From an uncultured Chloroflexia bacterium (GTDB lineage: Bacteria > Chloroflexota > Limnocylindria > QHBO01), in NCBI GenBank assembly GCA_963825525.1, contig CAWGTN010000002.1:1-64000 (forward strand): a stretch of 64,000 nucleotides of DNA, written 5' to 3'. Every line of letters starts with the position of its first letter. The stretch's first letter is position 1. A program made the position numbers and the translations under genes. The notes beneath the pieces are model-generated. The model was not told where the DNA came from and did not search any database. It was given only the letters and a program-made list of their open reading frames with translations. Below, one piece after another: positions 1-64,000 of this stretch.

Positions 1-1272
1 CGGCTCCGATCACCTCGGGCGCCCCGGCCTCCACCAACGCCGGCGGCAGCGCGACCGAGCCGTCGGCGCTGCTGGCCGTTCTCGATCAGCGCGATCAGCG
101 TGCGGCCGACGGCGACCGCGGTGCCGTTGAGCGTGTGCAGGAACTCCGGCGGGGCCTCGGCGCGGGGCGGAAGCGGGCTCCCAGGCGGCGCGCCTGGTAG
201 TCGGTCGTGTTCGAGCACGAGGTCAGCTCGCGGTAGCGCTCCTGGCTGGGGATCCAGGCCTCGCAGTCGAACTTGCGCGCCGCCGGTGCGCCGAGGTCGC
301 CGACCGGGATGTCGACGACGCGGTAGGGGATCTCGAGCGCGGCGAGGATCCGCTCCTGGATCGCCAGGATGCGCTCGTGCTCGGCGCTCGACTCCTCGGG
401 CTCGACGAACGAGAACATCTCGACCTTGTCGAACTGGTGCACGCGGAAGATCCCGCGGGTGTCCTTGCCGGCGGCGCCGGCCTCGCGGCGAAAGCAGGTC
501 GAGATCCCGGCGTAGCGGCGGGGGAGCTCGCTCGGCGTCGAGGATCTCGTCCGCGTGCAGCGCGGCCAGCGAGACCTCCGAGGTGCCGACCAGGAAGAGC
601 TCGTCGCGCTGGACCTCGTAGATCATCTCGCGCTCGCCGGGGAAGAAGCCGGTGCCGTACGAGCGGCCCCTCGCGGACCAGCACCGGCGGGATGACCGGC
701 TCGAAGCCCTCCGCGCGGACCATGTCGACGGCGAGGCGGACCAGCGCCAGCTCGACCATCACCAGGTCGCCGATCAGATAGGCGAATCGCGAGCCCGGAT
801 GCCTCGGCGGCCTTCTCGATCTCGATCCAGCCGTGCTCGAGGCCGAGGTCGAGGTGGTCGCGGATCTCGAAGTCGAAGCTCGGCGCGCTCGCCGACCTCG
901 CGGAGCGTCGACCGCGTCGTCCTCGTGTCGCCGTCGGGGGCCTCGGGCGTCGGGGAGGTTGGGCAGCGTCGCCGCGAGCTCGTCGCGGCGCTCTCGACCT
1001 CGTCGAGCTCGGCCTGCGAGCTGCTTGAGCTCGGCCGAGACGTCCGCATCCGCGCGATCAGCTCGTCGGCGTCGCCGCCCTCGCGCTTGGCCTCGGCGAT
1101 CTCGTCGGAGGCCTCTGTTCTGCGCGGCGCGGCGGCCCTCGACCTCGGGCAGCAGCTCGCGCCGGCGCGCGTCGAGGCGCAGCAGCTCGTCGAGGTCGTC
1201 GGCGGCGCCGCGCCGCGCGAGCGCGGCGCGTGCCGGCGCCGGGTCCTCGCGGATCGCGCGGAGGTCGAGCAC
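1..1272 (-). CDS. serS: Seryl-tRNA synthetase (frameshifted, 3' end runs off window)
   Basis: Pieces in different frames: [11 protein letters not shown]..., [56 protein letters not shown]. Confidence 0.95.
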
Positions 1273-1287
1273 GCCGGCCGGCCGGGC

Positions 1288-1737
1288 CTAGCCGCCGGCC
1301 GCGGACTGCTGCTCTTCGGATCGAGCTCGCTCGCGTCGCCCGGCTGCGGCGGCCGGTCGACCTGTCGTCGCCCGCGTACTCGGCGACGAAGTCGGCGACC
1401 GCCTCGGCGTCGTCGCCGACGACGATGTTCTGAGGCATGATCGCGCCCGGAGAAGCCGCCGTTGCGGATCGCGTAGAGGACGTCCTCCGGGCTCTCGATC
1501 GCGCTCGTCGAGGTTCGGGCCCTGGTTGCGCAGCGACGCGGTTGGCCGAGCCCTGCGGTGCCGGCGGCGGTCAGCGTGTGGCATCCCGAGCAGCGCTCCG
1601 CGAACAGCACCGCGCCCTCGTAGTTGGGGTCGTCCGTCGGCAACCTGGATTCCCTCGCTGCCGCAGGCCGCGAGGGCGAGCGCCGCGACAATCGCAGCTG
1701 TGAGGGCGAGAAGGAGGCCGCACGCGGGCGGCATCAT
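1288..1737 (-). CDS. Monoheme cytochrome c lipoprotein (frameshifted)
   Basis: Lipobox LAAC followed by FAERCSGCH (CxxCH) and distal MPQNIV Met ligand. Confidence 0.8.
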   Translation of the reverse strand: MMPPACGLLLALTAAIVAALALAACGSEGIQVADGRPQLRGRGAVRGALLGMPHADRRRHRRARPTASLRNQGPNLDERDREPGGRPLRDPQRRLLRARSCLRTSSSATTPRRSPTSSPSTRATTGRPAAAAGRRERARSEEQQSAAGG

Positions 1738-1752
1738 ACTTTTCCGACCCCG

Positions 1753-2234
1753 ATGGCCGCGCCGACCCCCGATGAGTTCCGAAGCGCGATGGCGCTCCCG
1801 CCGACGCGCGGTCACCGTCGTCACCGCGCCGGACCGGACGGCCCGGCGGGCGCGACCGCCAACGCGGTCACATCGCTGTCGCTGGATCCGCCGCTGATGC
1901 TCGCCTGCCTCGACCGCGGGTCGCGCACGCTCGAGCGTCGTCCGCGACGGCGGGCGGCTTCGGGATCAGCGTGCTCGCCGCCGGCCAGGAGGCGATCGCG
2001 CGCGGCCTTCGCGACCAAGGCGCCCGCACACGGAGAAGTTGCGCGAGGTCGCGCTGGAGCGAGCGCGGCGGGGTGCCGATCGCTCGACGGCGCGATCGCC
2101 TGGGTCGCCTGCGAGCTGCGCGAGCTGCACGCCGGCGGCGACCACGTGATCGCACCGGCGCGGTGCTCGGTGTCGGCGGCTCCGGCGGCGAGCCGCTGAT
2201 CTTCTACGCCGGCGCCTACCGGCCGTTGGACTGA
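1753..2234 (+). CDS. Flavin reductase-like protein (frameshifted)
   Basis: DEFRSAM..., GATANAVTSLSLDPPLML, AGGDHVI, PLIFYAGAY motifs. Confidence 0.88.
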
Positions 2235-2469
2235 GCTCGGTGCTCGACCGGGACCGGGAGCTGGTGAGCCTGACACCAGGCGATCAGCTCGCGCCGGGCG
2301 ATCTCCGCCGGATTCGCGTCCGCGCGGCGCCCCGGGTCCGGGGCGGTGTCTGGGCTCGCTCGGCGGCCGTGTTCGGCCATCTTCCGTCTAAACCGAACAT
2401 CGGCACCGAAGTCTCGGTTTTAGACCGTACTTTCGTCCGTATTTCGGCCCGTAGTTTCCGTTTCCACGC

Positions 2470-2913
2470 CTAGAACAGGGCCGCTGGTGCCCGCGGCGCG
2501 CAGCGCGAGGAAGAACGATGACCAGCGCCGAGACGGCCATGATCCCGGTCTCGCGGCGCACGATCGCGAGCGCGAAGCGGTGCTGGCGGTCCTCCGGCAG
2601 GGAGTCGAAGTCGAGGCCCTCGAGCTCGCGCTCGGCGGCGCCGGCGCGCGCCGCCTCGGCCAGCAGGGAGACCAGCAGCGGCAGCACGCCGTAGACGTAA
2701 TGCAGGTCGTCGGGCGCCTCGTGTCCGAGCAGCAGCAGGATCGCGCCGAGCAGCGAACTGGAGCGACGACCGCGACCTGGGCGACCCGCAGCGCGTACCA
2801 GAAGCCGACGCGACGGCTCGGCGCGCGCAACCAGGCGATCGCGCCCCGACGCGCCGGCGACGAGGTTGGTCGACAGGACGGCGATCCCGACGACCAGGTG
2901 GACGGTCGTCCAT
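2470..2913 (-). CDS. Hypothetical integral membrane protein (frameshifted)
   Basis: Hydrophobic segments GFWYALRVAQVAVV, HYVYGVLPLLVSLL, GIMAVSALVIV recovered across frames. Confidence 0.6.
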   Translation of the reverse strand: MDDRPPGRRDRRPVDQPRRRRVGARSPGCARRAVASASGTRCGSPRSRSSLQFAARRDPAAARTRGARRPALRLRRAAAAGLPAGRGGARRRRRARARGPRLRLPAGGPPAPLRARDRAPRDRDHGRLGAGHRSSSRCAPRAPAALF

Positions 2914-3039
2914 CGGCCGGCGCATCAAAGCAGACGTCGCCGGGCATACCGCTCGTAAAGGTCGGATTTTCCGCTTGTCTGATGCGGAAGATCACTATGT
3001 AGCAACCCGTCACAAAGTCGGATATAAACCGTGGGCTGC

Positions 3040-3409
3040 GTGCTCCAGAGCTACCTGCCCAGTCATCGTCTTCGCCGGCCTCGGCATCGATCGTCGGCAG
3101 CGGCCTTCGCGATGCTCAACCGCCTCGTCGGGCCGCAAGCGCGTCCGAGCCGCAAGGTGAAGGCCGACCCCTACGAGTGCGGGCTGCCGAGCGAGGTCTC
3201 GCGCACCTTCCGCTTCGGGGTCAGCTTCTACATGGTCGCGATGCTGTTCATCCTGTTCGACATCGAGGTCGTCTTCCTGTATCCGGTCGGCGTGATCCTC
3301 AACGCGGCCGACTCGGTCTTCGTGCTCGTCGAGATCCTGGTCTTCGTCGTCCTGCTGCTGGTCGCGCTGGTCTACGTCTGGCGCAAGGGGAGCACTCGAT
3401 TGGAAGTGA
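3040..3409 (+). CDS. nuoA: NADH-quinone oxidoreductase subunit A (frameshifted)
   Basis: PYECG, FYMVAMLFILFDIEVVFLYP, YVWRKG; TATAAA at 3023-3028 just upstream. Confidence 0.93.
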
Positions 3410-4136
3410 GGCGCGAGAAGCTGCGGGCGGCTGGCGCCGCTCGCCAGCCCGGCTCGCCCGAGCGACCTGCGGGTCCGCCAGCTGCGCGCCCGCGACCTGC
3501 TGCGCGGCGACCTCGACGACGCCGACCTCGAGGAGCACGTCGAGCAGTCGGTGCTGACGACGTCGCTCGAGAAGCTGCTCGCCTGGGGCGCGCCAACTCG
3601 ATGTTCCCGCCACCTTCGGGCTCGCCTGCTGCGCGATCGAGATGATCGTCGAGGTCGTCTCGCCGCGCTACGACCTCGCGCGCTTCGGCGCCGAGGCGCT
3701 GCGCGCCTCGCCGCGCCAGGCCGACATGCATCATCCTCTCGGGCCGGGTCTCGATCAAGATGGCGCCGGTCGTCCGCCGCCTCTACGACCAGATGCTCGA
3801 GCCGCAAGTGGGTGATCTCGATGGGCGCCTGCTCGTCCTCGGGCGGGATGTTCTCCAACTACGCCGTCGTCCAGGGCGCCGACAAGTTCATGCCGATCGA
3901 CATCCACGTTCCCGGGCTGCCCGCCGCGGCCCGAGGCGCTGATCTACGGCTTCAACAAGCTCCAGCAGCAGATCCAGGGCAACCCCGACCTGGGGTGGCG
4001 CGCGGCGCTACAACGCGGTCGGGCACCGAGGAGTGGGCGCGCGACGACGTGATCGCCCGAGGCCAGGCCGCTCGCGAGGCGGCGCCGAGGCAGCTGGCCC
4101 CGAGGCCGCGGGCGCGAGACGCGAGCCGGGAGCTGA
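3406..4136 (+). CDS. nuoB: NADH-quinone oxidoreductase subunit B (frameshifted)
   Basis: [42 protein letters not shown](CPPRPEAL). Confidence 0.93.
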
Positions 4137-4706
4137 TGCCTGACGCGCCGGGCCTCGAGCTGATCGCCGGCGAGCTTCGCGACGCCCACACGGGCGCGGT
4201 CCTCGGCACCTACCACGAGCACGGCCAGGCGTGCCTGATCGTCGACCCCGAGCAGATCCTCGACGGTGCTGCGCTGGCTGCGCGACACCCCGGGCCAGGA
4301 GTACCGCTTCCTCGCCAGCGTCCACGGCGTCGACTACCTGCCCGCCGAGCCGCGCTTCGGCGTCCACTACGAGCTGCTGAACCGCGACCGGGTCGAGCGC
4401 ATCCGGGTGCGGGCGGCGCTCGCCGACCCCGGCGCGCCGCCGGGCCTGCATCGGGCGAGACCGAGGAGATCGACGGATGCTGCTGCCGTCGATCGAGAGC
4501 TGCGTGCCGCTGTTCCCGACCGCCGAGTTCCAGGAGCGCGAGGTCTACGACTTCTTCGGGATCGTCTTCCGCGGCCATCCCGACCTGCGCCGGATCCTGA
4601 TGCCCGAGGACTACGTCGGCTGGCCGCAGCGCCGCGACTTCCCGGTCGGCGGCGAGCCCGTGATCTTCACCCACAACGAGCGCGAGGTCCCCGGGTGGTC
4701 GAGTGA
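4136..4706 (+). CDS. nuoC: NADH-quinone oxidoreductase subunit C (frameshifted)
   Basis: [37 protein letters not shown]; TGATG overlap with nuoB. Confidence 0.93.
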
Positions 4707-4714
4707 GGCGTCCG

Positions 4715-6016
4715 ATGACTGACGCCGCAGCGAGCACGGCACGCGCGCCGGCCGCACGGCGGCGACGTGATCGCCGCGACCACGGCGACCGTGATCGGCA
4801 CCTCGCCGATCGAGCGCACCGAGGCCGGCGAGGCGCTCGAGCCCGAGCACGAGCTGCTGACGTGAACATGGGCCCGCACCACCCCGCCACCCACGGGGTG
4901 CTGCGGCTGCTGGTCAGCCTCCAGGGCGAGGTCGTGCTCGACCTCAAGCCGATCGATGGGCTACGTCCACACCGGGATCGAGAAGAGCTGCGAGGACAAG
5001 AGCTACTGGAAGGTGATCCCGTTCGTCGAGCGGATGGACTACCTCTCCTACTTCTTCAACATGGAGGCCTTCTGCGGCGCGGTCGAGCGCATGCTGGAGC
5101 TCGAGATCCCGCCGCGCGCCAAGTACCTGCGGATGATCCACCTGGAGCTCAACCGGATCCACTCGCACCTGGTCTGGCTCGGGACGTCGGCGCTCGACCT
5201 CGGCGCGATGTCGATGCTCTGGTACGCGTTCCGCGAGCGCGACACGATCCTCGACCTGTTCGAGATGTCGACCGGCCAGCGGATGCACACCCGCTACTTC
5301 CAGGTCGGCGGCGTCTTCGAGGACATCCCGGTCGGGCTTCGAGAAGAAGCTCCGCGCGTTCTGCGCCGAGATGCCCAACCGGATCGACCAGTACGAGGCG
5401 CTGCTCGACCGCAACGAGATCTTCCTGCCGCGGACGCAAGGGCGTCGGCATCGTCTCCCGCGAGCGCCTGCTCGAGCTCGGGGTCACCGGGCCGCTGCTG
5501 CGGGCCGCCGGCGAGCCCTGGGACCTGCGCAAGGCGAGCCCGTACCTCGCCTACGGCGAGGTCGACTTCAAGATCCCGGTCGGCACCGTCGGCGACGGCT
5601 ACGACCGCTACCGCGTGCCGCGATGCAGGAGATGCGCGAGTCGGTGAGGATCATCGAGCAGTGCCTCGACGGCCTGCCCGAGGGGCCGTGGATCGCCGAC
5701 GACCGCAAGGTCGTGCTGCCGCCGCGCCACGAGCTCGCGACCTCGATGGAGGCGCTGATCCACCACTTCAAGCTGGTCACCGAGGGCTTCCGGGTCCCGC
5801 CTGGCGAGATCTACTACCCGATCGAGTCGCCGCGCGGAGAGCTCGGCTGCTACGTGCTCGCCGACGGCTCGGCGAAGCCGGCGCGGGTCCATTTCCGCGA
5901 CCCGTCGTTCGTCAACCTGCAGGCCTTCGCGACATGTGCGTCGGCGGCTACGTCGCCGACCTGATCCAGAACCTCGCGATGCTCGACCCGATCCTCGGAG
6001 GCGATCGACCAGATGA
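4715..6016 (+). CDS. nuoD: NADH-quinone oxidoreductase subunit D (frameshifted)
   Basis: [51 protein letters not shown]. Confidence 0.95.
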
Positions 6017-6733
6017 GCGCCGAGTTCCAGGCAGCCCGCGCACCTCCTCGAGCCGACTGACGACCTGACCGCCGAGGAGCGCAAGCGGCTGATCGCCTCG
6101 ATGCGCCCCTCGGATGCGGAGGGCGTGCCCGAGCTGCACGAGGTCGAGATCCCGCCCGAGCTCCAGGAGCAGATCGAGACCGCGATGTCGAAGTACCCGC
6201 AGCTGCGCTCGGCCTCGATCCCGGCGCTGTGGGCCGTGCAGCGCCAGTACGGCTGGTGCACGCCGGAGCGGCATCCGCCAGGCGGCAGCGGTGATGGGCG
6301 TCACCCCGGCCTACCTGGAGTCGGTCGCCTCCTTCTACGACCTGTTCGCCACCGAGCCGGTCGGCCACCACCGGGTCCTGGTCTGCACCAACATCTCCTG
6401 CTGGATGCGCGGCGGTGACGAGCTGCTCGAGTCGTTCTGCGAGGCGGCCGGCGCCGACCACCACGAGGCCTCCCACCACGGGGCCAGCTCCGCCGACGGC
6501 GAGTTCTTCGTCAAGGGCTTCGAGTGCCTCGGCGCCTGCGACCTGGCGCCGATGGCGTCGATCGACGAGCGCTACTACGGCCCGCTCGACGGCCGCGGAC
6601 GCGGTCGCGGCGATCGAGGCCCTGCGCGCCGGCGCCGAGCCGCCGGACGCGAAGGCGCTCAGCAAGCGGCCGGCGGCCGGCGGCCCCGAGCCGGATCCCG
6701 ACCCGCGGCTGGAGGGAGACCGACGTTGCCTGA
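6013..6733 (+). CDS. nuoE: NADH-quinone oxidoreductase subunit E (frameshifted)
   Basis: [24 protein letters not shown]...ECLGAC [2Fe-2S] ligands. Confidence 0.93.
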
Positions 6734-8040
6734 GACGAGAGTCCTGTTCCGCCACATCGACGACCCGCACCTGGCGTCGATCGATCGCTATCGCGAGCTC
6801 GGCGGCTACAAGGCGCTCGAGCGCGCCTGCAGGGAGCTCGACCCGTCCGACCTGCTCGGCTGCTTCGAGGACTCGGGCCTGCGCGGCCGCGGCGGCGCCG
6901 GCTTCTCGATGGGCAAGAAGGGCTCGTTCCTGCCCCGCGGCGAGATGCGCAAGTACGTCTGCTGCAACGCCGACGAGTCGGAGCCCGGCGCCTTCAAGGA
7001 CCGGGAGCTGATGATGAAGAACCCCCACCAGCTGATCGAGGGGGTGGCGATCGCGTCGCTCGCGGTCGGCGCCGACCTACGCCTTCATCTTCATCCGCGG
7101 CGAGTACTGGGAGATCGCCGACATCCTCGACCGCGCCGTCGCCGAGGCATACGAGGCCAACTACCTGGGGTCGAACGTGCTCAACACCCGCACCCAGGTC
7201 GAGCTCGTCGTCCACCGCGGCGCCGGCGCCTACATCTGCGGCGAGGAGACGGCGCTGCTCGACGCGCTCGAGGGCAAGCGCGGCAACCCGCGGCTGAAGC
7301 CGCCGTTCCCTGCGATCCAGGGGCTCTACGGCGGGCCGACGCTGATCAACAACGTCGAGACGCTCTCCAACCTGCCGCACATCGTCAACAACGGCTCCAA
7401 CTGGTTCAAGGAGTTCGGCACCGAGCAGTCGCCGGGCACCAAGGTGGTCTCGGTTTCCGGCTGCGTGCAGAAGCCCGGCAACTACGAGGTCGAGCTCGGC
7501 ATCCCGTCGCGCGAGCTGATCTTCGACCTCGCCGGGGGCCTGCCCGAGGGCCGCCGCGTGAAGGCCTGGTTCCCGGGCGGCTCCTCGTCGCCGGTGCTGA
7601 CCGAGGCCGAGCTCGACCTCCCGTACACGTTCGAGGAGATGGCCGAGGCCGGCTCGATGCTCGGCTCCGGGTCGATCATCGTCGTCGACGACACCGTCTC
7701 GATCCCCGACCTGGCGCTGCGCACGGCGCGCTTCTACCACCACGAGTCGTGCGGGAAGTGCACCCCGTGCCGCGAGGGGACCAACTGGACCGTGAAGATG
7801 CTCGAGCGGCTCACCCGCGGCGAGGCGACACCGATCGACCTCGAGATCGTCGCCTCGGTGCAGGAGAACATCATCGGCAACTGCCTCTGCGTGCTCGGCG
7901 ATTCGATGGCGATGCCCGTCGGCTCGATGGTGAAGAAGTTCCGCAGCGAGTTCGAAGATCGCATATCCAACGTTCCGCCCGCCTCCTCCGCTTCGCGTCC
8001 GGGGGCGGCCGGGTCAGCCGCAGGACAGGTGGCGGCATGA
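6726..8040 (+). CDS. nuoF: NADH-quinone oxidoreductase subunit F (frameshift near 7080)
   Basis: [44 protein letters not shown]. Confidence 0.96.
7979..8011 (-). repeat. Diverged inverted copy of nuo-junction repeat, inside nuoF 3' end
   Basis: CCGCCTCCTCCGCTTCGCGTCCGGGGGCGGCCG resembles the reverse complement of the 35-mer at 10448 and 12066. Confidence 0.65.
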
Positions 8041-10490
8041 GGGAGCGGCCCGAGATCACCCTGGTCGTCGACGGCGTCGAGGTCAACGCGCCCGAGGGCG
8101 AGATGCTCGTCGACGCGGCGAAGGGCGGCGACGTCGAGATCCCGGTCTTCTGTTACGAGCCGAAGCTCGGCGGGCCGGTCGGCGCCTGCCGGATGTGCCT
8201 GGTCGAGATCGAGGGGATCCCGAAGCTGCAGACCGCCTGCTCGACCCCGGTCCGCGACGGGATGGTCGTCTACACCCGCACCGACCGGGTGATCGAGGCC
8301 CAGAACGCGGTGGTCGAGTTCCTGCTCGTCAACCACCCGCTCGACTGCCCGGTGTGCGACAAGGGCGGCGAGTGCCCGCTGCAGGACATCGCGATGGGCT
8401 GGGGGCCGGGGCGCAGCCGGGTCACCGACCCGAAGCGCCACTTCCGCAAGCCGGTGCCGCTCTCGCCGCTTGTCCGGATCGACCGCGAGCGCTGCATCCT
8501 CTGCTACCGCTGCGTGCGGTTCAGCCAGGAGGTCGCCGAGGACGAGCAGCTGCAGCTGCTCGAGCGCGGCTCGTCGAGCTACGTCGGCACCTTCGACGAC
8601 CACCCCTACATCGCCCCCTTCCACGGCAACATCATCGAGCTCTGCCCCGTCGGGGCGCTGACCGCCGAGGCCTACCGGTTCCGCGCCCGGCCCTGGGACA
8701 TCGAGGACTCGGGCTCGATCTGCACCCTCTGCCCGAGCCAGTGCAACGTCAAGTTCACGGTCCGCGACGAGCGCGTCGAGCGGGTGCTGGCGCGCGACAA
8801 CCACGAGGTCGACAACGGCTGGCTCTGCGACAAGGGCCGCTTCGGCTTCCAGATGATCTCCTCCGAGGAGCGGATCACCGAGCCGCGGCTGGCCGGCAAC
8901 CGGGCCGGCTGGGAGCAGGCGCTCGATGTGGCGGCTGCGAAGCTCGGCTCCGGCCGGATCGCTGCGATCGTCGGCGGCCAGGCCTCGAACGAGGAGGCCT
9001 ACCTGGCGCAGCGGATCGCCGGCGGGAACGCGACGGCGATCGACGAGCTCCCGGCCGGGCAGCTGGCGGCGCTGTCGACCGCCGAGCTCGGCGCCTCGAT
9101 CACGGCGATCGACGCGGCCGAGTCGGTGCTGCTGATCGGCGCCGACCCGCTGAACTCGATGCCGATCCTCGACCTGCGGCTGCGCAAGGCGGTCCGCCAC
9201 AACGGGCTGCGCCTGGTGATCGCGTCCGACCACCCGACCGCGCTCGACGGCGGCGCCGAGGAGACCGCCCGTTACGCCCCGGGCGACTCCGCCGCCTTCC
9301 TGGCCGCGCTCGAGGCGGAACTCGGCCCGGACCCGGCGCCCGAGGGGCCGCACCAAGCCGACGCGGAGAGAGTCGCCGGCGAGCTGCGCCCCGGGAAGAC
9401 GCTCGTGATCTGGGGCGAGCGCCTTGGCCGCGGTCCCGACGGCCAAGCCGCTCTGAACGCCCTCCTCAGCTGCACGGCGGAGCTGAAATGCGCCGAGGCG
9501 GGCGGCGGCGTCTTCTCGGTTCCCGAGGGCGCCAACGCGCGCGGGGTCCGCGAGGTCGGCTGCGTCCCGGGCGCGGGCCCCGGATTCACCGCCACTGACC
9601 GGAGCGACGATCTGGACGCCATCAAGCACGGCCTGACCTCCGGCGAGCTCGAAGGCGTGATCCTCCTGCACGCCGACCCGGTCCGCGACCTCCCCGACGG
9701 ACCGGGCTGGGCCAAGGCCCTCAACCAGGCCCGCACGGTCATCTCGATCTCATCCTTCGACGACGCCTCGACCAAGGCGGCCGACATCGTCTTCCCCGCC
9801 GAGGCGTACGCGGAGAAGGAAGGCACGGTCACTCACCCCGACGGCCGCCTGCAGCGCCTCCGCCCGTCCGTCCCCCGCCCGGGCGAAGTCCGCCCGATCT
9901 GGCAGGTCCTCGCCGAGCTCAGCGCCGCCTTGGGCGACGAAACGGACATCGACTCGGCCCCGGAAGCCCTCGCGGCGATCGCCTCGGACGTCCCCTTCTA
10001 CGGCGGCCTCACGCCGGAGGAGATCGGCGGCACCGGCATCAGGTGGCAGACCCGTGACGCCGCAAGCGCATGGAGCGCGGGGGAAGGGGTTGTTGTCGAG
10101 GATGTCCGGTCCCAGGCGGCAACCCCATCCCCCGCGCCCTCGGGCCTCCGCCTCGGGACCTACCGAGACCTGTGGGCGAACGAGGTCACGGAGCGCAACG
10201 TCGCGCTGAAGTTCCTGGTTCCAGAGCAGCGGGTGGAGATCGCGCCCTCAGATGCCGAGAAGCTCGGTCTGACTGACGGAGACGAAGTGCAGGTCCGGTC
10301 GAACGGGACGTCCGTACACGCCCGGGTCCAGCTCCGCGAGCGCATCCGCCCCGGCGCGGCGTTCCTGATCGAGGGCACAGCGCAGAACAACGCCAACCTG
10401 CTCAACGGAGCGAGGACCGTGGAGATCACTCGAATCCCGGCCGACCCCGGCACCCCCGCAGGCGAAGCCGAGGAGGTGGCCGGGCAGTGA
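8037..10490 (+). CDS. nuoG: NADH-quinone oxidoreductase subunit G
   Basis: [46 protein letters not shown]; molybdopterin-like C-terminal part. Confidence 0.96.
10448..10482 (+). repeat. 35-bp nuo-junction repeat, inside nuoG 3' end
   Basis: CGGCACCCCCGCAGGCGAAGCCGAGGAGGTGGCCG, identical to 12066-12100. Confidence 0.9.
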
Positions 10491-11482
10491 TTCTGGCCGA
10501 CACGAGCTTCACCGAGGCGACCTGGATCATGGTCGTGAAGTCGATCGTGATCTTCCTGATCGTGTTCGCGATCGTCCCGGTGCTGACCGTGGTCGAACGC
10601 AAGTTGATCGGTCGCTTCCAGCATCGCTACGGGCCGAACCGGGTCGGCTACGTGGGGCTGATGCAACCGCTCGCCGACATCATCAAGCTGGCCGGCAAGC
10701 AGGCGTTCCGGCCCGCCGCCGCGATCCCCTTCCTGTACGCGATCGGCCCGGCGCTGGTGATCTTCTCCGGGATCACGACGATCGCGATCCTGCCGTTCGG
10801 CGACGTCCAGGACGGGGTCGGCCTGTATGGGATCGACGTCCCGATCGGCGTCCTCTACTTCTTCGCCTTCGGCTCGTTCGCGTTCTACGGCCTGCTGATC
10901 GCGGGCTGGTCCTCGGCCTCCAAGTACAGCTTCCTCGGCGCGATGCGGGGCGCCGCGCAGCTGATCTCCTACGAGGTGGCGATGGGGCTGTCGCTGTTCG
11001 GCGTGATCCTGATGTCCGGCTCGCTGTCGCTGGTCTCGATCGTCGAGGCCCAGGGCGAGGTCTGGAACATCGTTCCCCAGTTCGTCGGCTTCATCGTCTT
11101 CATGCTCGCCGGGTTCGCGGAGACCAACCGGACTCCGTTCGACCTCCCCGAGGCGGACGCGGAGCTCGTTCAGGGGTACCAGACCGAGTACGGCGGCACC
11201 CGCTTCGCCTCCTTCCTGCTCGCCGAGTACCTGGAGATCTTCGTCGTCTCCGGGATCGCCGCCGCCTTCTTCCTCGGCGGCTGGATGGGCCCCGGGCCCG
11301 AGTGGCTCGACCCGATCTGGATGCTCGCCAAGATCTTCACGCTGATCGTCTTCTTCATCTGGGTCCGCGCGACGCTGCCGCGGCTGCGCTACGACCAGCT
11401 CATGAGTCTCGGCTGGAAGGTCCTGCTGCCGCTGGCGACGCTGAACGTCCTGGTAACCGCCGTCCTGATCGTGGTGGCATGA
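10487..11482 (+). CDS. nuoH: NADH-quinone oxidoreductase subunit H
   Basis: ERK...[37 protein letters not shown]. Confidence 0.97.
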
Positions 11483-12042
11483 GCGAAGAAGCGGCGAAGC
11501 CCGAGTTCCCGTACCTGAAGGACGCCGACGAGGTCGTCTCGGTCCAGCGCGGGCCAGAGCCGGGCGGCGCCAGGGGCGCCTATCGCGCCTTCGGCGAGAC
11601 CCTGCGCGGCCTGAAGACGACGATGGCGCGGCTGATCGAGGGCCCGATGACGATCCAGTACCCGGAGGAGAAGACGCCGGTGTACCCGCGCTTCCGCGGC
11701 CGCCACAAGCTGCACAAGTTCGAGGACACGGATCTGGAGAAGTGCGTCGGCTGCTCGCTCTGCGCCGCCGCGTGCCCGGCCGACTGCATCCGCGTCGTCG
11801 CGGCCGAGAACGACCCCGCCGACCGGGTCTCGGCCGGCGAGCGCTACGCCGCCGTCTACGAGATCAACCTCGCTCGCTGCATCTTCTGCGGCTACTGCGA
11901 GGTCGCCTGCCCGTTCGACGCGATCACGATGGGGCACGAGTACGAGATGGCCGACTACGACCGCGGCGACCTGATCTTCACCAAGGAGATGCTGCTCGCC
12001 GAGCCGCTGGAGCGCAACCCGCTGCGGCGGGAAGGGGAGTGA
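11479..12042 (+). CDS. nuoI: NADH-quinone oxidoreductase subunit I
   Basis: TIQYPEEK, CVGCSLCAAACP, CIFCGYCEVACP. Confidence 0.96.
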   Translation: MSEEAAKPEFPYLKDADEVVSVQRGPEPGGARGAYRAFGETLRGLKTTMARLIEGPMTIQYPEEKTPVYPRFRGRHKLHKFEDTDLEKCVGCSLCAAACPADCIRVVAAENDPADRVSAGERYAAVYEINLARCIFCGYCEVACPFDAITMGHEYEMADYDRGDLIFTKEMLLAEPLERNPLRREGE

Positions 12043-12065
12043 GTGAGCAGCTCGCCGGCTAACCG

Positions 12066-12100
12066 CGGCACCCCCGCAGGCGAAGCCGAGGAGGTGGCCG
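12066..12100 (+). repeat. 35-bp nuo-junction repeat between nuoI and nuoJ
   Basis: Identical to 10448-10482; its GAGGAGGT lies just upstream of the nuoJ GTG start. Confidence 0.9.
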
Positions 12101-12104
12101 CGTA

Positions 12105-12692
12105 GTGGTTCAAGTGGCGTTCTTCGCCGGCGCGATCGGGGCCCTCGGCGGCGCGATCGCGGTGATCGCGCTTCGCAACCCGTTCTACAGCGTCCTGGCG
12201 CTGGTCGTGCACCTGATCTCGCTCGCCGGGCTGTTCCTGCTCTTGCACGCCGAGTTCCTGGCCGCGGCGCAGATCGTCGTCTACGCCGGCGCGGTGATGG
12301 TGCTCTACCTGTTCGTCGCCGCCTACGTCGGCGGCGTCGAGGAGCCGCTCTGGGAGCCGATCCCGGGCCAGCGCTTCCTCGGACCGCTGCTCGCCGCGGC
12401 GCTCTTCGTCGAGGTCTCGATCGCCGTCATCGGCACCTCGCTCACCTCGATCGAGACCGAGGGCCCGGTGATCCAGGCCGGCTTCGGCTCGCCGGGGGAG
12501 ATCGGCCGGCTGCTGCTCGAACGCTTCTTGGTCGCCTTCGAGGCCGCCTCGATGCTGCTCCTGATCGCCGCGGTCGGGGCGATCGTGCTGGCCGGCCGGA
12601 ATAAACCGGCCACGTCCTCGGGAATTACTCGCGCCACGTCCTCGGCTTCGCCTCCGGGCGTGCGCGGTGTCGATCCGGGGGAGGTCGGCTGA
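12105..12692 (+). CDS. nuoJ: NADH-quinone oxidoreductase subunit J
   Basis: AEFLAAAQIVVYAGAVMVLYLF, FEAASMLLL. Confidence 0.95.
   Translation: MVQVAFFAGAIGALGGAIAVIALRNPFYSVLALVVHLISLAGLFLLLHAEFLAAAQIVVYAGAVMVLYLFVAAYVGGVEEPLWEPIPGQRFLGPLLAAALFVEVSIAVIGTSLTSIETEGPVIQAGFGSPGEIGRLLLERFLVAFEAASMLLLIAAVGAIVLAGRNKPATSSGITRATSSASPPGVRGVDPGEVG
12607..12667 (-). repeat. Inverted diverged copy (plus partial duplicate) of nuo-junction repeat, inside nuoJ 3' end
   Basis: CGCCACGTCCTCGGCTTCGCCTCCGGGCGTGCG versus reverse complement CGGCCACCTCCTCGGCTTCGCCTGCGGGGGTGCCG; partial CGGCCACGTCCTCGG at 12607. Confidence 0.8.
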
Positions 12693-12694
12693 TC

Positions 12695-12994
12695 ATGGAT
12701 GTCAGTTGGTATCTCGTCCTGAGCGCTCTGCTATTCGCCACCGGCGCCTGCGGCGTCCTGCTGCGGCGCAGCCCGCTGGTCATCCTGCTCTGCCTCGAGC
12801 TGATGCTGAACGCCGGGAACCTCGCCCTGGTCGCCTTCGCGCGCTCGAACGGCAACCAGGAGGGACAGATCTTCGCCCTGATCGTGATGGTCGTCGCCGC
12901 CTGTGAGGTGGTCGTGGGCCTCGGCCTGATCGTCGCCATGTTCCGCCGCCGGATGACGCTCGACGTCGACTCGATCCGGGAGCTGAAGGGCTGA
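12695..12994 (+). CDS. nuoK: NADH-quinone oxidoreductase subunit K
   Basis: ELMLNAGNL, VAACEVVVGL. Confidence 0.96.
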   Translation: MDVSWYLVLSALLFATGACGVLLRRSPLVILLCLELMLNAGNLALVAFARSNGNQEGQIFALIVMVVAACEVVVGLGLIVAMFRRRMTLDVDSIRELKG

Positions 12995-15000
12995 TGAGCG
13001 CCACGACCTGGGCCTGGCTGGTCCTCGCCTTCCCGCTGGCCGGGAGCATGCTGATCGCCTTCGGCCGCGGCGCGATGCCCGGCCGTACCCCGGCCTGGAT
13101 CGGGACCGGCGCGATCGCGCTCGCCTTCGCCTGCTCGATCGGGGCGCTGCTGGCACTGCTCGACCATCCGGTCGACGAGCGCCAGCTCACCGACTCGCTC
13201 TACAGCTACGCCTCGGCGGCCGGACTCGACATCCAGCTCAACGTCCTCGTCGACCCGCTGTCGGTCTACATGTGCCTGGTGGTGACGGGGATCTCGACCC
13301 TGATCCACCTCTACTCGCTCGCCTACATGGGCTCCGACCGCGGCTACGCGCGCTTCTTCAGCTACCTGAACTTCTTCGTCTTCTCGATGCTGCTGCTGGT
13401 CCTCGCGGGCAACTTCGTCCTCCTGATCGTCGGCTGGGCGTTCGTCGGCTTCGCCTCCTACGCGCTGATCAGCTACTGGTACCGGCGCGAGACCGCGACC
13501 AAGGCGGGCATGAAGGCGTTCGTGATCAACGTCGTCGGCGATATCGGCCTCGTGCTCGCCGCCTTCTTCATCTTCCGCGAGCTCGGCACGTTCGACTACC
13601 TGGCGAGCTTCGACGCGGCCCGCGAGACCTTCTCGCCCAACCAGGGCGTCGCGATCGCGATCTGCCTGCTGATCTGCGTCGGCGCGTTCGCGAAGTCGGC
13701 CCAGGTCCCGTTCCACACCTGGCTCCCGGACGCGATGGAGGGCCCGACCCCGGTCTCGGCGCTGATCCACGCGGCGACGATGGTCACCGCCGGCGTCTAC
13801 CTGATCGCGCGCATGTTCCCGTTCTTCGAGCTCGCCCCGACCGCCGCCGACATCGCGGCGTTCGTCGGCCTGGCGACGCTGCTGATCGCGGCGACGATCG
13901 CGCTCGCAGTCACCGACCTGAAGCGGATCATCGCCTACTCGACCATGAGCCAGATCGGCTACATGATCATGGGCGTCGCGATCGGCGCCTACGCGGGCGG
14001 GATGTTCATGCTGATGGCGCACGCCTTCTTCAAGGCGCTGCTGTTCATGGCCGCCGGCTCGGTGATCTCGGCGATGGCCAACAACCAGAACGTCGACGAC
14101 ATGAGCGGCTTCCGCCGCGCCCTGCCGTTCACATCGGCCCTGCTGCTCGTCGGCTGCCTGGCGCTGGCGGCCTTCCCCGGCACGTCGGGGTTCTTCTCCA
14201 AGGACGAGATCCTCGCCTTCGCCGCCAACCGCGGCGGGATGTACTGGATCTTCGCGATCGGCGGCTACATCGGGGCGCTGATGACCGCCTTCTACGCCTT
14301 CCGGATCGGCTTCCGCGTGACCGCCGGGGCGCCGTGCAAGGAGGCCGAGGAGCTCGAGCAGGGTCACATGCACCATGCCGAGCCGACCAACCCGCACACC
14401 GGCGAGGCGGAGGACGTCGACGTCGGCTTCCCCGGCGAGGAGCACCACATCGCCGAGCGCGAGTGGCCGATGCGCGTCGCGATGGCGATCCTGGGGTTCG
14501 GGGCGCTGTTCGCCGGGCTGCTCCAGGTCCCCGGCGTGGACCACGTGATCACGACCTTCCTCGAGGGCACCTTCGAGAGCTCGACGCTGTACGCGCAGGA
14601 GCCATCGACGGCCGACTCGTGGATCGGCCTCGCGATCGGCGGCACGATCTCGATCATCGGGATCGCGTTCGCCTACCACTGCTACGTGCGCCGGCCCGGG
14701 GTGACGGTGCGGATGGCGGAGCGCTTCCGGCGCATCCACACCTTCCTGCTCAACAAGTGGTACTTCGATGAGCTGATCGACGCGCTCATCTACCGGCCGG
14801 CGATCGCGATCGGGCGGTTCTCGAACGCGGTGTTCGAGCGGGTCGTCGTGAACGGGATCGTGGACACCGCGACCGGGGTCGTCAAGGGCGCCGGGTCGAT
14901 CGTCCGCGGCGCCCAGTCGGGCTTCGTACGCGCCTACGCGCTGCTGCTGGTCGGCGGCTTCGCGGCGCTCGGGATCTACTTCCTGGCGGTGAGCAACTAG
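12994..15000 (+). CDS. nuoL: NADH-quinone oxidoreductase subunit L
   Basis: AKSAQVPFHTWLPDAMEGPTPVSALIHAATMV, HAFFKALLF. Confidence 0.97.
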   Translation: MSATTWAWLVLAFPLAGSMLIAFGRGAMPGRTPAWIGTGAIALAFACSIGALLALLDHPVDERQLTDSLYSYASAAGLDIQLNVLVDPLSVYMCLVVTGISTLIHLYSLAYMGSDRGYARFFSYLNFFVFSMLLLVLAGNFVLLIVGWAFVGFASYALISYWYRRETATKAGMKAFVINVVGDIGLVLAAFFIFRELGTFDYLASFDAARETFSPNQGVAIAICLLICVGAFAKSAQVPFHTWLPDAMEGPTPVSALIHAATMVTAGVYLIARMFPFFELAPTAADIAAFVGLATLLIAATIALAVTDLKRIIAYSTMSQIGYMIMGVAIGAYAGGMFMLMAHAFFKALLFMAAGSVISAMANNQNVDDMSGFRRALPFTSALLLVGCLALAAFPGTSGFFSKDEILAFAANRGGMYWIFAIGGYIGALMTAFYAFRIGFRVTAGAPCKEAEELEQGHMHHAEPTNPHTGEAEDVDVGFPGEEHHIAEREWPMRVAMAILGFGALFAGLLQVPGVDHVITTFLEGTFESSTLYAQEPSTADSWIGLAIGGTISIIGIAFAYHCYVRRPGVTVRMAERFRRIHTFLLNKWYFDELIDALIYRPAIAIGRFSNAVFERVVVNGIVDTATGVVKGAGSIVRGAQSGFVRAYALLLVGGFAALGIYFLAVSN

Positions 15001-15013
15001 TGGTGACTCACTG

Positions 15014-16537
15014 ATGCTCAGCGTGCTGCTCTGGACACCGCTGATCACCGGGGTGCTGATCCTGCTGGCGCCCCGGGTCGCCGCGCGCTGGCTCGCCGTC
15101 GTCGGCGCCCTGGTGACGCTCGGGCTCGCGATCGGGCTCGCCGCCGGCTTCGACCCCGACGCCGCCGGCCTCCAGCACGTCGTCGACGAGTCCTGGATCC
15201 CCGACCTCGGCGTCCGCTACTTCCTCGGCGTCGACGGGATCAGCGTCTTCCTCGTGCTGCTCACCGCGGTGCTGTGGTTCGCGGCGACGCTGTGGTCGGC
15301 GCTGCGCGGCGAGCCGGGCGACGGGCGCGACAAGCTCTACTACTTCCTCGTCGGGCTCGCGGGGACGGCGGCCCTGGGGGCCTTCATGGCCCAGGACCTG
15401 CTGCTGTTCGTCCTCTTCTTCGACCTGATGCTGATCCCGTTCTTCTTCCTGATCGGGACGTTCGGAGGCGAGAATCGGGTCCCGGCGACGACGAAGATGA
15501 TCGTCTACACGCTGGTCGGCTCGCTGCTGATGCTGGTCGGCGCGATCGCGACCGCGATCCTGGCGTCCGACTCGGTGGGCGAGCTCAGCTTCTCGATCCC
15601 CGTCCTCCAGCAGCATCTGCTGTCGACCGGCAGCCAGGAGTGGATCTTCTGCTTCTTCGCCGCGGCCTTCCTGGTCAAGATGCCGGCCTTCCCGATCCAC
15701 GGGTGGATGCCCGACGCCTACCGGGCGGCGCCGCTGCCCGTGCTGATCCTGCTCTCCGCGGTGCTCTCCAAGGTCGGCGCCTACGGCTTCCTGCGGGTCG
15801 CGCTGCCGCTCTTCCCCGAGGCGACCAACGAGTTCCAGGAGCTGATCATGCTGATCGCGCTCGCCTCGATCCTCTACGGCTCGGTGATGGCGTTCACGCA
15901 GACCAACGTGCGGCTGATCGCCGGCTACTCGTCGGTCGCCCAGCTCGGCTTCATCACCCTCGGGATCTTCAGCCTGCGGGCCGACGGTGCCGACGGGGCG
16001 GTACTGCAGATGGTCAACCACGGGCTCGTCGTCGCCGGGGTGTTCATGGTGATCGCGATCCTCTACGAGCGCACCAGAACCGAGGACGTGACGAAGATGG
16101 GCGGCCAGGCGATGCGGGCGCCGTTCCTGGCCGCGCTGTTCCTGGTCATCGCGATGGCGAACCTGGCGATCCCCGGCTCCGCCAACTTCATCGGCGAGTT
16201 CTACATCCTGAACGGCGTCTTCGAGTCGAAGATCGCGTTCGCCTTCGTCGCCGCGATCGGGATCGCGCTCGCCGCCTTCTACAGCCTGCGGATGTACCAG
16301 CGGACCATGCACAACCGCCTGCCCGAGGGCGCCGAGTCGCGCGAGATCTCCTGGCGCGACGGGGTGGTGCTGGCGCCGCTGGTCGCCGTGATCGTCGCGC
16401 TGGCGTTGTGGCCCGGGCTGATCCTCGAGCGCGGCGAGAAGTCCACCGCGGCGGCCGTCGAGGCCGCGACCGCCCCGCCCGCGGGAGACGGCCGGCGTCG
16501 GTGGCCGCGGCTGGACCGGCTACGCGCCCCTCGGTGA
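15014..16537 (+). CDS. nuoM: NADH-quinone oxidoreductase subunit M
   Basis: VDGIS, VKMPAFPIHGWMPDAY, KVGAYG, QMVNHG, FIGEF. Confidence 0.96.
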   Translation: MLSVLLWTPLITGVLILLAPRVAARWLAVVGALVTLGLAIGLAAGFDPDAAGLQHVVDESWIPDLGVRYFLGVDGISVFLVLLTAVLWFAATLWSALRGEPGDGRDKLYYFLVGLAGTAALGAFMAQDLLLFVLFFDLMLIPFFFLIGTFGGENRVPATTKMIVYTLVGSLLMLVGAIATAILASDSVGELSFSIPVLQQHLLSTGSQEWIFCFFAAAFLVKMPAFPIHGWMPDAYRAAPLPVLILLSAVLSKVGAYGFLRVALPLFPEATNEFQELIMLIALASILYGSVMAFTQTNVRLIAGYSSVAQLGFITLGIFSLRADGADGAVLQMVNHGLVVAGVFMVIAILYERTRTEDVTKMGGQAMRAPFLAALFLVIAMANLAIPGSANFIGEFYILNGVFESKIAFAFVAAIGIALAAFYSLRMYQRTMHNRLPEGAESREISWRDGVVLAPLVAVIVALALWPGLILERGEKSTAAAVEAATAPPAGDGRRRWPRLDRLRAPR

Positions 16538-16540
16538 CTG

Positions 16541-18073
16541 ATGGACTTCAACGCCCCCGACATCAACTACGCCGGGATCTCGCCGATCATCGCGCTCACC
16601 GGCGGGATCGTGCTGGCGCTGATCGCGGGCCTGTTCGGGAGCCGCAAGCAGCAGCGGATCGTGGTCTCGATCATCGGCTTCGCCACCCTCGCGGCCGCCG
16701 CCGGGCTGCTGATCGCCCAGTGGGGCGCGCACAAGAACCTGATCGCCGGCGCCCTGCGGCTCGACGACCTGGCGATCACGACCAGCCTGATCTGCATCGG
16801 CGCCGCGGCCTTCTGCATCCCGCTGTCGTGGCGGGAGCAGGCCTTCGACCGGCCGCTCGGCCCCAGCGGGCACGGCGAGTTCCAGGCGCTGCTGCTCTGC
16901 TCGGTGCTCGGGATGACGATGATCACCCAGGCGCAGAACCTGGTCTCGTTCTTCGTCGCCCTCGAGCTGCTCTCGATCCCGCTCTACGTGCTCTGCGGCG
17001 CCGCGCTGCGGCGCGAGGAGTCGCTCGAGTCCGGGCTCAAGTACCTGATCATCGGCTCGCTCGGCTCGGCGACGCTGCTCTACGGACTCGCCTTCGTCTA
17101 CGGGGCGACCGGCTCGACCGACTTCTCCGGGATCCGCGCCGCGGTCGGCGGCTCGGTGCTCGACGACCCGCTGCTGCTGATCGGGATCGCGCTCGCGGCC
17201 ACCGGGCTCGCCTTCAAGCTCTCGATCGCCCCGTTCCACCAGTGGACGCCCGACGTCTACCAGGGTGCGCCGACCCCGGTCACCGCGTTCATGTCGGTGG
17301 CCACGAAGGCGGCGGTGTTCTGCGTCCTGGTCCGCTTCTTCGAGGTCGCCCTCGGCCCCGCCACCGGCGACTGGCAGCCGGCGCTCGCCGCGCTCGCCGC
17401 GGTCTCGATCGTGGTCGGCAACGCGGGCGCCCTGGGCCAGAACTCGCTGAAGCGCCTGCTCGGCTACTCGAGTGTCGCCCAGGCCGGCTACATGATGGTC
17501 GCGGTGGTGGCGGCGAGCGAGGCCGGCGTCAACGCCCTCGTCTTCTACCTCGCCGGCTACGCGCTGATGAACCTGGCCGCGTTCGCGGTGATCACGATCC
17601 GCGAGCGCGAGACCGCGTTCGGCGACGACATCCGCTCGGTCGAGGGGCTCGCTCGCGAGCGCCCCGGGCTGGCGACGGCGCTGACGATCTCGATGCTGGC
17701 GCTCGCCGGCCTCCCCGGGACGGTCGGCTTCATCGGCAAGCTCTACCTGATCGAGACGGCCGTCGACGCCGACTACACCTGGCTCGGCGTGATGATCGCG
17801 GTCGGGACGATGATCTCGCTCGCCTACTACCTGCGGGTGATCGCGGCGATCTGGATGGGCCCCGGCGCCGAGCCCGCGCCCGGCGGCCCCGCGCCCGCGA
17901 TCGCCGGCGGCTCGCAGGAGGCCGACGCCGAGGTCACGGGCGCCCGCTGCAGGGTGATCCTCGGGCTGACCGCCCTCGCGGCCGCCGCGACCGTGTTCTT
18001 CGGCGTCATCCCCTCGCCGCTGGTCGACTGGGCGAACGCGGCAGGCGACGCGATCGGCTCGTTGCTCGGCTGA
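16541..18073 (+). CDS. nuoN: NADH-quinone oxidoreductase subunit N
   Basis: ESGLKYLI, FKLSIAPFHQWTPDVYQGAP, KRLLGYSS. Confidence 0.96.
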   Translation: MDFNAPDINYAGISPIIALTGGIVLALIAGLFGSRKQQRIVVSIIGFATLAAAAGLLIAQWGAHKNLIAGALRLDDLAITTSLICIGAAAFCIPLSWREQAFDRPLGPSGHGEFQALLLCSVLGMTMITQAQNLVSFFVALELLSIPLYVLCGAALRREESLESGLKYLIIGSLGSATLLYGLAFVYGATGSTDFSGIRAAVGGSVLDDPLLLIGIALAATGLAFKLSIAPFHQWTPDVYQGAPTPVTAFMSVATKAAVFCVLVRFFEVALGPATGDWQPALAALAAVSIVVGNAGALGQNSLKRLLGYSSVAQAGYMMVAVVAASEAGVNALVFYLAGYALMNLAAFAVITIRERETAFGDDIRSVEGLARERPGLATALTISMLALAGLPGTVGFIGKLYLIETAVDADYTWLGVMIAVGTMISLAYYLRVIAAIWMGPGAEPAPGGPAPAIAGGSQEADAEVTGARCRVILGLTALAAAATVFFGVIPSPLVDWANAAGDAIGSLLG

Positions 18074-18093
18074 GTCGCCGGCCGGCGACCGGC

Positions 18094-19454
18094 TCAGCCA
18101 CCGGTGAGCTCGGCCGTGGCCTCGCGGAACGCGTCGGTGTGGCGGTCGACCTGCGCCTCGGTGGTCGCCGGCGACATCAGCGCCATCATGTGGAACGGCG
18201 TCAGCAGGACGCCGCGGTTGAGCATGTAGAGGTGCAGCAGGGCGTCGAGGTCATCGTCCATCGCGGCCGCCGCCTCGCCTCCGGTCTGCGGGCGGCTCGG
18301 GCGAGAACATGTACTCGGCCCGGCATCCGAGCCGGGTGATCGACCAGGGCAGGCCGCGCTCCGCGATCGTCTCGGCGACGCCCGGCCTCGAAGCGCTCGG
18401 CGAGGCCGATCATGTGCTCGAACGCCTCGTGGGTCAGCACCTCGGCGAGCGTCGCGCGAACCGCCGCCAGCGAGAGCGCGTTTCCGGCCAGCGTCCCGCC
18501 GACTCCGCCGACGTCGGCCTCCTTCCAGAAGGTGTGCGGCGAGGATCCGGTCGGCGACCTCGGCGCTGAAACCGTAGGCGCCGGTCGGGATCCCGCCGCC
18601 GATCGGCTTGCCGATCGTCAGGAAGTCGGGCTCGAGCCCATGGGCGGCGCGTGTAGCCACCCGGGCCGCAGCACAGCGTGTGGGTCTCGTCGATCACCAG
18701 CAACGTCCCGGTCTCGGTGCAGCTCGCGGACGCGCTCGTGGTAGCCCTCGTCGGCGAGGACGATGCCGATGTTGGTCAGCGCCGGCTCGATCAGCATGCA
18801 GGCGACGTCGCCGTGCGCAAGCTCGCGCTCGAGGCCGTCGAGGTCGTTGATCTCGACCACCCGGGTGGTCTCCGCGACGGCGACCGGCGGCCCGACGCTG
18901 CCCTCGCGCGGGCGCACCTCCCCGTCGATCGAGCGTCGCCACCGTCTCGTCGACCGAGCCGTGGTAGCAGTGGTTGTGAACGATGACCTTCGAGCGGCCG
19001 GTGATCTGCCGCGGCGATCCGGATCACGAAGCGGTTGGCGTCGGTCGCCGAGAGGGTGAACTGCCAGTCGCGCAGGCCGAAGCGCCGCTGCATCTCCTCG
19101 CCGACCGCGAGCGCGTCCTCGGTGGGCAGCATCGCCGTGATCCCGCGGTCGAGGCGCTCCTTGACCGCGGCGACCGTCGCCGCCGGCGCGTGGCCGGTCA
19201 TCGCGCCGGTGTCGCCGAGGCAGAGGTCGGCGTAGGACGTTGCCGTCGACGTCGCGCAGCTCGGCGCCCTCGGCCGACTCCATGAAGACCGGGAAATCGC
19301 CGGGCCAGCGGGTCATCCAGTTCATCGGCACGCCCGAGAGCAGCGACTCCTTGCCGCGCTCGTGCAGCTCGCGCGAGCGCGGATGCTCGGCCGCGAAACG
19401 CTCGCGCTCGCGCGCGAACAGGTCGCCGATCAGATCACGCGAGATCAGGCTCAC
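18094..19454 (-). CDS. Class III PLP aminotransferase, glutamate-semialdehyde aminomutase-like (frameshifted)
   Basis: GVPMNWM, DVDGN, GDTGAMTGH, EPALTN, LVIDETHT, TIGKPIGGG. Confidence 0.85.
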
Positions 19455-19466
19455 GCGGAACGACTA

Positions 19467-20919
19467 CTAGAGCCAGCCCTTGTGCCACGGCCCGGTGATC
19501 GCGAACGACTCGCCCGGATACTGGATGTGGCAGAAGAGCCACTTGCCGTCGGGGCTGAAGCCGATGCCGGCGACCTCGCTGCGACCGACGCCCTCGCCCT
19601 CCTCGGGCGGGTTGTCCCAGCGCTCCGGGTTGTACGGGAACAGGTCCGCGGCGATGTGATCGTGGAGCTGCATCGGCTCCGTGACCCGGCCGAAGTCGTG
19701 GAGCTTGCCGTTCGGCGCGATGTACTTCATCCGCGACGGCTGGCCGGGAACGTCCTCGCTCGACCCGTCCTCGCAAACGAGGATGCCGCCGCGCGGGCTC
19801 TGGGTGATCGCATCGGGCCCGGCAAGCACCCTGTGCTTCGGCGACTCGAACAGCAGCTCGAGCGTGCCGCGCTTGAAGTTCTTGTTGTCGGGGGTGTACT
19901 TCCAGATCTGGCCCTGGCCCTGGTTCCCCCCGTCGGACGCGGTGAAGTAGCAGCTGCCCTTCGAGAACGTGCCGCCCTCGAGACCGCTGAACTTGGCGCC
20001 GCCGGCGTGGCGGCCCTGCATGTAGACGGCCTGCGGGAAGCGGTCGGCGCCGTTCGGATCCGGGTCCTTGATGTCGACCCACGTGCACTCGAGCTTCTCG
20101 CCGACGGTCTGGTCGTTGAGGGTCGAGTACTTCGGCCGGCCCTTGATCGCGAGCATCTGCAGCTTGCCGCCGCGGTGGAGCTTGCCCTTGTGGTCGGGAG
20201 GTAGCGGTAAAAGCCGTCGCCCGGGTCGCCGTTGTCCTCCGTCTGGTAGACGATCCCGGTCTTCGGGTCGACCGGGCAGGCCTCGTGGACGAAGCGGCCC
20301 ATGGCCTTGATCGGCACCGGCTCGACCGTTGAGGTCGCGCGGGCGTCGACCTCGAAGACGTAGCCGTGCTCGGCGCCGTAGCCCTGCTCCACGCCGACGG
20401 TGTTCTCCTCGCCGGTGAGCCAGGTTCCCCACGGCGTCGACGCCGCCGTTGCAGTTGTTGTCGGTGCCGTTGAGGACGAGCGCGTTGCCGAGCACCTGAC
20501 CGGTCCTGGTGTTGAAGTGGGTGACCGTGACCCCGCCCTGGGCATAGGGGTCGTAGGCGTTGACCGGCCCGTGGGCGCGGCCGACCTGGAAGCCCTCCTG
20601 GTTGCGGGCGATCCAACCTTGCCCTTGCCGCCGGAGAAGTAGCCGGTGCCGTCGTGGCAGGTCGGCATCGGCAGGCCGTCGGACATCAGCGTCCCGGCAC
20701 GGCCGAATTTGACGTACTCGAAGCCCTTCGGCAGCGCCAGCTTCGCGCCACCTTGTGAACGAGATCACCGTAGCCGGCCTTCGGCAGGGTCGGCTTCATC
20801 GCCGCCAGCGCCTCGTTGTTGCCGCCGAGGGCGAGCAGCCGGTCGGCGATCGTGAGGCTGGCGACCCCGAGGACGCCGCTCCTTAGTGCCTGCCTGCGGG
20901 TGAACGCGCTCGCCGTCAT
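19467..20919 (-). CDS. Tat-exported PhoX/DUF839-family phosphatase (frameshifted)
   Basis: Twin-arginine signal FTRRQAL; NCNGG, TPWGTWLTGEE, MGRFVHEA, YQTED, CEDG, FSPDGKWLFCHIQYPG. Confidence 0.88.
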
Positions 20920-20951
20920 CCGAAATCCCTTCCTTTGCCGCTGATCGATGG

Positions 20952-20964
20952 ATTGTTGCACAAT
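20952..20964. promoter_or_regulatory. Candidate GntR (FadR/VanR-type) operator
   Basis: AT-rich palindrome ATTGT-TGC-ACAAT between the divergent phoX and GntR genes. Confidence 0.5.
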
Positions 20965-20973
20965 TCTACAAAC

Positions 20974-21675
20974 ATGTGCGAGAATCGGCCGAACCGGAAG
21001 CCTCTCCCTCAACACGGTGTCGACGGTCGAGGCCGCGGCCAACGCGATCCGCGACCTGATCCTCGACGGTGAGCTCGCGCCCGGCGCCCGCCTGCGCGAG
21101 AACGACTTCGCCGAGCGCCTCGGCATCGCCCGCCATTCGTTCCGCGCCGCGACCCAGATCCTGATCGGCGAAGGGCTGCTGCGCCGCGAGCCCAACCGCG
21201 GCGTCCAGGTCCCGGTCTCCTCGCCGGCCGACATCGAAGACATCTTCAAGCTGCGCGCCGCGCTCGAGATCGAGGCCGTGCGCCTCGCGATCGCCGCCGG
21301 CGCCGTCCCGGCCGAGGCCCGCCGGCGGTCGACGCCTCTCCGCGGCTCTCCGCCGACGCGCCGTGGCGCGACGTCGTCGAGCCGGACCTGCGCTTCCACC
21401 GGGCGATCATCGACGCCGCCGGAGCCCGCGGATGCAGCGCGCCTACGACGGCGTGCAGTCGGAGATCGTGCTCTGCATGGTCCAGCTGCGCCCCCACTAC
21501 GACGCCCCGCCGAGGTCGCCGCCGAGCACGAGGAGCTGCTCGCCGCGATCGAGGCCCGCGACACCGACCGCGCCGACGGAGCTCTGGCGCGCCCACCTCG
21601 ACGAGGCCGCCGAGAACCAGATCAACGCCCTGACATCCGGCGAGGGCGAGCAACAGCCGAGGAGGAGCACTGTGA
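20974..21675 (+). CDS. GntR-family regulator with FCD domain (frameshifted; start uncertain)
   Basis: [18 protein letters not shown]...[14 protein letters not shown]; FHRAII, EHEELL. Confidence 0.88.
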
Positions 21676-22964
21676 GCGAGCGCCCGACGATCACCGCGCA
21701 TCGCGCCCGCGAGGTGCTCGAATGCCGCGGCCTGCCGACCGTCCAGGTCGACCTCGAGCTCGACGACGGCAGCGTCGCCACCGCCGACGTCCCCTCCGGT
21801 CGCTCGACCGGCGCCTACGAGGCGGTCGAGCTGCGCGACGGCGGCGATCGCTTCGGCGGCTTCGGCGTCCTCGGCGCGGTCGCCAACGTCAACGGCGAGA
21901 TCGCCGCGACGCCTGGTCGGCGAGGAGCTGACCGACCAGCGCGAGCTCGACCGCGGCTGATCGAGCTCGACGGCACCCCCGACAAGTCCCGCCTCGGCGG
22001 CAACGCGATCCTCGGCGTCTCGCTCGCCGCCGCCCGCGCCGCGCGCCGAGGCGGCCGGCCTGCCGCTCTACCAGGCGCTGAACGCCAACGCGCACGTCCT
22101 GCCGGTGCCGCTGGTCAACCTGATCAACGGCGGCCGCCACGCCTCCAACGACCTCGACTTCCAGGAGTTCATCATCCTGCCGGTCGGCGCCGACTCGATC
22201 CTCGAGGGGCTGCAGATCTCGACCGAGGTGAACCTGGCGCTGGCCGAGATCCTGCTCGAGCGCTACGGCAAGGTCGCCCTCAACACCGGCGACGAGGGCG
22301 GCTTCGCGCCGCCGATCTCGACCCGCGCGAGGCGCTCGGCCTGCTCCACGAGGCGGTCGACGCGGCCGGGCACGACGGGCCGCTTCCGCTACGGGCTCGA
22401 CTGCGCCGCGACCCACTACTACGACGCCGCGACCGGGACCTACTCGCTGGCCGGGGAGACCCGCGACCGCGACGCGATGATCGAGCTCTACCTGGAGCTG
22501 ATCGCCGAGTTCGACGTGGTGACGATCGAGGACCCGCTCGACGAGAACGACTTCGAGGGCTTCGCCGCGCTGACCGCGCGCGGCGGGATCCAGATCGTCG
22601 GCGACGACCTGTTCACCACCAACCCGGAGCGGCTCGCCAGGGGATCGAGGTCGGCGCCGCCAACTCGCTGCTCTGGAAGGTGAACCAGATCGGCACCCTC
22701 TCGGAGGCGATGGACGCGGCCGAGATGGCGCACCGCAACGGCTACACGGTGGTCGTCTCGGAGCGCTCGGGCGAGACCGAGGACCCGATCATCGCCGACC
22801 TCACCGTCGCCCTCGGCGCCGGCCAGATCAAGACCGGCGCCCCGGTCCGCGGCGAGCGGACCGCGAAGTACAACCGCCTGATCCGGATCGCCGAGGAGCT
22901 GGGGGAGACCGCGGTCTACCCGGGGACGTCTTCGGCCGGCGTGGCGGCTGGCGGTGGCTCCTGA
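21672..22964 (+). CDS. eno: Enolase-family protein with variant active-site motifs (frameshifted)
   Basis: [74 protein letters not shown]. Confidence 0.9.
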
Positions 22965-23541
22965 GCCGACCGGCCGGCGCCGCGGCGCTCCCGCCGCGCC
23001 GCGGATCGGCAACCTCGACGCGCTGGCCGGCCACGGCCAGGTGGAGCTGAGCGGCGCGGCGCTCGAGGTCGCCCAGGCCGGCCTCGCGGCCTGCGACGCC
23101 GGCAGCGCGGCGGCCGACGCGGTGCGCTCGGCGACGCGGGCATCGTCGACGGCGGCGCCAGTACGCGCTCGACCGGACGCCCGGGTCGTCGTCGTCGGCG
23201 CCGGCAAGGCGACCTTCGCGATCGCCGCGGCGCTCGAGGCGCGGCTCGGCGAGCGGATCGACGCCGGCCTGATCGCCGTCCGCGGCGACCAGGAGACGAC
23301 GCCGCTGGGCGATCGAGGTCGCGGTCGCCGACCATCCGCTGCCGAGCGAGCGCAGCGCGCGCCGTCGCCGCGCGCCTGCTGGCGATGGTCGAGCCGCTCG
23401 GCGACCGACGACCTCGTCCTCGCCTGCTTCACCGGCGGCAGCTCGGCGCTCGCCAGCCTGCCCCCGGCCGGCGTCTCGGTCGCCGAGAAGCGCGCCCTGC
23501 ACGAGCTGCTGCTCGCCTCCGGAATCGGGATCGTGGAGGTG
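22954..23541 (+). CDS. Glycerate 2-kinase (DUF4147/MOFRL family), N-terminal part only, cut at junction
   Basis: [35 protein letters not shown] and then abrupt loss of homology. Confidence 0.85.
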
Positions 23542-24742
23542 ACCCATCAGCACCCCGCCGGTGCACACGCTCGGCTTGACCGGCTCGCAAACCCCGAAGC
23601 AGACCGCCGGGCACGCAACCCCGGGGCCGCCACCGCAACCCTGGCAATCACCCCGCTCGGTCGAGCAGCGCGTGCCCTGCGGACAGCTGGAGCTGGAGGT
23701 GCAGCGGTCAATCGGCTGCGGGCCGCCCTTCTTCACACAGGTGCCATGGCAGCTGGTGGGACAAGGCTGGCCCGGGGCGCAGGTCGGGTTGCCGGTGCAC
23801 ATGCCCATCTCGGTCGAGCAGATCAGGCCCGCGCCACATTGCTCGCTGCTGTTGCACCAGCCGCCGTCGCTGATCGGGACGCAGCGGGCTTGCGGCGGGT
23901 AGCTCTCGAGCTCGACACAGGTGTAGCCGGGGCCGCACAGGACGGCTGCACACGAGCTGGGGTAGGGCAGCCCACCGCAGCGGGGGACGATGTCCTGGTG
24001 CTGGAAGCTGACCGACGTGGTCTTCTGCGCGGGGAACTTCACCAGCACGTACGGGGCATTCATGCGCGGCCCGGGCGGCGGCGGCAGATCCGGCGCAGGT
24101 GGCACCGGCGTCGTCGGATAACTTGGGCGGCACGCTCATCGGGGCGGCCTGGCCTGGGGTGGGGGTCGGGGCGCCGAGCGAGCCGCCGGCACCGGCTGCA
24201 CCGCCCGCACCGGAAGAGCTGGACCCCGTGCCCATGCCCGTGGTCCCGGGGCCACCGTCGGCGACCGGCACCGTCGGCGCACAGGGTGGAACCGGCGCGG
24301 AGCGGGTGGTCACGACGTGCAACACGGAGCCGCTGACCCCGACCACGTTGACATCGGCGCTGGAGCCGACGTGTTTGCCGCCGGTGGCGTAAAAGACCAC
24401 CCATTCGCGCCCGAGGTCGACGCCCTTGGGTGCGGGGTGCCCGAAGTACTCTTCATAGGCTTGCGCCGACGTGATCAGCGCGCGGGTCTCGCTGCCCGCG
24501 CGTGCGCCGACTTCGTCATGGAAGCGTTCGACCACCAGGCGGGCACCGCACGGTGCCTGGGCTTCACCCGGCCATGCCTGCACGGTGCCGGAGACCTCGT
24601 GGGCAACGTCGGGAGCGGGCGGCTCGGTCTCCGAGGGCGGGACCGCGGCGCAGCTGGCGGCGAGCGCAAGGCCGACCAGCGACACGGTGAGACGGCGGGC
24701 TGCGGGGGGCTGGACCGGTGAGTCGGAGCGCGTGCTTGTCAT
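23542..24742 (-). CDS. Putative secreted lipoprotein with PrcB-like N-domain, Gly/Pro linker and Cys-rich repeats (frameshift near 24115; 3' truncated)
   Basis: Signal ...LALAASC; repeats CxxxxxCxxGxxCSTExGxC...CPxxCxGxC. Confidence 0.7.
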
Positions 24743-25040
24743 GGCAACCTCGTGTGGCTAGGGGAGAAGCGCGGCGGTGTGTGGCTCACCGCCGGAACCA
24801 CCCGCAACGCAAGCCCCGGACCAACCCCAATCAAGCCCGCGCATTCACGCGAACCCGCGGGAAATCGCGAACTTTCTCGATCCGCGGTGTGGGCGACCAC
24901 AGGAAGGGCGCGGCCGCCCTTCAGCAATTTGAGGGGGACGGGGCGACGACGCATTGGTTGGTCGCCGGTGCTTCGCGCGGGCACCGACGCGCCACGACCA
25001 GTCGGCGGATGGACGCGCGGTGTGTATCATGCGGGCGGCC

Positions 25041-25955
25041 ATGACAGTGCGATCGTCAGCGACGGCGTCCGCGGGTCCCGGGCGGGGGCTGGCGGCGGTG
25101 CGGGAAAAGCATGCGCAGGGGAACCGGCGGTCGAAGGATGACTGGGAGCTTTATCGGGCGCACCGCCAGCGGCTGAGCGCGGTCATCGATTGCTTGGGGG
25201 CCGAGGCCGGGGGCGGGGCCTTGGTGTTGCTGGGCGCGGGCAATTGCAACGACGTCGACCTCGAGGGCCTGGTGGCGGGTTTTTCGTCGATTCACCTGGT
25301 CGACATCGACGCCGGGGCCCTCGATCGCGCGCGGGCCCGGCTGTCACCGGCGGTGCGGGCGCGGACGGTTGCGCACGGCGGGATCGATCTGACCGGACTG
25401 CTTGGCCAGATCGAGAAGAGTCGCGGGCGGGCGCTCGATGGCGCCTGGGTCGAGCAGGCGATCGAGGCGGGCGTGCGCGGGCTGGCGTCGGCGCTGCCGA
25501 CCGGCCAGGCCAGCGTGGTGGTGTCGTGCTGTCTGCTCAGCCAGCTGGGCTGGAGCCTGGAGGAGGCGGCCGGCGGCGACGAGGAACGCGGCATGCGGCT
25601 GCGTGTCGCCGCGTTGACCGTGCATCTGCGCACCCTGGCCGCCCTGTGCCGGCCGGCCACCGCCCAGACGCGGGCGGGCAGCGCGCTGGTGGCGGCCGAC
25701 ATCGTGTCTTCTGATCTGTACCCGCTCGACGAGGTGCCGCCCGGGGCTGACCTGCGCGCCCTGGCGGCCGAGCTGATCCCGCGCCAGGAGATCGTCTACG
25801 CGGCCGCCAACCCGGTGCTGCTGTCCCGCCTGGTCCGTCGCGAGCTGGCCCTCAAGGATTGTTTCGCCCCGCCCGAGATCCTCGAGCCCTGGCTGTGGAC
25901 CGGGCAGTTCGAGCGCACGTACCTGGTCTACCCGCAGCTGCTGCGCCGGCTGTGA
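25041..25955 (+). CDS. Uncharacterised SAM-dependent methyltransferase-fold protein
   Basis: LLGAGNCNDVDL, IHLVDID, GIDLTG, VVSCCLLSQL. Confidence 0.65.
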   Translation: MTVRSSATASAGPGRGLAAVREKHAQGNRRSKDDWELYRAHRQRLSAVIDCLGAEAGGGALVLLGAGNCNDVDLEGLVAGFSSIHLVDIDAGALDRARARLSPAVRARTVAHGGIDLTGLLGQIEKSRGRALDGAWVEQAIEAGVRGLASALPTGQASVVVSCCLLSQLGWSLEEAAGGDEERGMRLRVAALTVHLRTLAALCRPATAQTRAGSALVAADIVSSDLYPLDEVPPGADLRALAAELIPRQEIVYAAANPVLLSRLVRRELALKDCFAPPEILEPWLWTGQFERTYLVYPQLLRRL

Positions 25956-26021
25956 CGGTCGCGCCGCGGGGGCTGCTTCGTCCCGCCGCGCGCGCCACCG
26001 CGGTATAGAATGCCGGGCTTC

Positions 26022-27347
26022 ATGATTCCTCGTCTTGCCTTGACCGACGCGCGTGGGGCGGCCGCGCTGCTGCTGGTGCAACGTGCGATCGATTGGTACA
26101 TCGCCGAGGCCGCGACCGCGGAGAGTCCGCCGATCTCGGCCGCGGATGCGGGCGCGCTGCGCGCGGTGCTGGCGGGCACCGGCACCTGGCGGCCCGAGCT
26201 GTTCGAATCGGCTGATCACCTTTGGGCAGGCGATGTACAAGCTGACCGAGATGGGCCACGGTCCCGGCAGCACCGTGGCCGACGGGTTGACGGCGCTGGG
26301 CACCGTCGACGTGATGGACCCCGCCGTCGCCGCGGACCTGCGCTGGCAGTTCGATCCGAAGGTCGACGCGCAGGTCTTTGCCAAGCTGGAATTCCGCGAG
26401 ACCTCGGTCGGGATCGAAAAGGCCCAGCGCGAGAACCGCGAAGGCTGGTGGGCCCACGCCCAGCGCAACCGCGCGTTCATCCTGGATGCGGTCAAGGATC
26501 TGCCGCGCCGCCGGCACGTGCTGGTGCTGGGCGCCGGCAGTCCCTTCGATCTGCCGCTGGCCGATCTGGCGCGGCAGTTCGAGCGCATCACCCTGGTCGA
26601 CATCGACGAGGCGGCGCTGGCCGCCACGGTCAAGCTGGTCTGGAAGGATCCGGCCGAGCGGGCCCGCATCAGCACCCGGACCCTGGACTTGACCGGCATC
26701 AACAGCGCGCTGGTGCAGCGGGTGGACGAGGTCCTGGCGGCCCCGGCAGCCGGCCCCGACGAGGCCGAAGCGCGCATGAGCCGCCTCTGTCGCTCCTACC
26801 GCCTGCCCACGCCCCTCGCCTGGACCACCGGTGGCAGCGAGGAGGCTGGCGACAACCACCGCCCCGATCTGTGATCTCCAGCTGCGTGATCAGCCAGCTG
26901 GCCTGGCCGCAGCGAACCTATGCGGAACGCGGCTTCGAGGCGCGTTTTGGCCCGCTGACCGCCGCCATCGAGGCGCGCTGGTCCACCGCCTGGACCGAGC
27001 TGGCGTTGCGGGTGCAACAGGATCACATCAATGCGCTCGGCGACACCGCCGACGTGGTGGTGTTGACCTCCGACGTGGTCAGCCACCGCACCCGGCTGGA
27101 TGCTGCGGGCACCGAGCGCGACACGGGACGCAAGGCCTTGCCCCTGGGTGTGGGGGGCCTGCGCGAACGAATTCCCTCGTCGTACCAGGTGGGCCGCCAT
27201 GCCCTGTGGCAGTGGAGCCGCTATCGCCCCAACCGCAAAGGCACCGAAGGCTCACGCATGGACGTCGAAGGGGTGGTGTTGCGGCCCGCGGCGGCCGCCG
27301 GCCCCACCCAGACCGCGTCGGGGTTGTGGCTGCCCGGGCCGGGCTAG
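26022..27347 (+). CDS. Paralogous methyltransferase-fold protein with N-terminal extension (frameshifted)
   Basis: VLGAGSPFDLPL, ITLVDID, LDLTG, VISSCVISQL across frames. Confidence 0.6.
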   Translation: MIPRLALTDARGAAALLLVQRAIDWYIAEAATAESPPISAADAGALRAVLAGTGTWRPELFESADHLWAGDVQADRDGPRSRQHRGRRVDGAGHRRRDGPRRRRGPALAVRSEGRRAGLCQAGIPRDLGRDRKGPAREPRRLVGPRPAQPRVHPGCGQGSAAPPARAGAGRRQSLRSAAGRSGAAVRAHHPGRHRRGGAGRHGQAGLEGSGRAGPHQHPDPGLDRHQQRAGAAGGRGPGGPGSRPRRGRSAHEPPLSLLPPAHAPRLDHRWQRGGWRQPPPRSVISSCVISQLAWPQRTYAERGFEARFGPLTAAIEARWSTAWTELALRVQQDHINALGDTADVVVLTSDVVSHRTRLDAAGTERDTGRKALPLGVGGLRERIPSSYQVGRHALWQWSRYRPNRKGTEGSRMDVEGVVLRPAAAAGPTQTASGLWLPGPG

Positions 27348-27431
27348 CGCCACCCAACCCGAATCCATCGACCGGGGCGAGTGCCACAGCGTTGCGGCGT
27401 CGCTGCCGGCCACCTGAGCTAGATTGGATTC

Positions 27432-27797
27432 GTGGACAAAGTTTCCTCGGGCCAGCTCCGCGCTCTCGGCGAAGTCCTCTTGGCGACCGCGGGACGGGCT
27501 GCGGTCCGGCGGGGACTGCCGCTCTACTCCGCCATCTTCATTGTCGCTGTCGTGATCTTCTACGGCCGCTACGCGATGAAGGCCAGCGAGCTCGTGGACT
27601 TGCGCGGCAGTCGGCCGGGTTCCGCGGCGTCTTGCTCCTCGCCTGGGCGAGATCATCCGCGAGCGGAGGGCCGCGGGTCGCGGGACCCTGCTTGCCAGCA
27701 ACGATGCCGCCTTCGTCCGCGACGTGGGCGGCACCGGCTACCGCATCGTGGAGGGCGCCTGATCGAGGTTTCGGCCACGGCCACAAACCCGGCGTGA
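27432..27797 (+). pseudogene. Fused fragments: membrane protein N-terminus joined to an ABC-ATPase-like C-terminal tail
   Basis: LYSAIFIVAVVIFY, then from ~27648 EIIRERRAAGRGTLLASNDAAFVRDVGGTGYRIVEG (H-loop-region-like). Confidence 0.45.
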
Positions 27798-27800
27798 GGG

Positions 27801-28920
27801 CTACTCGGGCAGGACGCTGAGATCGCTGGCGCCGCCGCGCTGGTCGATGTCGTAGCGGTTGTGCGCGGAGGCGTAGTCGGGGGATTCCCAGCGGAGGTCG
27901 CCGCCGACCGCGCCCAGGTGCAGGCGGTCGACGGTGAGCGAGCTGGCGCCGCCACGGGCGAGGAAGCGGAAGGGGATGCCGGCGGGGACGGTCACGCGCA
28001 GCTTGCTGGCGCCGCCGCGGAAGCTGACCGGGACGGTGCCGGCGGGTGGCGGCAGGCGCACGCCGACGTCGCTGGCCCCGCCGACGATCTCGCAGCCGGC
28101 CAGGCGCAGCCGGCGCAGGTCGGCGTCGACCTTCGAGGCGCCGCGCAGACGCACGGTCCACGGGATGCGCTCGCTCAGCAGCAGCTCGCCGGGCTCGCTG
28201 CCGAAGAATCCGGCCAGGCTCGTCGCTGCAACACGGTGACCTGGCCGCCCTCGACGCTGACGCGGGTGGCGCGCGGGAAGCGCGCCCGGTAGAGCAGCTC
28301 GTCGTCGCAAGCGCCGATGGTGACCATCGCCGCGCCACGCGTGAAGTCGAGCCGGCCCTCCTGGAGGTGGCCGAGCGGCGCTGACGAGATGGTCGTGGTG
28401 CCCTCGGCGGCGCGCGCGCTCGTGGCCGCGGCGCCCGGCGTTCGGCCACGCAGGCGATCGGCCTCCTCGGTGAGCAGCGTCGTGGCGCGGCCGACGAAGT
28501 CGCGGATGGTCGCCACCTGGTCGCCGCTGTAGCGCGCGTACAGCTCGTTCCAGGCGCGGCCGACGGCCGAAGATGTCGGCGAGCTCGCGCGCGCGCTCGT
28601 CGATCACGCGCACGATCACCTGACGGCGATCCTGCGGATGCTCTCGCGGCGGATGAGTCCGGCCTTCTCCAGGCGATCGAGCACGCCGGTGATCGCGCCG
28701 GTGGTCAGCCCGGTCAGCTCGGCGAGTGGCCGGCGGTCACCGGCTGCGTGGCCGACGCGCGGTAGACGTAGTCGAGGCACTTCTGGTCGGTAAGCCCGAT
28801 GCCCAGGCGATCGGCCACCGCCTGGTGGAACAGCACCGTGCGCGCGCTCAGCTCGCGGCCGAGATCCTCGCCCGTGCCGATGCCGTCGGCCGGCGCGGTT
28901 GGGTCGTCGTTGTCAGGCAT
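27801..28920 (-). CDS. MarR-family regulator fused to a repetitive beta-strand C-terminal domain (frameshifted)
   Basis: FHQAVADRLGIGLTDQKCLD...LAELTGLTTGAITGVLDRLEKAG...DRR; C-terminal repeats RGASK/GGASD/GGASK/GGASS/GGASD. Confidence 0.75.
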
Positions 28921-28932
28921 GGTCGAACATTT

Positions 28933-28949
28933 ATCTCATTCAATGAGAT
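28933..28949. promoter_or_regulatory. Candidate MarR autoregulatory operator
   Basis: Perfect inverted repeat ATCTCATT-C-AATGAGAT 12 nt upstream of the MarR ATG. Confidence 0.65.
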
Positions 28950-29172
28950 GCATGAAGTCGAGCAATCTGCCGACCACGGCGAACCAGAACCGCTGCGGCA
29001 GGCCCGCCTCATCTTTCGGATGCTCGAGGCTGCGTCCGGCGTGATTCGGTACGCGTGGATTGGTGGGGACCATGGCTACGGGGACGACGTCGAGCCCTGG
29101 AGCTCCCTGGGGGGCCAAACGATGGGCATGCTCCCGACACTTCGCGAGTTCGTCGCGTCAGTTCCCGAATAA
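28948..29172 (+). CDS. Probable 3' fragment of a hypothetical protein (5' end lost at junction)
   Basis: Open frame ...LPTLREFVASVPE* ending immediately before the first 36-nt repeat. Confidence 0.4.
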   Translation: MHEVEQSADHGEPEPLRQARLIFRMLEAASGVIRYAWIGGDHGYGDDVEPWSSLGGQTMGMLPTLREFVASVPE

Positions 29173-29175
29173 TCC

Positions 29176-29212
29176 CGTGGCGCCACAGTTGGCAGTGGCG
29201 CAAGCGCCACTC
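29176..29212 (+). repeat. Cassette-boundary repeat R1
   Basis: CGTGGCGCCACAGTTGGCAGTGGCGCAAGCGCCACTC; perfect hairpin AGTGGCGC-AA-GCGCCACT; starts 3 nt after TAA. Confidence 0.75.
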
Positions 29213-29252
29213 GATCACCAAGGCGCCGCGAGGGCTTGGTGTACGTCGCCGC

Positions 29253-29576
29253 ATGCGCCGACGAATCGCGGTGGGACCCGTGCTTGCGGTCTTTGTGCTG
29301 GCGCTTGCCGGGTGTTTGGTGTGGAAGCCGCGTAACACTGACGGCGTGATGATTGTGAACGCGACGTCCGAAACGGTGACCGTCGTCGTGTTGTATCCCT
29401 CTGGAGAGAGCGATCTCGTGACGTACCGCCCTGGAGAGTCGTCAGTAGAGAACAACATGCTCAACGCGGCCGACGGCTGCACGCGATTCGCGATGGTTGC
29501 TCGGGCCAGGACGGGCGCGAGCTCGATCGACAGCCAACTCCGATCTCGTTGATGACGAGTGGCGCATCGAGGGTAA
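29253..29576 (+). CDS. Small lipoprotein, paralog of 34771-35103 (frameshift near 3' end)
   Basis: Lipobox LAGC; shares SETVTVVVLYP...TYRPGESSVENNML...GCTRF.MVAR...EWRI with the paralog. Confidence 0.75.
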
Positions 29577-29577
29577 C

Positions 29578-29613
29578 CGTGGGTCAAACTTGACAGTGGC
29601 GTAAGCGCCACTG
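29578..29613 (+). repeat. Cassette-boundary repeat R2
   Basis: CGTGGGTCAAACTTGACAGTGGCGTAAGCGCCACTG; hairpin CAGTGGCG-TAAG-CGCCACTG; starts 1 nt after TAA. Confidence 0.8.
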
Positions 29614-29628
29614 GAGCGCCGCGGCGGG

Positions 29629-30087
29629 TCAGAGGTATCCGGAGAGCCACAACACCAGAGCAAGCCCTCCGAGCCCACCTACGACGGTCAGGACGGAGCT
29701 CCACGACAGGTCCCAGTCCTCGCGACGGTACTTCAGGAAATCGTCATCAACTGATATGGACCCGGACTCTCGCGTGTTGGCCACCTTCGTGATCGCGAAC
29801 CAGGCCAGGAGCAGGCCGCTCGCGAGAAGGAAGCCGCCGTACAGCCACTCCCATCCAGCGCGGCATCCTCGTACCCCGGTGCTGTTGCATTCATAGAACC
29901 CGGTCAGAATTCCGGCGCCGACGAGCATAAAAACGGCCGCGAAGGTGAGGAGAGCATTCCGCTGCCCGATTCGTCGCTGGAGCCATGCTGCGCCCTCGTA
30001 TCCGACGCGGCGCGCCTGCCAGGCGAACCAAAAGAACAAGCGGAAGGGGGCGGAGACCACCCACCAGGCGAATCTGACAATCGGCAC
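29629..30087 (-). CDS. Hypothetical membrane protein
   Basis: 152-aa ORF with several hydrophobic segments; TATTCT 6 nt before the GTG. Confidence 0.65.
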   Translation of the reverse strand: MPIVRFAWWVVSAPFRLFFWFAWQARRVGYEGAAWLQRRIGQRNALLTFAAVFMLVGAGILTGFYECNSTGVRGCRAGWEWLYGGFLLASGLLLAWFAITKVANTRESGSISVDDDFLKYRREDWDLSWSSVLTVVGGLGGLALVLWLSGYL

Positions 30088-30412
30088 GGCCGGAGAATAA
30101 CGCCCGGGACAGGCATGCTCCTACTTGACTGCGCCAACTCGTCGAAGCGCCTGAGGGAGGAACTTAGCAGTGTCCCAAGCGCCGGTCGGAATCCCCGATG
30201 ATCCCCCATGCCAGTGCTACGGTGATCCAATGCGTCGACTCCTTCGGCCCTTGGTCACGGCCGCTCGGCTACCACCCGCCTCGATAAGCGCGTGGTAAGC
30301 GACTCCGCCTAGCATGGGTTGAGCCGTCGCGATCCTCGTCATACCCGCCCGACCGGTGTGACGTACACTCCGCGAGCTCAAGTCCCGAGCCGCTTTGGGG
30401 GAGATCAGCTCG

Positions 30413-31417
30413 ATGTTCATTCGGATCGTTTCGATGGTCGTCCTTGTCCTGCTCTTTGCAGGCGCCGGAGGCTCCGTTCGCGCTGGCTCAGTTGCCAATC
30501 GGCTTGAGGGCATTGATCGGTTCGAAACGGCTCAGCAGATCTACTTGACGCGGTATCCGGGTGGGTCTGTCCCGTTCATTCATGCCGTCTCGGGATTTAG
30601 CTGGCCAGATGCCCTCGTCGCCGGACCCGCCGCCGCGACAAGTAACGGGGTCATGCCAGGAGGCCCCGTCATCCTGACCTCAGAGACCAACAGCAAGTGG
30701 CTTTCGAAGATGGACACGCAGTTCGACCCTGAAGTCGCGTTCGTCGTGGGTGGCGAAAGTGTCATTTCCGCGGCAACGTTCTTCAACATCGAGAATCGGA
30801 CCGTCCAGTTCGAGGCGACCCGCTTGGGCGGACAGGATCGATATGCCACCGCCGCCAAGGTCACCGCAAATGCCTTCCCGGCTGCCGACCGGGTGTTCAT
30901 TGCGTCTGGCGCCAACTTTCCTGACGCGCTCAGTGCGGGAGCGGCGGCCTCGAACTTCAAGGAGCCTCTGCTGTTGGTAGCCCCGAACGCCATCCCAGCG
31001 CCGATTGCTGCGGAGCTGGAGCGGCTCAGCCCTGACACGATCGTGGTCGTCGGAGGCACGGGCGCTATTTCGCCCGGCGTCGCGACGGCGCTTCGCTCCT
31101 ACACGACCTCCCATACGAGCGCTTCTGTGCAGCGGATCGGCGGGGCAGATCGCTACGCCACCGCTGTGGCGGTCTCCCAGCAATTCTTCGCACCGGGGTC
31201 CGGCGAAGTCTTCGTCTCGACCGGTCTTAACTTCCCAGATGCCTTGGTGGCGGCGCCGCTCGGCTCTCCGATCCTTCTCGTTCCCACCACGAATGCGCCA
31301 GCCGCAGTCCTCGACGAGATCGTGCGATTGCAGCGGGGGGTCACCATTCTCGGCGGGTACGGGGCGGTCAGTGCCAACGTCGAGTCACAGATCAACGCGG
31401 CACTTCAGGGCGGCTAA
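30413..31417 (+). CDS. Secreted protein made of three cell-wall-binding repeat 2 (CWB2) motifs
   Basis: Signal peptide; RLEGIDRFETA..PDAL, RLGGQDRYATA..FPDAL, RIGGADRYATA..FPDAL. Confidence 0.85.
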   Translation: MFIRIVSMVVLVLLFAGAGGSVRAGSVANRLEGIDRFETAQQIYLTRYPGGSVPFIHAVSGFSWPDALVAGPAAATSNGVMPGGPVILTSETNSKWLSKMDTQFDPEVAFVVGGESVISAATFFNIENRTVQFEATRLGGQDRYATAAKVTANAFPAADRVFIASGANFPDALSAGAAASNFKEPLLLVAPNAIPAPIAAELERLSPDTIVVVGGTGAISPGVATALRSYTTSHTSASVQRIGGADRYATAVAVSQQFFAPGSGEVFVSTGLNFPDALVAAPLGSPILLVPTTNAPAAVLDEIVRLQRGVTILGGYGAVSANVESQINAALQGG

Positions 31418-31723
31418 GCCTGTTCAACGAGCCTGCGGTGGTCCGTTAGCTCGTGAGCAACCCGCACCGTCAAACTGAGACACTACCCGCGGCCGAGACG
31501 CTGCTCAAGGCTCAGCGACGGGCAAGGTGACCACCTGCCCCATTCTTAAAGTCAGCCCCGACCGATGGGACGACGACGCGCGTAAGCCTCACTCGAAGCC
31601 GCGAAGTTCCGCCCGCGCACGGTCCGGTAGAGTTCCGAGTCTAGCCAGGCGCCGGCCAAGCATGGTTACGCCTACTGCTGCTAAGCCGACGTTTGCACCT
31701 GTCGAAGGGCCAAGTGGTCGGCG

Positions 31724-33061
31724 CTAGGCTGGCATCGGCTCAATGTTCTGGTTCAGGCGGAAGACGTTCGTTGGGTCATATCGCCACTTGAGCTGCGCTA
31801 ACCGTCGATATTTCGACTCGCCGTAGGCGTTTTGCGCCACGCCAGTGTCGGCCTGCTCGTTGACGTAGTTCGCTTCCATAGACAGCTCGCCGAGCCGGCG
31901 CGCGGTGCTGCGGCACCAGGCGATGGCGGCCTCATCGTCTTCCGGACGGTCCCATACCCCCTGCGAGATCCAATAGAACGCGCCAGCCCTGCCGCTGTAG
32001 GCAGTTGCGCCCTCAGCGACATCGCAGACGGCGCCACCAAGCTGCAGGCAGTAGATCTCCAGCCCAGGGAGAGGCATCTCCGCAAGTGAGTCCGCGATGA
32101 TGGCGATGACGCGATCGTCCATCTCGGCAATGAACCCTCCCTTGGAGTAATACCGCCGACCCCAAGGGAGGGCCTCGTCGCTCGCGCGCTGCAACTCGAA
32201 GAATGTCGTTTCCACATTGGGATCCTGGACCCCTCGCGGGAACGAGAAGCGTTCCACAGCCGCGTCCGCGCCGATCATCGACCCGGTCCAGATCGCTCGC
32301 AGCACCAACTCGTCCTTCGTGGCGACGAAGGCCGTGGTCAGCTCGCGTGGCGCATGTGCCGCCGCGTCGCGGTATCGCATCAGCGTCTCCGCAGTGGCTG
32401 CGGTTGGATGCGTCCAGCGCCTGATCGCGACGGACCCCAGATCGTGCATGCGGAACCTGAACCTGGTGACGACGCCGAAATTGCCGCCACCGCCGCGGAT
32501 CGCCCAGAACAGCTCCGGTTGTTCATCAGCGTCAACGCGCGAAAGTCTGCCGTCTGCCGTCACGATGTCTGCTTCGATGAGATTGTCGATGGTGAGCCCA
32601 AAGCGCCGGCTGAGATAGCCCATGCCGCCTCCCAGGGTCAGGCCCCCAACGCCCGTATGCGACACCACACCGGCCGGTGTCACCAGGCCGTAGCGTTCGC
32701 CCGCTGCGTCGACGTCGCCGAGCAATGCGCCCCCGCCGACTTCGACCGTCCTCGTCTGCGGATCGACGAGCACTGCGTTCATCCGTGACAGATCACAGAC
32801 GATGCCGTTGTCGCAGGTCCCGAGGCCCGCGAAGCTATGGCCGCCGCACCGCACGGCCAGAGGCAGCCCGGAATCTCCAGCGATGCTCACGATCTTCTGG
32901 ACATCGCTCGCCGTCGCGGCCTGCACGATCGCGCCAGGCATGCGTTCGACGACGGCGTTGTACACGCGACGAAGACGATCGTAGTCGCCATGGCTCGCAC
33001 CGACGACCGTGCCATCCAGCTGTGCTCGCGCCAATTGCCCAGCAACTGCTGTGTCGACCAA
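31724..33061 (-). CDS. FAD-binding oxidoreductase, BBE/VAO family
   Basis: VRCGGHS, TGVGGLTLGGG, LFWAIRGGGGNFGVVT, YVNE, KWRYDPTNVFRLNQNI. Confidence 0.93.
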   Translation of the reverse strand: MVDTAVAGQLARAQLDGTVVGASHGDYDRLRRVYNAVVERMPGAIVQAATASDVQKIVSIAGDSGLPLAVRCGGHSFAGLGTCDNGIVCDLSRMNAVLVDPQTRTVEVGGGALLGDVDAAGERYGLVTPAGVVSHTGVGGLTLGGGMGYLSRRFGLTIDNLIEADIVTADGRLSRVDADEQPELFWAIRGGGGNFGVVTRFRFRMHDLGSVAIRRWTHPTAATAETLMRYRDAAAHAPRELTTAFVATKDELVLRAIWTGSMIGADAAVERFSFPRGVQDPNVETTFFELQRASDEALPWGRRYYSKGGFIAEMDDRVIAIIADSLAEMPLPGLEIYCLQLGGAVCDVAEGATAYSGRAGAFYWISQGVWDRPEDDEAAIAWCRSTARRLGELSMEANYVNEQADTGVAQNAYGESKYRRLAQLKWRYDPTNVFRLNQNIEPMPA

Positions 33062-33203
33062 TGGATACCTCAAGTGGCATTCGGGGGCAGAAAGGCATTG
33101 GCGTCCGAGCGCGGACCCGCCGACCGAGTATGCACAAGAGCCTAAGGACAATTCCGACCTGCGACGCACATCCGGCTCGAACGGCTTAGGCCCAGCCAGA
33201 CAG

Positions 33204-33239
33204 CGTGGGAGAAACTTGACACTGACGCAAGCGCCCCTG
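33204..33239 (+). repeat. Cassette-boundary repeat R3 (degenerate hairpin)
   Basis: CGTGGGAGAAACTTGACACTGACGCAAGCGCCCCTG; 30/36 identical to R2 by manual alignment. Confidence 0.75.
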
Positions 33240-33345
33240 TGACGCCACAGCCAAGCCGTCGGGCTGAGGTGGGCCCAGACCGCCCTGTGGCGCCCAAGCG
33301 TGAGCTATCCTCCGCGCAAATCAGTGTGCGGGACCGGAGGGCGGT

Positions 33346-34695
33346 GTGGACATCGTGGCTGATCTGCGAGCGCGCACGCGGGGTGAGGTGTTGGCGCCGC
33401 GGGACGGCGGGTACGAGGCAGCCCGCGCGGCGTACAACGCATTGGCCACCGGCCAGCCCGCCTACATCTTCCGCCCGGCAGACGTGCCCGGCATCGTGGC
33501 GGCCGTCAGGTGGGCCGGGGAAGTCGACCTCCCCATCGGCGTCCGCGGAGGTGGCCACAGCGTGGCCGGACATTCGTCGCCGAACGGCGCGCTCCTCGTG
33601 GACCTGTCGCGTTGGCGTGGTGCCGTCGTCGATCCTGTCGCACGCACGGCGGAGGCGCTCGCTGGATCCCGGCTGATGGATCTGGACGCGGCGACTGCCG
33701 CGTACACGCTTGCGGCTCCTTCGGGCACGTTCATCGACACCGGCATCGGCGGCCTAACGCTGACCGGCGGCATTAGCTGGATCGTGGCCTCACAGGGATT
33801 CGCATGCGACGCTCTCATCGGGGCCAAGATGGTGACGATCGACGGCGACGTCATCGACGTCGACGACCAGCACGAGCCGGAACTGCTGTGGGGCCTCCGC
33901 GGAGGCGGCGGCAACTTCGGGATCATTACCCACCTGCGATACGCACTGACGCCCGTGCCGCGCATGTTCGGGGGAGCGCTCCGCTTTCGAGGTGCCGGTA
34001 TCCGTGACGTGATCATGCGCGTGTTGGAGATCGAAGCGACGGCACCCGACGAGCTCGTTCTGGCGATCGTTGCGTGGCGCGGAGAGGACGGCTCGCCGGG
34101 GATCTCGGTTAACTTCGCCTGGCGCGGTGACCCAGACGCCGGGGCGGCCGCTGTTCGCGCTCTTACCGACCACCAAGCTCTATTCGAGTCGGACGTCAAG
34201 GCGATGAGTTGGCTCCAGCAGCAAGCTCAATATGAGCCGATCCCGTTCGGTCTTCGTCAGTACTGGAAGGGCCATCTCGTCCGCACGTTGGACGAGACCC
34301 TGGCGGATGCGCTGATCGCGGCGGCGGCCGATGCAGGGGAATCATCTTTCTGCCTCGTGGAGCTCATCCACGGCGCCGCCCACCGCATTCCAGAGGCTTC
34401 CGCGGCATTTGGTGGACGTGCCGCCGTTGCCAATGTGACGGCGCTCGCCATCTGGGATGACGCGGAGGCTGACGAGCGGGAGATCGCCTGGGCGCGAAGC
34501 TTCGCCGACTCGGTGGCGCATCTCTCGCTTCGAGGCGGTGGGTACCTCAACTATCCCGAGCTCGATCAGACGGCTGCGCGGATAGCTGCAGCCTTTCCGT
34601 CAGCGACCTGGGACCGGCTGCGGCAGGTCAAGCTTCGACTCGATCCAGCCAACCGGCTGCGCTTCAACGCCAACATTCCACCGGCCGACGGCTGA
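33346..34695 (+). CDS. FAD-binding oxidoreductase, BBE/VAO family
   Basis: VRGGGHS, TGIGGLTLTGG, LWGLRGGGGNFGII, YLNY, LDPANRLRFNANI. Confidence 0.93.
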   Translation: MDIVADLRARTRGEVLAPRDGGYEAARAAYNALATGQPAYIFRPADVPGIVAAVRWAGEVDLPIGVRGGGHSVAGHSSPNGALLVDLSRWRGAVVDPVARTAEALAGSRLMDLDAATAAYTLAAPSGTFIDTGIGGLTLTGGISWIVASQGFACDALIGAKMVTIDGDVIDVDDQHEPELLWGLRGGGGNFGIITHLRYALTPVPRMFGGALRFRGAGIRDVIMRVLEIEATAPDELVLAIVAWRGEDGSPGISVNFAWRGDPDAGAAAVRALTDHQALFESDVKAMSWLQQQAQYEPIPFGLRQYWKGHLVRTLDETLADALIAAAADAGESSFCLVELIHGAAHRIPEASAAFGGRAAVANVTALAIWDDAEADEREIAWARSFADSVAHLSLRGGGYLNYPELDQTAARIAAAFPSATWDRLRQVKLRLDPANRLRFNANIPPADG

Positions 34696-34770
34696 AGGCC
34701 TTCACTCGCGCTCGCCAAGCGGCAGTAGCTTCCGCCAGCGAGTAGAGTCCGCCTGCTACCTTGGCCGCCG

Positions 34771-35103
34771 ATGAGTCGATCACTCCGCGCCATCGTGTCG
34801 CTTCCCCTCCTGGGACTGGCATGTATGGGCTGCTTGCTGGGGGAGCCGAGGGACACCAGCGGCGTCCGCATCGTGAATTCAAGTTCCGAAACCGTGACGG
34901 TGGTTGTTCTGTATCCCGAACCAGCGGGCGAGAGCGAGCTGACTACGTACCGCCCAGGTGAGTCGTCGGTGGAGAACAACATGCTCGACCGAGAAGGTGG
35001 TTGTACGCGCTTCGTCATGGTCGCCCGGACCGAGGATGGCACCGAGATCGATCGTCAGGCCGCCCCGATCTGCCGGCATGCGGAATGGCGAATCGGCGAG
35101 TAG
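34771..35103 (+). CDS. Small lipoprotein, paralog of 29253-29576
   Basis: Signal ending LACMGC; shared core with the upstream paralog; conserved Cys. Confidence 0.8.
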   Translation: MSRSLRAIVSLPLLGLACMGCLLGEPRDTSGVRIVNSSSETVTVVVLYPEPAGESELTTYRPGESSVENNMLDREGGCTRFVMVARTEDGTEIDRQAAPICRHAEWRIGE

Positions 35104-35106
35104 CCG

Positions 35107-35142
35107 CTTGGGTCGAACTTGACAGTGGCGCAAGCGATATTG
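35107..35142 (+). repeat. Cassette-boundary repeat R4
   Basis: CTTGGGTCGAACTTGACAGTGGCGCAAGCGATATTG; 30/36 identical to R2; starts 3 nt after TAG. Confidence 0.8.
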
Positions 35143-35361
35143 CCGCTCCACGGTCCGTGCGTGCACGTTCAGGCGATGATCGCCGTGTCGTCCGGCCGCT
35201 TAGGCGGTCGAGGTCCGTGATGTCGTTTGCGCCGCTTTTCTTCGGCGCGTCGTTGGCGACGCCGTTCGGCCCGAGTCAGGCGGTCTCGCGTCGTCGGCCG
35301 GCCTAGGAGCGATCGAAGCCATCGCAGCATCATCAGGCGCTATCAGATGGGCCCCGCGCTG

Positions 35362-35556
35362 AGGTGGGACGACGACGCCGGCAAGCGACACTGGAAGACG
35401 GAGGTGGTCGTCGGATCACTCGAGATGCTGTCGGGCCGATCGATGAAGGAGTACGCCCGGGAAGCTGAGGCCGTGGCCAACGCACCGGATGAATCGGCTC
35501 CGGTGGCGGCCAACGGCGCTGCCACCAACGATCTCGAGGCGGCGATCGCGATGTGA
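35362..35556 (+). pseudogene. ssb: C-terminal remnant of a single-stranded DNA-binding protein
   Basis: WDDDAGKRHWKTEVVVGSLEML matches the end of the SSB OB fold; no N-terminal half; hairpin 35561-35598 follows. Confidence 0.7.
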
Positions 35557-35712
35557 TCCGTCGGGCGACGAGCCATCCCCTCCGGTCCCGTCGCCCGATC
35601 AACGATCGACGCCCGCTTGCGTCAACGTCAGTCAGTACGGATGCGGCGCTGGCGGCTCGGGTAGCTCTTGACGCCGACCGGCCACTGACCGTCATGTAGG
35701 ATGCGCAACGCA

Positions 35713-35997
35713 ATGGAAACTGGTTTCATCCCCCAGTTGGCCGTAGTCGCCGTCAGTGCGGCCGCGGCGGCGGCTATCGCCATTTTCCAGCACTACAGCG
35801 GAAACAACTTCGTTTATCTGCTGGTCGGAATGGTTGTCTTCCTCGGCGTCCTAGGTTGGACAGATCCTGATCCAAACCTCCATCCATACAAGGTATTGCT
35901 GGCGGGCCTGGGAGCCGGGATGTGGGTGAGCGCCGTGCGTGACGAGTCACGACGTCGGCGGTCGGCCCGAGATTCAGATCGCACCATCCCGGGTTAG
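35713..35997 (+). CDS. Small membrane protein
   Basis: Three hydrophobic segments; TAGGAT shortly upstream. Confidence 0.6.
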   Translation: METGFIPQLAVVAVSAAAAAAIAIFQHYSGNNFVYLLVGMVVFLGVLGWTDPDPNLHPYKVLLAGLGAGMWVSAVRDESRRRRSARDSDRTIPG

Positions 35998-36196
35998 CTT
36001 GCCTCGACTCCGTCAGCGTCGCGGAAGGCTCGCGCCGTCGTTCTCTTGCTGTCCAGCCAGGGGACGATGGCCCTCGCGGACCGGAGGCTTTCAGGACTCC
36101 CGCGACTTCGTGGGGCGCCCGACCACCGTCCGGCGGCTGCTGGGTGCGGGCGAGGATGCGCTTCGATCCGAGCTATGGGGAGCTAAACCCCGGGTC

Positions 36197-36712
36197 TCAG
36201 TCCTCGTCGCAGCTGTCGGGCTTCGGGTCGTCCACGCACACAACAAACACGACGCCGATGCCCTCGCTCACCTGCTCGGGGCCACCGTTGATTCGGTAGT
36301 GAAGCCGGACGTTGTCGAGCTGATAGCGGCCTGGCCGCTCGGCAGTGATCTCGGCGACGATCCCGATGGTGTTGTCGGGGCTGTCGGAGCCGGTGAGGTT
36401 CGTGAAGGTGGCACCAGCCAGATCATGCAGCTCCTCGCCGATGAGACGGTTGCCGTCCGGCTTGAGGACGGGTGGGGAGAAGTAGAACTGAACGGTGGCG
36501 TCGTCGCCGACTCCGACAGGCTCCGCCGCGAGGAGTTCGATCTCGTCTCCCGGTCGAGGGGTCAGGAAGAGAACCGTGGTCGTTGCCGGTAGTCCCGGCG
36601 CAACGGGAACGCCCGCGCTGGTGTGGGGAGGCATCGTCGGGAGCGGGTAGGGATCTACAGCTTGCGCAGCGCAGGCTGTGAGAATGAATGTCAGTGCCGC
36701 GACCAACCGCAT
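36197..36712 (-). CDS. Hypothetical lipoprotein
   Basis: MRLVAALTFILTAC lipobox; GGAGGG RBS; C-terminal Cys pair. Confidence 0.7.
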   Translation of the reverse strand: MRLVAALTFILTACAAQAVDPYPLPTMPPHTSAGVPVAPGLPATTTVLFLTPRPGDEIELLAAEPVGVGDDATVQFYFSPPVLKPDGNRLIGEELHDLAGATFTNLTGSDSPDNTIGIVAEITAERPGRYQLDNVRLHYRINGGPEQVSEGIGVVFVVCVDDPKPDSCDED

Positions 36713-36945
36713 GTCAGATCCCTCCCTCGCCAACGACCCCGGGCAGCTTCGTCGAAGACTGGGCCCCCGCAATCCGCGCGTCAACGGTACGGTTCGCCGC
36801 CAGCTCGTCACGGTAGCCCCGGAGGCGAGTGGCATGAGTCAGGCTGAGCGGCTCTGTGACGGGTAGTGCCGGTGTGCGCGAACTGATCGTGGAGCCACGA
36901 GGTCGCAAACTTGGCCCCTCCAGCGTCCAGTAGACTCATGGACCT

Positions 36946-37326
36946 ATGACCCGACTCATCGTCCTCGGTCTCGCCATCGTGCTCGTGGGCTGTGGAGCTC
37001 CCACTGCCCCCAACTCCGCCGTCGACCATCACAGCCGAATCGAGGTGGTCAACTTGTTGGAGTCTGGCGCACCACCCGAACGCGATGAGTTCGGCAGCGT
37101 CGTGCTGCCCAACGAGTACGCCCATCTATCGGACATGGGTCTGATCGAAGTGAGAGACGATCCGTTCATGGTCTTCTTCACTACGTGGGTCGGGGGCAGT
37201 CCAGACCCCTACTGCGGTTACGAGTACTCCCCGGACCCTGCGGCCGTCGTGCTAGACCCGAGGGCAAGCGGTACCGGCGAGGCTGAGCCACTCGGAGGCG
37301 GGTGGTACTGGATCTGCGCCAGCTGA
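36946..37326 (+). CDS. Hypothetical lipoprotein
   Basis: MTRLIVLGLAIVLVGC lipobox; YCGYEYSPD...LGGGWYWIC. Confidence 0.7.
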   Translation: MTRLIVLGLAIVLVGCGAPTAPNSAVDHHSRIEVVNLLESGAPPERDEFGSVVLPNEYAHLSDMGLIEVRDDPFMVFFTTWVGGSPDPYCGYEYSPDPAAVVLDPRASGTGEAEPLGGGWYWICAS

Positions 37327-37352
37327 CCCTGGAAGGGCGGAGCCTGGCGTGG

Positions 37353-37853
37353 TTACATGCTTGCCCCGCATCGACGGAGGATCTCGTCGACAACGTGGTC
37401 GATCGGAGCGCTGGCGTCGATGACAACGCCGTTCTCCGGGACGTCGCCCTTCGTCTGATGCCATCCCACGATGAGTTCGCGTTCGGTCGGCTTTCCGCCA
37501 CCCCACTCCTCGTCCGGTCGCTCGTCCAGCCGCCGCTGCAACGTGGCGAGGTCCACTTCGAGGACAAAGACTTCGTCGAACAGATCGATGAACTTCGAGA
37601 AGTTCCTTGATCCACCGCAGAAGAAAGTGGCCGTTTCACTCTGGTCGGCGACCAGGGCTCTCACCTTGTCCACATCCCAGATGTGGTGCTCGTGTCCGCC
37701 GACCTGCGTAGCTTCACCCGTTGCCGGATCGCCCCGGTAGGCCAGCTCGCGGTCACCGTGAATGGCGTGGTGGCCGCGCCGCTGAAGCTCATCGCACACG
37801 GACGTCTTGCCGGTGCCCGAAAGACCCTCGATCAGGTAGTTCTTCCTGCCCAC
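37353..37853 (-). CDS. P-loop nucleoside/nucleotide kinase-like protein
   Basis: Walker A EGLSGTGKT; FFCGGSRN; LQRRL. Confidence 0.8.
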   Translation of the reverse strand: MGRKNYLIEGLSGTGKTSVCDELQRRGHHAIHGDRELAYRGDPATGEATQVGGHEHHIWDVDKVRALVADQSETATFFCGGSRNFSKFIDLFDEVFVLEVDLATLQRRLDERPDEEWGGGKPTERELIVGWHQTKGDVPENGVVIDASAPIDHVVDEILRRCGASM

Positions 37854-37944
37854 GTGCTGGAGAATACGAGAAGCCCGCGAGCAGCGATGAGTTTCGCGTC
37901 GTCGGGTGGTCATACCGTCCACCCGGTACCGAGAAGGACATCCG

Positions 37945-38508
37945 ATGCGCAGCGTGACCTATTCCATGGGCGTCTCACTCGACGGCTACATCGTGGGACC
38001 GGACGGCGGCTTCGACTGGACGACGCCCGACAAGGAGGTCTTTCGCTTCTGGATCGACGAGATCCGAGATGTCGGCGTCCACATACTGGGACGGCGCCTG
38101 TACGAGACGATGCTGTACTGGGAGACCGCCGACCAGAATCCGTCGCTTGACGACGATGAGCCCGAGTGGGCCGCGCTGTGGAATCCGCTTCCGAAGGTGG
38201 TGTTCTCCACCACGCTGTCGGCGGTGGAGGGCAATGCCCGTCTTGCGTCCGGCGGGTTGGCGGAGGAGGTCGAGCGACTGCGGGCCGAGCCGGGTGAGGG
38301 CGACATCGCGATCGGCGGCGCGACGCTCGCCGCCGAGGCGGCCGAATTGGGTCTCATCGATGAGTACCGGGCCATCGTCCACCCGGTGCTGGTCGGGGGC
38401 GGCATTCCGTTCTTTCCCCGGCGCGAGCGTCGGGTGGATCTCGAGCTCGTCGGGACGCGCACCTTCAACTCGAGATTCGTCTTGCTCAGCTACCGCGTCG
38501 CGCGTTAG
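37945..38508 (+). CDS. Dihydrofolate reductase/RibD C-terminal family protein
   Basis: SLDGYI, LGRRLYE, PKVVFSTTL, GGATLA, IDEY, PVLVGGG. Confidence 0.9.
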   Translation: MRSVTYSMGVSLDGYIVGPDGGFDWTTPDKEVFRFWIDEIRDVGVHILGRRLYETMLYWETADQNPSLDDDEPEWAALWNPLPKVVFSTTLSAVEGNARLASGGLAEEVERLRAEPGEGDIAIGGATLAAEAAELGLIDEYRAIVHPVLVGGGIPFFPRRERRVDLELVGTRTFNSRFVLLSYRVAR

Positions 38509-38517
38509 GCCGAATGC

Positions 38518-39393
38518 TCAGGCGTGCGCGTCGCGCCGGTCGCTGACCGTGACGCCCAGCGCCGCGACGGTGACGCATGCGACGGCAAGCACGCCCGTCG
38601 GGCCCATCGCCTGGCTGAGCAGAAGCGCGCCGACCCCCGCGGCAACCACGGGCTCCAGGGTCACCAGGATGCCGTAGGATCGCGCCGTCATCCGCTGCAG
38701 CGCCTCGAACTCGAGCGACAGCGGCACCGCGGTCGACAGGATCGCGACGGCGAGGGCCGCACCCAGCAGGCCGAGATCGAGGCCACCCAGGCCGCCGACC
38801 ACCACCTCCACGGGCAGAACGACCAACGCCGCCACCACCATGCCGATTGCCAGGCCCGAGTTGCCCGGCAGAGCTCGGCCGATGCGCTGGCTCATCACCG
38901 TGAAGCCGGCCCAGCACAGCCCGGCCACGCCGGCCAGCGCCACACCCACGGGGTCGAGCGAGCCGCCGATCTGCGGCGTCAGCAGGACAATGCCGAGGAA
39001 AGCGAGCCCGATCCAGGCGAAGTCGCGCCCGCGACGCGAGGTGGCCACGGCCAGGCCCAGCGGCCCGACGAACTCGATCGCGACCGCAATACCGAGCGGA
39101 ATCCGCGCGATGGCCCCGTAGAAGGACAGGTTCATGAGGGCGAGGATCGCTCCGTAGGTCAGCAGCGCCCCAACGTGGTGACGCGCGTCCTCCCAGGCAA
39201 GCGAGTGCCGCGCCACGGCCATGACCAGCACCGCGGAGAAGGCCAGGCGCAGGAAGGTTGTCCCGACCGGGCCGAGCACCGGAAAGAGGTTGACCGCGAC
39301 GGCGGCGCCGAGCTGGATGGACACGATCGAGACGAGCAGGAGCCCGGGCGGTGGCACGGCAGCGACCGCACGCGCAAGCGCACCTCGGGTCAT
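38518..39393 (-). CDS. EamA/DMT transporter, RhtA-like (start approximate)
   Basis: SIQLGAAVA, RIPLGIAVAIEFVGPL, LEFEAL, LEPVVAA. Confidence 0.88.
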   Translation of the reverse strand: MTRGALARAVAAVPPPGLLLVSIVSIQLGAAVAVNLFPVLGPVGTTFLRLAFSAVLVMAVARHSLAWEDARHHVGALLTYGAILALMNLSFYGAIARIPLGIAVAIEFVGPLGLAVATSRRGRDFAWIGLAFLGIVLLTPQIGGSLDPVGVALAGVAGLCWAGFTVMSQRIGRALPGNSGLAIGMVVAALVVLPVEVVVGGLGGLDLGLLGAALAVAILSTAVPLSLEFEALQRMTARSYGILVTLEPVVAAGVGALLLSQAMGPTGVLAVACVTVAALGVTVSDRRDAHA

Positions 39394-39655
39394 GGGATGC
39401 AGCGGCAAAAGGACAGGATCGACTTCCTTCTGATCGAAAGTGCAGCTTGCATTCGGCATCGTCCTCGGACGAGGGCTTGGGTAGCAGGCGCGATCGTCAT
39501 CGTGTGGCTTCTCGGTTCATCGACCGACCCGCATAGATGTTGCCGCCAACCGAATACGTGACCGGGGCGAATGCATTGGTACCAACGGGGTGGATTCGAA
39601 TCTGCCCTGGGATAGAGTGGAGCGGCACCTTCGGCAGATTTGAAAGTGGGATCCG

Positions 39656-40162
39656 ATGAACACGCACACGCCGCGCCCCGTTGTGACGCACATTGCGCGG
39701 TTCGGTCGTCGGAAGGTGTTCATGACGGCTCTCGCCATCATGATCACCGGTTGCTCCGGCGAGGCGACTGAGGTCCAGATCGATGCGGGAACCGCTCCCT
39801 CCGGCGCTTGGTCGGCATGGGTATACGACTCCCTCACTTCCGGGGTCTGCTTTGAGGTAAGACCGAGCGGACATGATCCCGAACGGATCTGCGACCTCGA
39901 TGCCGGCAACACGGGGATATGGCGTCCAGACAGCAACGAGGGAGATGTCGAGTTTGTAACCGGGACGACCGCGGAGGCCAACGTAAGCCAGGCTGTGGTC
40001 ACGCTCGACGACGGCCAACAAATCAAGGCCGATGTCGAAGAGGCCACAGGAGTTTCGCCGCTACGGTTCTTTGTCATTGCGATCCCTGCCGGAGCGCAGG
40101 CGCGGCAACTTGACCTCCTCGATGTTGACGGGACGGTCCTCAACAGCCAGCCCCTGGGGTAA
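39656..40162 (+). CDS. Hypothetical lipoprotein
   Basis: Basic N-terminus, hydrophobic stretch and ITGC lipobox; internal Cys pair. Confidence 0.6.
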   Translation: MNTHTPRPVVTHIARFGRRKVFMTALAIMITGCSGEATEVQIDAGTAPSGAWSAWVYDSLTSGVCFEVRPSGHDPERICDLDAGNTGIWRPDSNEGDVEFVTGTTAEANVSQAVVTLDDGQQIKADVEEATGVSPLRFFVIAIPAGAQARQLDLLDVDGTVLNSQPLG

Positions 40163-40197
40163 GGACTCGGCCGCTGGCGTGTCTGCTTCTGCGCCAC

Positions 40198-40803
40198 TCA
40201 GCCGGCGGTCCCGAACGTCGCGCGCCCTGCCGGTCGGTAGGTCAGGATCGTGACGCCGGACGGCGTCGACCTCGACTCGATCAACGTCAGGTCGTGCGTC
40301 TGGCCCTGCTCCGGGAAGAGCCGAAGCCCGTCGCCCACGACGACGGGGTAGATCCACAGGTCAAGCTCATCGATGAGGTCGCGCTCGAGCAGCCATCGCA
40401 GCAGTGCGCCGCTGCCATGGACCTGGAGCTCGCGCCCGGGCTTGGCCTTGAGCTCACGCACTGCAGCCTCCGCGTCGTCCGAAATGACGTGGGTGTTCTG
40501 CCACGTCGGGTCCGTGAGCGTGGTCGACGGCACGTACTTGGGCAGGACGTTGATCCCGTGAGACACCGGATCACCCGCGTCATGGTGTGGCCAGTACGGC
40601 TCCCATATCTCCCAGGTCTTGCGGCCGAGCAGCAGCGCGTCCGCGCGCTCGAACCCCGCCACGATGGACTCCCACCCTTCCTTATCGGCGTACGGCATGA
40701 TCCATCCTCCGCGGTCAAACCCGCCGCGGCGGTCCTCATCAATGCCGCCGGGACCCTGGTACACGCCGTCCAGGCTCAGCATCATCCTGGCTGTCAGCTT
40801 CAT
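40198..40803 (-). CDS. Dihydrofolate reductase/RibD C-terminal family protein
   Basis: SLDGVYQGPG, LLGRKTWE, PKYVPSTTL, HGSGAL, PVVVGDGLRLF. Confidence 0.9.
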   Translation of the reverse strand: MKLTARMMLSLDGVYQGPGGIDEDRRGGFDRGGWIMPYADKEGWESIVAGFERADALLLGRKTWEIWEPYWPHHDAGDPVSHGINVLPKYVPSTTLTDPTWQNTHVISDDAEAAVRELKAKPGRELQVHGSGALLRWLLERDLIDELDLWIYPVVVGDGLRLFPEQGQTHDLTLIESRSTPSGVTILTYRPAGRATFGTAG

Positions 40804-40911
40804 CGTCTTCGCTCCATGGGGGTGATCATCGGCTGTTAGACGGCCTTGCGGACCGCGTCTCATCGGCGAGTCACAGAGGCCGAACCCATCACCCGCCCGT
40901 AGAGTATCCGG

Positions 40912-41565
40912 ATGACTGCGCCCATCCTCCTCCGAGCTGCGGACCTCATCGCCGAGCGGCCCGAGGGCACCACGGACGACATCCACTTCACCGAGGCGCT
41001 GGCCGCGTCGGTCATCGGCCATGCCAGCCGGCCTGGGGACCTGGTGCTCGACCCGTTTGCCGGCTACGGGACGACGTTGGCGGTGGCGGAGCGGTTGGGA
41101 CGCCGGTCGATCGGCATCGAGCTGGTGGCGGAGCATCTCGAGATCGCTCGTCGCAGGGTCGGCGCAGCCACACTGATCCTTGGTGATGCCCGCGAGCTGT
41201 CCCGCCTTGTGGATGAGCCGGTGGACCTCGTGCTGACCTCGCCGCCGTACATGACGGGCACGGACCACCGGGAAAACCCCCTGACCGGCTACGCGAGCAC
41301 CGATGGCGACTATCGCGGCTACCTGCAGGAGCTCGGCTCGATCTTCGAACAGGTCGCGACGCTGCTGCGGCCGGGAGGCCAGCTCGTGGTCAACGTGGCG
41401 AACGTGGTCGCCACCGACGGAAACGTGACGCCGTTGGCGGGCGACCTCGCCGGCATCATCGACGAGCACATTCCGCTGTTGGGCGTGACCACGCTGCGGT
41501 GGGACGAACCGCCGGCGGGTCTGGATGGCGACTATCTGCTCTGGTTCGCTCGACCGGGCGCCTGA
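40912..41565 (+). CDS. Small orphan amino-methyltransferase (N4-C/N6-A DNA MTase-like)
   Basis: Motif I VLDPFAGYGTT and motif IV TSPPY; no adjacent nuclease. Confidence 0.8.
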   Translation: MTAPILLRAADLIAERPEGTTDDIHFTEALAASVIGHASRPGDLVLDPFAGYGTTLAVAERLGRRSIGIELVAEHLEIARRRVGAATLILGDARELSRLVDEPVDLVLTSPPYMTGTDHRENPLTGYASTDGDYRGYLQELGSIFEQVATLLRPGGQLVVNVANVVATDGNVTPLAGDLAGIIDEHIPLLGVTTLRWDEPPAGLDGDYLLWFARPGA

Positions 41566-41592
41566 AGCCGACGAGCGACTCGAGGGCTCAAC

Positions 41593-41628
41593 GGAGCGCC
41601 ACCGGCCTCGATGCGCCGGTGGTGCTCC
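41593..41628. terminator. Hairpin between convergent genes
   Basis: GGAGCGCCACCGGC...GCCGGTGGTGCTCC. Confidence 0.6.
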
Positions 41629-41643
41629 TTGATTCCGGGGACG

Positions 41644-41979
41644 CTACATGAGGCCGACGATGTGGCCCTCCGGATCAGCGAACAGGGCGACGGTGGTCTC
41701 CGGTGCCACCTCGGTCAGCGGCATGATGATCTTGCCGCCGCGGGCCTCGACCCGACGCAGCGCCTCTGCGGCGTCATCGGCGGCAACGTAGAAGGTCACG
41801 TGGCCGGGCTGGCCCTCGGGCGCGGCCCCGAAGCCACCCGTCAGGTCGCCCTGGCGGACCATCCCGTATCCACCCGGGTTGTTGGTGTCGAGATCCCAGT
41901 CGAAGACCTCGCGATAGAACTTCTGGAGTGCGTCGCCGTCCTTGCCGACGACCTCGACGTGGACGATCTTGGCTGCCAT
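41644..41979 (-). CDS. VOC/glyoxalase family protein
   Basis: IVHVEV...FYREVFDW...VTFYV...FADPEGHIVGL. Confidence 0.9.
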   Translation of the reverse strand: MAAKIVHVEVVGKDGDALQKFYREVFDWDLDTNNPGGYGMVRQGDLTGGFGAAPEGQPGHVTFYVAADDAAEALRRVEARGGKIIMPLTEVAPETTVALFADPEGHIVGLM

Positions 41980-42128
41980 CGGGTGAGCTCCTCTCGGTTG
42001 TGGTGATGTTGTTCGTCTTCACCCATGCGACGTTCACACCGGCCCGATTTCGACACCCGAGGTCCACGTCTATACTTGCCGCCCGCGACAGCCATGCATC
42101 GTGCTGGCGCGCCCAGCCGAGGGAACCA

Positions 42129-42875
42129 TTGACCGCCGAATACCCCTACAACGGACGGCTGAGCCGATGGGAAGAGGTTGCACCGGGCCTCGCCATCGTC
42201 GGCGTGCAGTCGCTCGAGGAGCCCTTCCCGTTCCAGCCCGGCCAGTACGCCACGCTGGGGCTGATGGGACCGGAGAAGCTCATCCAGCGGCCGATGAGCA
42301 TCTCGTCCTCGGCCGATGACCTCACCGAGTACGAATTCTTCATCCGTCGCGTCGAGGTCGGGGGCCTGACGCCGATGCTCTGGGAGCGTTCCGTCGGCGA
42401 CCCGATCAACATCAAGGGGCCGAAGGGCAAGTTCCTGCTCCAGGACGACGGCCGAACATGCCTCTTCGTCGCATCGGGAACCGGCCTGGCGCCGTTCATG
42501 AGCATGATCGACACGTTGCGTGCGCGCGGTCAGAGCCGCGACATCGTCCTGCTGCACGGAGTCAGCTACGACTACGACCTCGCCTGGCGCGAGGAGCTCT
42601 CCGAGCTGGCGAACGGCGATGGCTTCCCGCTCCGCTACGTCGGCACGGTCTCGAGGCCCAAGGGATCACCGGACTGGAAGGGGGCAACGGGCCGGGTGGA
42701 GGCCATCGTGTCCGAGCAGCTGGACGTCCAGGACCTGACGGCCGACAACACGACGATCTACCTGTGCGGCAACCCGGACATGGTGAGCGCCGTCGAGGAG
42801 ATCGCCATCGCGCGCGGCTTCGCACCGGAGCAGGTGCGCAAGGAGCTCTACTGGCCCAAGGGCCGGCAGCACTGA
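42129..42875 (+). CDS. fpr: Ferredoxin/flavodoxin-NADP+ reductase
   Basis: FQPGQY, RPMSISS, ASGTGLAPF, YLCGNPDM, ELYW. Confidence 0.85.
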   Translation: MTAEYPYNGRLSRWEEVAPGLAIVGVQSLEEPFPFQPGQYATLGLMGPEKLIQRPMSISSSADDLTEYEFFIRRVEVGGLTPMLWERSVGDPINIKGPKGKFLLQDDGRTCLFVASGTGLAPFMSMIDTLRARGQSRDIVLLHGVSYDYDLAWREELSELANGDGFPLRYVGTVSRPKGSPDWKGATGRVEAIVSEQLDVQDLTADNTTIYLCGNPDMVSAVEEIAIARGFAPEQVRKELYWPKGRQH

Positions 42876-42883
42876 ACGTCGCC

Positions 42884-44450
42884 ATGACCGAACGCTTCTA
42901 CCTCACCACCGCGATCTTCTATCCGAGCGAGCGCCCGGCGCTGCACTCGATGTTCGAGGCGATCGGCGCGGATGCCATCGCCCGCTACTCGCGCCTGATG
43001 GGGCGTGACACGCGATTTCTGACCGGCATGGATGAGCACTCGGCCAACGTCGAGCGCGACGCCCGCGAGCGGGGGATCGACCCGCACGATCTCATCGACC
43101 CGTGGGCTGCCACCTGGCAGGAGACATTCGCGCGGTTCGGGATCAGCGCCGACCGGTTCATCCGGACGACGGATGCCGATCACGCGGTGGCATCGGTCGA
43201 GATGGTCCGGCGCGCACAGGCCGCCGGCGACGTCTACGAGGGCACGTATTCGGGCTGGTACTGCACCGGCTGCAACGAGTTCAAGACCGACCAGCAGCTG
43301 GTCAACGGCCGCTGCCCCGACCACCCGACGCTCGACCCGCAATGGTTGGAGGAGAACAACTACTTCTTCCGGCTCAGCGCGTACCAGCAACGGCTGGAGC
43401 AGCTCTATGCCGACAATCCGTCCTTCTGCGAGCCGGAGCACTTCCGCAACGAGGTGCTCGGCTGGCTGCGCGAAGGTCTGCGCGACTTCAGCATCAGCCG
43501 ATCCGGCACCGAGTGGGGCATCCCGTTCCCCGGCGACGAGAAGCACCGGATCTACGTGTGGTTCGACGCCCTGACGAACTACCTGACCGGCGCCGGATTC
43601 ATGAGCAACGACGGGGAGTTCGCGAAGTGGTGGCCGGCGGACCTCCACGTCATCGGCAAGAACATCACGCGCTTCCACTGCCTGTACTGGCCGGCCATGC
43701 TCATGAGCGCCGGCCTGCCCCTGCCGACCCAGGTCTTCGCGCACGGGTTCATGCTCGACCGCGGCGGGCAGCGCATGAGCAAGACGACCGGCAACACCCA
43801 GGATCCCGACGCCGTCGCCGATACGTTCGGCGTGGACGGCGTGCGCTACGTGGTCCTTCGCGAGGTGCCCTTCGATCGGGACGCGGACGTGACCTACGAC
43901 GGCTTCGTGCGGCGCTACAACGCCGACCTGGCGAACGACCTCGGAAACCTGGTGAATCGGACGGTCAGCATGAGCACGCGCTACCTCGAGGGCCGGCTTC
44001 CGCCCGTGGCCGATGCGGATCAGCCGGCCGATCTCGAGATCCGTGATGCGGTCGCCCGCACCGTTGCTGCCTACCACGCCGCCATGGACCGACGCCACCT
44101 CGACGAGGCGCTGGCAGCCCTCATGGAGCTTGCCGGCGCAGTCAATGGGTACGCGGAGGGACAGGCGCCCTGGTCGCTCAACAAAGCGGGGGAGAGCGCC
44201 CGCGTCGGCCAGGTGCTGGCCGTGATGGCCGAGGCGTGTCGGGCTCTCGGCCACCTGCTGGCGCCCTTCGCCCCGACCGGCGCCCGGGCAGATCCTCGAA
44301 CAGGTCGGGGCGGACATCCCGTACGACGACCGCGGAGCCGGCGGCCCGGGCCTCCCTGCGCTGCTCGAGTGGGGCGCATCGGCGGGCGGCCTCACCACGG
44401 GTACGGCCAGTCCGATCTTCCCGCGCATCGACACGGAGGCGGCGGGCTGA
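42884..44450 (+). CDS. metG: Methionyl-tRNA synthetase (frameshift near 44285; atypical HIGH motif)
   Basis: FLTGMDEH, FIRTTD, CTGC..CPDH knuckle, YVWFDALTNY, IGKNITRFH, RMSKT, LANDLGNLVNR. Confidence 0.93.
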
Positions 44451-45250
44451 GCCGAAGACGACGGCCTGAACGGCTTCCCGGCCTGGTCGACTCGCACTGT
44501 CATCTCCAGCATGCGCAGTTCGACTCCGACCGCGGTGCCGTGCTCGAACGGGCGGCCGATGCGGGCATCGAGCGCATCCTGGTCCCCGGGTGGGACATCG
44601 CATCATCCGAGCGAGCACTGGAGCTGGCGCGGCATCACGGCCCGCTGGTCCAGGCCGCGGTGGGTGTCCATCCCCACGACGCCGGGCAGATGGACGAAGC
44701 GCAATGGCGCCGGTTGGAGCAACTGGTCGCCGACCCGGGGTGCTCCGCGGTCGGCGAGATCGGCCTCGATTTTCATCGCAACCTGTCCTCGCCCGAGTCC
44801 CAGGAGGAGGCGTTCGTTCGCCAGCTGGACCTCGCCGCTGCGGCGGGGCGTCCGGTGCTCGTCCATGACCGAGAAGCTCACGCGGAAGTCACACGCGCGC
44901 TGCTGGCATGGCACGGCCGGACGCCGGGATCCGCGCGTGGGGCGCTTCATGCGTTCTCAGGCGATGCGAGCATGGCCCTCGAGCTGGTCGCGGCCGGCTA
45001 CCTGATCAGCTTCGCGTTGCCGGTCAGCTTCCGCCGGGCGGCGGGCCCGCGCGCCGCCGCGGCCGAGATCCCCTCAGGCTCCTTCCTGGTCGAGACCGAC
45101 GGCCCGTACCTCGGTCCAGACCGGGAGGCGCGCAACGAGCCGACGACGGCACTGCGCGTGGCCGCCGAGCTGGCGGAGCTGCGGGGCGTGACGCCGGATG
45201 TCATCACGCGCGAGGTTCGGGAGGCATACGACCGCTTGATCGTCCGATGA
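44447..45250 (+). CDS. tatD: TatD-family hydrolase (start uncertain, possibly CTG overlapping the metG stop)
   Basis: DSHCHL, GVHPH, VGEIGLDF, VHDREA, LHAFSG, VETDGPYL. Confidence 0.92.
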   Translation: MSRRRRPERLPGLVDSHCHLQHAQFDSDRGAVLERAADAGIERILVPGWDIASSERALELARHHGPLVQAAVGVHPHDAGQMDEAQWRRLEQLVADPGCSAVGEIGLDFHRNLSSPESQEEAFVRQLDLAAAAGRPVLVHDREAHAEVTRALLAWHGRTPGSARGALHAFSGDASMALELVAAGYLISFALPVSFRRAAGPRAAAAEIPSGSFLVETDGPYLGPDREARNEPTTALRVAAELAELRGVTPDVITREVREAYDRLIVR

Positions 45251-45361
45251 TCCATCGGTCGACCGCCCGACGGACGGGGGTTTGGCACGCGGGTTGCTCA
45301 GAGGAAGGTCGGCGGTGAAGGCCGCCTGCACGAATGGCATCGAAGGAGGAGGACCCACCCG

Positions 45362-45589
45362 ATGGGCCAGGTCAACGTCAACACCCCAGGCGGAGGCACC
45401 GCGGGCGAGCCCGCCGGCAGCAGCGGCGCCGGCTTCATCCTGGGAATCATCATCGCGATCATCGTGATCGCCGTGCTCGTCTATGTGCTGGTGCTGTCAC
45501 CCGGGAACAACGGCGGTGGTGACAACGGCGGCGACAACGGTGGCGGAGACCCGGTGCCGAGTGCACTGGTCGTCAGGCACCTCGCCTGA
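45362..45589 (+). CDS. Small single-pass membrane protein
   Basis: AGGAGGA RBS; TM GFILGIIIAIIVIAVLVYVLV; GGDN repeats; terminator follows. Confidence 0.75.
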   Translation: MGQVNVNTPGGGTAGEPAGSSGAGFILGIIIAIIVIAVLVYVLVLSPGNNGGGDNGGDNGGGDPVPSALVVRHLA

Positions 45590-45605
45590 TCGCCTCCTCC
45601 GACGG

Positions 45606-45634
45606 AACGCCCCGACATCGCGTCGGGGCGTTTC
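45606..45634 (+). terminator. Intrinsic terminator
   Basis: AACGCCCCGAC-ATCGC-GTCGGGGCGTT followed by TC. Confidence 0.7.
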
Positions 45635-45650
45635 TCATGCCCGGCCATTG

Positions 45651-45712
45651 TTGACATCCGCGTTGATGCGGTGCTACCTTGCCACTTAGCACTCTCGTAG
45701 GTTGAGTGCCAG
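45651..45712 (+). promoter_or_regulatory. Sigma70-type promoter and CIRCE (HrcA operator) of groESL
   Basis: TTGACA(45651)-18 nt-TACCTT(45675); TTAGCACTC-N9-GAGTGCCAG at 45686-45712. Confidence 0.9.
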
Positions 45713-45809
45713 TCCTCCGGTCGCATCGGCCGCGCTGGCACTCCCGCGAAGGGCATCACAGACGCACAAATGCGCATCGGTTCCGCACGCTAGGAGGCAC
45801 TACGCACAC

Positions 45810-47820
<2,011 letters not shown>

Positions 47821-47841
47821 TCCAACCCCAGCAACCTCGAG

Positions 47842-47874
47842 ACGAGCCCCGGCTTCGGCCGGGGCTCGTTGCTT
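47842..47874 (+). terminator. Intrinsic terminator after groEL
   Basis: ACGAGCCCCGGC-TTCG-GCCGGGGCTCGT followed by TGCTT. Confidence 0.8.
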
Positions 47875-47979
47875 GCCCGGTCAACCGAGGAAGGCATCGC
47901 GGCCGATCGGCCGACGCGCCGCATGTTGATGCGCCGTACACTGCCCGCGATCAGGCATCCAGGGGAGCAGGAGGATTCG

Positions 47980-50019
47980 ATGGCAGATCGGATGCGCGTG
48001 CGGGGACTGCTGCTGGCGCTGAGCCTCGCCGTTGCGGCGGGAATGGCACCGGGCGAGGCGCAGGCCGCGGCGCCGACGACGAAGACGGCCCAGATTGCGG
48101 CGGGCCTCGTCATTCCCTGGGATGTGGCCTTCGCCCCTGACGGGCAGATGTTCGTGACCGAGCGCCCGGGCAGGATCCGTGTGTACTCCAGCGGCGCCAT
48201 CGGCGCCAAGCTCGTGAGGACCATCTCGGTCCCCTCGGTCCGCGCCGAGGGCGAGTCGGGCCTGATGGGTATCGCGGTCGACATCGACTACGCGTCGAAT
48301 CGGTACGTCTACGTCTGTGCGTCGCGCCAGACGTCGGGCGGGTGGTTGAACCAGGTGCTCCGCTATCGCGTCGCCTCCAACGGCAGCTGGGGTGGCCTCA
48401 CCGTGATCCTGAGCGGCATGGTGGCGAGCTCGATCCACAACGGGTGTGCGCTGGAGATGGATCGCTTCGCGAAGCTGTGGGTGAGCATGGGAGATGCCGG
48501 GGTTCCGTCCCGCGCCCAGACTCGCAACAGCCTCAACGGAAAGGTTTTGCGGGTCAACCGCAACGGAAGCGTGCCCTCCGACAATCCGGTCATCTCCGGC
48601 ACGAGGAACGCCGTCTATTCGATGGGCCACCGCAACGTCCAGGGCATCGCGATCCGACCGGGCACGGACCAGGTGTACGTGTCCGACCATGGACCGGACG
48701 TCAACGACGAGATCAATCTGCTCGTGCCGGGTGGGAACTACGGATGGCCGTGTTACACGGGAGCGTCGACGCCGAACTTCACGACCGGCTGTGGGGCGGC
48801 CTCGAGCTATCGTGCACCGCTGTGGGAATCGGGTGGGTCGACCATCGCCACGTCGGGCGCGACGTTCGTGGGTGGCACCCAGTGGGGTGACCACCGGGGA
48901 CACCTGTTCGTCAGCACCCTGAAGGAGCGGGATGTCCGTCGCTTCTCGATCAACGACGCCGGCACCGCGCTCGGAGGCCCAGCGCTCCACTTCGACAACG
49001 CGTGGGGTCGACTGCGTGCCATGGTGGCGGGTCCCGGCGATCAGCTGTACGTCACGACATCAAGCGGCAGCAATGACCGGGTGATTCGCATCAGCCCGGC
49101 CGAACCCGCCGTGTCGCGGGTGGCAGGCTCGGATCGCTTCGCCACGGCGGCGGCCCTCAGCAAGAACGCCTTCCCGGGGGGTTCCAGCCTCGTCTACGTC
49201 GCCACCGGAAACGACTTCCCCGATGCCCTGGCGGGCGGGGCGGCGGCCGGGTACCTGGGGGTCCCGGTCCTGCTGGTCCAGAAGACCAGCATTCCGGCTG
49301 CCACGAGAACGGAGCTCGATCGGCTCAATCCATCAAGGATCGTCGTCCTCGGGGGTGTCGGCGTGATCGCCGAGAATGTGCGGAGCGCGCTCGTCCCGTA
49401 CGCGTCGAGCGGCGACGTCTCGCGCCTGGCGGGCGCAGACAGGTATGCGACCGCGGCGGCCATCAGCGCCGCGAACTACGCACCCGGCGTGAAGGCTGCC
49501 TTCATCGCCACCGGCAGCGGGTTCGCCGATGCGCTGGCGGGCGCGCCGGCCGCCGCCCTCAACGACTCGCCGATGCTGCTCGTCTCCCAGGCCGCCATTC
49601 CCACCTCGACCCGGGACGAGCTCATCCGCCTCAAGCCGCAGAGGATCTACGTGCTCGGCGGTGGGGCTTCGATCAGCTCGGCCGTGGCATCGGCGCTGAA
49701 TGGCTACACGGCCGGATCGGTGACTCGGCTCTCGGGAAATGATCGCTACGGCACCGGGGCGGCCATCGTTCGGCAGTTCTGGACCAAGACTCGCGGGTAC
49801 GTGGCCACGGGGGTGTCATTCGTCGACGCGCTGGCAGGCGGTGCCATCGCGGGCAAGGAGAGCGTCCCGGTCCTGCTGGTCGCCGGCACGTTCGTGCCGC
49901 TGGAGACGGGCCAGGAAGTCCTGCGCATCGGCGCGTTCCGTCTGACGGTCATCGGCGGCACGGCATCGGTATCGAGCGGCGCGGCGAATCGGCTCAAGAT
50001 CCTGATGGGCGCGCCGTAG
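47980..50019 (+). CDS. Secreted PQQ-dependent sugar dehydrogenase (GSDH family) fused to three CWB2 repeats
   Basis: PWDVAFAPDG, TERPG, HNG, GHRNVQG, DEIN...GGNYGWP; then GSDRFATA/GADRYATA/GNDRYGTG with (P/A/V)DAL. Confidence 0.88.
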   Translation: MADRMRVRGLLLALSLAVAAGMAPGEAQAAAPTTKTAQIAAGLVIPWDVAFAPDGQMFVTERPGRIRVYSSGAIGAKLVRTISVPSVRAEGESGLMGIAVDIDYASNRYVYVCASRQTSGGWLNQVLRYRVASNGSWGGLTVILSGMVASSIHNGCALEMDRFAKLWVSMGDAGVPSRAQTRNSLNGKVLRVNRNGSVPSDNPVISGTRNAVYSMGHRNVQGIAIRPGTDQVYVSDHGPDVNDEINLLVPGGNYGWPCYTGASTPNFTTGCGAASSYRAPLWESGGSTIATSGATFVGGTQWGDHRGHLFVSTLKERDVRRFSINDAGTALGGPALHFDNAWGRLRAMVAGPGDQLYVTTSSGSNDRVIRISPAEPAVSRVAGSDRFATAAALSKNAFPGGSSLVYVATGNDFPDALAGGAAAGYLGVPVLLVQKTSIPAATRTELDRLNPSRIVVLGGVGVIAENVRSALVPYASSGDVSRLAGADRYATAAAISAANYAPGVKAAFIATGSGFADALAGAPAAALNDSPMLLVSQAAIPTSTRDELIRLKPQRIYVLGGGASISSAVASALNGYTAGSVTRLSGNDRYGTGAAIVRQFWTKTRGYVATGVSFVDALAGGAIAGKESVPVLLVAGTFVPLETGQEVLRIGAFRLTVIGGTASVSSGAANRLKILMGAP

Positions 50020-50107
50020 CGGTTTTGTCCATTCGGGCGAAGCTTCGACGTCGATTCCGTGCACGGCCGATCCGAGCCGTGTCGGGAGCAGATGGAGGAA
50101 GTGAGCC

Positions 50108-50476
50108 ATGCGGTACGTGATCTTTACCTACGTCCACGAGGACGATGCCGCGACATGGGAAGCGCAGTCCCCCGAGGAGCAAGCGACCGACGTGGAGCGT
50201 CATCGCCGCTGGTTCGGCCAGTGGCACGAGCAGGTCAAGGGCGGTGAAGAGCTCGACGCACCGCGGCTGGTCAAGACGTTGCGGCCGGGCCGCCAGGGCG
50301 AGGGGATCACGGTCACCGACGGCCCGTTCATCGAGGCCAAGGAGTTTCTGGGGGGATTCATCGTGGTCGAGGCGGATTCGATGGAGGATGCCGTCGAGAT
50401 GGCCCGGGGATGGCCGTCCCTCGCGAGCCAGCCGAACGCGGTCGTGCAGGTTCAGCCGGTGTACGTTCGAGACTGA
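50108..50476 (+). CDS. YciI/DGPF-domain protein
   Basis: TDGPFIEAKEFLGGF. Confidence 0.9.
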   Translation: MRYVIFTYVHEDDAATWEAQSPEEQATDVERHRRWFGQWHEQVKGGEELDAPRLVKTLRPGRQGEGITVTDGPFIEAKEFLGGFIVVEADSMEDAVEMARGWPSLASQPNAVVQVQPVYVRD

Positions 50477-50665
50477 GCGCGGCACGCGAAATGCATTGGG
50501 GGTACGCATGGAAGTCATCGCCGTCCTGATCGTGTTCGCGGTCGGCATCAGCCTCGAGCGGGCCCGCAACGCCCCGGCACCGGTTCGCGTTCGAAGGCGC
50601 GATCGCTAGCGACACCCGCCGGGGCATCCCAGCGCAGCCGCTGAGCCACCCCTAGAATCGGGCTG

Positions 50666-53134
50666 ATGCCCGACACCGCCGCCGCACGCGATCCACGCCT
50701 CTCTCCCCAGGAGATCCTGGGGCGCCTGAACGAGCCCCAACGAGCGGCTGTCGGCCACCTGTCAGGCCCGCTCCTGATCCTGGCGGGGGCGGGGAGTGGC
50801 AAGACCCGCGTCCTCGCGCACCGCGTCGCGTTCCTCATCGCGTCCGGCTTCAAGCCGTGGCAGATCGTTGCCGTCACGTTCACCAACAAGGCAGCCGGCG
50901 AGATGCGTGAGCGAATCGCCGGGCTCATCGGCGAGGAATCGGCCCGCGAGGCCGCCATCGGCACGTTCCATTCGCTGTGCGCGCGAATCCTGCGGCGGGA
51001 CGGCGAGGCCATCGGGCTCACCCGAAGCTTCACGATCTACGATCGCGCCGACCAGGTGGCGCTGGTGAAGTCGATCCTGCGCCGGCTGGACCTCGACGAG
51101 AAGCGCTTCAGCCCCGCCGGCATGCTGGCCTGGATCGGCCAGCGCAAGGACGAGCTCGCGGACGTTGCGACCGCGACGCGCCAGGCCGCGAACTACTTCG
51201 ACGAGACGGCGGCCAGGGTGTACGAGGCGTACCAGCGGCAGCTGGGAGAGGACGGGGCGGTCGACTTCGACGATCTGCTCATGCGGACGGTCTTCCTGTT
51301 CGAGCAGCATCCCGACGTCCTGGCCCGCTACCAGGGCCGCTGGCAGCAGATCAACGTCGACGAGTACCAGGACACCAACCGCGCGCAGTACCTCCTCTGC
51401 CGGCACCTGGCGGCCAAGCACCGCAACCTCGCCGTGGTGGGTGACGACGACCAGAGCATCTACTCGTGGCGCGGCGCCGACCTGCGCAACATCCTGGACT
51501 TCGAGGCGGACTACCCCGACGCGACGGTCGTGAAGCTGGAGCAGAACTACCGGTCCACCCAGACGATCCTCGATGCGGCGCACGCCGTGGTCAGCCGGAA
51601 CTCCGGCCGCAAGGACAAGCGCCTGTGGACCGATCGCGGAACCGGCGCCCAGATCACCCTGTTCGACGCCTACAACGAGTACGAGGAGGCCGAGTTCGTC
51701 GCCCGCCAGGTCGAGAAGCTCGTCGGAGGCGCGGGCCGCGGGTCCATGGCCCGGCTGCTCACCAGCCGCGCGGACGACGAGGATGGTTCCCTGCGCTACG
51801 GCGACATCGCGATCGGCTACCGCATCAACGCCCAGAGCCGCGTGATCGAGGAGTCGCTCATGCGATTCGGAATCCCGTACCAGCTGGTGGGAGGGACGCG
51901 GTTCTACGAGCGCCGCGAGGTCAAGGACGCGCTCGGCTACGTGCGGCTGGCTCGAAATCCGGCGGACCGCGTGGCACTGGCGCGAATCATCAACGTGCCC
52001 GCGCGCGGGATCGGGGCCAAGACGGTCGAGGAGATCGGCGCCTGGTCGGAGTCGCGGGGAGTCACCATGTTCGAGGCCGTCACGCAGGCCGCCGAAAACC
52101 CGAATCTCGCGCCCCGCGCCCGCGCCCAGCTGGCCGTCTTCACCGAGCTGATGCGCGGGCTGATGGAGATGGCGGCAAGCGAGCCACCGTCGGCGATCTT
52201 CGATGCCGCCCTCGAGCGTTCCGGGCTCCAGGCGGTCATCCAGGACGGCACGGACGAGGGCGAGGAGCGCTGGGCGAACCTCACCGAGCTGCGGAACCAC
52301 GCGGCCGAGTTCGACGAGATCGCGGCGCCCGAGGGGCTGGCCCGCTTCCTCGAGGAGGTGGCCCTCGTCAGCGACCAGGACGAGCTCGACGAGGCTCCGG
52401 ACCGCGTCACGCTGATCACCCTCCACGCCGCCAAGGGCCTCGAGTTTCCCGTGGTGTTCATGGTCGGCATGGAAGAGGGACTGCTTCCGCATCGTCGCGC
52501 GCTCGAGGACGAGCGCGAGCTCGAGGAGGAGCGGCGGCTGGCGTACGTGGGGATGACCCGGGCGAAGGATCGGCTGTACCTCGTGCACGCGCACCACCGC
52601 TCGACGTACGGCGTCGGCGCACAGTCGGATCCGTCCCGTTTCCTGGCTGAGCTGCCCGAGGAGCTGCTGGCGGCCGAGCGCAGCGCCGCCCCGTTCCGCC
52701 GTGGAGGAGACTGGCCTCGCGGGACCGATGACGGCGGTTGGCAACCCAGCGGCTATCGCTCGCCAACGCGGCGAGTGCAGGAGCCGCTGCGCCCGATCTC
52801 TCTCCCGGACCTCGCGGGCCCGTCGCAGCCGCGACCGGTTGGACGCCGTCTGGATGCCGCGCGCGAGCGGGTTGCGTCGGCCAGCTACCAGGGCGCGGGC
52901 GCCGTCGATCTCGGAAGCGGAACGTTCTCCGCGCCGGGAGCGGGCGACGCGCTGGGCGCCGAGGAGGATCCGGCGTGGCGCGCCGGCGATCGCGTGCGCC
53001 ACCGGCGCTTCGGCGACGGGATCGTGGTCAGCAGCCGGATCGTGAAGGGCGACGAGGAGGTCACCGTGGCGTTCGTGGGTGAGGGAGTGAAGCGTCTGAT
53101 TGCCGCCTATGCCGGGCTGGAGCGGGTGAGCTGA
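50666..53134 (+). CDS. pcrA: ATP-dependent DNA helicase PcrA/UvrD
   Basis: AGAGSGKT, TFTNKAA, VDEYQDTN, GDDDQSIY, LEQNYRST, TLHAAKGLEF, YVGMTRA; C-terminal RVRHRRFGDG domain. Confidence 0.96.
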   Translation: MPDTAAARDPRLSPQEILGRLNEPQRAAVGHLSGPLLILAGAGSGKTRVLAHRVAFLIASGFKPWQIVAVTFTNKAAGEMRERIAGLIGEESAREAAIGTFHSLCARILRRDGEAIGLTRSFTIYDRADQVALVKSILRRLDLDEKRFSPAGMLAWIGQRKDELADVATATRQAANYFDETAARVYEAYQRQLGEDGAVDFDDLLMRTVFLFEQHPDVLARYQGRWQQINVDEYQDTNRAQYLLCRHLAAKHRNLAVVGDDDQSIYSWRGADLRNILDFEADYPDATVVKLEQNYRSTQTILDAAHAVVSRNSGRKDKRLWTDRGTGAQITLFDAYNEYEEAEFVARQVEKLVGGAGRGSMARLLTSRADDEDGSLRYGDIAIGYRINAQSRVIEESLMRFGIPYQLVGGTRFYERREVKDALGYVRLARNPADRVALARIINVPARGIGAKTVEEIGAWSESRGVTMFEAVTQAAENPNLAPRARAQLAVFTELMRGLMEMAASEPPSAIFDAALERSGLQAVIQDGTDEGEERWANLTELRNHAAEFDEIAAPEGLARFLEEVALVSDQDELDEAPDRVTLITLHAAKGLEFPVVFMVGMEEGLLPHRRALEDERELEEERRLAYVGMTRAKDRLYLVHAHHRSTYGVGAQSDPSRFLAELPEELLAAERSAAPFRRGGDWPRGTDDGGWQPSGYRSPTRRVQEPLRPISLPDLAGPSQPRPVGRRLDAARERVASASYQGAGAVDLGSGTFSAPGAGDALGAEEDPAWRAGDRVRHRRFGDGIVVSSRIVKGDEEVTVAFVGEGVKRLIAAYAGLERVS

Positions 53135-53599
53135 TGGCTGAGTTGGAGCTCATCGCGGATCTGAAACGGGAGCGGGAGCGCTTCTTCGGGGCGGTCGCGG
53201 CCATCTCCCCGCAGTCGATGACGACGCCGGGCCTGGTGGGGGAGTGGAGCGCCCGGGAGCTCATCGCGCACCTGGGGTACTGGGTCGGGCATGCCGCCGA
53301 GCAGATCCACCGGGTGGAGGAGGGCCGCGGCCCGGAGGCGGAGGACGAGGAGCCGTCGGTCGACGAGGTCAACGAGACCGTGGCACGCATCGCGCGCCAG
53401 ACCGACCTCGCGCGGGTGCGTGCACGCGAGGCGGCATCGGTCGAGGCGCTGATCGAGCGGCTGGAGGCCGTCGACCCGGCTCTGCTGGAGGAACAGCTCG
53501 CGGACGGATCGACGCTCCTGGAAGCCATCCGCGAGGACGCATCGGTCCACTATGCCGAGCACGCCGATGAGCTCGTCGCGATGACGGCGGCGCCGCCCA

Positions 53600-53607
<8 letters not shown>
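53134..53607 (+). CDS. DinB-like four-helix bundle protein (ClbS/DfsB- or MDMPI-like)
   Basis: GEWSARELIAHLGYW...HYAEH. Confidence 0.75.
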
Positions 53608-57208
<3,601 letters not shown>

Positions 57209-57212
<4 letters not shown>

Positions 57213-58452
57213 CGCCGTCCTCCCGCCATGCGTCCGGCGTCGGGTCGGCCGCCGCAGCCGCGCCATGGCGATGATGCCCACCAGGGGGCCGATGGCCAGG
57301 ATGGCGAACGCCACGGTCCAGCCCTCTCGCGTGCCCGGATCAAGCAGCCCCACGCCGATCATCGTCACGCCGGTCAGCAGGAACCCCGCGGCGGTCTGCA
57401 ACGCCAGGGCGGAACCGGCCGTGCCCGGAGGCGCCAGCTCGCTCACTGCGGTCGAGAACTGCGCGGAGTCGGCGACCACGGTGATGCCCCACACCACGAG
57501 CACCGTCAGCACGATGGCGGTCGGTGCTCCGAACAGGAAACCGACGACGATGGCGCTCGAGCCGGAGAGCGCCATGGCCGTGATCGTCACCGTCGTCCGA
57601 CCCAGCCGATCGGCCAACGCCCCGGCACCGATGCAGCCGACCGCTCCGGAGGCGACGACCAGGAAGGCGACGCCGCTCGCCGCGGCGGGCGGCACGTCAC
57701 CCGACAGCGCGAGCGTGGCCGCCACGAAGACCGGCACCCAGGTCCACATGGCGTACAGCTCCCACATGTGGCCGAGGTAGCCGAGGTTCGCCAGCTGCAC
57801 GCTGCGCTCGCCGAGCGCGGTACGTGCCATCCGCAGGCTGAGACGCACCGCCGGCGTGCTCATGGGTCCCTCGCGAACACCGAACCAGGCGACGGCCGCG
57901 GCGACAAGGCAGGGGAGCGGTGGCGGCCAGCACCACCGAGCGCCACTCGAGGCCGGCCAGTGCACCGAGCGACCGGAACAGGTGCGGCATCGCGGATCCG
58001 AGTGTGATGGCGCCGATCAGGATGCCGACCCCGAGGCCGCGTGACGCTCCGAACCAGCCGGACAGGACCTTCATCGCCACCGGGTACACGGCGGCGATGC
58101 CGGCGCCACTCAGCGCGCGGAGGGGCAATGCCGTGGCCAGGTCGGTGGCAAGCAGCCCGAAGGCCGCGTTGGCCACGGCCGCCAGCAGCGCGCCGCCGGC
58201 CATCAGCCGGCGGGCAGGGACGACGTCGGCGGCACCGGTGAAGGCGACCACCAGCGCGCCGACGACGAAGCCGAGCTGGACCGCCACCGTGAGCATGACC
58301 GTCTCGACCGAGCCGATCGCCCACTCCTCCCCGATGATCGGGGCCACCGCTGCGGCGCTGAACCACGGCACCAGTGCCAGCAGGACCGTCGCGGCGAGCA
58401 CGGCCAGCTGCGCCCAGCGGGCGGCGGGCTCGGGCTGGATCGACGCGGTCAC
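57209..58452 (-). CDS. MFS transporter (frameshifted)
   Basis: YPVAMK, GYLGHMWELYAMW, ADRLGR, ADSAQFST. Confidence 0.88.
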
Positions 58453-58507
58453 GCGGTCTCGGTGCCGTCGGACCGCCGGGCGACGCATCGCAGCCGCGCG
58501 ATCGGCT

Positions 58508-59338
58508 TCATCGGTCGCCCTCGGCAAGGAATGCCTCGACGATGGTGTCGTAGTCGCGGAACGAGCTGCGCACGGTGTGTCCGCAGTCGGGATCAGTCCG
58601 CAGCTCGGCACCCGGGATGGCGTCCGAAACCTGCCGCGTCGACTCGACCGGCACCACCTGGTCGAGCTCGCCCGCCAGGATCAGCGTCGGGATCGCGATC
58701 TCACCCAGCCGCCCGGTGACGAACGAGGACGGATCGAGGGTCGTGCGCAGCTCGCCGATGAATCGCTCAGGGGTAGCGGGACGAGGCTGGAGGTTGGCTG
58801 CCGCAGCGAATGATCCAGCCTCGTCCTCGGCTCCCGCCTTCATCTGGCGGGCCATGAGGCCGAAGAACGTGCCCCAGTCGCCGGCTTCGGCCAGGTCGAT
58901 CCAGCGCGCCATCCGCGAGGCCATCGGTGAGTCGGGCGGAGTCTCGGACGAGACGGCCGCAAGGACGAGCCGTGCCACCATCTCAGGATGGTCGACCGTC
59001 AGCCACAGGCTGATCCGTCCACCGCCCGATTCGGCCTCGATGGCCACCGGGCCGATCGACAGCGAACGCAGCGTTTCGGCAACGGCATCGGCAATGACCC
59101 GCGGGTGCATGATCCGCGGCGCATCGGCCGGGTCGTCGGGGAGGGGCCGGCCGATGACCGTGATGGCGCGTCGTTCCGCTCGACCGGCCCATCGGCGCGC
59201 GAGGAGCTGCTCGGTCCCGGCCAGCGGCCGGAAGCCGGTTTCCACGCCCCCGAGGACGACGAGGGGCACCCCATCGCCGCCCGGAATGCGGAACGATTCG
59301 ATTCGCCCGCCTGGGATCTCGAGTGCCTGGATCGCCAT
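58508..59338 (-). CDS. Alpha/beta hydrolase
   Basis: AESGGG nucleophile elbow, PTLILAGELD, CGH. Confidence 0.8.
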   Translation of the reverse strand: MAIQALEIPGGRIESFRIPGGDGVPLVVLGGVETGFRPLAGTEQLLARRWAGRAERRAITVIGRPLPDDPADAPRIMHPRVIADAVAETLRSLSIGPVAIEAESGGGRISLWLTVDHPEMVARLVLAAVSSETPPDSPMASRMARWIDLAEAGDWGTFFGLMARQMKAGAEDEAGSFAAAANLQPRPATPERFIGELRTTLDPSSFVTGRLGEIAIPTLILAGELDQVVPVESTRQVSDAIPGAELRTDPDCGHTVRSSFRDYDTIVEAFLAEGDR

Positions 59339-59374
59339 CGGCGCAATCGTGCCAGATGGCGCTACCATCCGTGC

Positions 59375-59674
59375 ATGGCATCCATCAGCCGCGAGGACGT
59401 CGAGCACGTTGCCGATCTCGCGCGCCTCCATCTGACCGATGAGGAGATCGGCCGCATGCAGGTGCAGCTGTCGAAGATCCTCGATGCCGTCGAGACGCTG
59501 CGCGACGTGGACACCAGCCACGTCGGCCCCACCGCCAGCGTGATCCAGCTCGAGAACGTCATGCGCGAGGACGAGGCATCAACCCCGATGCCGCGCGATG
59601 TCACCCTTGCCAACGCGCCGCTGCGGGACGACCCGTTCCTCCGGGTGCCCACCGTCCTGGAAGAAGGGCGATGA
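59375..59674 (+). CDS. gatC: Asp/Glu-tRNA amidotransferase subunit C
   Basis: ISREDVEHVADLARL, NVMRED, LANAP, FLRVP. Confidence 0.93.
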   Translation: MASISREDVEHVADLARLHLTDEEIGRMQVQLSKILDAVETLRDVDTSHVGPTASVIQLENVMREDEASTPMPRDVTLANAPLRDDPFLRVPTVLEEGR

Positions 59675-61179
59675 GCTCCGGCTCCGGGCCCGACGGCACG
59701 ATCTCCGAGGCGGTCGAAGCGCTCCGTGACCGACGCGTCAGCGCGCGGGAGCTGACCGACGCCTGCCTCGCTCGGATCGAGCGCGACGGGGAACGCCTCA
59801 ACACCTTCCTTGCCGTCGAGCCCGAGGCGGCGCAGCGTGCTGCCGACGAGGCGGATGCGGCGCTGGCCCGTGGGGACGGCGAGGATCGGCCGCTGCTCGG
59901 GATCCCGTACGCGCTGAAGGACATCTTCGTCACCCGCGGCCTCGATTTCGACGGATCCCCGCTGCCGGGAACGATGCCGACGACCGCGGGCAGCTTCATC
60001 CTCGAGGGTTACCGCTCGCCGTTTCCTTCGTCAGCCGAGGAGCGGCTGGCCGAGGCGGGGTCCATCCTGCTGGGCAAGACGAACTGCGACGAGTTCGCGA
60101 TGGGCTCATCGAACGAGAACAGCGCCTACGGGCCGGTGCGCAACCCATGGGACGAATCGACGGTCCCGGGAGGGTCGTCGGGAGGGTCATCGGCTGCTGT
60201 CGCGGGGGGCCAGGCCTACTTCGCGCTCGGGACCGATACCGGCGGCAGCATTCGCCAGCCGGCCTCGCTGACCGGAACGGTGGGCATGAAGCCGACGTAT
60301 GGGCGCGTCAGCCGCTGGGGCATGATCGCGTTCGCCTCCAGCCTGGACCAGGCGGGGCCGATTGCTCGCTCGGTGGCGGATGTGGCCCTCGTCCTCGGCG
60401 CGATCGCCGGCCACGACAGGCGGGATTCCACCAGCGTCGACATCCCGGTGCCGCAGTACGCGGCCGCGCTGGACGGGAACGTGAAGGGCCTTCGGCTCGG
60501 CGTTCCGAAGGAGTACTTCGTCGCCGGCATGGAGCCCGGCGTCGAGAAGGCCGTACGGGCGGCCATCGACGTGCTGGCCGGCCTGGGCGCCGAGATCGTG
60601 GACGTGAGCCTGCCATCGACCGATCGCGGGCTGGCGACGTACTACATCATCGCGCCGGCTGAGGCATCGGCGAACCTTGCCCGCTTCGACGGCGTGCGCT
60701 ACGGGCTGTCCGCGGGCGCCGCCGAGCTGTGGGAGAACTACACCCAGACCCGGGGCCAGGGCTTCGGAGCCGAGGTCAAGCGCCGAGTCATGCTCGGAAC
60801 CTACGCCCTCTCGGCCGGCTACTACGACGCGTACTACGTGAAGGCGCAGCAGGTCCGGACCCTCATCAAGGCCGAGTTCGACGAGGTCCTGTCAAGGGTT
60901 GACGCCATCGTGGCGCCAACCTCGCCGAACGTCGCATTCAAGATCGGCGCCAAGATGGACGACCCCCTGGCGATGTACCTCAACGACGCCTGCACGCTGC
61001 CGGTGAACATTGCGGGACTGCCCGGCATCAGCGTGCCGTGTGGCCTGTCCGATGGGTTGCCCGTCGGCCTCCAGGTCATCGGCCGCGCCTTCGACGAGAG
61101 CACGGTGCTGCGCGTCGCCGATGCCTACGAGCGGGAGGCCGGCTTCAGCCATCTGCGACCACCCACGGCGCATGCCTGA
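59671..61179 (+). CDS. gatA: Asp/Glu-tRNA amidotransferase subunit A
   Basis: KD, GKTNCDEFAMGSS, PGGSSGGS, DTGGSIRQPA, LSAGYYDAYY. Confidence 0.96.
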   Translation: MSSGSGPDGTISEAVEALRDRRVSARELTDACLARIERDGERLNTFLAVEPEAAQRAADEADAALARGDGEDRPLLGIPYALKDIFVTRGLDFDGSPLPGTMPTTAGSFILEGYRSPFPSSAEERLAEAGSILLGKTNCDEFAMGSSNENSAYGPVRNPWDESTVPGGSSGGSSAAVAGGQAYFALGTDTGGSIRQPASLTGTVGMKPTYGRVSRWGMIAFASSLDQAGPIARSVADVALVLGAIAGHDRRDSTSVDIPVPQYAAALDGNVKGLRLGVPKEYFVAGMEPGVEKAVRAAIDVLAGLGAEIVDVSLPSTDRGLATYYIIAPAEASANLARFDGVRYGLSAGAAELWENYTQTRGQGFGAEVKRRVMLGTYALSAGYYDAYYVKAQQVRTLIKAEFDEVLSRVDAIVAPTSPNVAFKIGAKMDDPLAMYLNDACTLPVNIAGLPGISVPCGLSDGLPVGLQVIGRAFDESTVLRVADAYEREAGFSHLRPPTAHA

Positions 61180-61756
61180 AATCAGCCACGTCCGGATCGA
61201 GGTGCCGGAGCAGGGGACCCTGAACCGCATCCTGCGGGAGGGCGGCGCGCAGCTCTTCCCGCAGTGGCTGTATGCCGAGCCCGGCGACGAGCCGCGCATC
61301 CGATGGTGGGGCGTCCGCGCGGCCCCCACGCAGCTGCTCGAGGTTCCCGATGCCTCGGACGCGCGCCACGGGCTCTTTCCGAGGCCTGTTGACGACTGGA
61401 CCGAAGCGCCGCGTGGCCTGGTGCTGGCCACGGTGGACCTCGAGCGCGCGAAGGCCGATCTGGCACCCGCGTTCGGGGACGCCTGGACTGACGCCGGCGA
61501 CGATCCGCTTCTCGGAGCTCGATGTCAGCGGCTGACGCTGGATCGAAGCGTCCTGGTGCTCGCCGAGCCCACGACCGAGGGCTACGCGGCGGCGTGCCTG
61601 GCACGCTTCGGGGAAGGTCCGATCGCCATGGTACTGGACGGCACGACCGCCTCCGGCCGTCCCGCCCTGACGAACCCGGTGACGCGGAGCCCGGCCACGT
61701 ACGTTCGCATCGGCCCGGGGACCGCACCGACGCTGATCTTTCTGCCGGCGCGATGA
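61172..61756 (+). CDS. Hypothetical protein, possibly VOC-like
   Basis: Overlaps both gatA and the next gene; ATVDLERA...LAEPTTEG...LARFGEGP. Confidence 0.55.
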   Translation: MPEISHVRIEVPEQGTLNRILREGGAQLFPQWLYAEPGDEPRIRWWGVRAAPTQLLEVPDASDARHGLFPRPVDDWTEAPRGLVLATVDLERAKADLAPAFGDAWTDAGDDPLLGARCQRLTLDRSVLVLAEPTTEGYAAACLARFGEGPIAMVLDGTTASGRPALTNPVTRSPATYVRIGPGTAPTLIFLPAR

Positions 61757-62571
61757 TCGATGCGGAGGCCCACAGCCGCATCGTCGAGGCGTGGCGCACG
61801 CAGCGCAATGCCCGTCTGATGGATGAGGTCGGCTGGCTCACGCTGGCCGGCCTCGGTTGGCTCAGTCCGGGGCGGAACCGCATCGGATCGGCAGAGGGCA
61901 GTGACGTTGTGCTGCCCGGCGGACCGGCGGAGGCGGGGAGCATCAACGTCACCGACGACGGAGTTCTCGCCTCGGGAGCGTTCGAGCATGACGGCCAGCG
62001 GGTGAACGACCTGCGCCTGTCGAGCGACAAGGAAGGGACACCGACGCTGCTTGAGCTGGGTCACCTGCGGCTGTGCCTGATCGAGCGCGGTGGCCGCTTG
62101 GCCATCCGGACATGGGACACGGAAGCGCCGCAACGCCGAGAGTTCGGTGGCATCGACCACTGGCCGGTCGCCCCGGAGTGGCGCATTGTCGGGACGTTCG
62201 AGCCGACGCCGGGACGAACCCTGGGCGTGCCGGATGTCCTCGGCACGATCGACCAGGCCCCGGCTCCCGGCGATGTGGTCTTCGAGGCCGGTGGCGCGAC
62301 GCATCGGCTCCAGGGCCTGGACGGAGGTGACTCGGGCGAACTGTGGATCATCTTCGCGGACGCGACCAATGGGTCGGAGACCTATGGCGGCGGCCGGTTC
62401 CTGTACACGAGTCGACCCGAGGCGGACGGGAGCGTGGTCATCGACTTCAACCGGGCGTACAACCCGCCCTGTGTCTTCTCACCGTTCGCGACCTGTCCGC
62501 TGCCTTGGGCGGAGAATCGGCTCTCGATCCGCATCGAGGCCGGGGAGATGCTCTACCGGCCTCCGGACTGA
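61753..62571 (+). CDS. DUF1684 family protein
   Basis: GWLTLAGL, FADATNGSETYGGGRF, DFNRAYNPPCVFSPFATCPLP. Confidence 0.92.
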   Translation: MIDAEAHSRIVEAWRTQRNARLMDEVGWLTLAGLGWLSPGRNRIGSAEGSDVVLPGGPAEAGSINVTDDGVLASGAFEHDGQRVNDLRLSSDKEGTPTLLELGHLRLCLIERGGRLAIRTWDTEAPQRREFGGIDHWPVAPEWRIVGTFEPTPGRTLGVPDVLGTIDQAPAPGDVVFEAGGATHRLQGLDGGDSGELWIIFADATNGSETYGGGRFLYTSRPEADGSVVIDFNRAYNPPCVFSPFATCPLPWAENRLSIRIEAGEMLYRPPD

Positions 62572-62594
62572 CCGGCCGCTACACTGGCGGGCAG

Positions 62595-63795
62595 ATGAGC
62601 ACGACACAGCCCACCCGACGCGCCACCGCCGATTTCCTGAACGACACGCGTTCGCGCCATCCCGCCTTCGGGGATCCGCCGCTTCTTCGACATGCTGGCC
62701 GAGATGAACGACGTCATCAGCCTGACGATCGGCGAGCCGGACTTCACCACGCCCGAGCCGATCACCCGGGCGGCCATCGAGAGCCTCGAGGCGGGGGAGA
62801 CGCACTACACCGCCAACGGTGGAATGGTCGAGCTGCGCGAGCTGATCGCGGCCAACCTTCGAGATCGGTATGGCGTCTCGTACGACCCGATGGCGGAGCT
62901 CATCATCACGGTGGGAGCGTCCGAGGGCGTTGACGCCAGCCTGCGGGCCACCATCAATCCGGGTGACGAGGTCATCTACCACGAGCCGTGCTTCGTGGCG
63001 TATGCGCCGTGCATCGAGCTGGCCGGCGGCAGGCCCGTGGCTGTGAGTACCACGGACGCGACCGACTTCCGCGTCACCGCCGACATGATCCGTGCGGCGA
63101 TCACGCCACGCACCAAGGCCATCTTCCTTGGCTACCCGAACAATCCGACCGGGGCCGTGCTCGACCGGGAGGAGCTCGAGGACATCGCCCGCGTGGCCGA
63201 TGAGCACGACCTGCTCGTCTACTCGGACGAGATCTATGACCGGCTGGTGTACGGCGACCACCAGCACACCGCCTTCAGCGCGTTGCCCGGCATGCGGGAC
63301 CGGACCATCCTCCTCGGTGGTTTCAGCAAGAGCTATGCAATGACCGGCTGGCGCATCGGCTACGTGGCAGCCCCACGCGAGCTCATGAGCGGGATCTCCA
63401 AGATCCACCAGTACGGGATCATGTGCGCTCCCACCTCGGCGCAGTTCGCCGGCATCGAGGCGCTCAAGAGCGGAGAGCCGCACGTGCAGGAGATGCGCGC
63501 TGAATACGACCGCCGCCGCCGGTACATGACCGACCGCTTCAACCAGATCGGCCTGCATTGCTTCGAGCCGATGGGCGCCTTCTACTGCTTCCCGCAGGTC
63601 AGTGACGCGACCGGGCTGGACGAGACGACCTTCGCCGAGAAGCTCCTCGAAGAGGAGCGAGTCGGAGTCGTGCCTGGGACGGCGTTCGGGCCTTCGGGCG
63701 CCGGTCACGTCCGCGTCTGCTATGCCACCGCCTTCGACCAGATCGTCGAGGCCATGGATCGGATCGAGCGCTTCGTGGCGCGCCACCGCGCCTGA
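62595..63795 (+). CDS. Class I/II PLP aminotransferase (frameshift near 5' end)
   Basis: PSGIRRFF, IGEPDF, PNNPTG, SDEIY, SKSYAMTGWRIG. Confidence 0.93.
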
Positions 63796-63805
63796 CCGCG
63801 CGCCG

Positions 63806-64000
63806 ATGGAGAAGACGGCCGCCCAGCGATTCAGCGAAACGGCCGATGGCTACGCCCGCACGATGGCGCCCTCATTGCGCCACATGGCGGCAGAGGTCGT
63901 GCGGCGTGCGCGGGTGCAGCCGGGGGAATCGGTGCTCGACATCGGCACGGGTACGGGCACCGCGGCCGCCATGGCCCGTGGCGATGGACGACGCGTCGTC
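63806..64000 (+). CDS. Class I SAM-dependent methyltransferase (runs off window)
   Basis: PGESVLDIGTGTG. Confidence 0.8.
   Translation, partial: MEKTAAQRFSETADGYARTMAPSLRHMAAEVVRRARVQPGESVLDIGTGTGTAAAMARGDGRRVV

Follow-up and report, generated by a model that had tools for sequence, protein, structure and literature searches.

The window, a stretch of 64,000 nucleotides from an uncultured Chloroflexota genome, contains an island of low G+C content in which small gene modules are joined at copies of a short repeat. The features of the island are given below, where ssb2 denotes a paralog of ssb, the gene for single-strand-binding protein.

28958..38510, plus: low-G+C island of modules joined at sites (G+C 62-66%, against 70-74% in the flanks)
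29180..29213, plus: site R1; left (P-type) arm 29180-29201, AA 29202-29203, right arm 29204-29213
29253..29552, plus: module gene for a small putative lipoprotein, without family match; paralog of 34771-35103
29581..29614, plus: site R2, the best copy; central AA 29603-29604
29629..30087, minus: module gene, ORF of 152 aa without family match
30155..30188, plus: site R5, a degenerate copy (E = 9.6e-06); central AA 30177-30178
30395..31417, plus: module gene with three CWB2 cell-wall-binding repeats (PF04122, E = 2e-53)
31566..31595, plus: site with an ssb2-like (B-type) 18-nt left arm; AA 31584-31585, right arm 31586-31595
31724..33169, minus: module gene for a BBE-type FAD-linked oxidase; homolog in G020 at 83%
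33207..33240, plus: site R3, with homology breakpoints; central AA 33229-33230
33346..34695, plus: module gene for a second BBE-type FAD-linked oxidase; module 92-93% identical in G070 and G066
34700..34728, plus: degenerate site; central AA 34717-34718; homology to G062 stops at 34719
34771..35103, plus: module gene for the lipoprotein paralog of 29253-29552
35110..35143, plus: site R4; central AA 35132-35133
35365..35394, plus: attB-type site; 18-nt ssb2 left arm 35365-35382, AA 35383-35384, ssb2 right arm 35385-35394
35385..35597, plus: displaced ssb2 3' remnant and terminator-like hairpin; residues ~92-148, stop codon 35554-35556; 93% to the ssb2 of contig C1
35598..38510, no strand: further variable modules, all missing from the empty locus of G077
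35701-35997: ORF in the variable modules
36197-36835, minus: ORF in the variable modules
36946-37326: ORF in the variable modules
37353-37922, minus: AAA_18 kinase-like gene
37906-38508: RibD_C gene

The left edge of the island coincides with the start of a match of 99.2% to contig C1, and at the right edge the closest relative (G077) carries a homolog of the sequence from 38511 onward 6 nt after an intact ssb2 gene (L103, 2493-2731 and 2738-2815). Eight sites and no recombinase are present in the window array, the modules of which measure 0.4-1.6 kb, mostly comprise a single gene and are mixed in gene orientation. The 3' end of the second oxidase module is 93% identical in G062, where it is located in a hot spot between Rce1 and hemW, while in G021 and one contig of run X5 the end of ssb2 is joined to 37359-37368. 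The two lipoprotein paralogs remain homologous on into the site that follows them (75% over ~210 nt, 34927-35136 against 29403-29607). The 3' end of the first of these genes is shifted relative to its paralog.

A repeat search of the window returned one family with four plus-strand copies at 29177, 29578, 33204 and 35107, which are 71-77% identical over 48 nt with the copy at 29578 as reference. A 21-nt core, allowing up to 3 mismatches, matched five times on the plus strand (29186, 29587, 30161, 33213 and 35116), with 0 matches in each of 100 shuffles. The repeat is real, with five plus-strand copies (R1 to R5) at the coordinates listed and none expected by chance. The four same-strand copies described in the earlier note at 29176, 29578, 33204 and 35107 were recovered, as was the identity of R3 and R4 to R2 (30/36 each), but a fifth, weaker copy at 30152-30187 had been overlooked. 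R1 requires a register shift of 1 nt, being identical at 11/36 positions ungapped from 29176 but at 71% over 48 nt from 29177. The placement of copies 1-3 nt after plus-strand stop codons holds for R1 and R4, each beginning 3 nt past the codon (TAA 29170-29172 and TAG 35101-35103). It fails for R2, where the called ORF ends at 29552, 25 nt earlier, and for R3, which sits between divergent genes (31724-33169, minus, and 33346-34695, plus) with no real plus-strand gene preceding it. A scan of the 2.58-Mb genome with a 27-nt core, allowing 7 substitutions at most, gave 9 matches, comprising 5 in the window, 3 in the C1 duplicate and 1 at chance level. The real copies are 8 in number and confined to the island and its 99.2% duplicate at the end of contig C1, so that the genome-wide scatter named in the earlier note as a point against a cassette site is not seen. 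The motif is present in 27 of 63 genus genomes examined.

The anatomy of the site can be observed directly from the copies, in each of which a central AA separates a conserved left arm of 22 nt from a right arm of 10 nt that is less strictly kept. AA is at the centre in 41 of 47 distinct copies, and the left and right arms hold 27.7 and 12.7 bits, a contrast that is partly built in because the copies were gathered with a model comprising the left arm followed by AAGCG. With unpublished genomes left out, the corresponding values are 36 of 42, 27.6 bits and 13.3 bits.

The probable primary target lies within ssb2, a conserved gene adjoining nadE, where the central AA opens the Lys codon of the peptide DDAG-KRHW and supplies its first two bases. 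Junctions with this gene are seen directly: to the right of AA, the ssb2 3' part begins without any intervening base in G017 (twice), G013, G019, G073 and two copies in L039, and homology of the window to intact ssb2 genes begins at 35385. In the window genome the ssb2 gene is now on contig C1, its 3' remnant being displaced to 35385-35597. Full-length ssb2 is found in 45/63 genus genomes and ssb2 cut at the site in 3; the gene is split at AA in one genus member (G017) and on metagenome contigs. On contig C3 of G017, the ssb2 5' half ends at the site and is followed by AA, an arm and a recombinase of 411 aa, while the 3' half lies behind a motif on contig C25. Joining the halves at AA restores DDAGKRHWKT in frame without duplication. 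Judged from these junctions, an internal site of ssb2 is probably the primary chromosomal attB, within the overall reading of the repeat as an att site of a serine recombinase.

The recombinase beside the split gene is likewise a direct observation. The G017 enzyme (L075:6653-7888) contains a Resolvase domain (E 5e-26) and a weak zinc ribbon, and the arm beside its gene agrees in register with the inverted left arm of the motif at 16/28 positions, a score reached by just 4 of ~38,000 28-mers of L023. In L107/L113 (one sequence in two records) and L108, with recombinases 60-62% identical, the ssb2 5' part is followed by AA, then by an inverted arm and the ATG. In L107/L113 this arm closely reproduces that of the motif in inverted form, with a single indel, and L113 contains a whole 6.4-kb element ending in a motif copy. 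The recombinases of L113 and L108 resemble the G017 enzyme in domain content, and the recombinase gene starts 6-8 nt after the arm. Autonomous elements span 6-10 kb, with replication-type and methylase genes as cargo. Within the recombinase family (n = 53), Resolvase is matched in 53/53, Zn_ribbon_recom in 51/53 and Recombinase in 6/53; the best NCBIfam match is XisF, and 388 relatives at E <= 1e-20 were found among 8000 candidates scored. A resolvase domain with a C-terminal recombinase or zinc-ribbon region, encoded at an element end, as in the large-serine-recombinase (LSR) group, was thus found in relatives and not in the window, and an imperfect inverted repeat of ~50 bp around the central dinucleotide, as in an attP, in G017 and L107/L113. 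The ssb2 piece before the recombinase gene is missing in L109/L110 and L112, out of 7 metagenome loci. The genome that holds the window gave no Resolvase and no Recombinase match and a best E of 0.74 in tblastn with the G017 enzyme, an absence that is provisional at a genome completeness of 91.8%. Among the 63 genus genomes, 5 encode relatives of the G017 enzyme, and only G017 itself has a full close copy. Co-occurrence of repeat and recombinase, a check suggested in the earlier note, is seen at split ssb2 genes (G017 and metagenome contigs), but of 218 proteins called up to 6.5 kb from the motif, at 17 loci of relatives, none matched a recombinase family.

In five genome pairs, all comparisons being between metagenome-assembled genomes, homology is directly seen to break off at the central dinucleotide. 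Measured as ungapped identity over 70 nt on each side of the centre, G009/G080 agree at 67/70 positions on the left and 22/70 on the right, and G071/G072 at 62/70 and 16/70. G013/G019 are 94% identical over 448 nt on the left and match at 18/70 on the right; for G033/G077 the values are 84% over 134 nt and 22/70. At R3 of the window compared with G070, the conserved side is the right (60/70, and 93% over 1476 nt) and the left matches at 22/70, the left partner in G070 being the 18-nt ssb2 arm; G070 and G066 match the window from 33227-33229 rightwards only. Left modules are 97-98% identical in different species with unrelated right partners. Environmental contigs of runs X1, X5 and X6 join the R3 left arm and AA (to 33233) to the ssb2 3' part, with 33231-35384 missing, and in G077 the ssb2 locus is empty. 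The presence/absence breakpoints that a cassette site would predict in relatives thus lie exactly at the repeat, in related genomes and environmental contigs alike. By sequence comparison, exchange at the 2-bp centre appears conservative and without target duplication. The same modules recur in the second hot spot between Rce1 and hemW, and arrays are also found near malate synthase. The motif occurs in 5 of 22 Rce1-hemW intervals examined, while many filled intervals lack a detectable motif and none was detected in the 1.9-kb filling of the window genome's own Rce1-hemW interval, indicating that other processes add genes there too. Some homology edges lie away from the sites, at C2 28958 and 30711 (against C1) and at 35601-35606, just after the ssb2 terminator.

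As a whole, the repeat is probably the double-stranded attachment site of LSR integrative elements in one Chloroflexota genus, the class Limnocylindria being assigned by the labels of relatives holding the motif. The left arm would be the P half-site closing a mobile module on its right, AA the point of strand exchange, and the right arm would be bound by the same enzyme. At its other end, an autonomous element would carry an inverted copy of the left arm (P') directly before the recombinase start codon. The R3-to-ssb2 joints that lack the intervening modules, together with the breaks at the dinucleotide, imply that small modules delimited by the window sites would have built up by tandem accretion, with the 3' remnant of ssb2 on one side and the gene itself, which contig C1 now carries, on the other. 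Since no serine recombinase was found in the assembly, the array would be at rest unless the enzyme arrives from outside. The exchanges are presumably catalysed by this recombinase family, and modules without a recombinase would have been moved in trans. The earlier proposal of a cassette site served by an outside recombinase therefore stands as regards the module boundaries and an enzyme encoded beyond the window, but not as regards an integron-like or HUH system. Recombination by canonical LSRs is limited to the pair attP and attB, and arms mixed as they are here call for a less strict enzyme, for a directionality factor or for a long history. By analogy, the SSB paralog that is targeted might even contribute to the reaction, perhaps as directionality cofactor, a role ascribed to an SSB-type protein for TG1 integrase (PMC11795197).

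Alternatively, the sites may be inert scars, leftovers of old recombinase-bearing integrations with decayed interiors, in which case the modules of one gene each would never have been mobile units and recombination within the array would have ceased. This is a possible, if less likely, origin, with which the lack of a recombinase in this genome, the degenerate copies (R5, 34700-34728 and 31566-31595), the shifted 3' end of the first lipoprotein gene and the homology edges away from sites are consistent. However, the 22-nt left arm is conserved between species whose hemW proteins are only 65-75% identical, and conservation does not extend outward beyond the arms, a pattern expected of selected sites. 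The sharing of near-identical left modules between species with unrelated right partners and the alternative joint at R3 in environmental contigs also argue against scars.

A further element of the site is TTGACA, nearly invariant across the family and, as the earlier note had stated, followed by no TAnnnT box in any window copy. This would be explained if the matching -10 box sits at the other end of recombinase-bearing elements. In an excised circle, the TAnnnT box in P' would land 18-19 nt from TTGACA and 6-8 nt before the recombinase start codon, and TTGACA most probably supplies the -35 half of a promoter that exists in full only in that circle. Tn4451/Tn4453 (TnpX) provide a precedent, in which the circular intermediate of an LSR element reportedly forms the recombinase-gene promoter at its joint, as is said to have been shown experimentally; the proposal here derives from box positions. 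A standing promoter or operator, with the dyad as the repressor or MerR-type activator site of a local regulon, is very unlikely. The dyad fills the 19-nt stretch after TTGACA, a geometry like the dyad-in-spacer arrangement of MerR-type promoters, and R1, R5 and R3 lie upstream of plus-strand genes; yet in addition to the missing box, genus promoters have TAGACT 6-9 nt before start codons, and the end of a convergent gene comes after R2. Neighbour genes vary between genomes, no regulator travels with the motif, and the homology breaks at AA and the ssb2 fusion would be left unexplained.

It is highly improbable that the repeat acts as a folded single-strand hairpin recognised by a tyrosine integrase or HUH nuclease. 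Copies are same-strand, gene-spaced and often located just past stop codons (a co-oriented coding-like ORF ends within 70 nt upstream in 20/47 sites), and the hairpin reported earlier in the 3' half reflects a near-perfect dyad in R1 and R2 (8/9 positions). However, this hairpin is not kept across the family: of 47 distinct copies, 4 can pair at all positions of the dyad (9/9) and 21 at the pair -4/+4, and no compensatory change was found among them. The repeat as a hairpin element was rejected accordingly. The outer motifs of attC are absent from the sequence, in agreement with the earlier note, and neither attC anatomy with conserved folded pairing nor an IntI-type tyrosine recombinase with attI adjoining the array was found. 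The only Phage_integrase matches in the genome are at C2:441 kb and C2:476 kb with a broken one at C2:990 kb, 400-960 kb away, and none was present among proteins called near the motif in the window, on C1 or at the 17 loci of relatives. No Y1_Tnp match exists in the genome, the 8 copies are local and not dispersed in large numbers as for REP/RAYT or IS200/IS605, and the enzyme at the split target is a serine recombinase; the integron-like array and the HUH/REP idea were both dropped. A bidirectional terminator or REP-like structural repeat is scarcely credible, as the G+C-rich dyad does lie just after genes at R1, R2 and R4, but R3 and R5 are placed in promoter regions of divergent genes, most family members have an imperfect stem, all genome copies belong to one island and its duplicate, and an Rfam search with the repeat gave no match. 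The dyad is two inverted protein half-sites flanking the AA crossover, and the repeat is a two-armed recombination site rather than a hairpin element, an attC site or a REP.

Regarding organization, integrons are arrays of mostly single-gene cassettes with most of the site at the cassette 3' end and a short piece at the 5' end. Their attC clusters can exist without an integrase, and paralogous cassettes share their site. The window is similar in its mostly single-gene modules, its array without an enzyme and its two lipoprotein modules homologous into the following site. Integrons depend on a tyrosine recombinase acting on a folded single strand, whereas here a serine recombinase, a duplex dyad, a 2-bp centre, mixed gene orientation and no common promoter are found. 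Tentatively, the att sites may serve an integron-like capture of genes run by the serine recombinase, in which cassettes of 0.2-1.6 kb that lack a recombinase and terminate in the 22-nt arm would be excised and re-inserted singly in trans at the AA of any partner site, between the ssb2 site, the secondary hot spots (Rce1-hemW, near malate synthase) and species, with the enzyme expressed only from the circle-formed promoter.

Among gene-interrupting LSR elements, the XisF/fdxN element, SpoIVCA/skin and A118 in comK lie within protein-coding genes, which can be restored exactly on excision. Insertion in ssb2 with exact in-frame restoration is alike; unlike in XisF/skin-type elements, no developmental role is indicated, and ssb2 is intact in most genomes (45 of 63), with the variable DNA behind it. 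The nearest precedents are the Dehalococcoides ssrA islands and the SCC composite islands. The former are far larger than the 0.4-1.6 kb, one-gene modules of the window. According to PMC3146451, they insert into a conserved single-copy gene by the serine recombinase DsiB, with the integration module adjoining attL, and several lie in tandem downstream of the target, bounded by repeats of its 3' part; each repeat is immediately preceded by a short conserved motif that derives from the element. The paper also describes 15 islands without an integration module, read as cis-mobilizable elements gathered by accretion (PMC3146451). Phylum, serine-recombinase insertion in a conserved gene and tandem islands bounded by target repeats are thus shared, whereas the target is an internal site of the protein gene ssb2 here versus the 3' end of tmRNA there, and the enzyme is ~400 aa and alone versus the 540-aa DsiB with DsiA (PMC3146451). 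Also unlike Dehalococcoides, arrays here occur at secondary loci and elements can leave the target gene split. SCC/SCCmec elements (CcrAB/CcrC) use LSR-type recombinases and one insertion site in a conserved gene, and their composite arrays hold several att repeats with some units lacking recombinase genes. In these respects they match the present system, in which one site in a conserved single-copy gene and att-bounded tandem units, some recombinase-less, were likewise found; host phylum, target gene and module size are all different. CcrA/B/C models match the recombinase here in the catalytic domain only (30-59 bits against cut-offs of 700-900), so that membership of a Ccr/DsiB lineage, judged from Ccr models alone, is not indicated. 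SCC/SCCmec composite islands are mentioned in PMC9430635, PMC3900703 and PMC3146451.

The process is therefore a known way of building genomic islands, what is new being the host group, the target gene and the module size. Gene flux is thereby given a specific mechanism in a Chloroflexota lineage that is uncultured and known largely through metagenomes, and the att-site reading would also explain assembly breaks at these loci. Candidate attB, attP and crossover dinucleotide are defined for a compact (~400 aa), abundant family of serine recombinases, enzymes of a kind in demand as tools for DNA integration. Should the small modules that lack a recombinase turn out to be mobile, arrays of single-gene cassettes would not be unique to tyrosine-recombinase integrons.

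Four plus-strand copies of the repeat, at 29177, 29578, 33204 and 35107, were recovered by repeat search as the earlier note had described them, and the identity of 30/36 given there for R2 with R3 and for R2 with R4 was confirmed. A search with the 21-nt core at up to 3 mismatches returned five plus-strand matches in the window and none in any of 100 shuffles; the fifth, a weaker copy at 30161 (R5), had been overlooked. The repeat is no product of chance. Each site comprises a conserved left arm of 22 nt, a central AA and a looser right arm of 10 nt. Eight sites are present in the window altogether, three of them beyond R1-R5, and are read here as attachment sites of a large serine recombinase (LSR) bounding tandem, mostly single-gene modules that lack a recombinase. 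The presumed target is ssb2, a conserved ssb paralog.

Sites and modules of the window
29180-29213 (+), R1
29581-29614 (+), R2
30155-30188 (+), R5
31566 (+), site with ssb2-like left arm
33207-33240 (+), R3
34700, degenerate site
35110-35143 (+), R4
35365 (+), site with ssb2-like left arm
Module 1, lipoprotein
Module 2, 152-aa ORF
Module 3, CWB2 protein
Module 4, FAD oxidase, minus strand
Module 5, FAD oxidase, plus strand
Module 6, lipoprotein paralog
Module 7, 220-nt piece
Module 8, displaced ssb2 3' remnant with terminator-like hairpin

The G+C content is 62-66% over about 28958-38510, against 70-74% on either side. Within the 2.58-Mb assembly of four contigs, the motif is confined to this island and to a duplicate of 1.76 kb (99.2% identical) at the end of contig C1, and is therefore no dispersed REP-type repeat. 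Readings of the repeat as a terminator or an operator were rejected. An actinobacterial DNA-damage promoter was dropped since the relatives with the motif are Chloroflexota and the genome has no copy of it elsewhere. Patterns of dif type gave no match in the source genome, a result of little bearing on a Xer/dif reading, and a search of Rfam with 27000-37000 at E <= 1 returned two chance-level eukaryotic matches only.

The motif can be followed among relatives. Of 63 genus genomes, 27 have the 21-nt core with at most 2 mismatches, as do 10 of the 13 high-quality ones, with 1-5 motif copies per genome, frequently in tight arrays; the core is missing from all 24 sampled genomes of other genera in the class. 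A control with the reversed pattern gave no match in any genome, viral contigs held no exact motif match, and named public records with the motif bear the label Chloroflexota or Candidatus Limnocylindria. The persistence across the genus of a non-coding stretch of 22 nt is notable because the hemW proteins of the genus are only 65-75% identical to one another. Conservation amounts to 27.7 bits in the left arm and 12.7 bits in the right, a contrast that owes part to how the copies were gathered. Five of the 47 copies behind the conservation, pairing and upstream-ORF counts come from two unpublished genomes, G034 and G064; with these left out, 36 of 42 copies have AA at the centre and the arms hold 27.6 vs 13.3 bits. 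In contig G015:C60 the motif (91-111) is opposite in orientation to ssb2 (6139-6579), 6 kb off, and the same-strand order is therefore not universal.

Recombination at the sites is suggested by comparison of relatives, all of which are metagenome-assembled genomes. Five independent pairs are alike on one side of a site and unlike on the other, with the change at the central dinucleotide.

Identity on either side of the central dinucleotide
G009 and G080: left 67/70, right 22/70
G071 and G072: left 62/70, right 16/70
G013 and G019: left 94% over 448 nt, right 18/70
G033 and G077: left 84% over 134 nt, right 22/70
Window R3 and G070: left 22/70, right 60/70 (93% over 1476 nt)

It can be observed that G070 carries the same oxidase module as at R3, its AA joined to an 18-nt ssb2 arm rather than to the motif arm, and that the match of the window to G062 stops within the degenerate site, at its AA (34717). 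Contigs from three public metagenome runs (X1, X5 and X6) fuse the R3 arm and AA directly to the 3' part of ssb2, without 33231-35384. The X5 joint is the stronger witness because the short side of the X1 joint is just 24 nt; one 4-kb X5 contig continues into the AAA_18 and RibD_C genes.

That ssb2 is the target is suggested by its 3' part, which stands right of the motif's central AA in several relatives. Among 63 genus genomes, 45 have the gene at full length, with protein identity of 81-100%, and in the source genome it adjoins nadE at the end of C1. Motif-ssb2 junctions match intact ssb2 starting with the first base past AA in G017 (twice), G013, G019, G073 and locus L039 (two copies), and ssb2 is cut off at the same point in G007, G017 and G032. 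When the two ssb2 halves of G017 are joined at AA, an in-frame DDAGKRHWKT results, without duplication. As side observations, ssb2 (G000 C1 286648-287094) is the second SSB of the genus and shares about 33% identity with the ribosomal-operon SSB of the rpsF-ssb-rpsR copy (e.g. L038 5465-5932); it is more conserved than hemW, and its C-terminal tail differs from the usual acidic tip. In the Rce1-hemW interval, a second hot spot, locus L072 (G073:C55, 2384-2740) holds a motif copy that runs into a 3' fragment of ssb2, after which comes a fragment from the middle of ssb2 (residues about 48-96). This order is circularly permuted, which would be expected if an ssb2-bearing circle had inserted via its own site.

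A candidate enzyme is encoded at the G017 junction, where the order is truncated ssb2 5' half, AA, 25-nt arm and start codon of a 411-aa protein in which a Resolvase domain is accompanied by a weak recombinase zinc ribbon. The arm corresponds to the inverted left arm of the motif at 16/28 in register, a score reached by only 4 of about 38,000 28-mers of locus L023. Seven metagenome loci carry relatives 54-62% identical to this enzyme. The same layout (ssb2 5' part, AA, inverted arm, ATG) is shared by L107/L113, which are a single sequence under two records, and by L108; in L111 the ssb2 piece is on the opposite strand, and in L109/L110 and L112 it is absent. L113 presents a complete unit of 6.4 kb, with recombinase, DUF3987, HTH protein, DNA methylase and a motif copy at its end, while RepSA-like and Ltp-like genes lie on the element presumed in G017. 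In locus L075 (G017:C3, about 7900-8088), at least 4 tandem copies of a unit of about 33 nt follow the recombinase gene up to the contig end. The family comprises at least 388 proteins at E <= 1e-20 among 8000 candidates scored; in a scan of 53 members, Resolvase matched all 53, the zinc ribbon 51 and Recombinase 6, and the nearest curated models, XisF and CcrA/C/B, score far under their cut-offs. A recombinase gene of this family was not found in the source genome, and relatives of any kind occur in only 5 of 63 genus genomes; one of these five weak relatives is from G034, and no further claim depends on G034 or G064. Canonical LSRs do not recombine every arm combination that occurs at these sites. 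On viral contigs, recombinase relatives of 29-45% identity lie at 3 loci, each with a dyad of its own before the gene and none with an ssb2 piece; the L114 dyad is weakly motif-like (nhmmer E 0.72), and a link to the motif is suggestive only.

The hairpin claimed in the earlier note did not hold, as only 4 of 47 copies allow the dyad to pair throughout and the majority states at -4/+4 are unpaired; the dyad is instead the pair of inner half-sites. A co-oriented ORF ends within 70 nt upstream of 20 of the 47 sites, which fits an arm closing a module. The recombinase-side arm contains TAGAGT, TATGCT or TAGAAT 6-8 nt ahead of the start codon, and genes of the genus have TAGACT at a comparable distance. 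Such TAGACT-like boxes lie 6-9 nt ahead of start codons in L057-L074 and L028 (upstream of hemW), L056 and L066, which suggests leaderless or near-leaderless transcripts in the genus. In an excised circle, the TTGACA of the motif would stand 18-19 nt upstream of the TAnnnT-type box beside the recombinase; we infer that the promoter would be complete only in the excised form, for which Tn4451 is reportedly a precedent. At 150-306 of viral contig L115, a distant recombinase relative (39% identity) carries, directly before its start codon, a 10-nt inverted repeat of its own together with a TAGAGT box, and this arrangement of site, -10 box and start codon may be a trait of the recombinase family.

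As for the locus, the closest relative, G077 (ssb2 99% identical), has it empty: ssb2, 6 nt and a homolog of window 38511 onward. In G021, the AAA_18 module alone occupies this position. Window modules are found again in the Rce1-hemW hot spot, where the interval varies in length between 118 nt and 4.3 kb across 22 genomes; the motif was detected in 5 of the 22 and not in many filled intervals, and therefore explains only part of the variation there. Before an inserted NUDIX-like ORF in the Rce1-hemW interval of L056 (G002:C22), short G+C-rich tandem repeats with units of about 10-16 nt were seen. The duplicate pairs window 28958-30711 with C1 287977-289734 and takes in the last part of a 128-aa ORF, then R1 with the lipoprotein gene, R2 with the 152-aa ORF, and R5 with the beginning of the CWB2 gene; after it, C1 has 52 further bases, all unique, and stops. 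Of the two conserved flanks, the left one (dpp, nadE, ssb2) lies on C1 and the right one begins at window 38511; window 1-28957 was therefore joined to the island by rearrangement or by an assembly join. Two BBE-type FAD oxidase paralogs, 31724-33169 (minus) and 33346-34695 (plus), are divergent on both sides of R3, with the CWB2 cell-wall-binding protein upstream. Cargo functions look extracytoplasmic or cell-surface.

No description of this system was found within the limits of the library searched, and the papers found there on serine integrases, attB and ssb appear to give no ssb gene as a target. SCC composite islands resemble a Dehalococcoides-type arrangement. In the ssrA islands of Dehalococcoides, tandem serine-recombinase islands occupy a conserved gene, each target repeat has a conserved element-derived motif in front of it, and 15 islands are without an integration module (PMC3146451). 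The general kind of system is thus already known. What is new is the host group, the target, which is an internal ssb2 site left split by some elements, the compact enzyme family, the single-gene module size, the secondary hot spots and the proposed split promoter.
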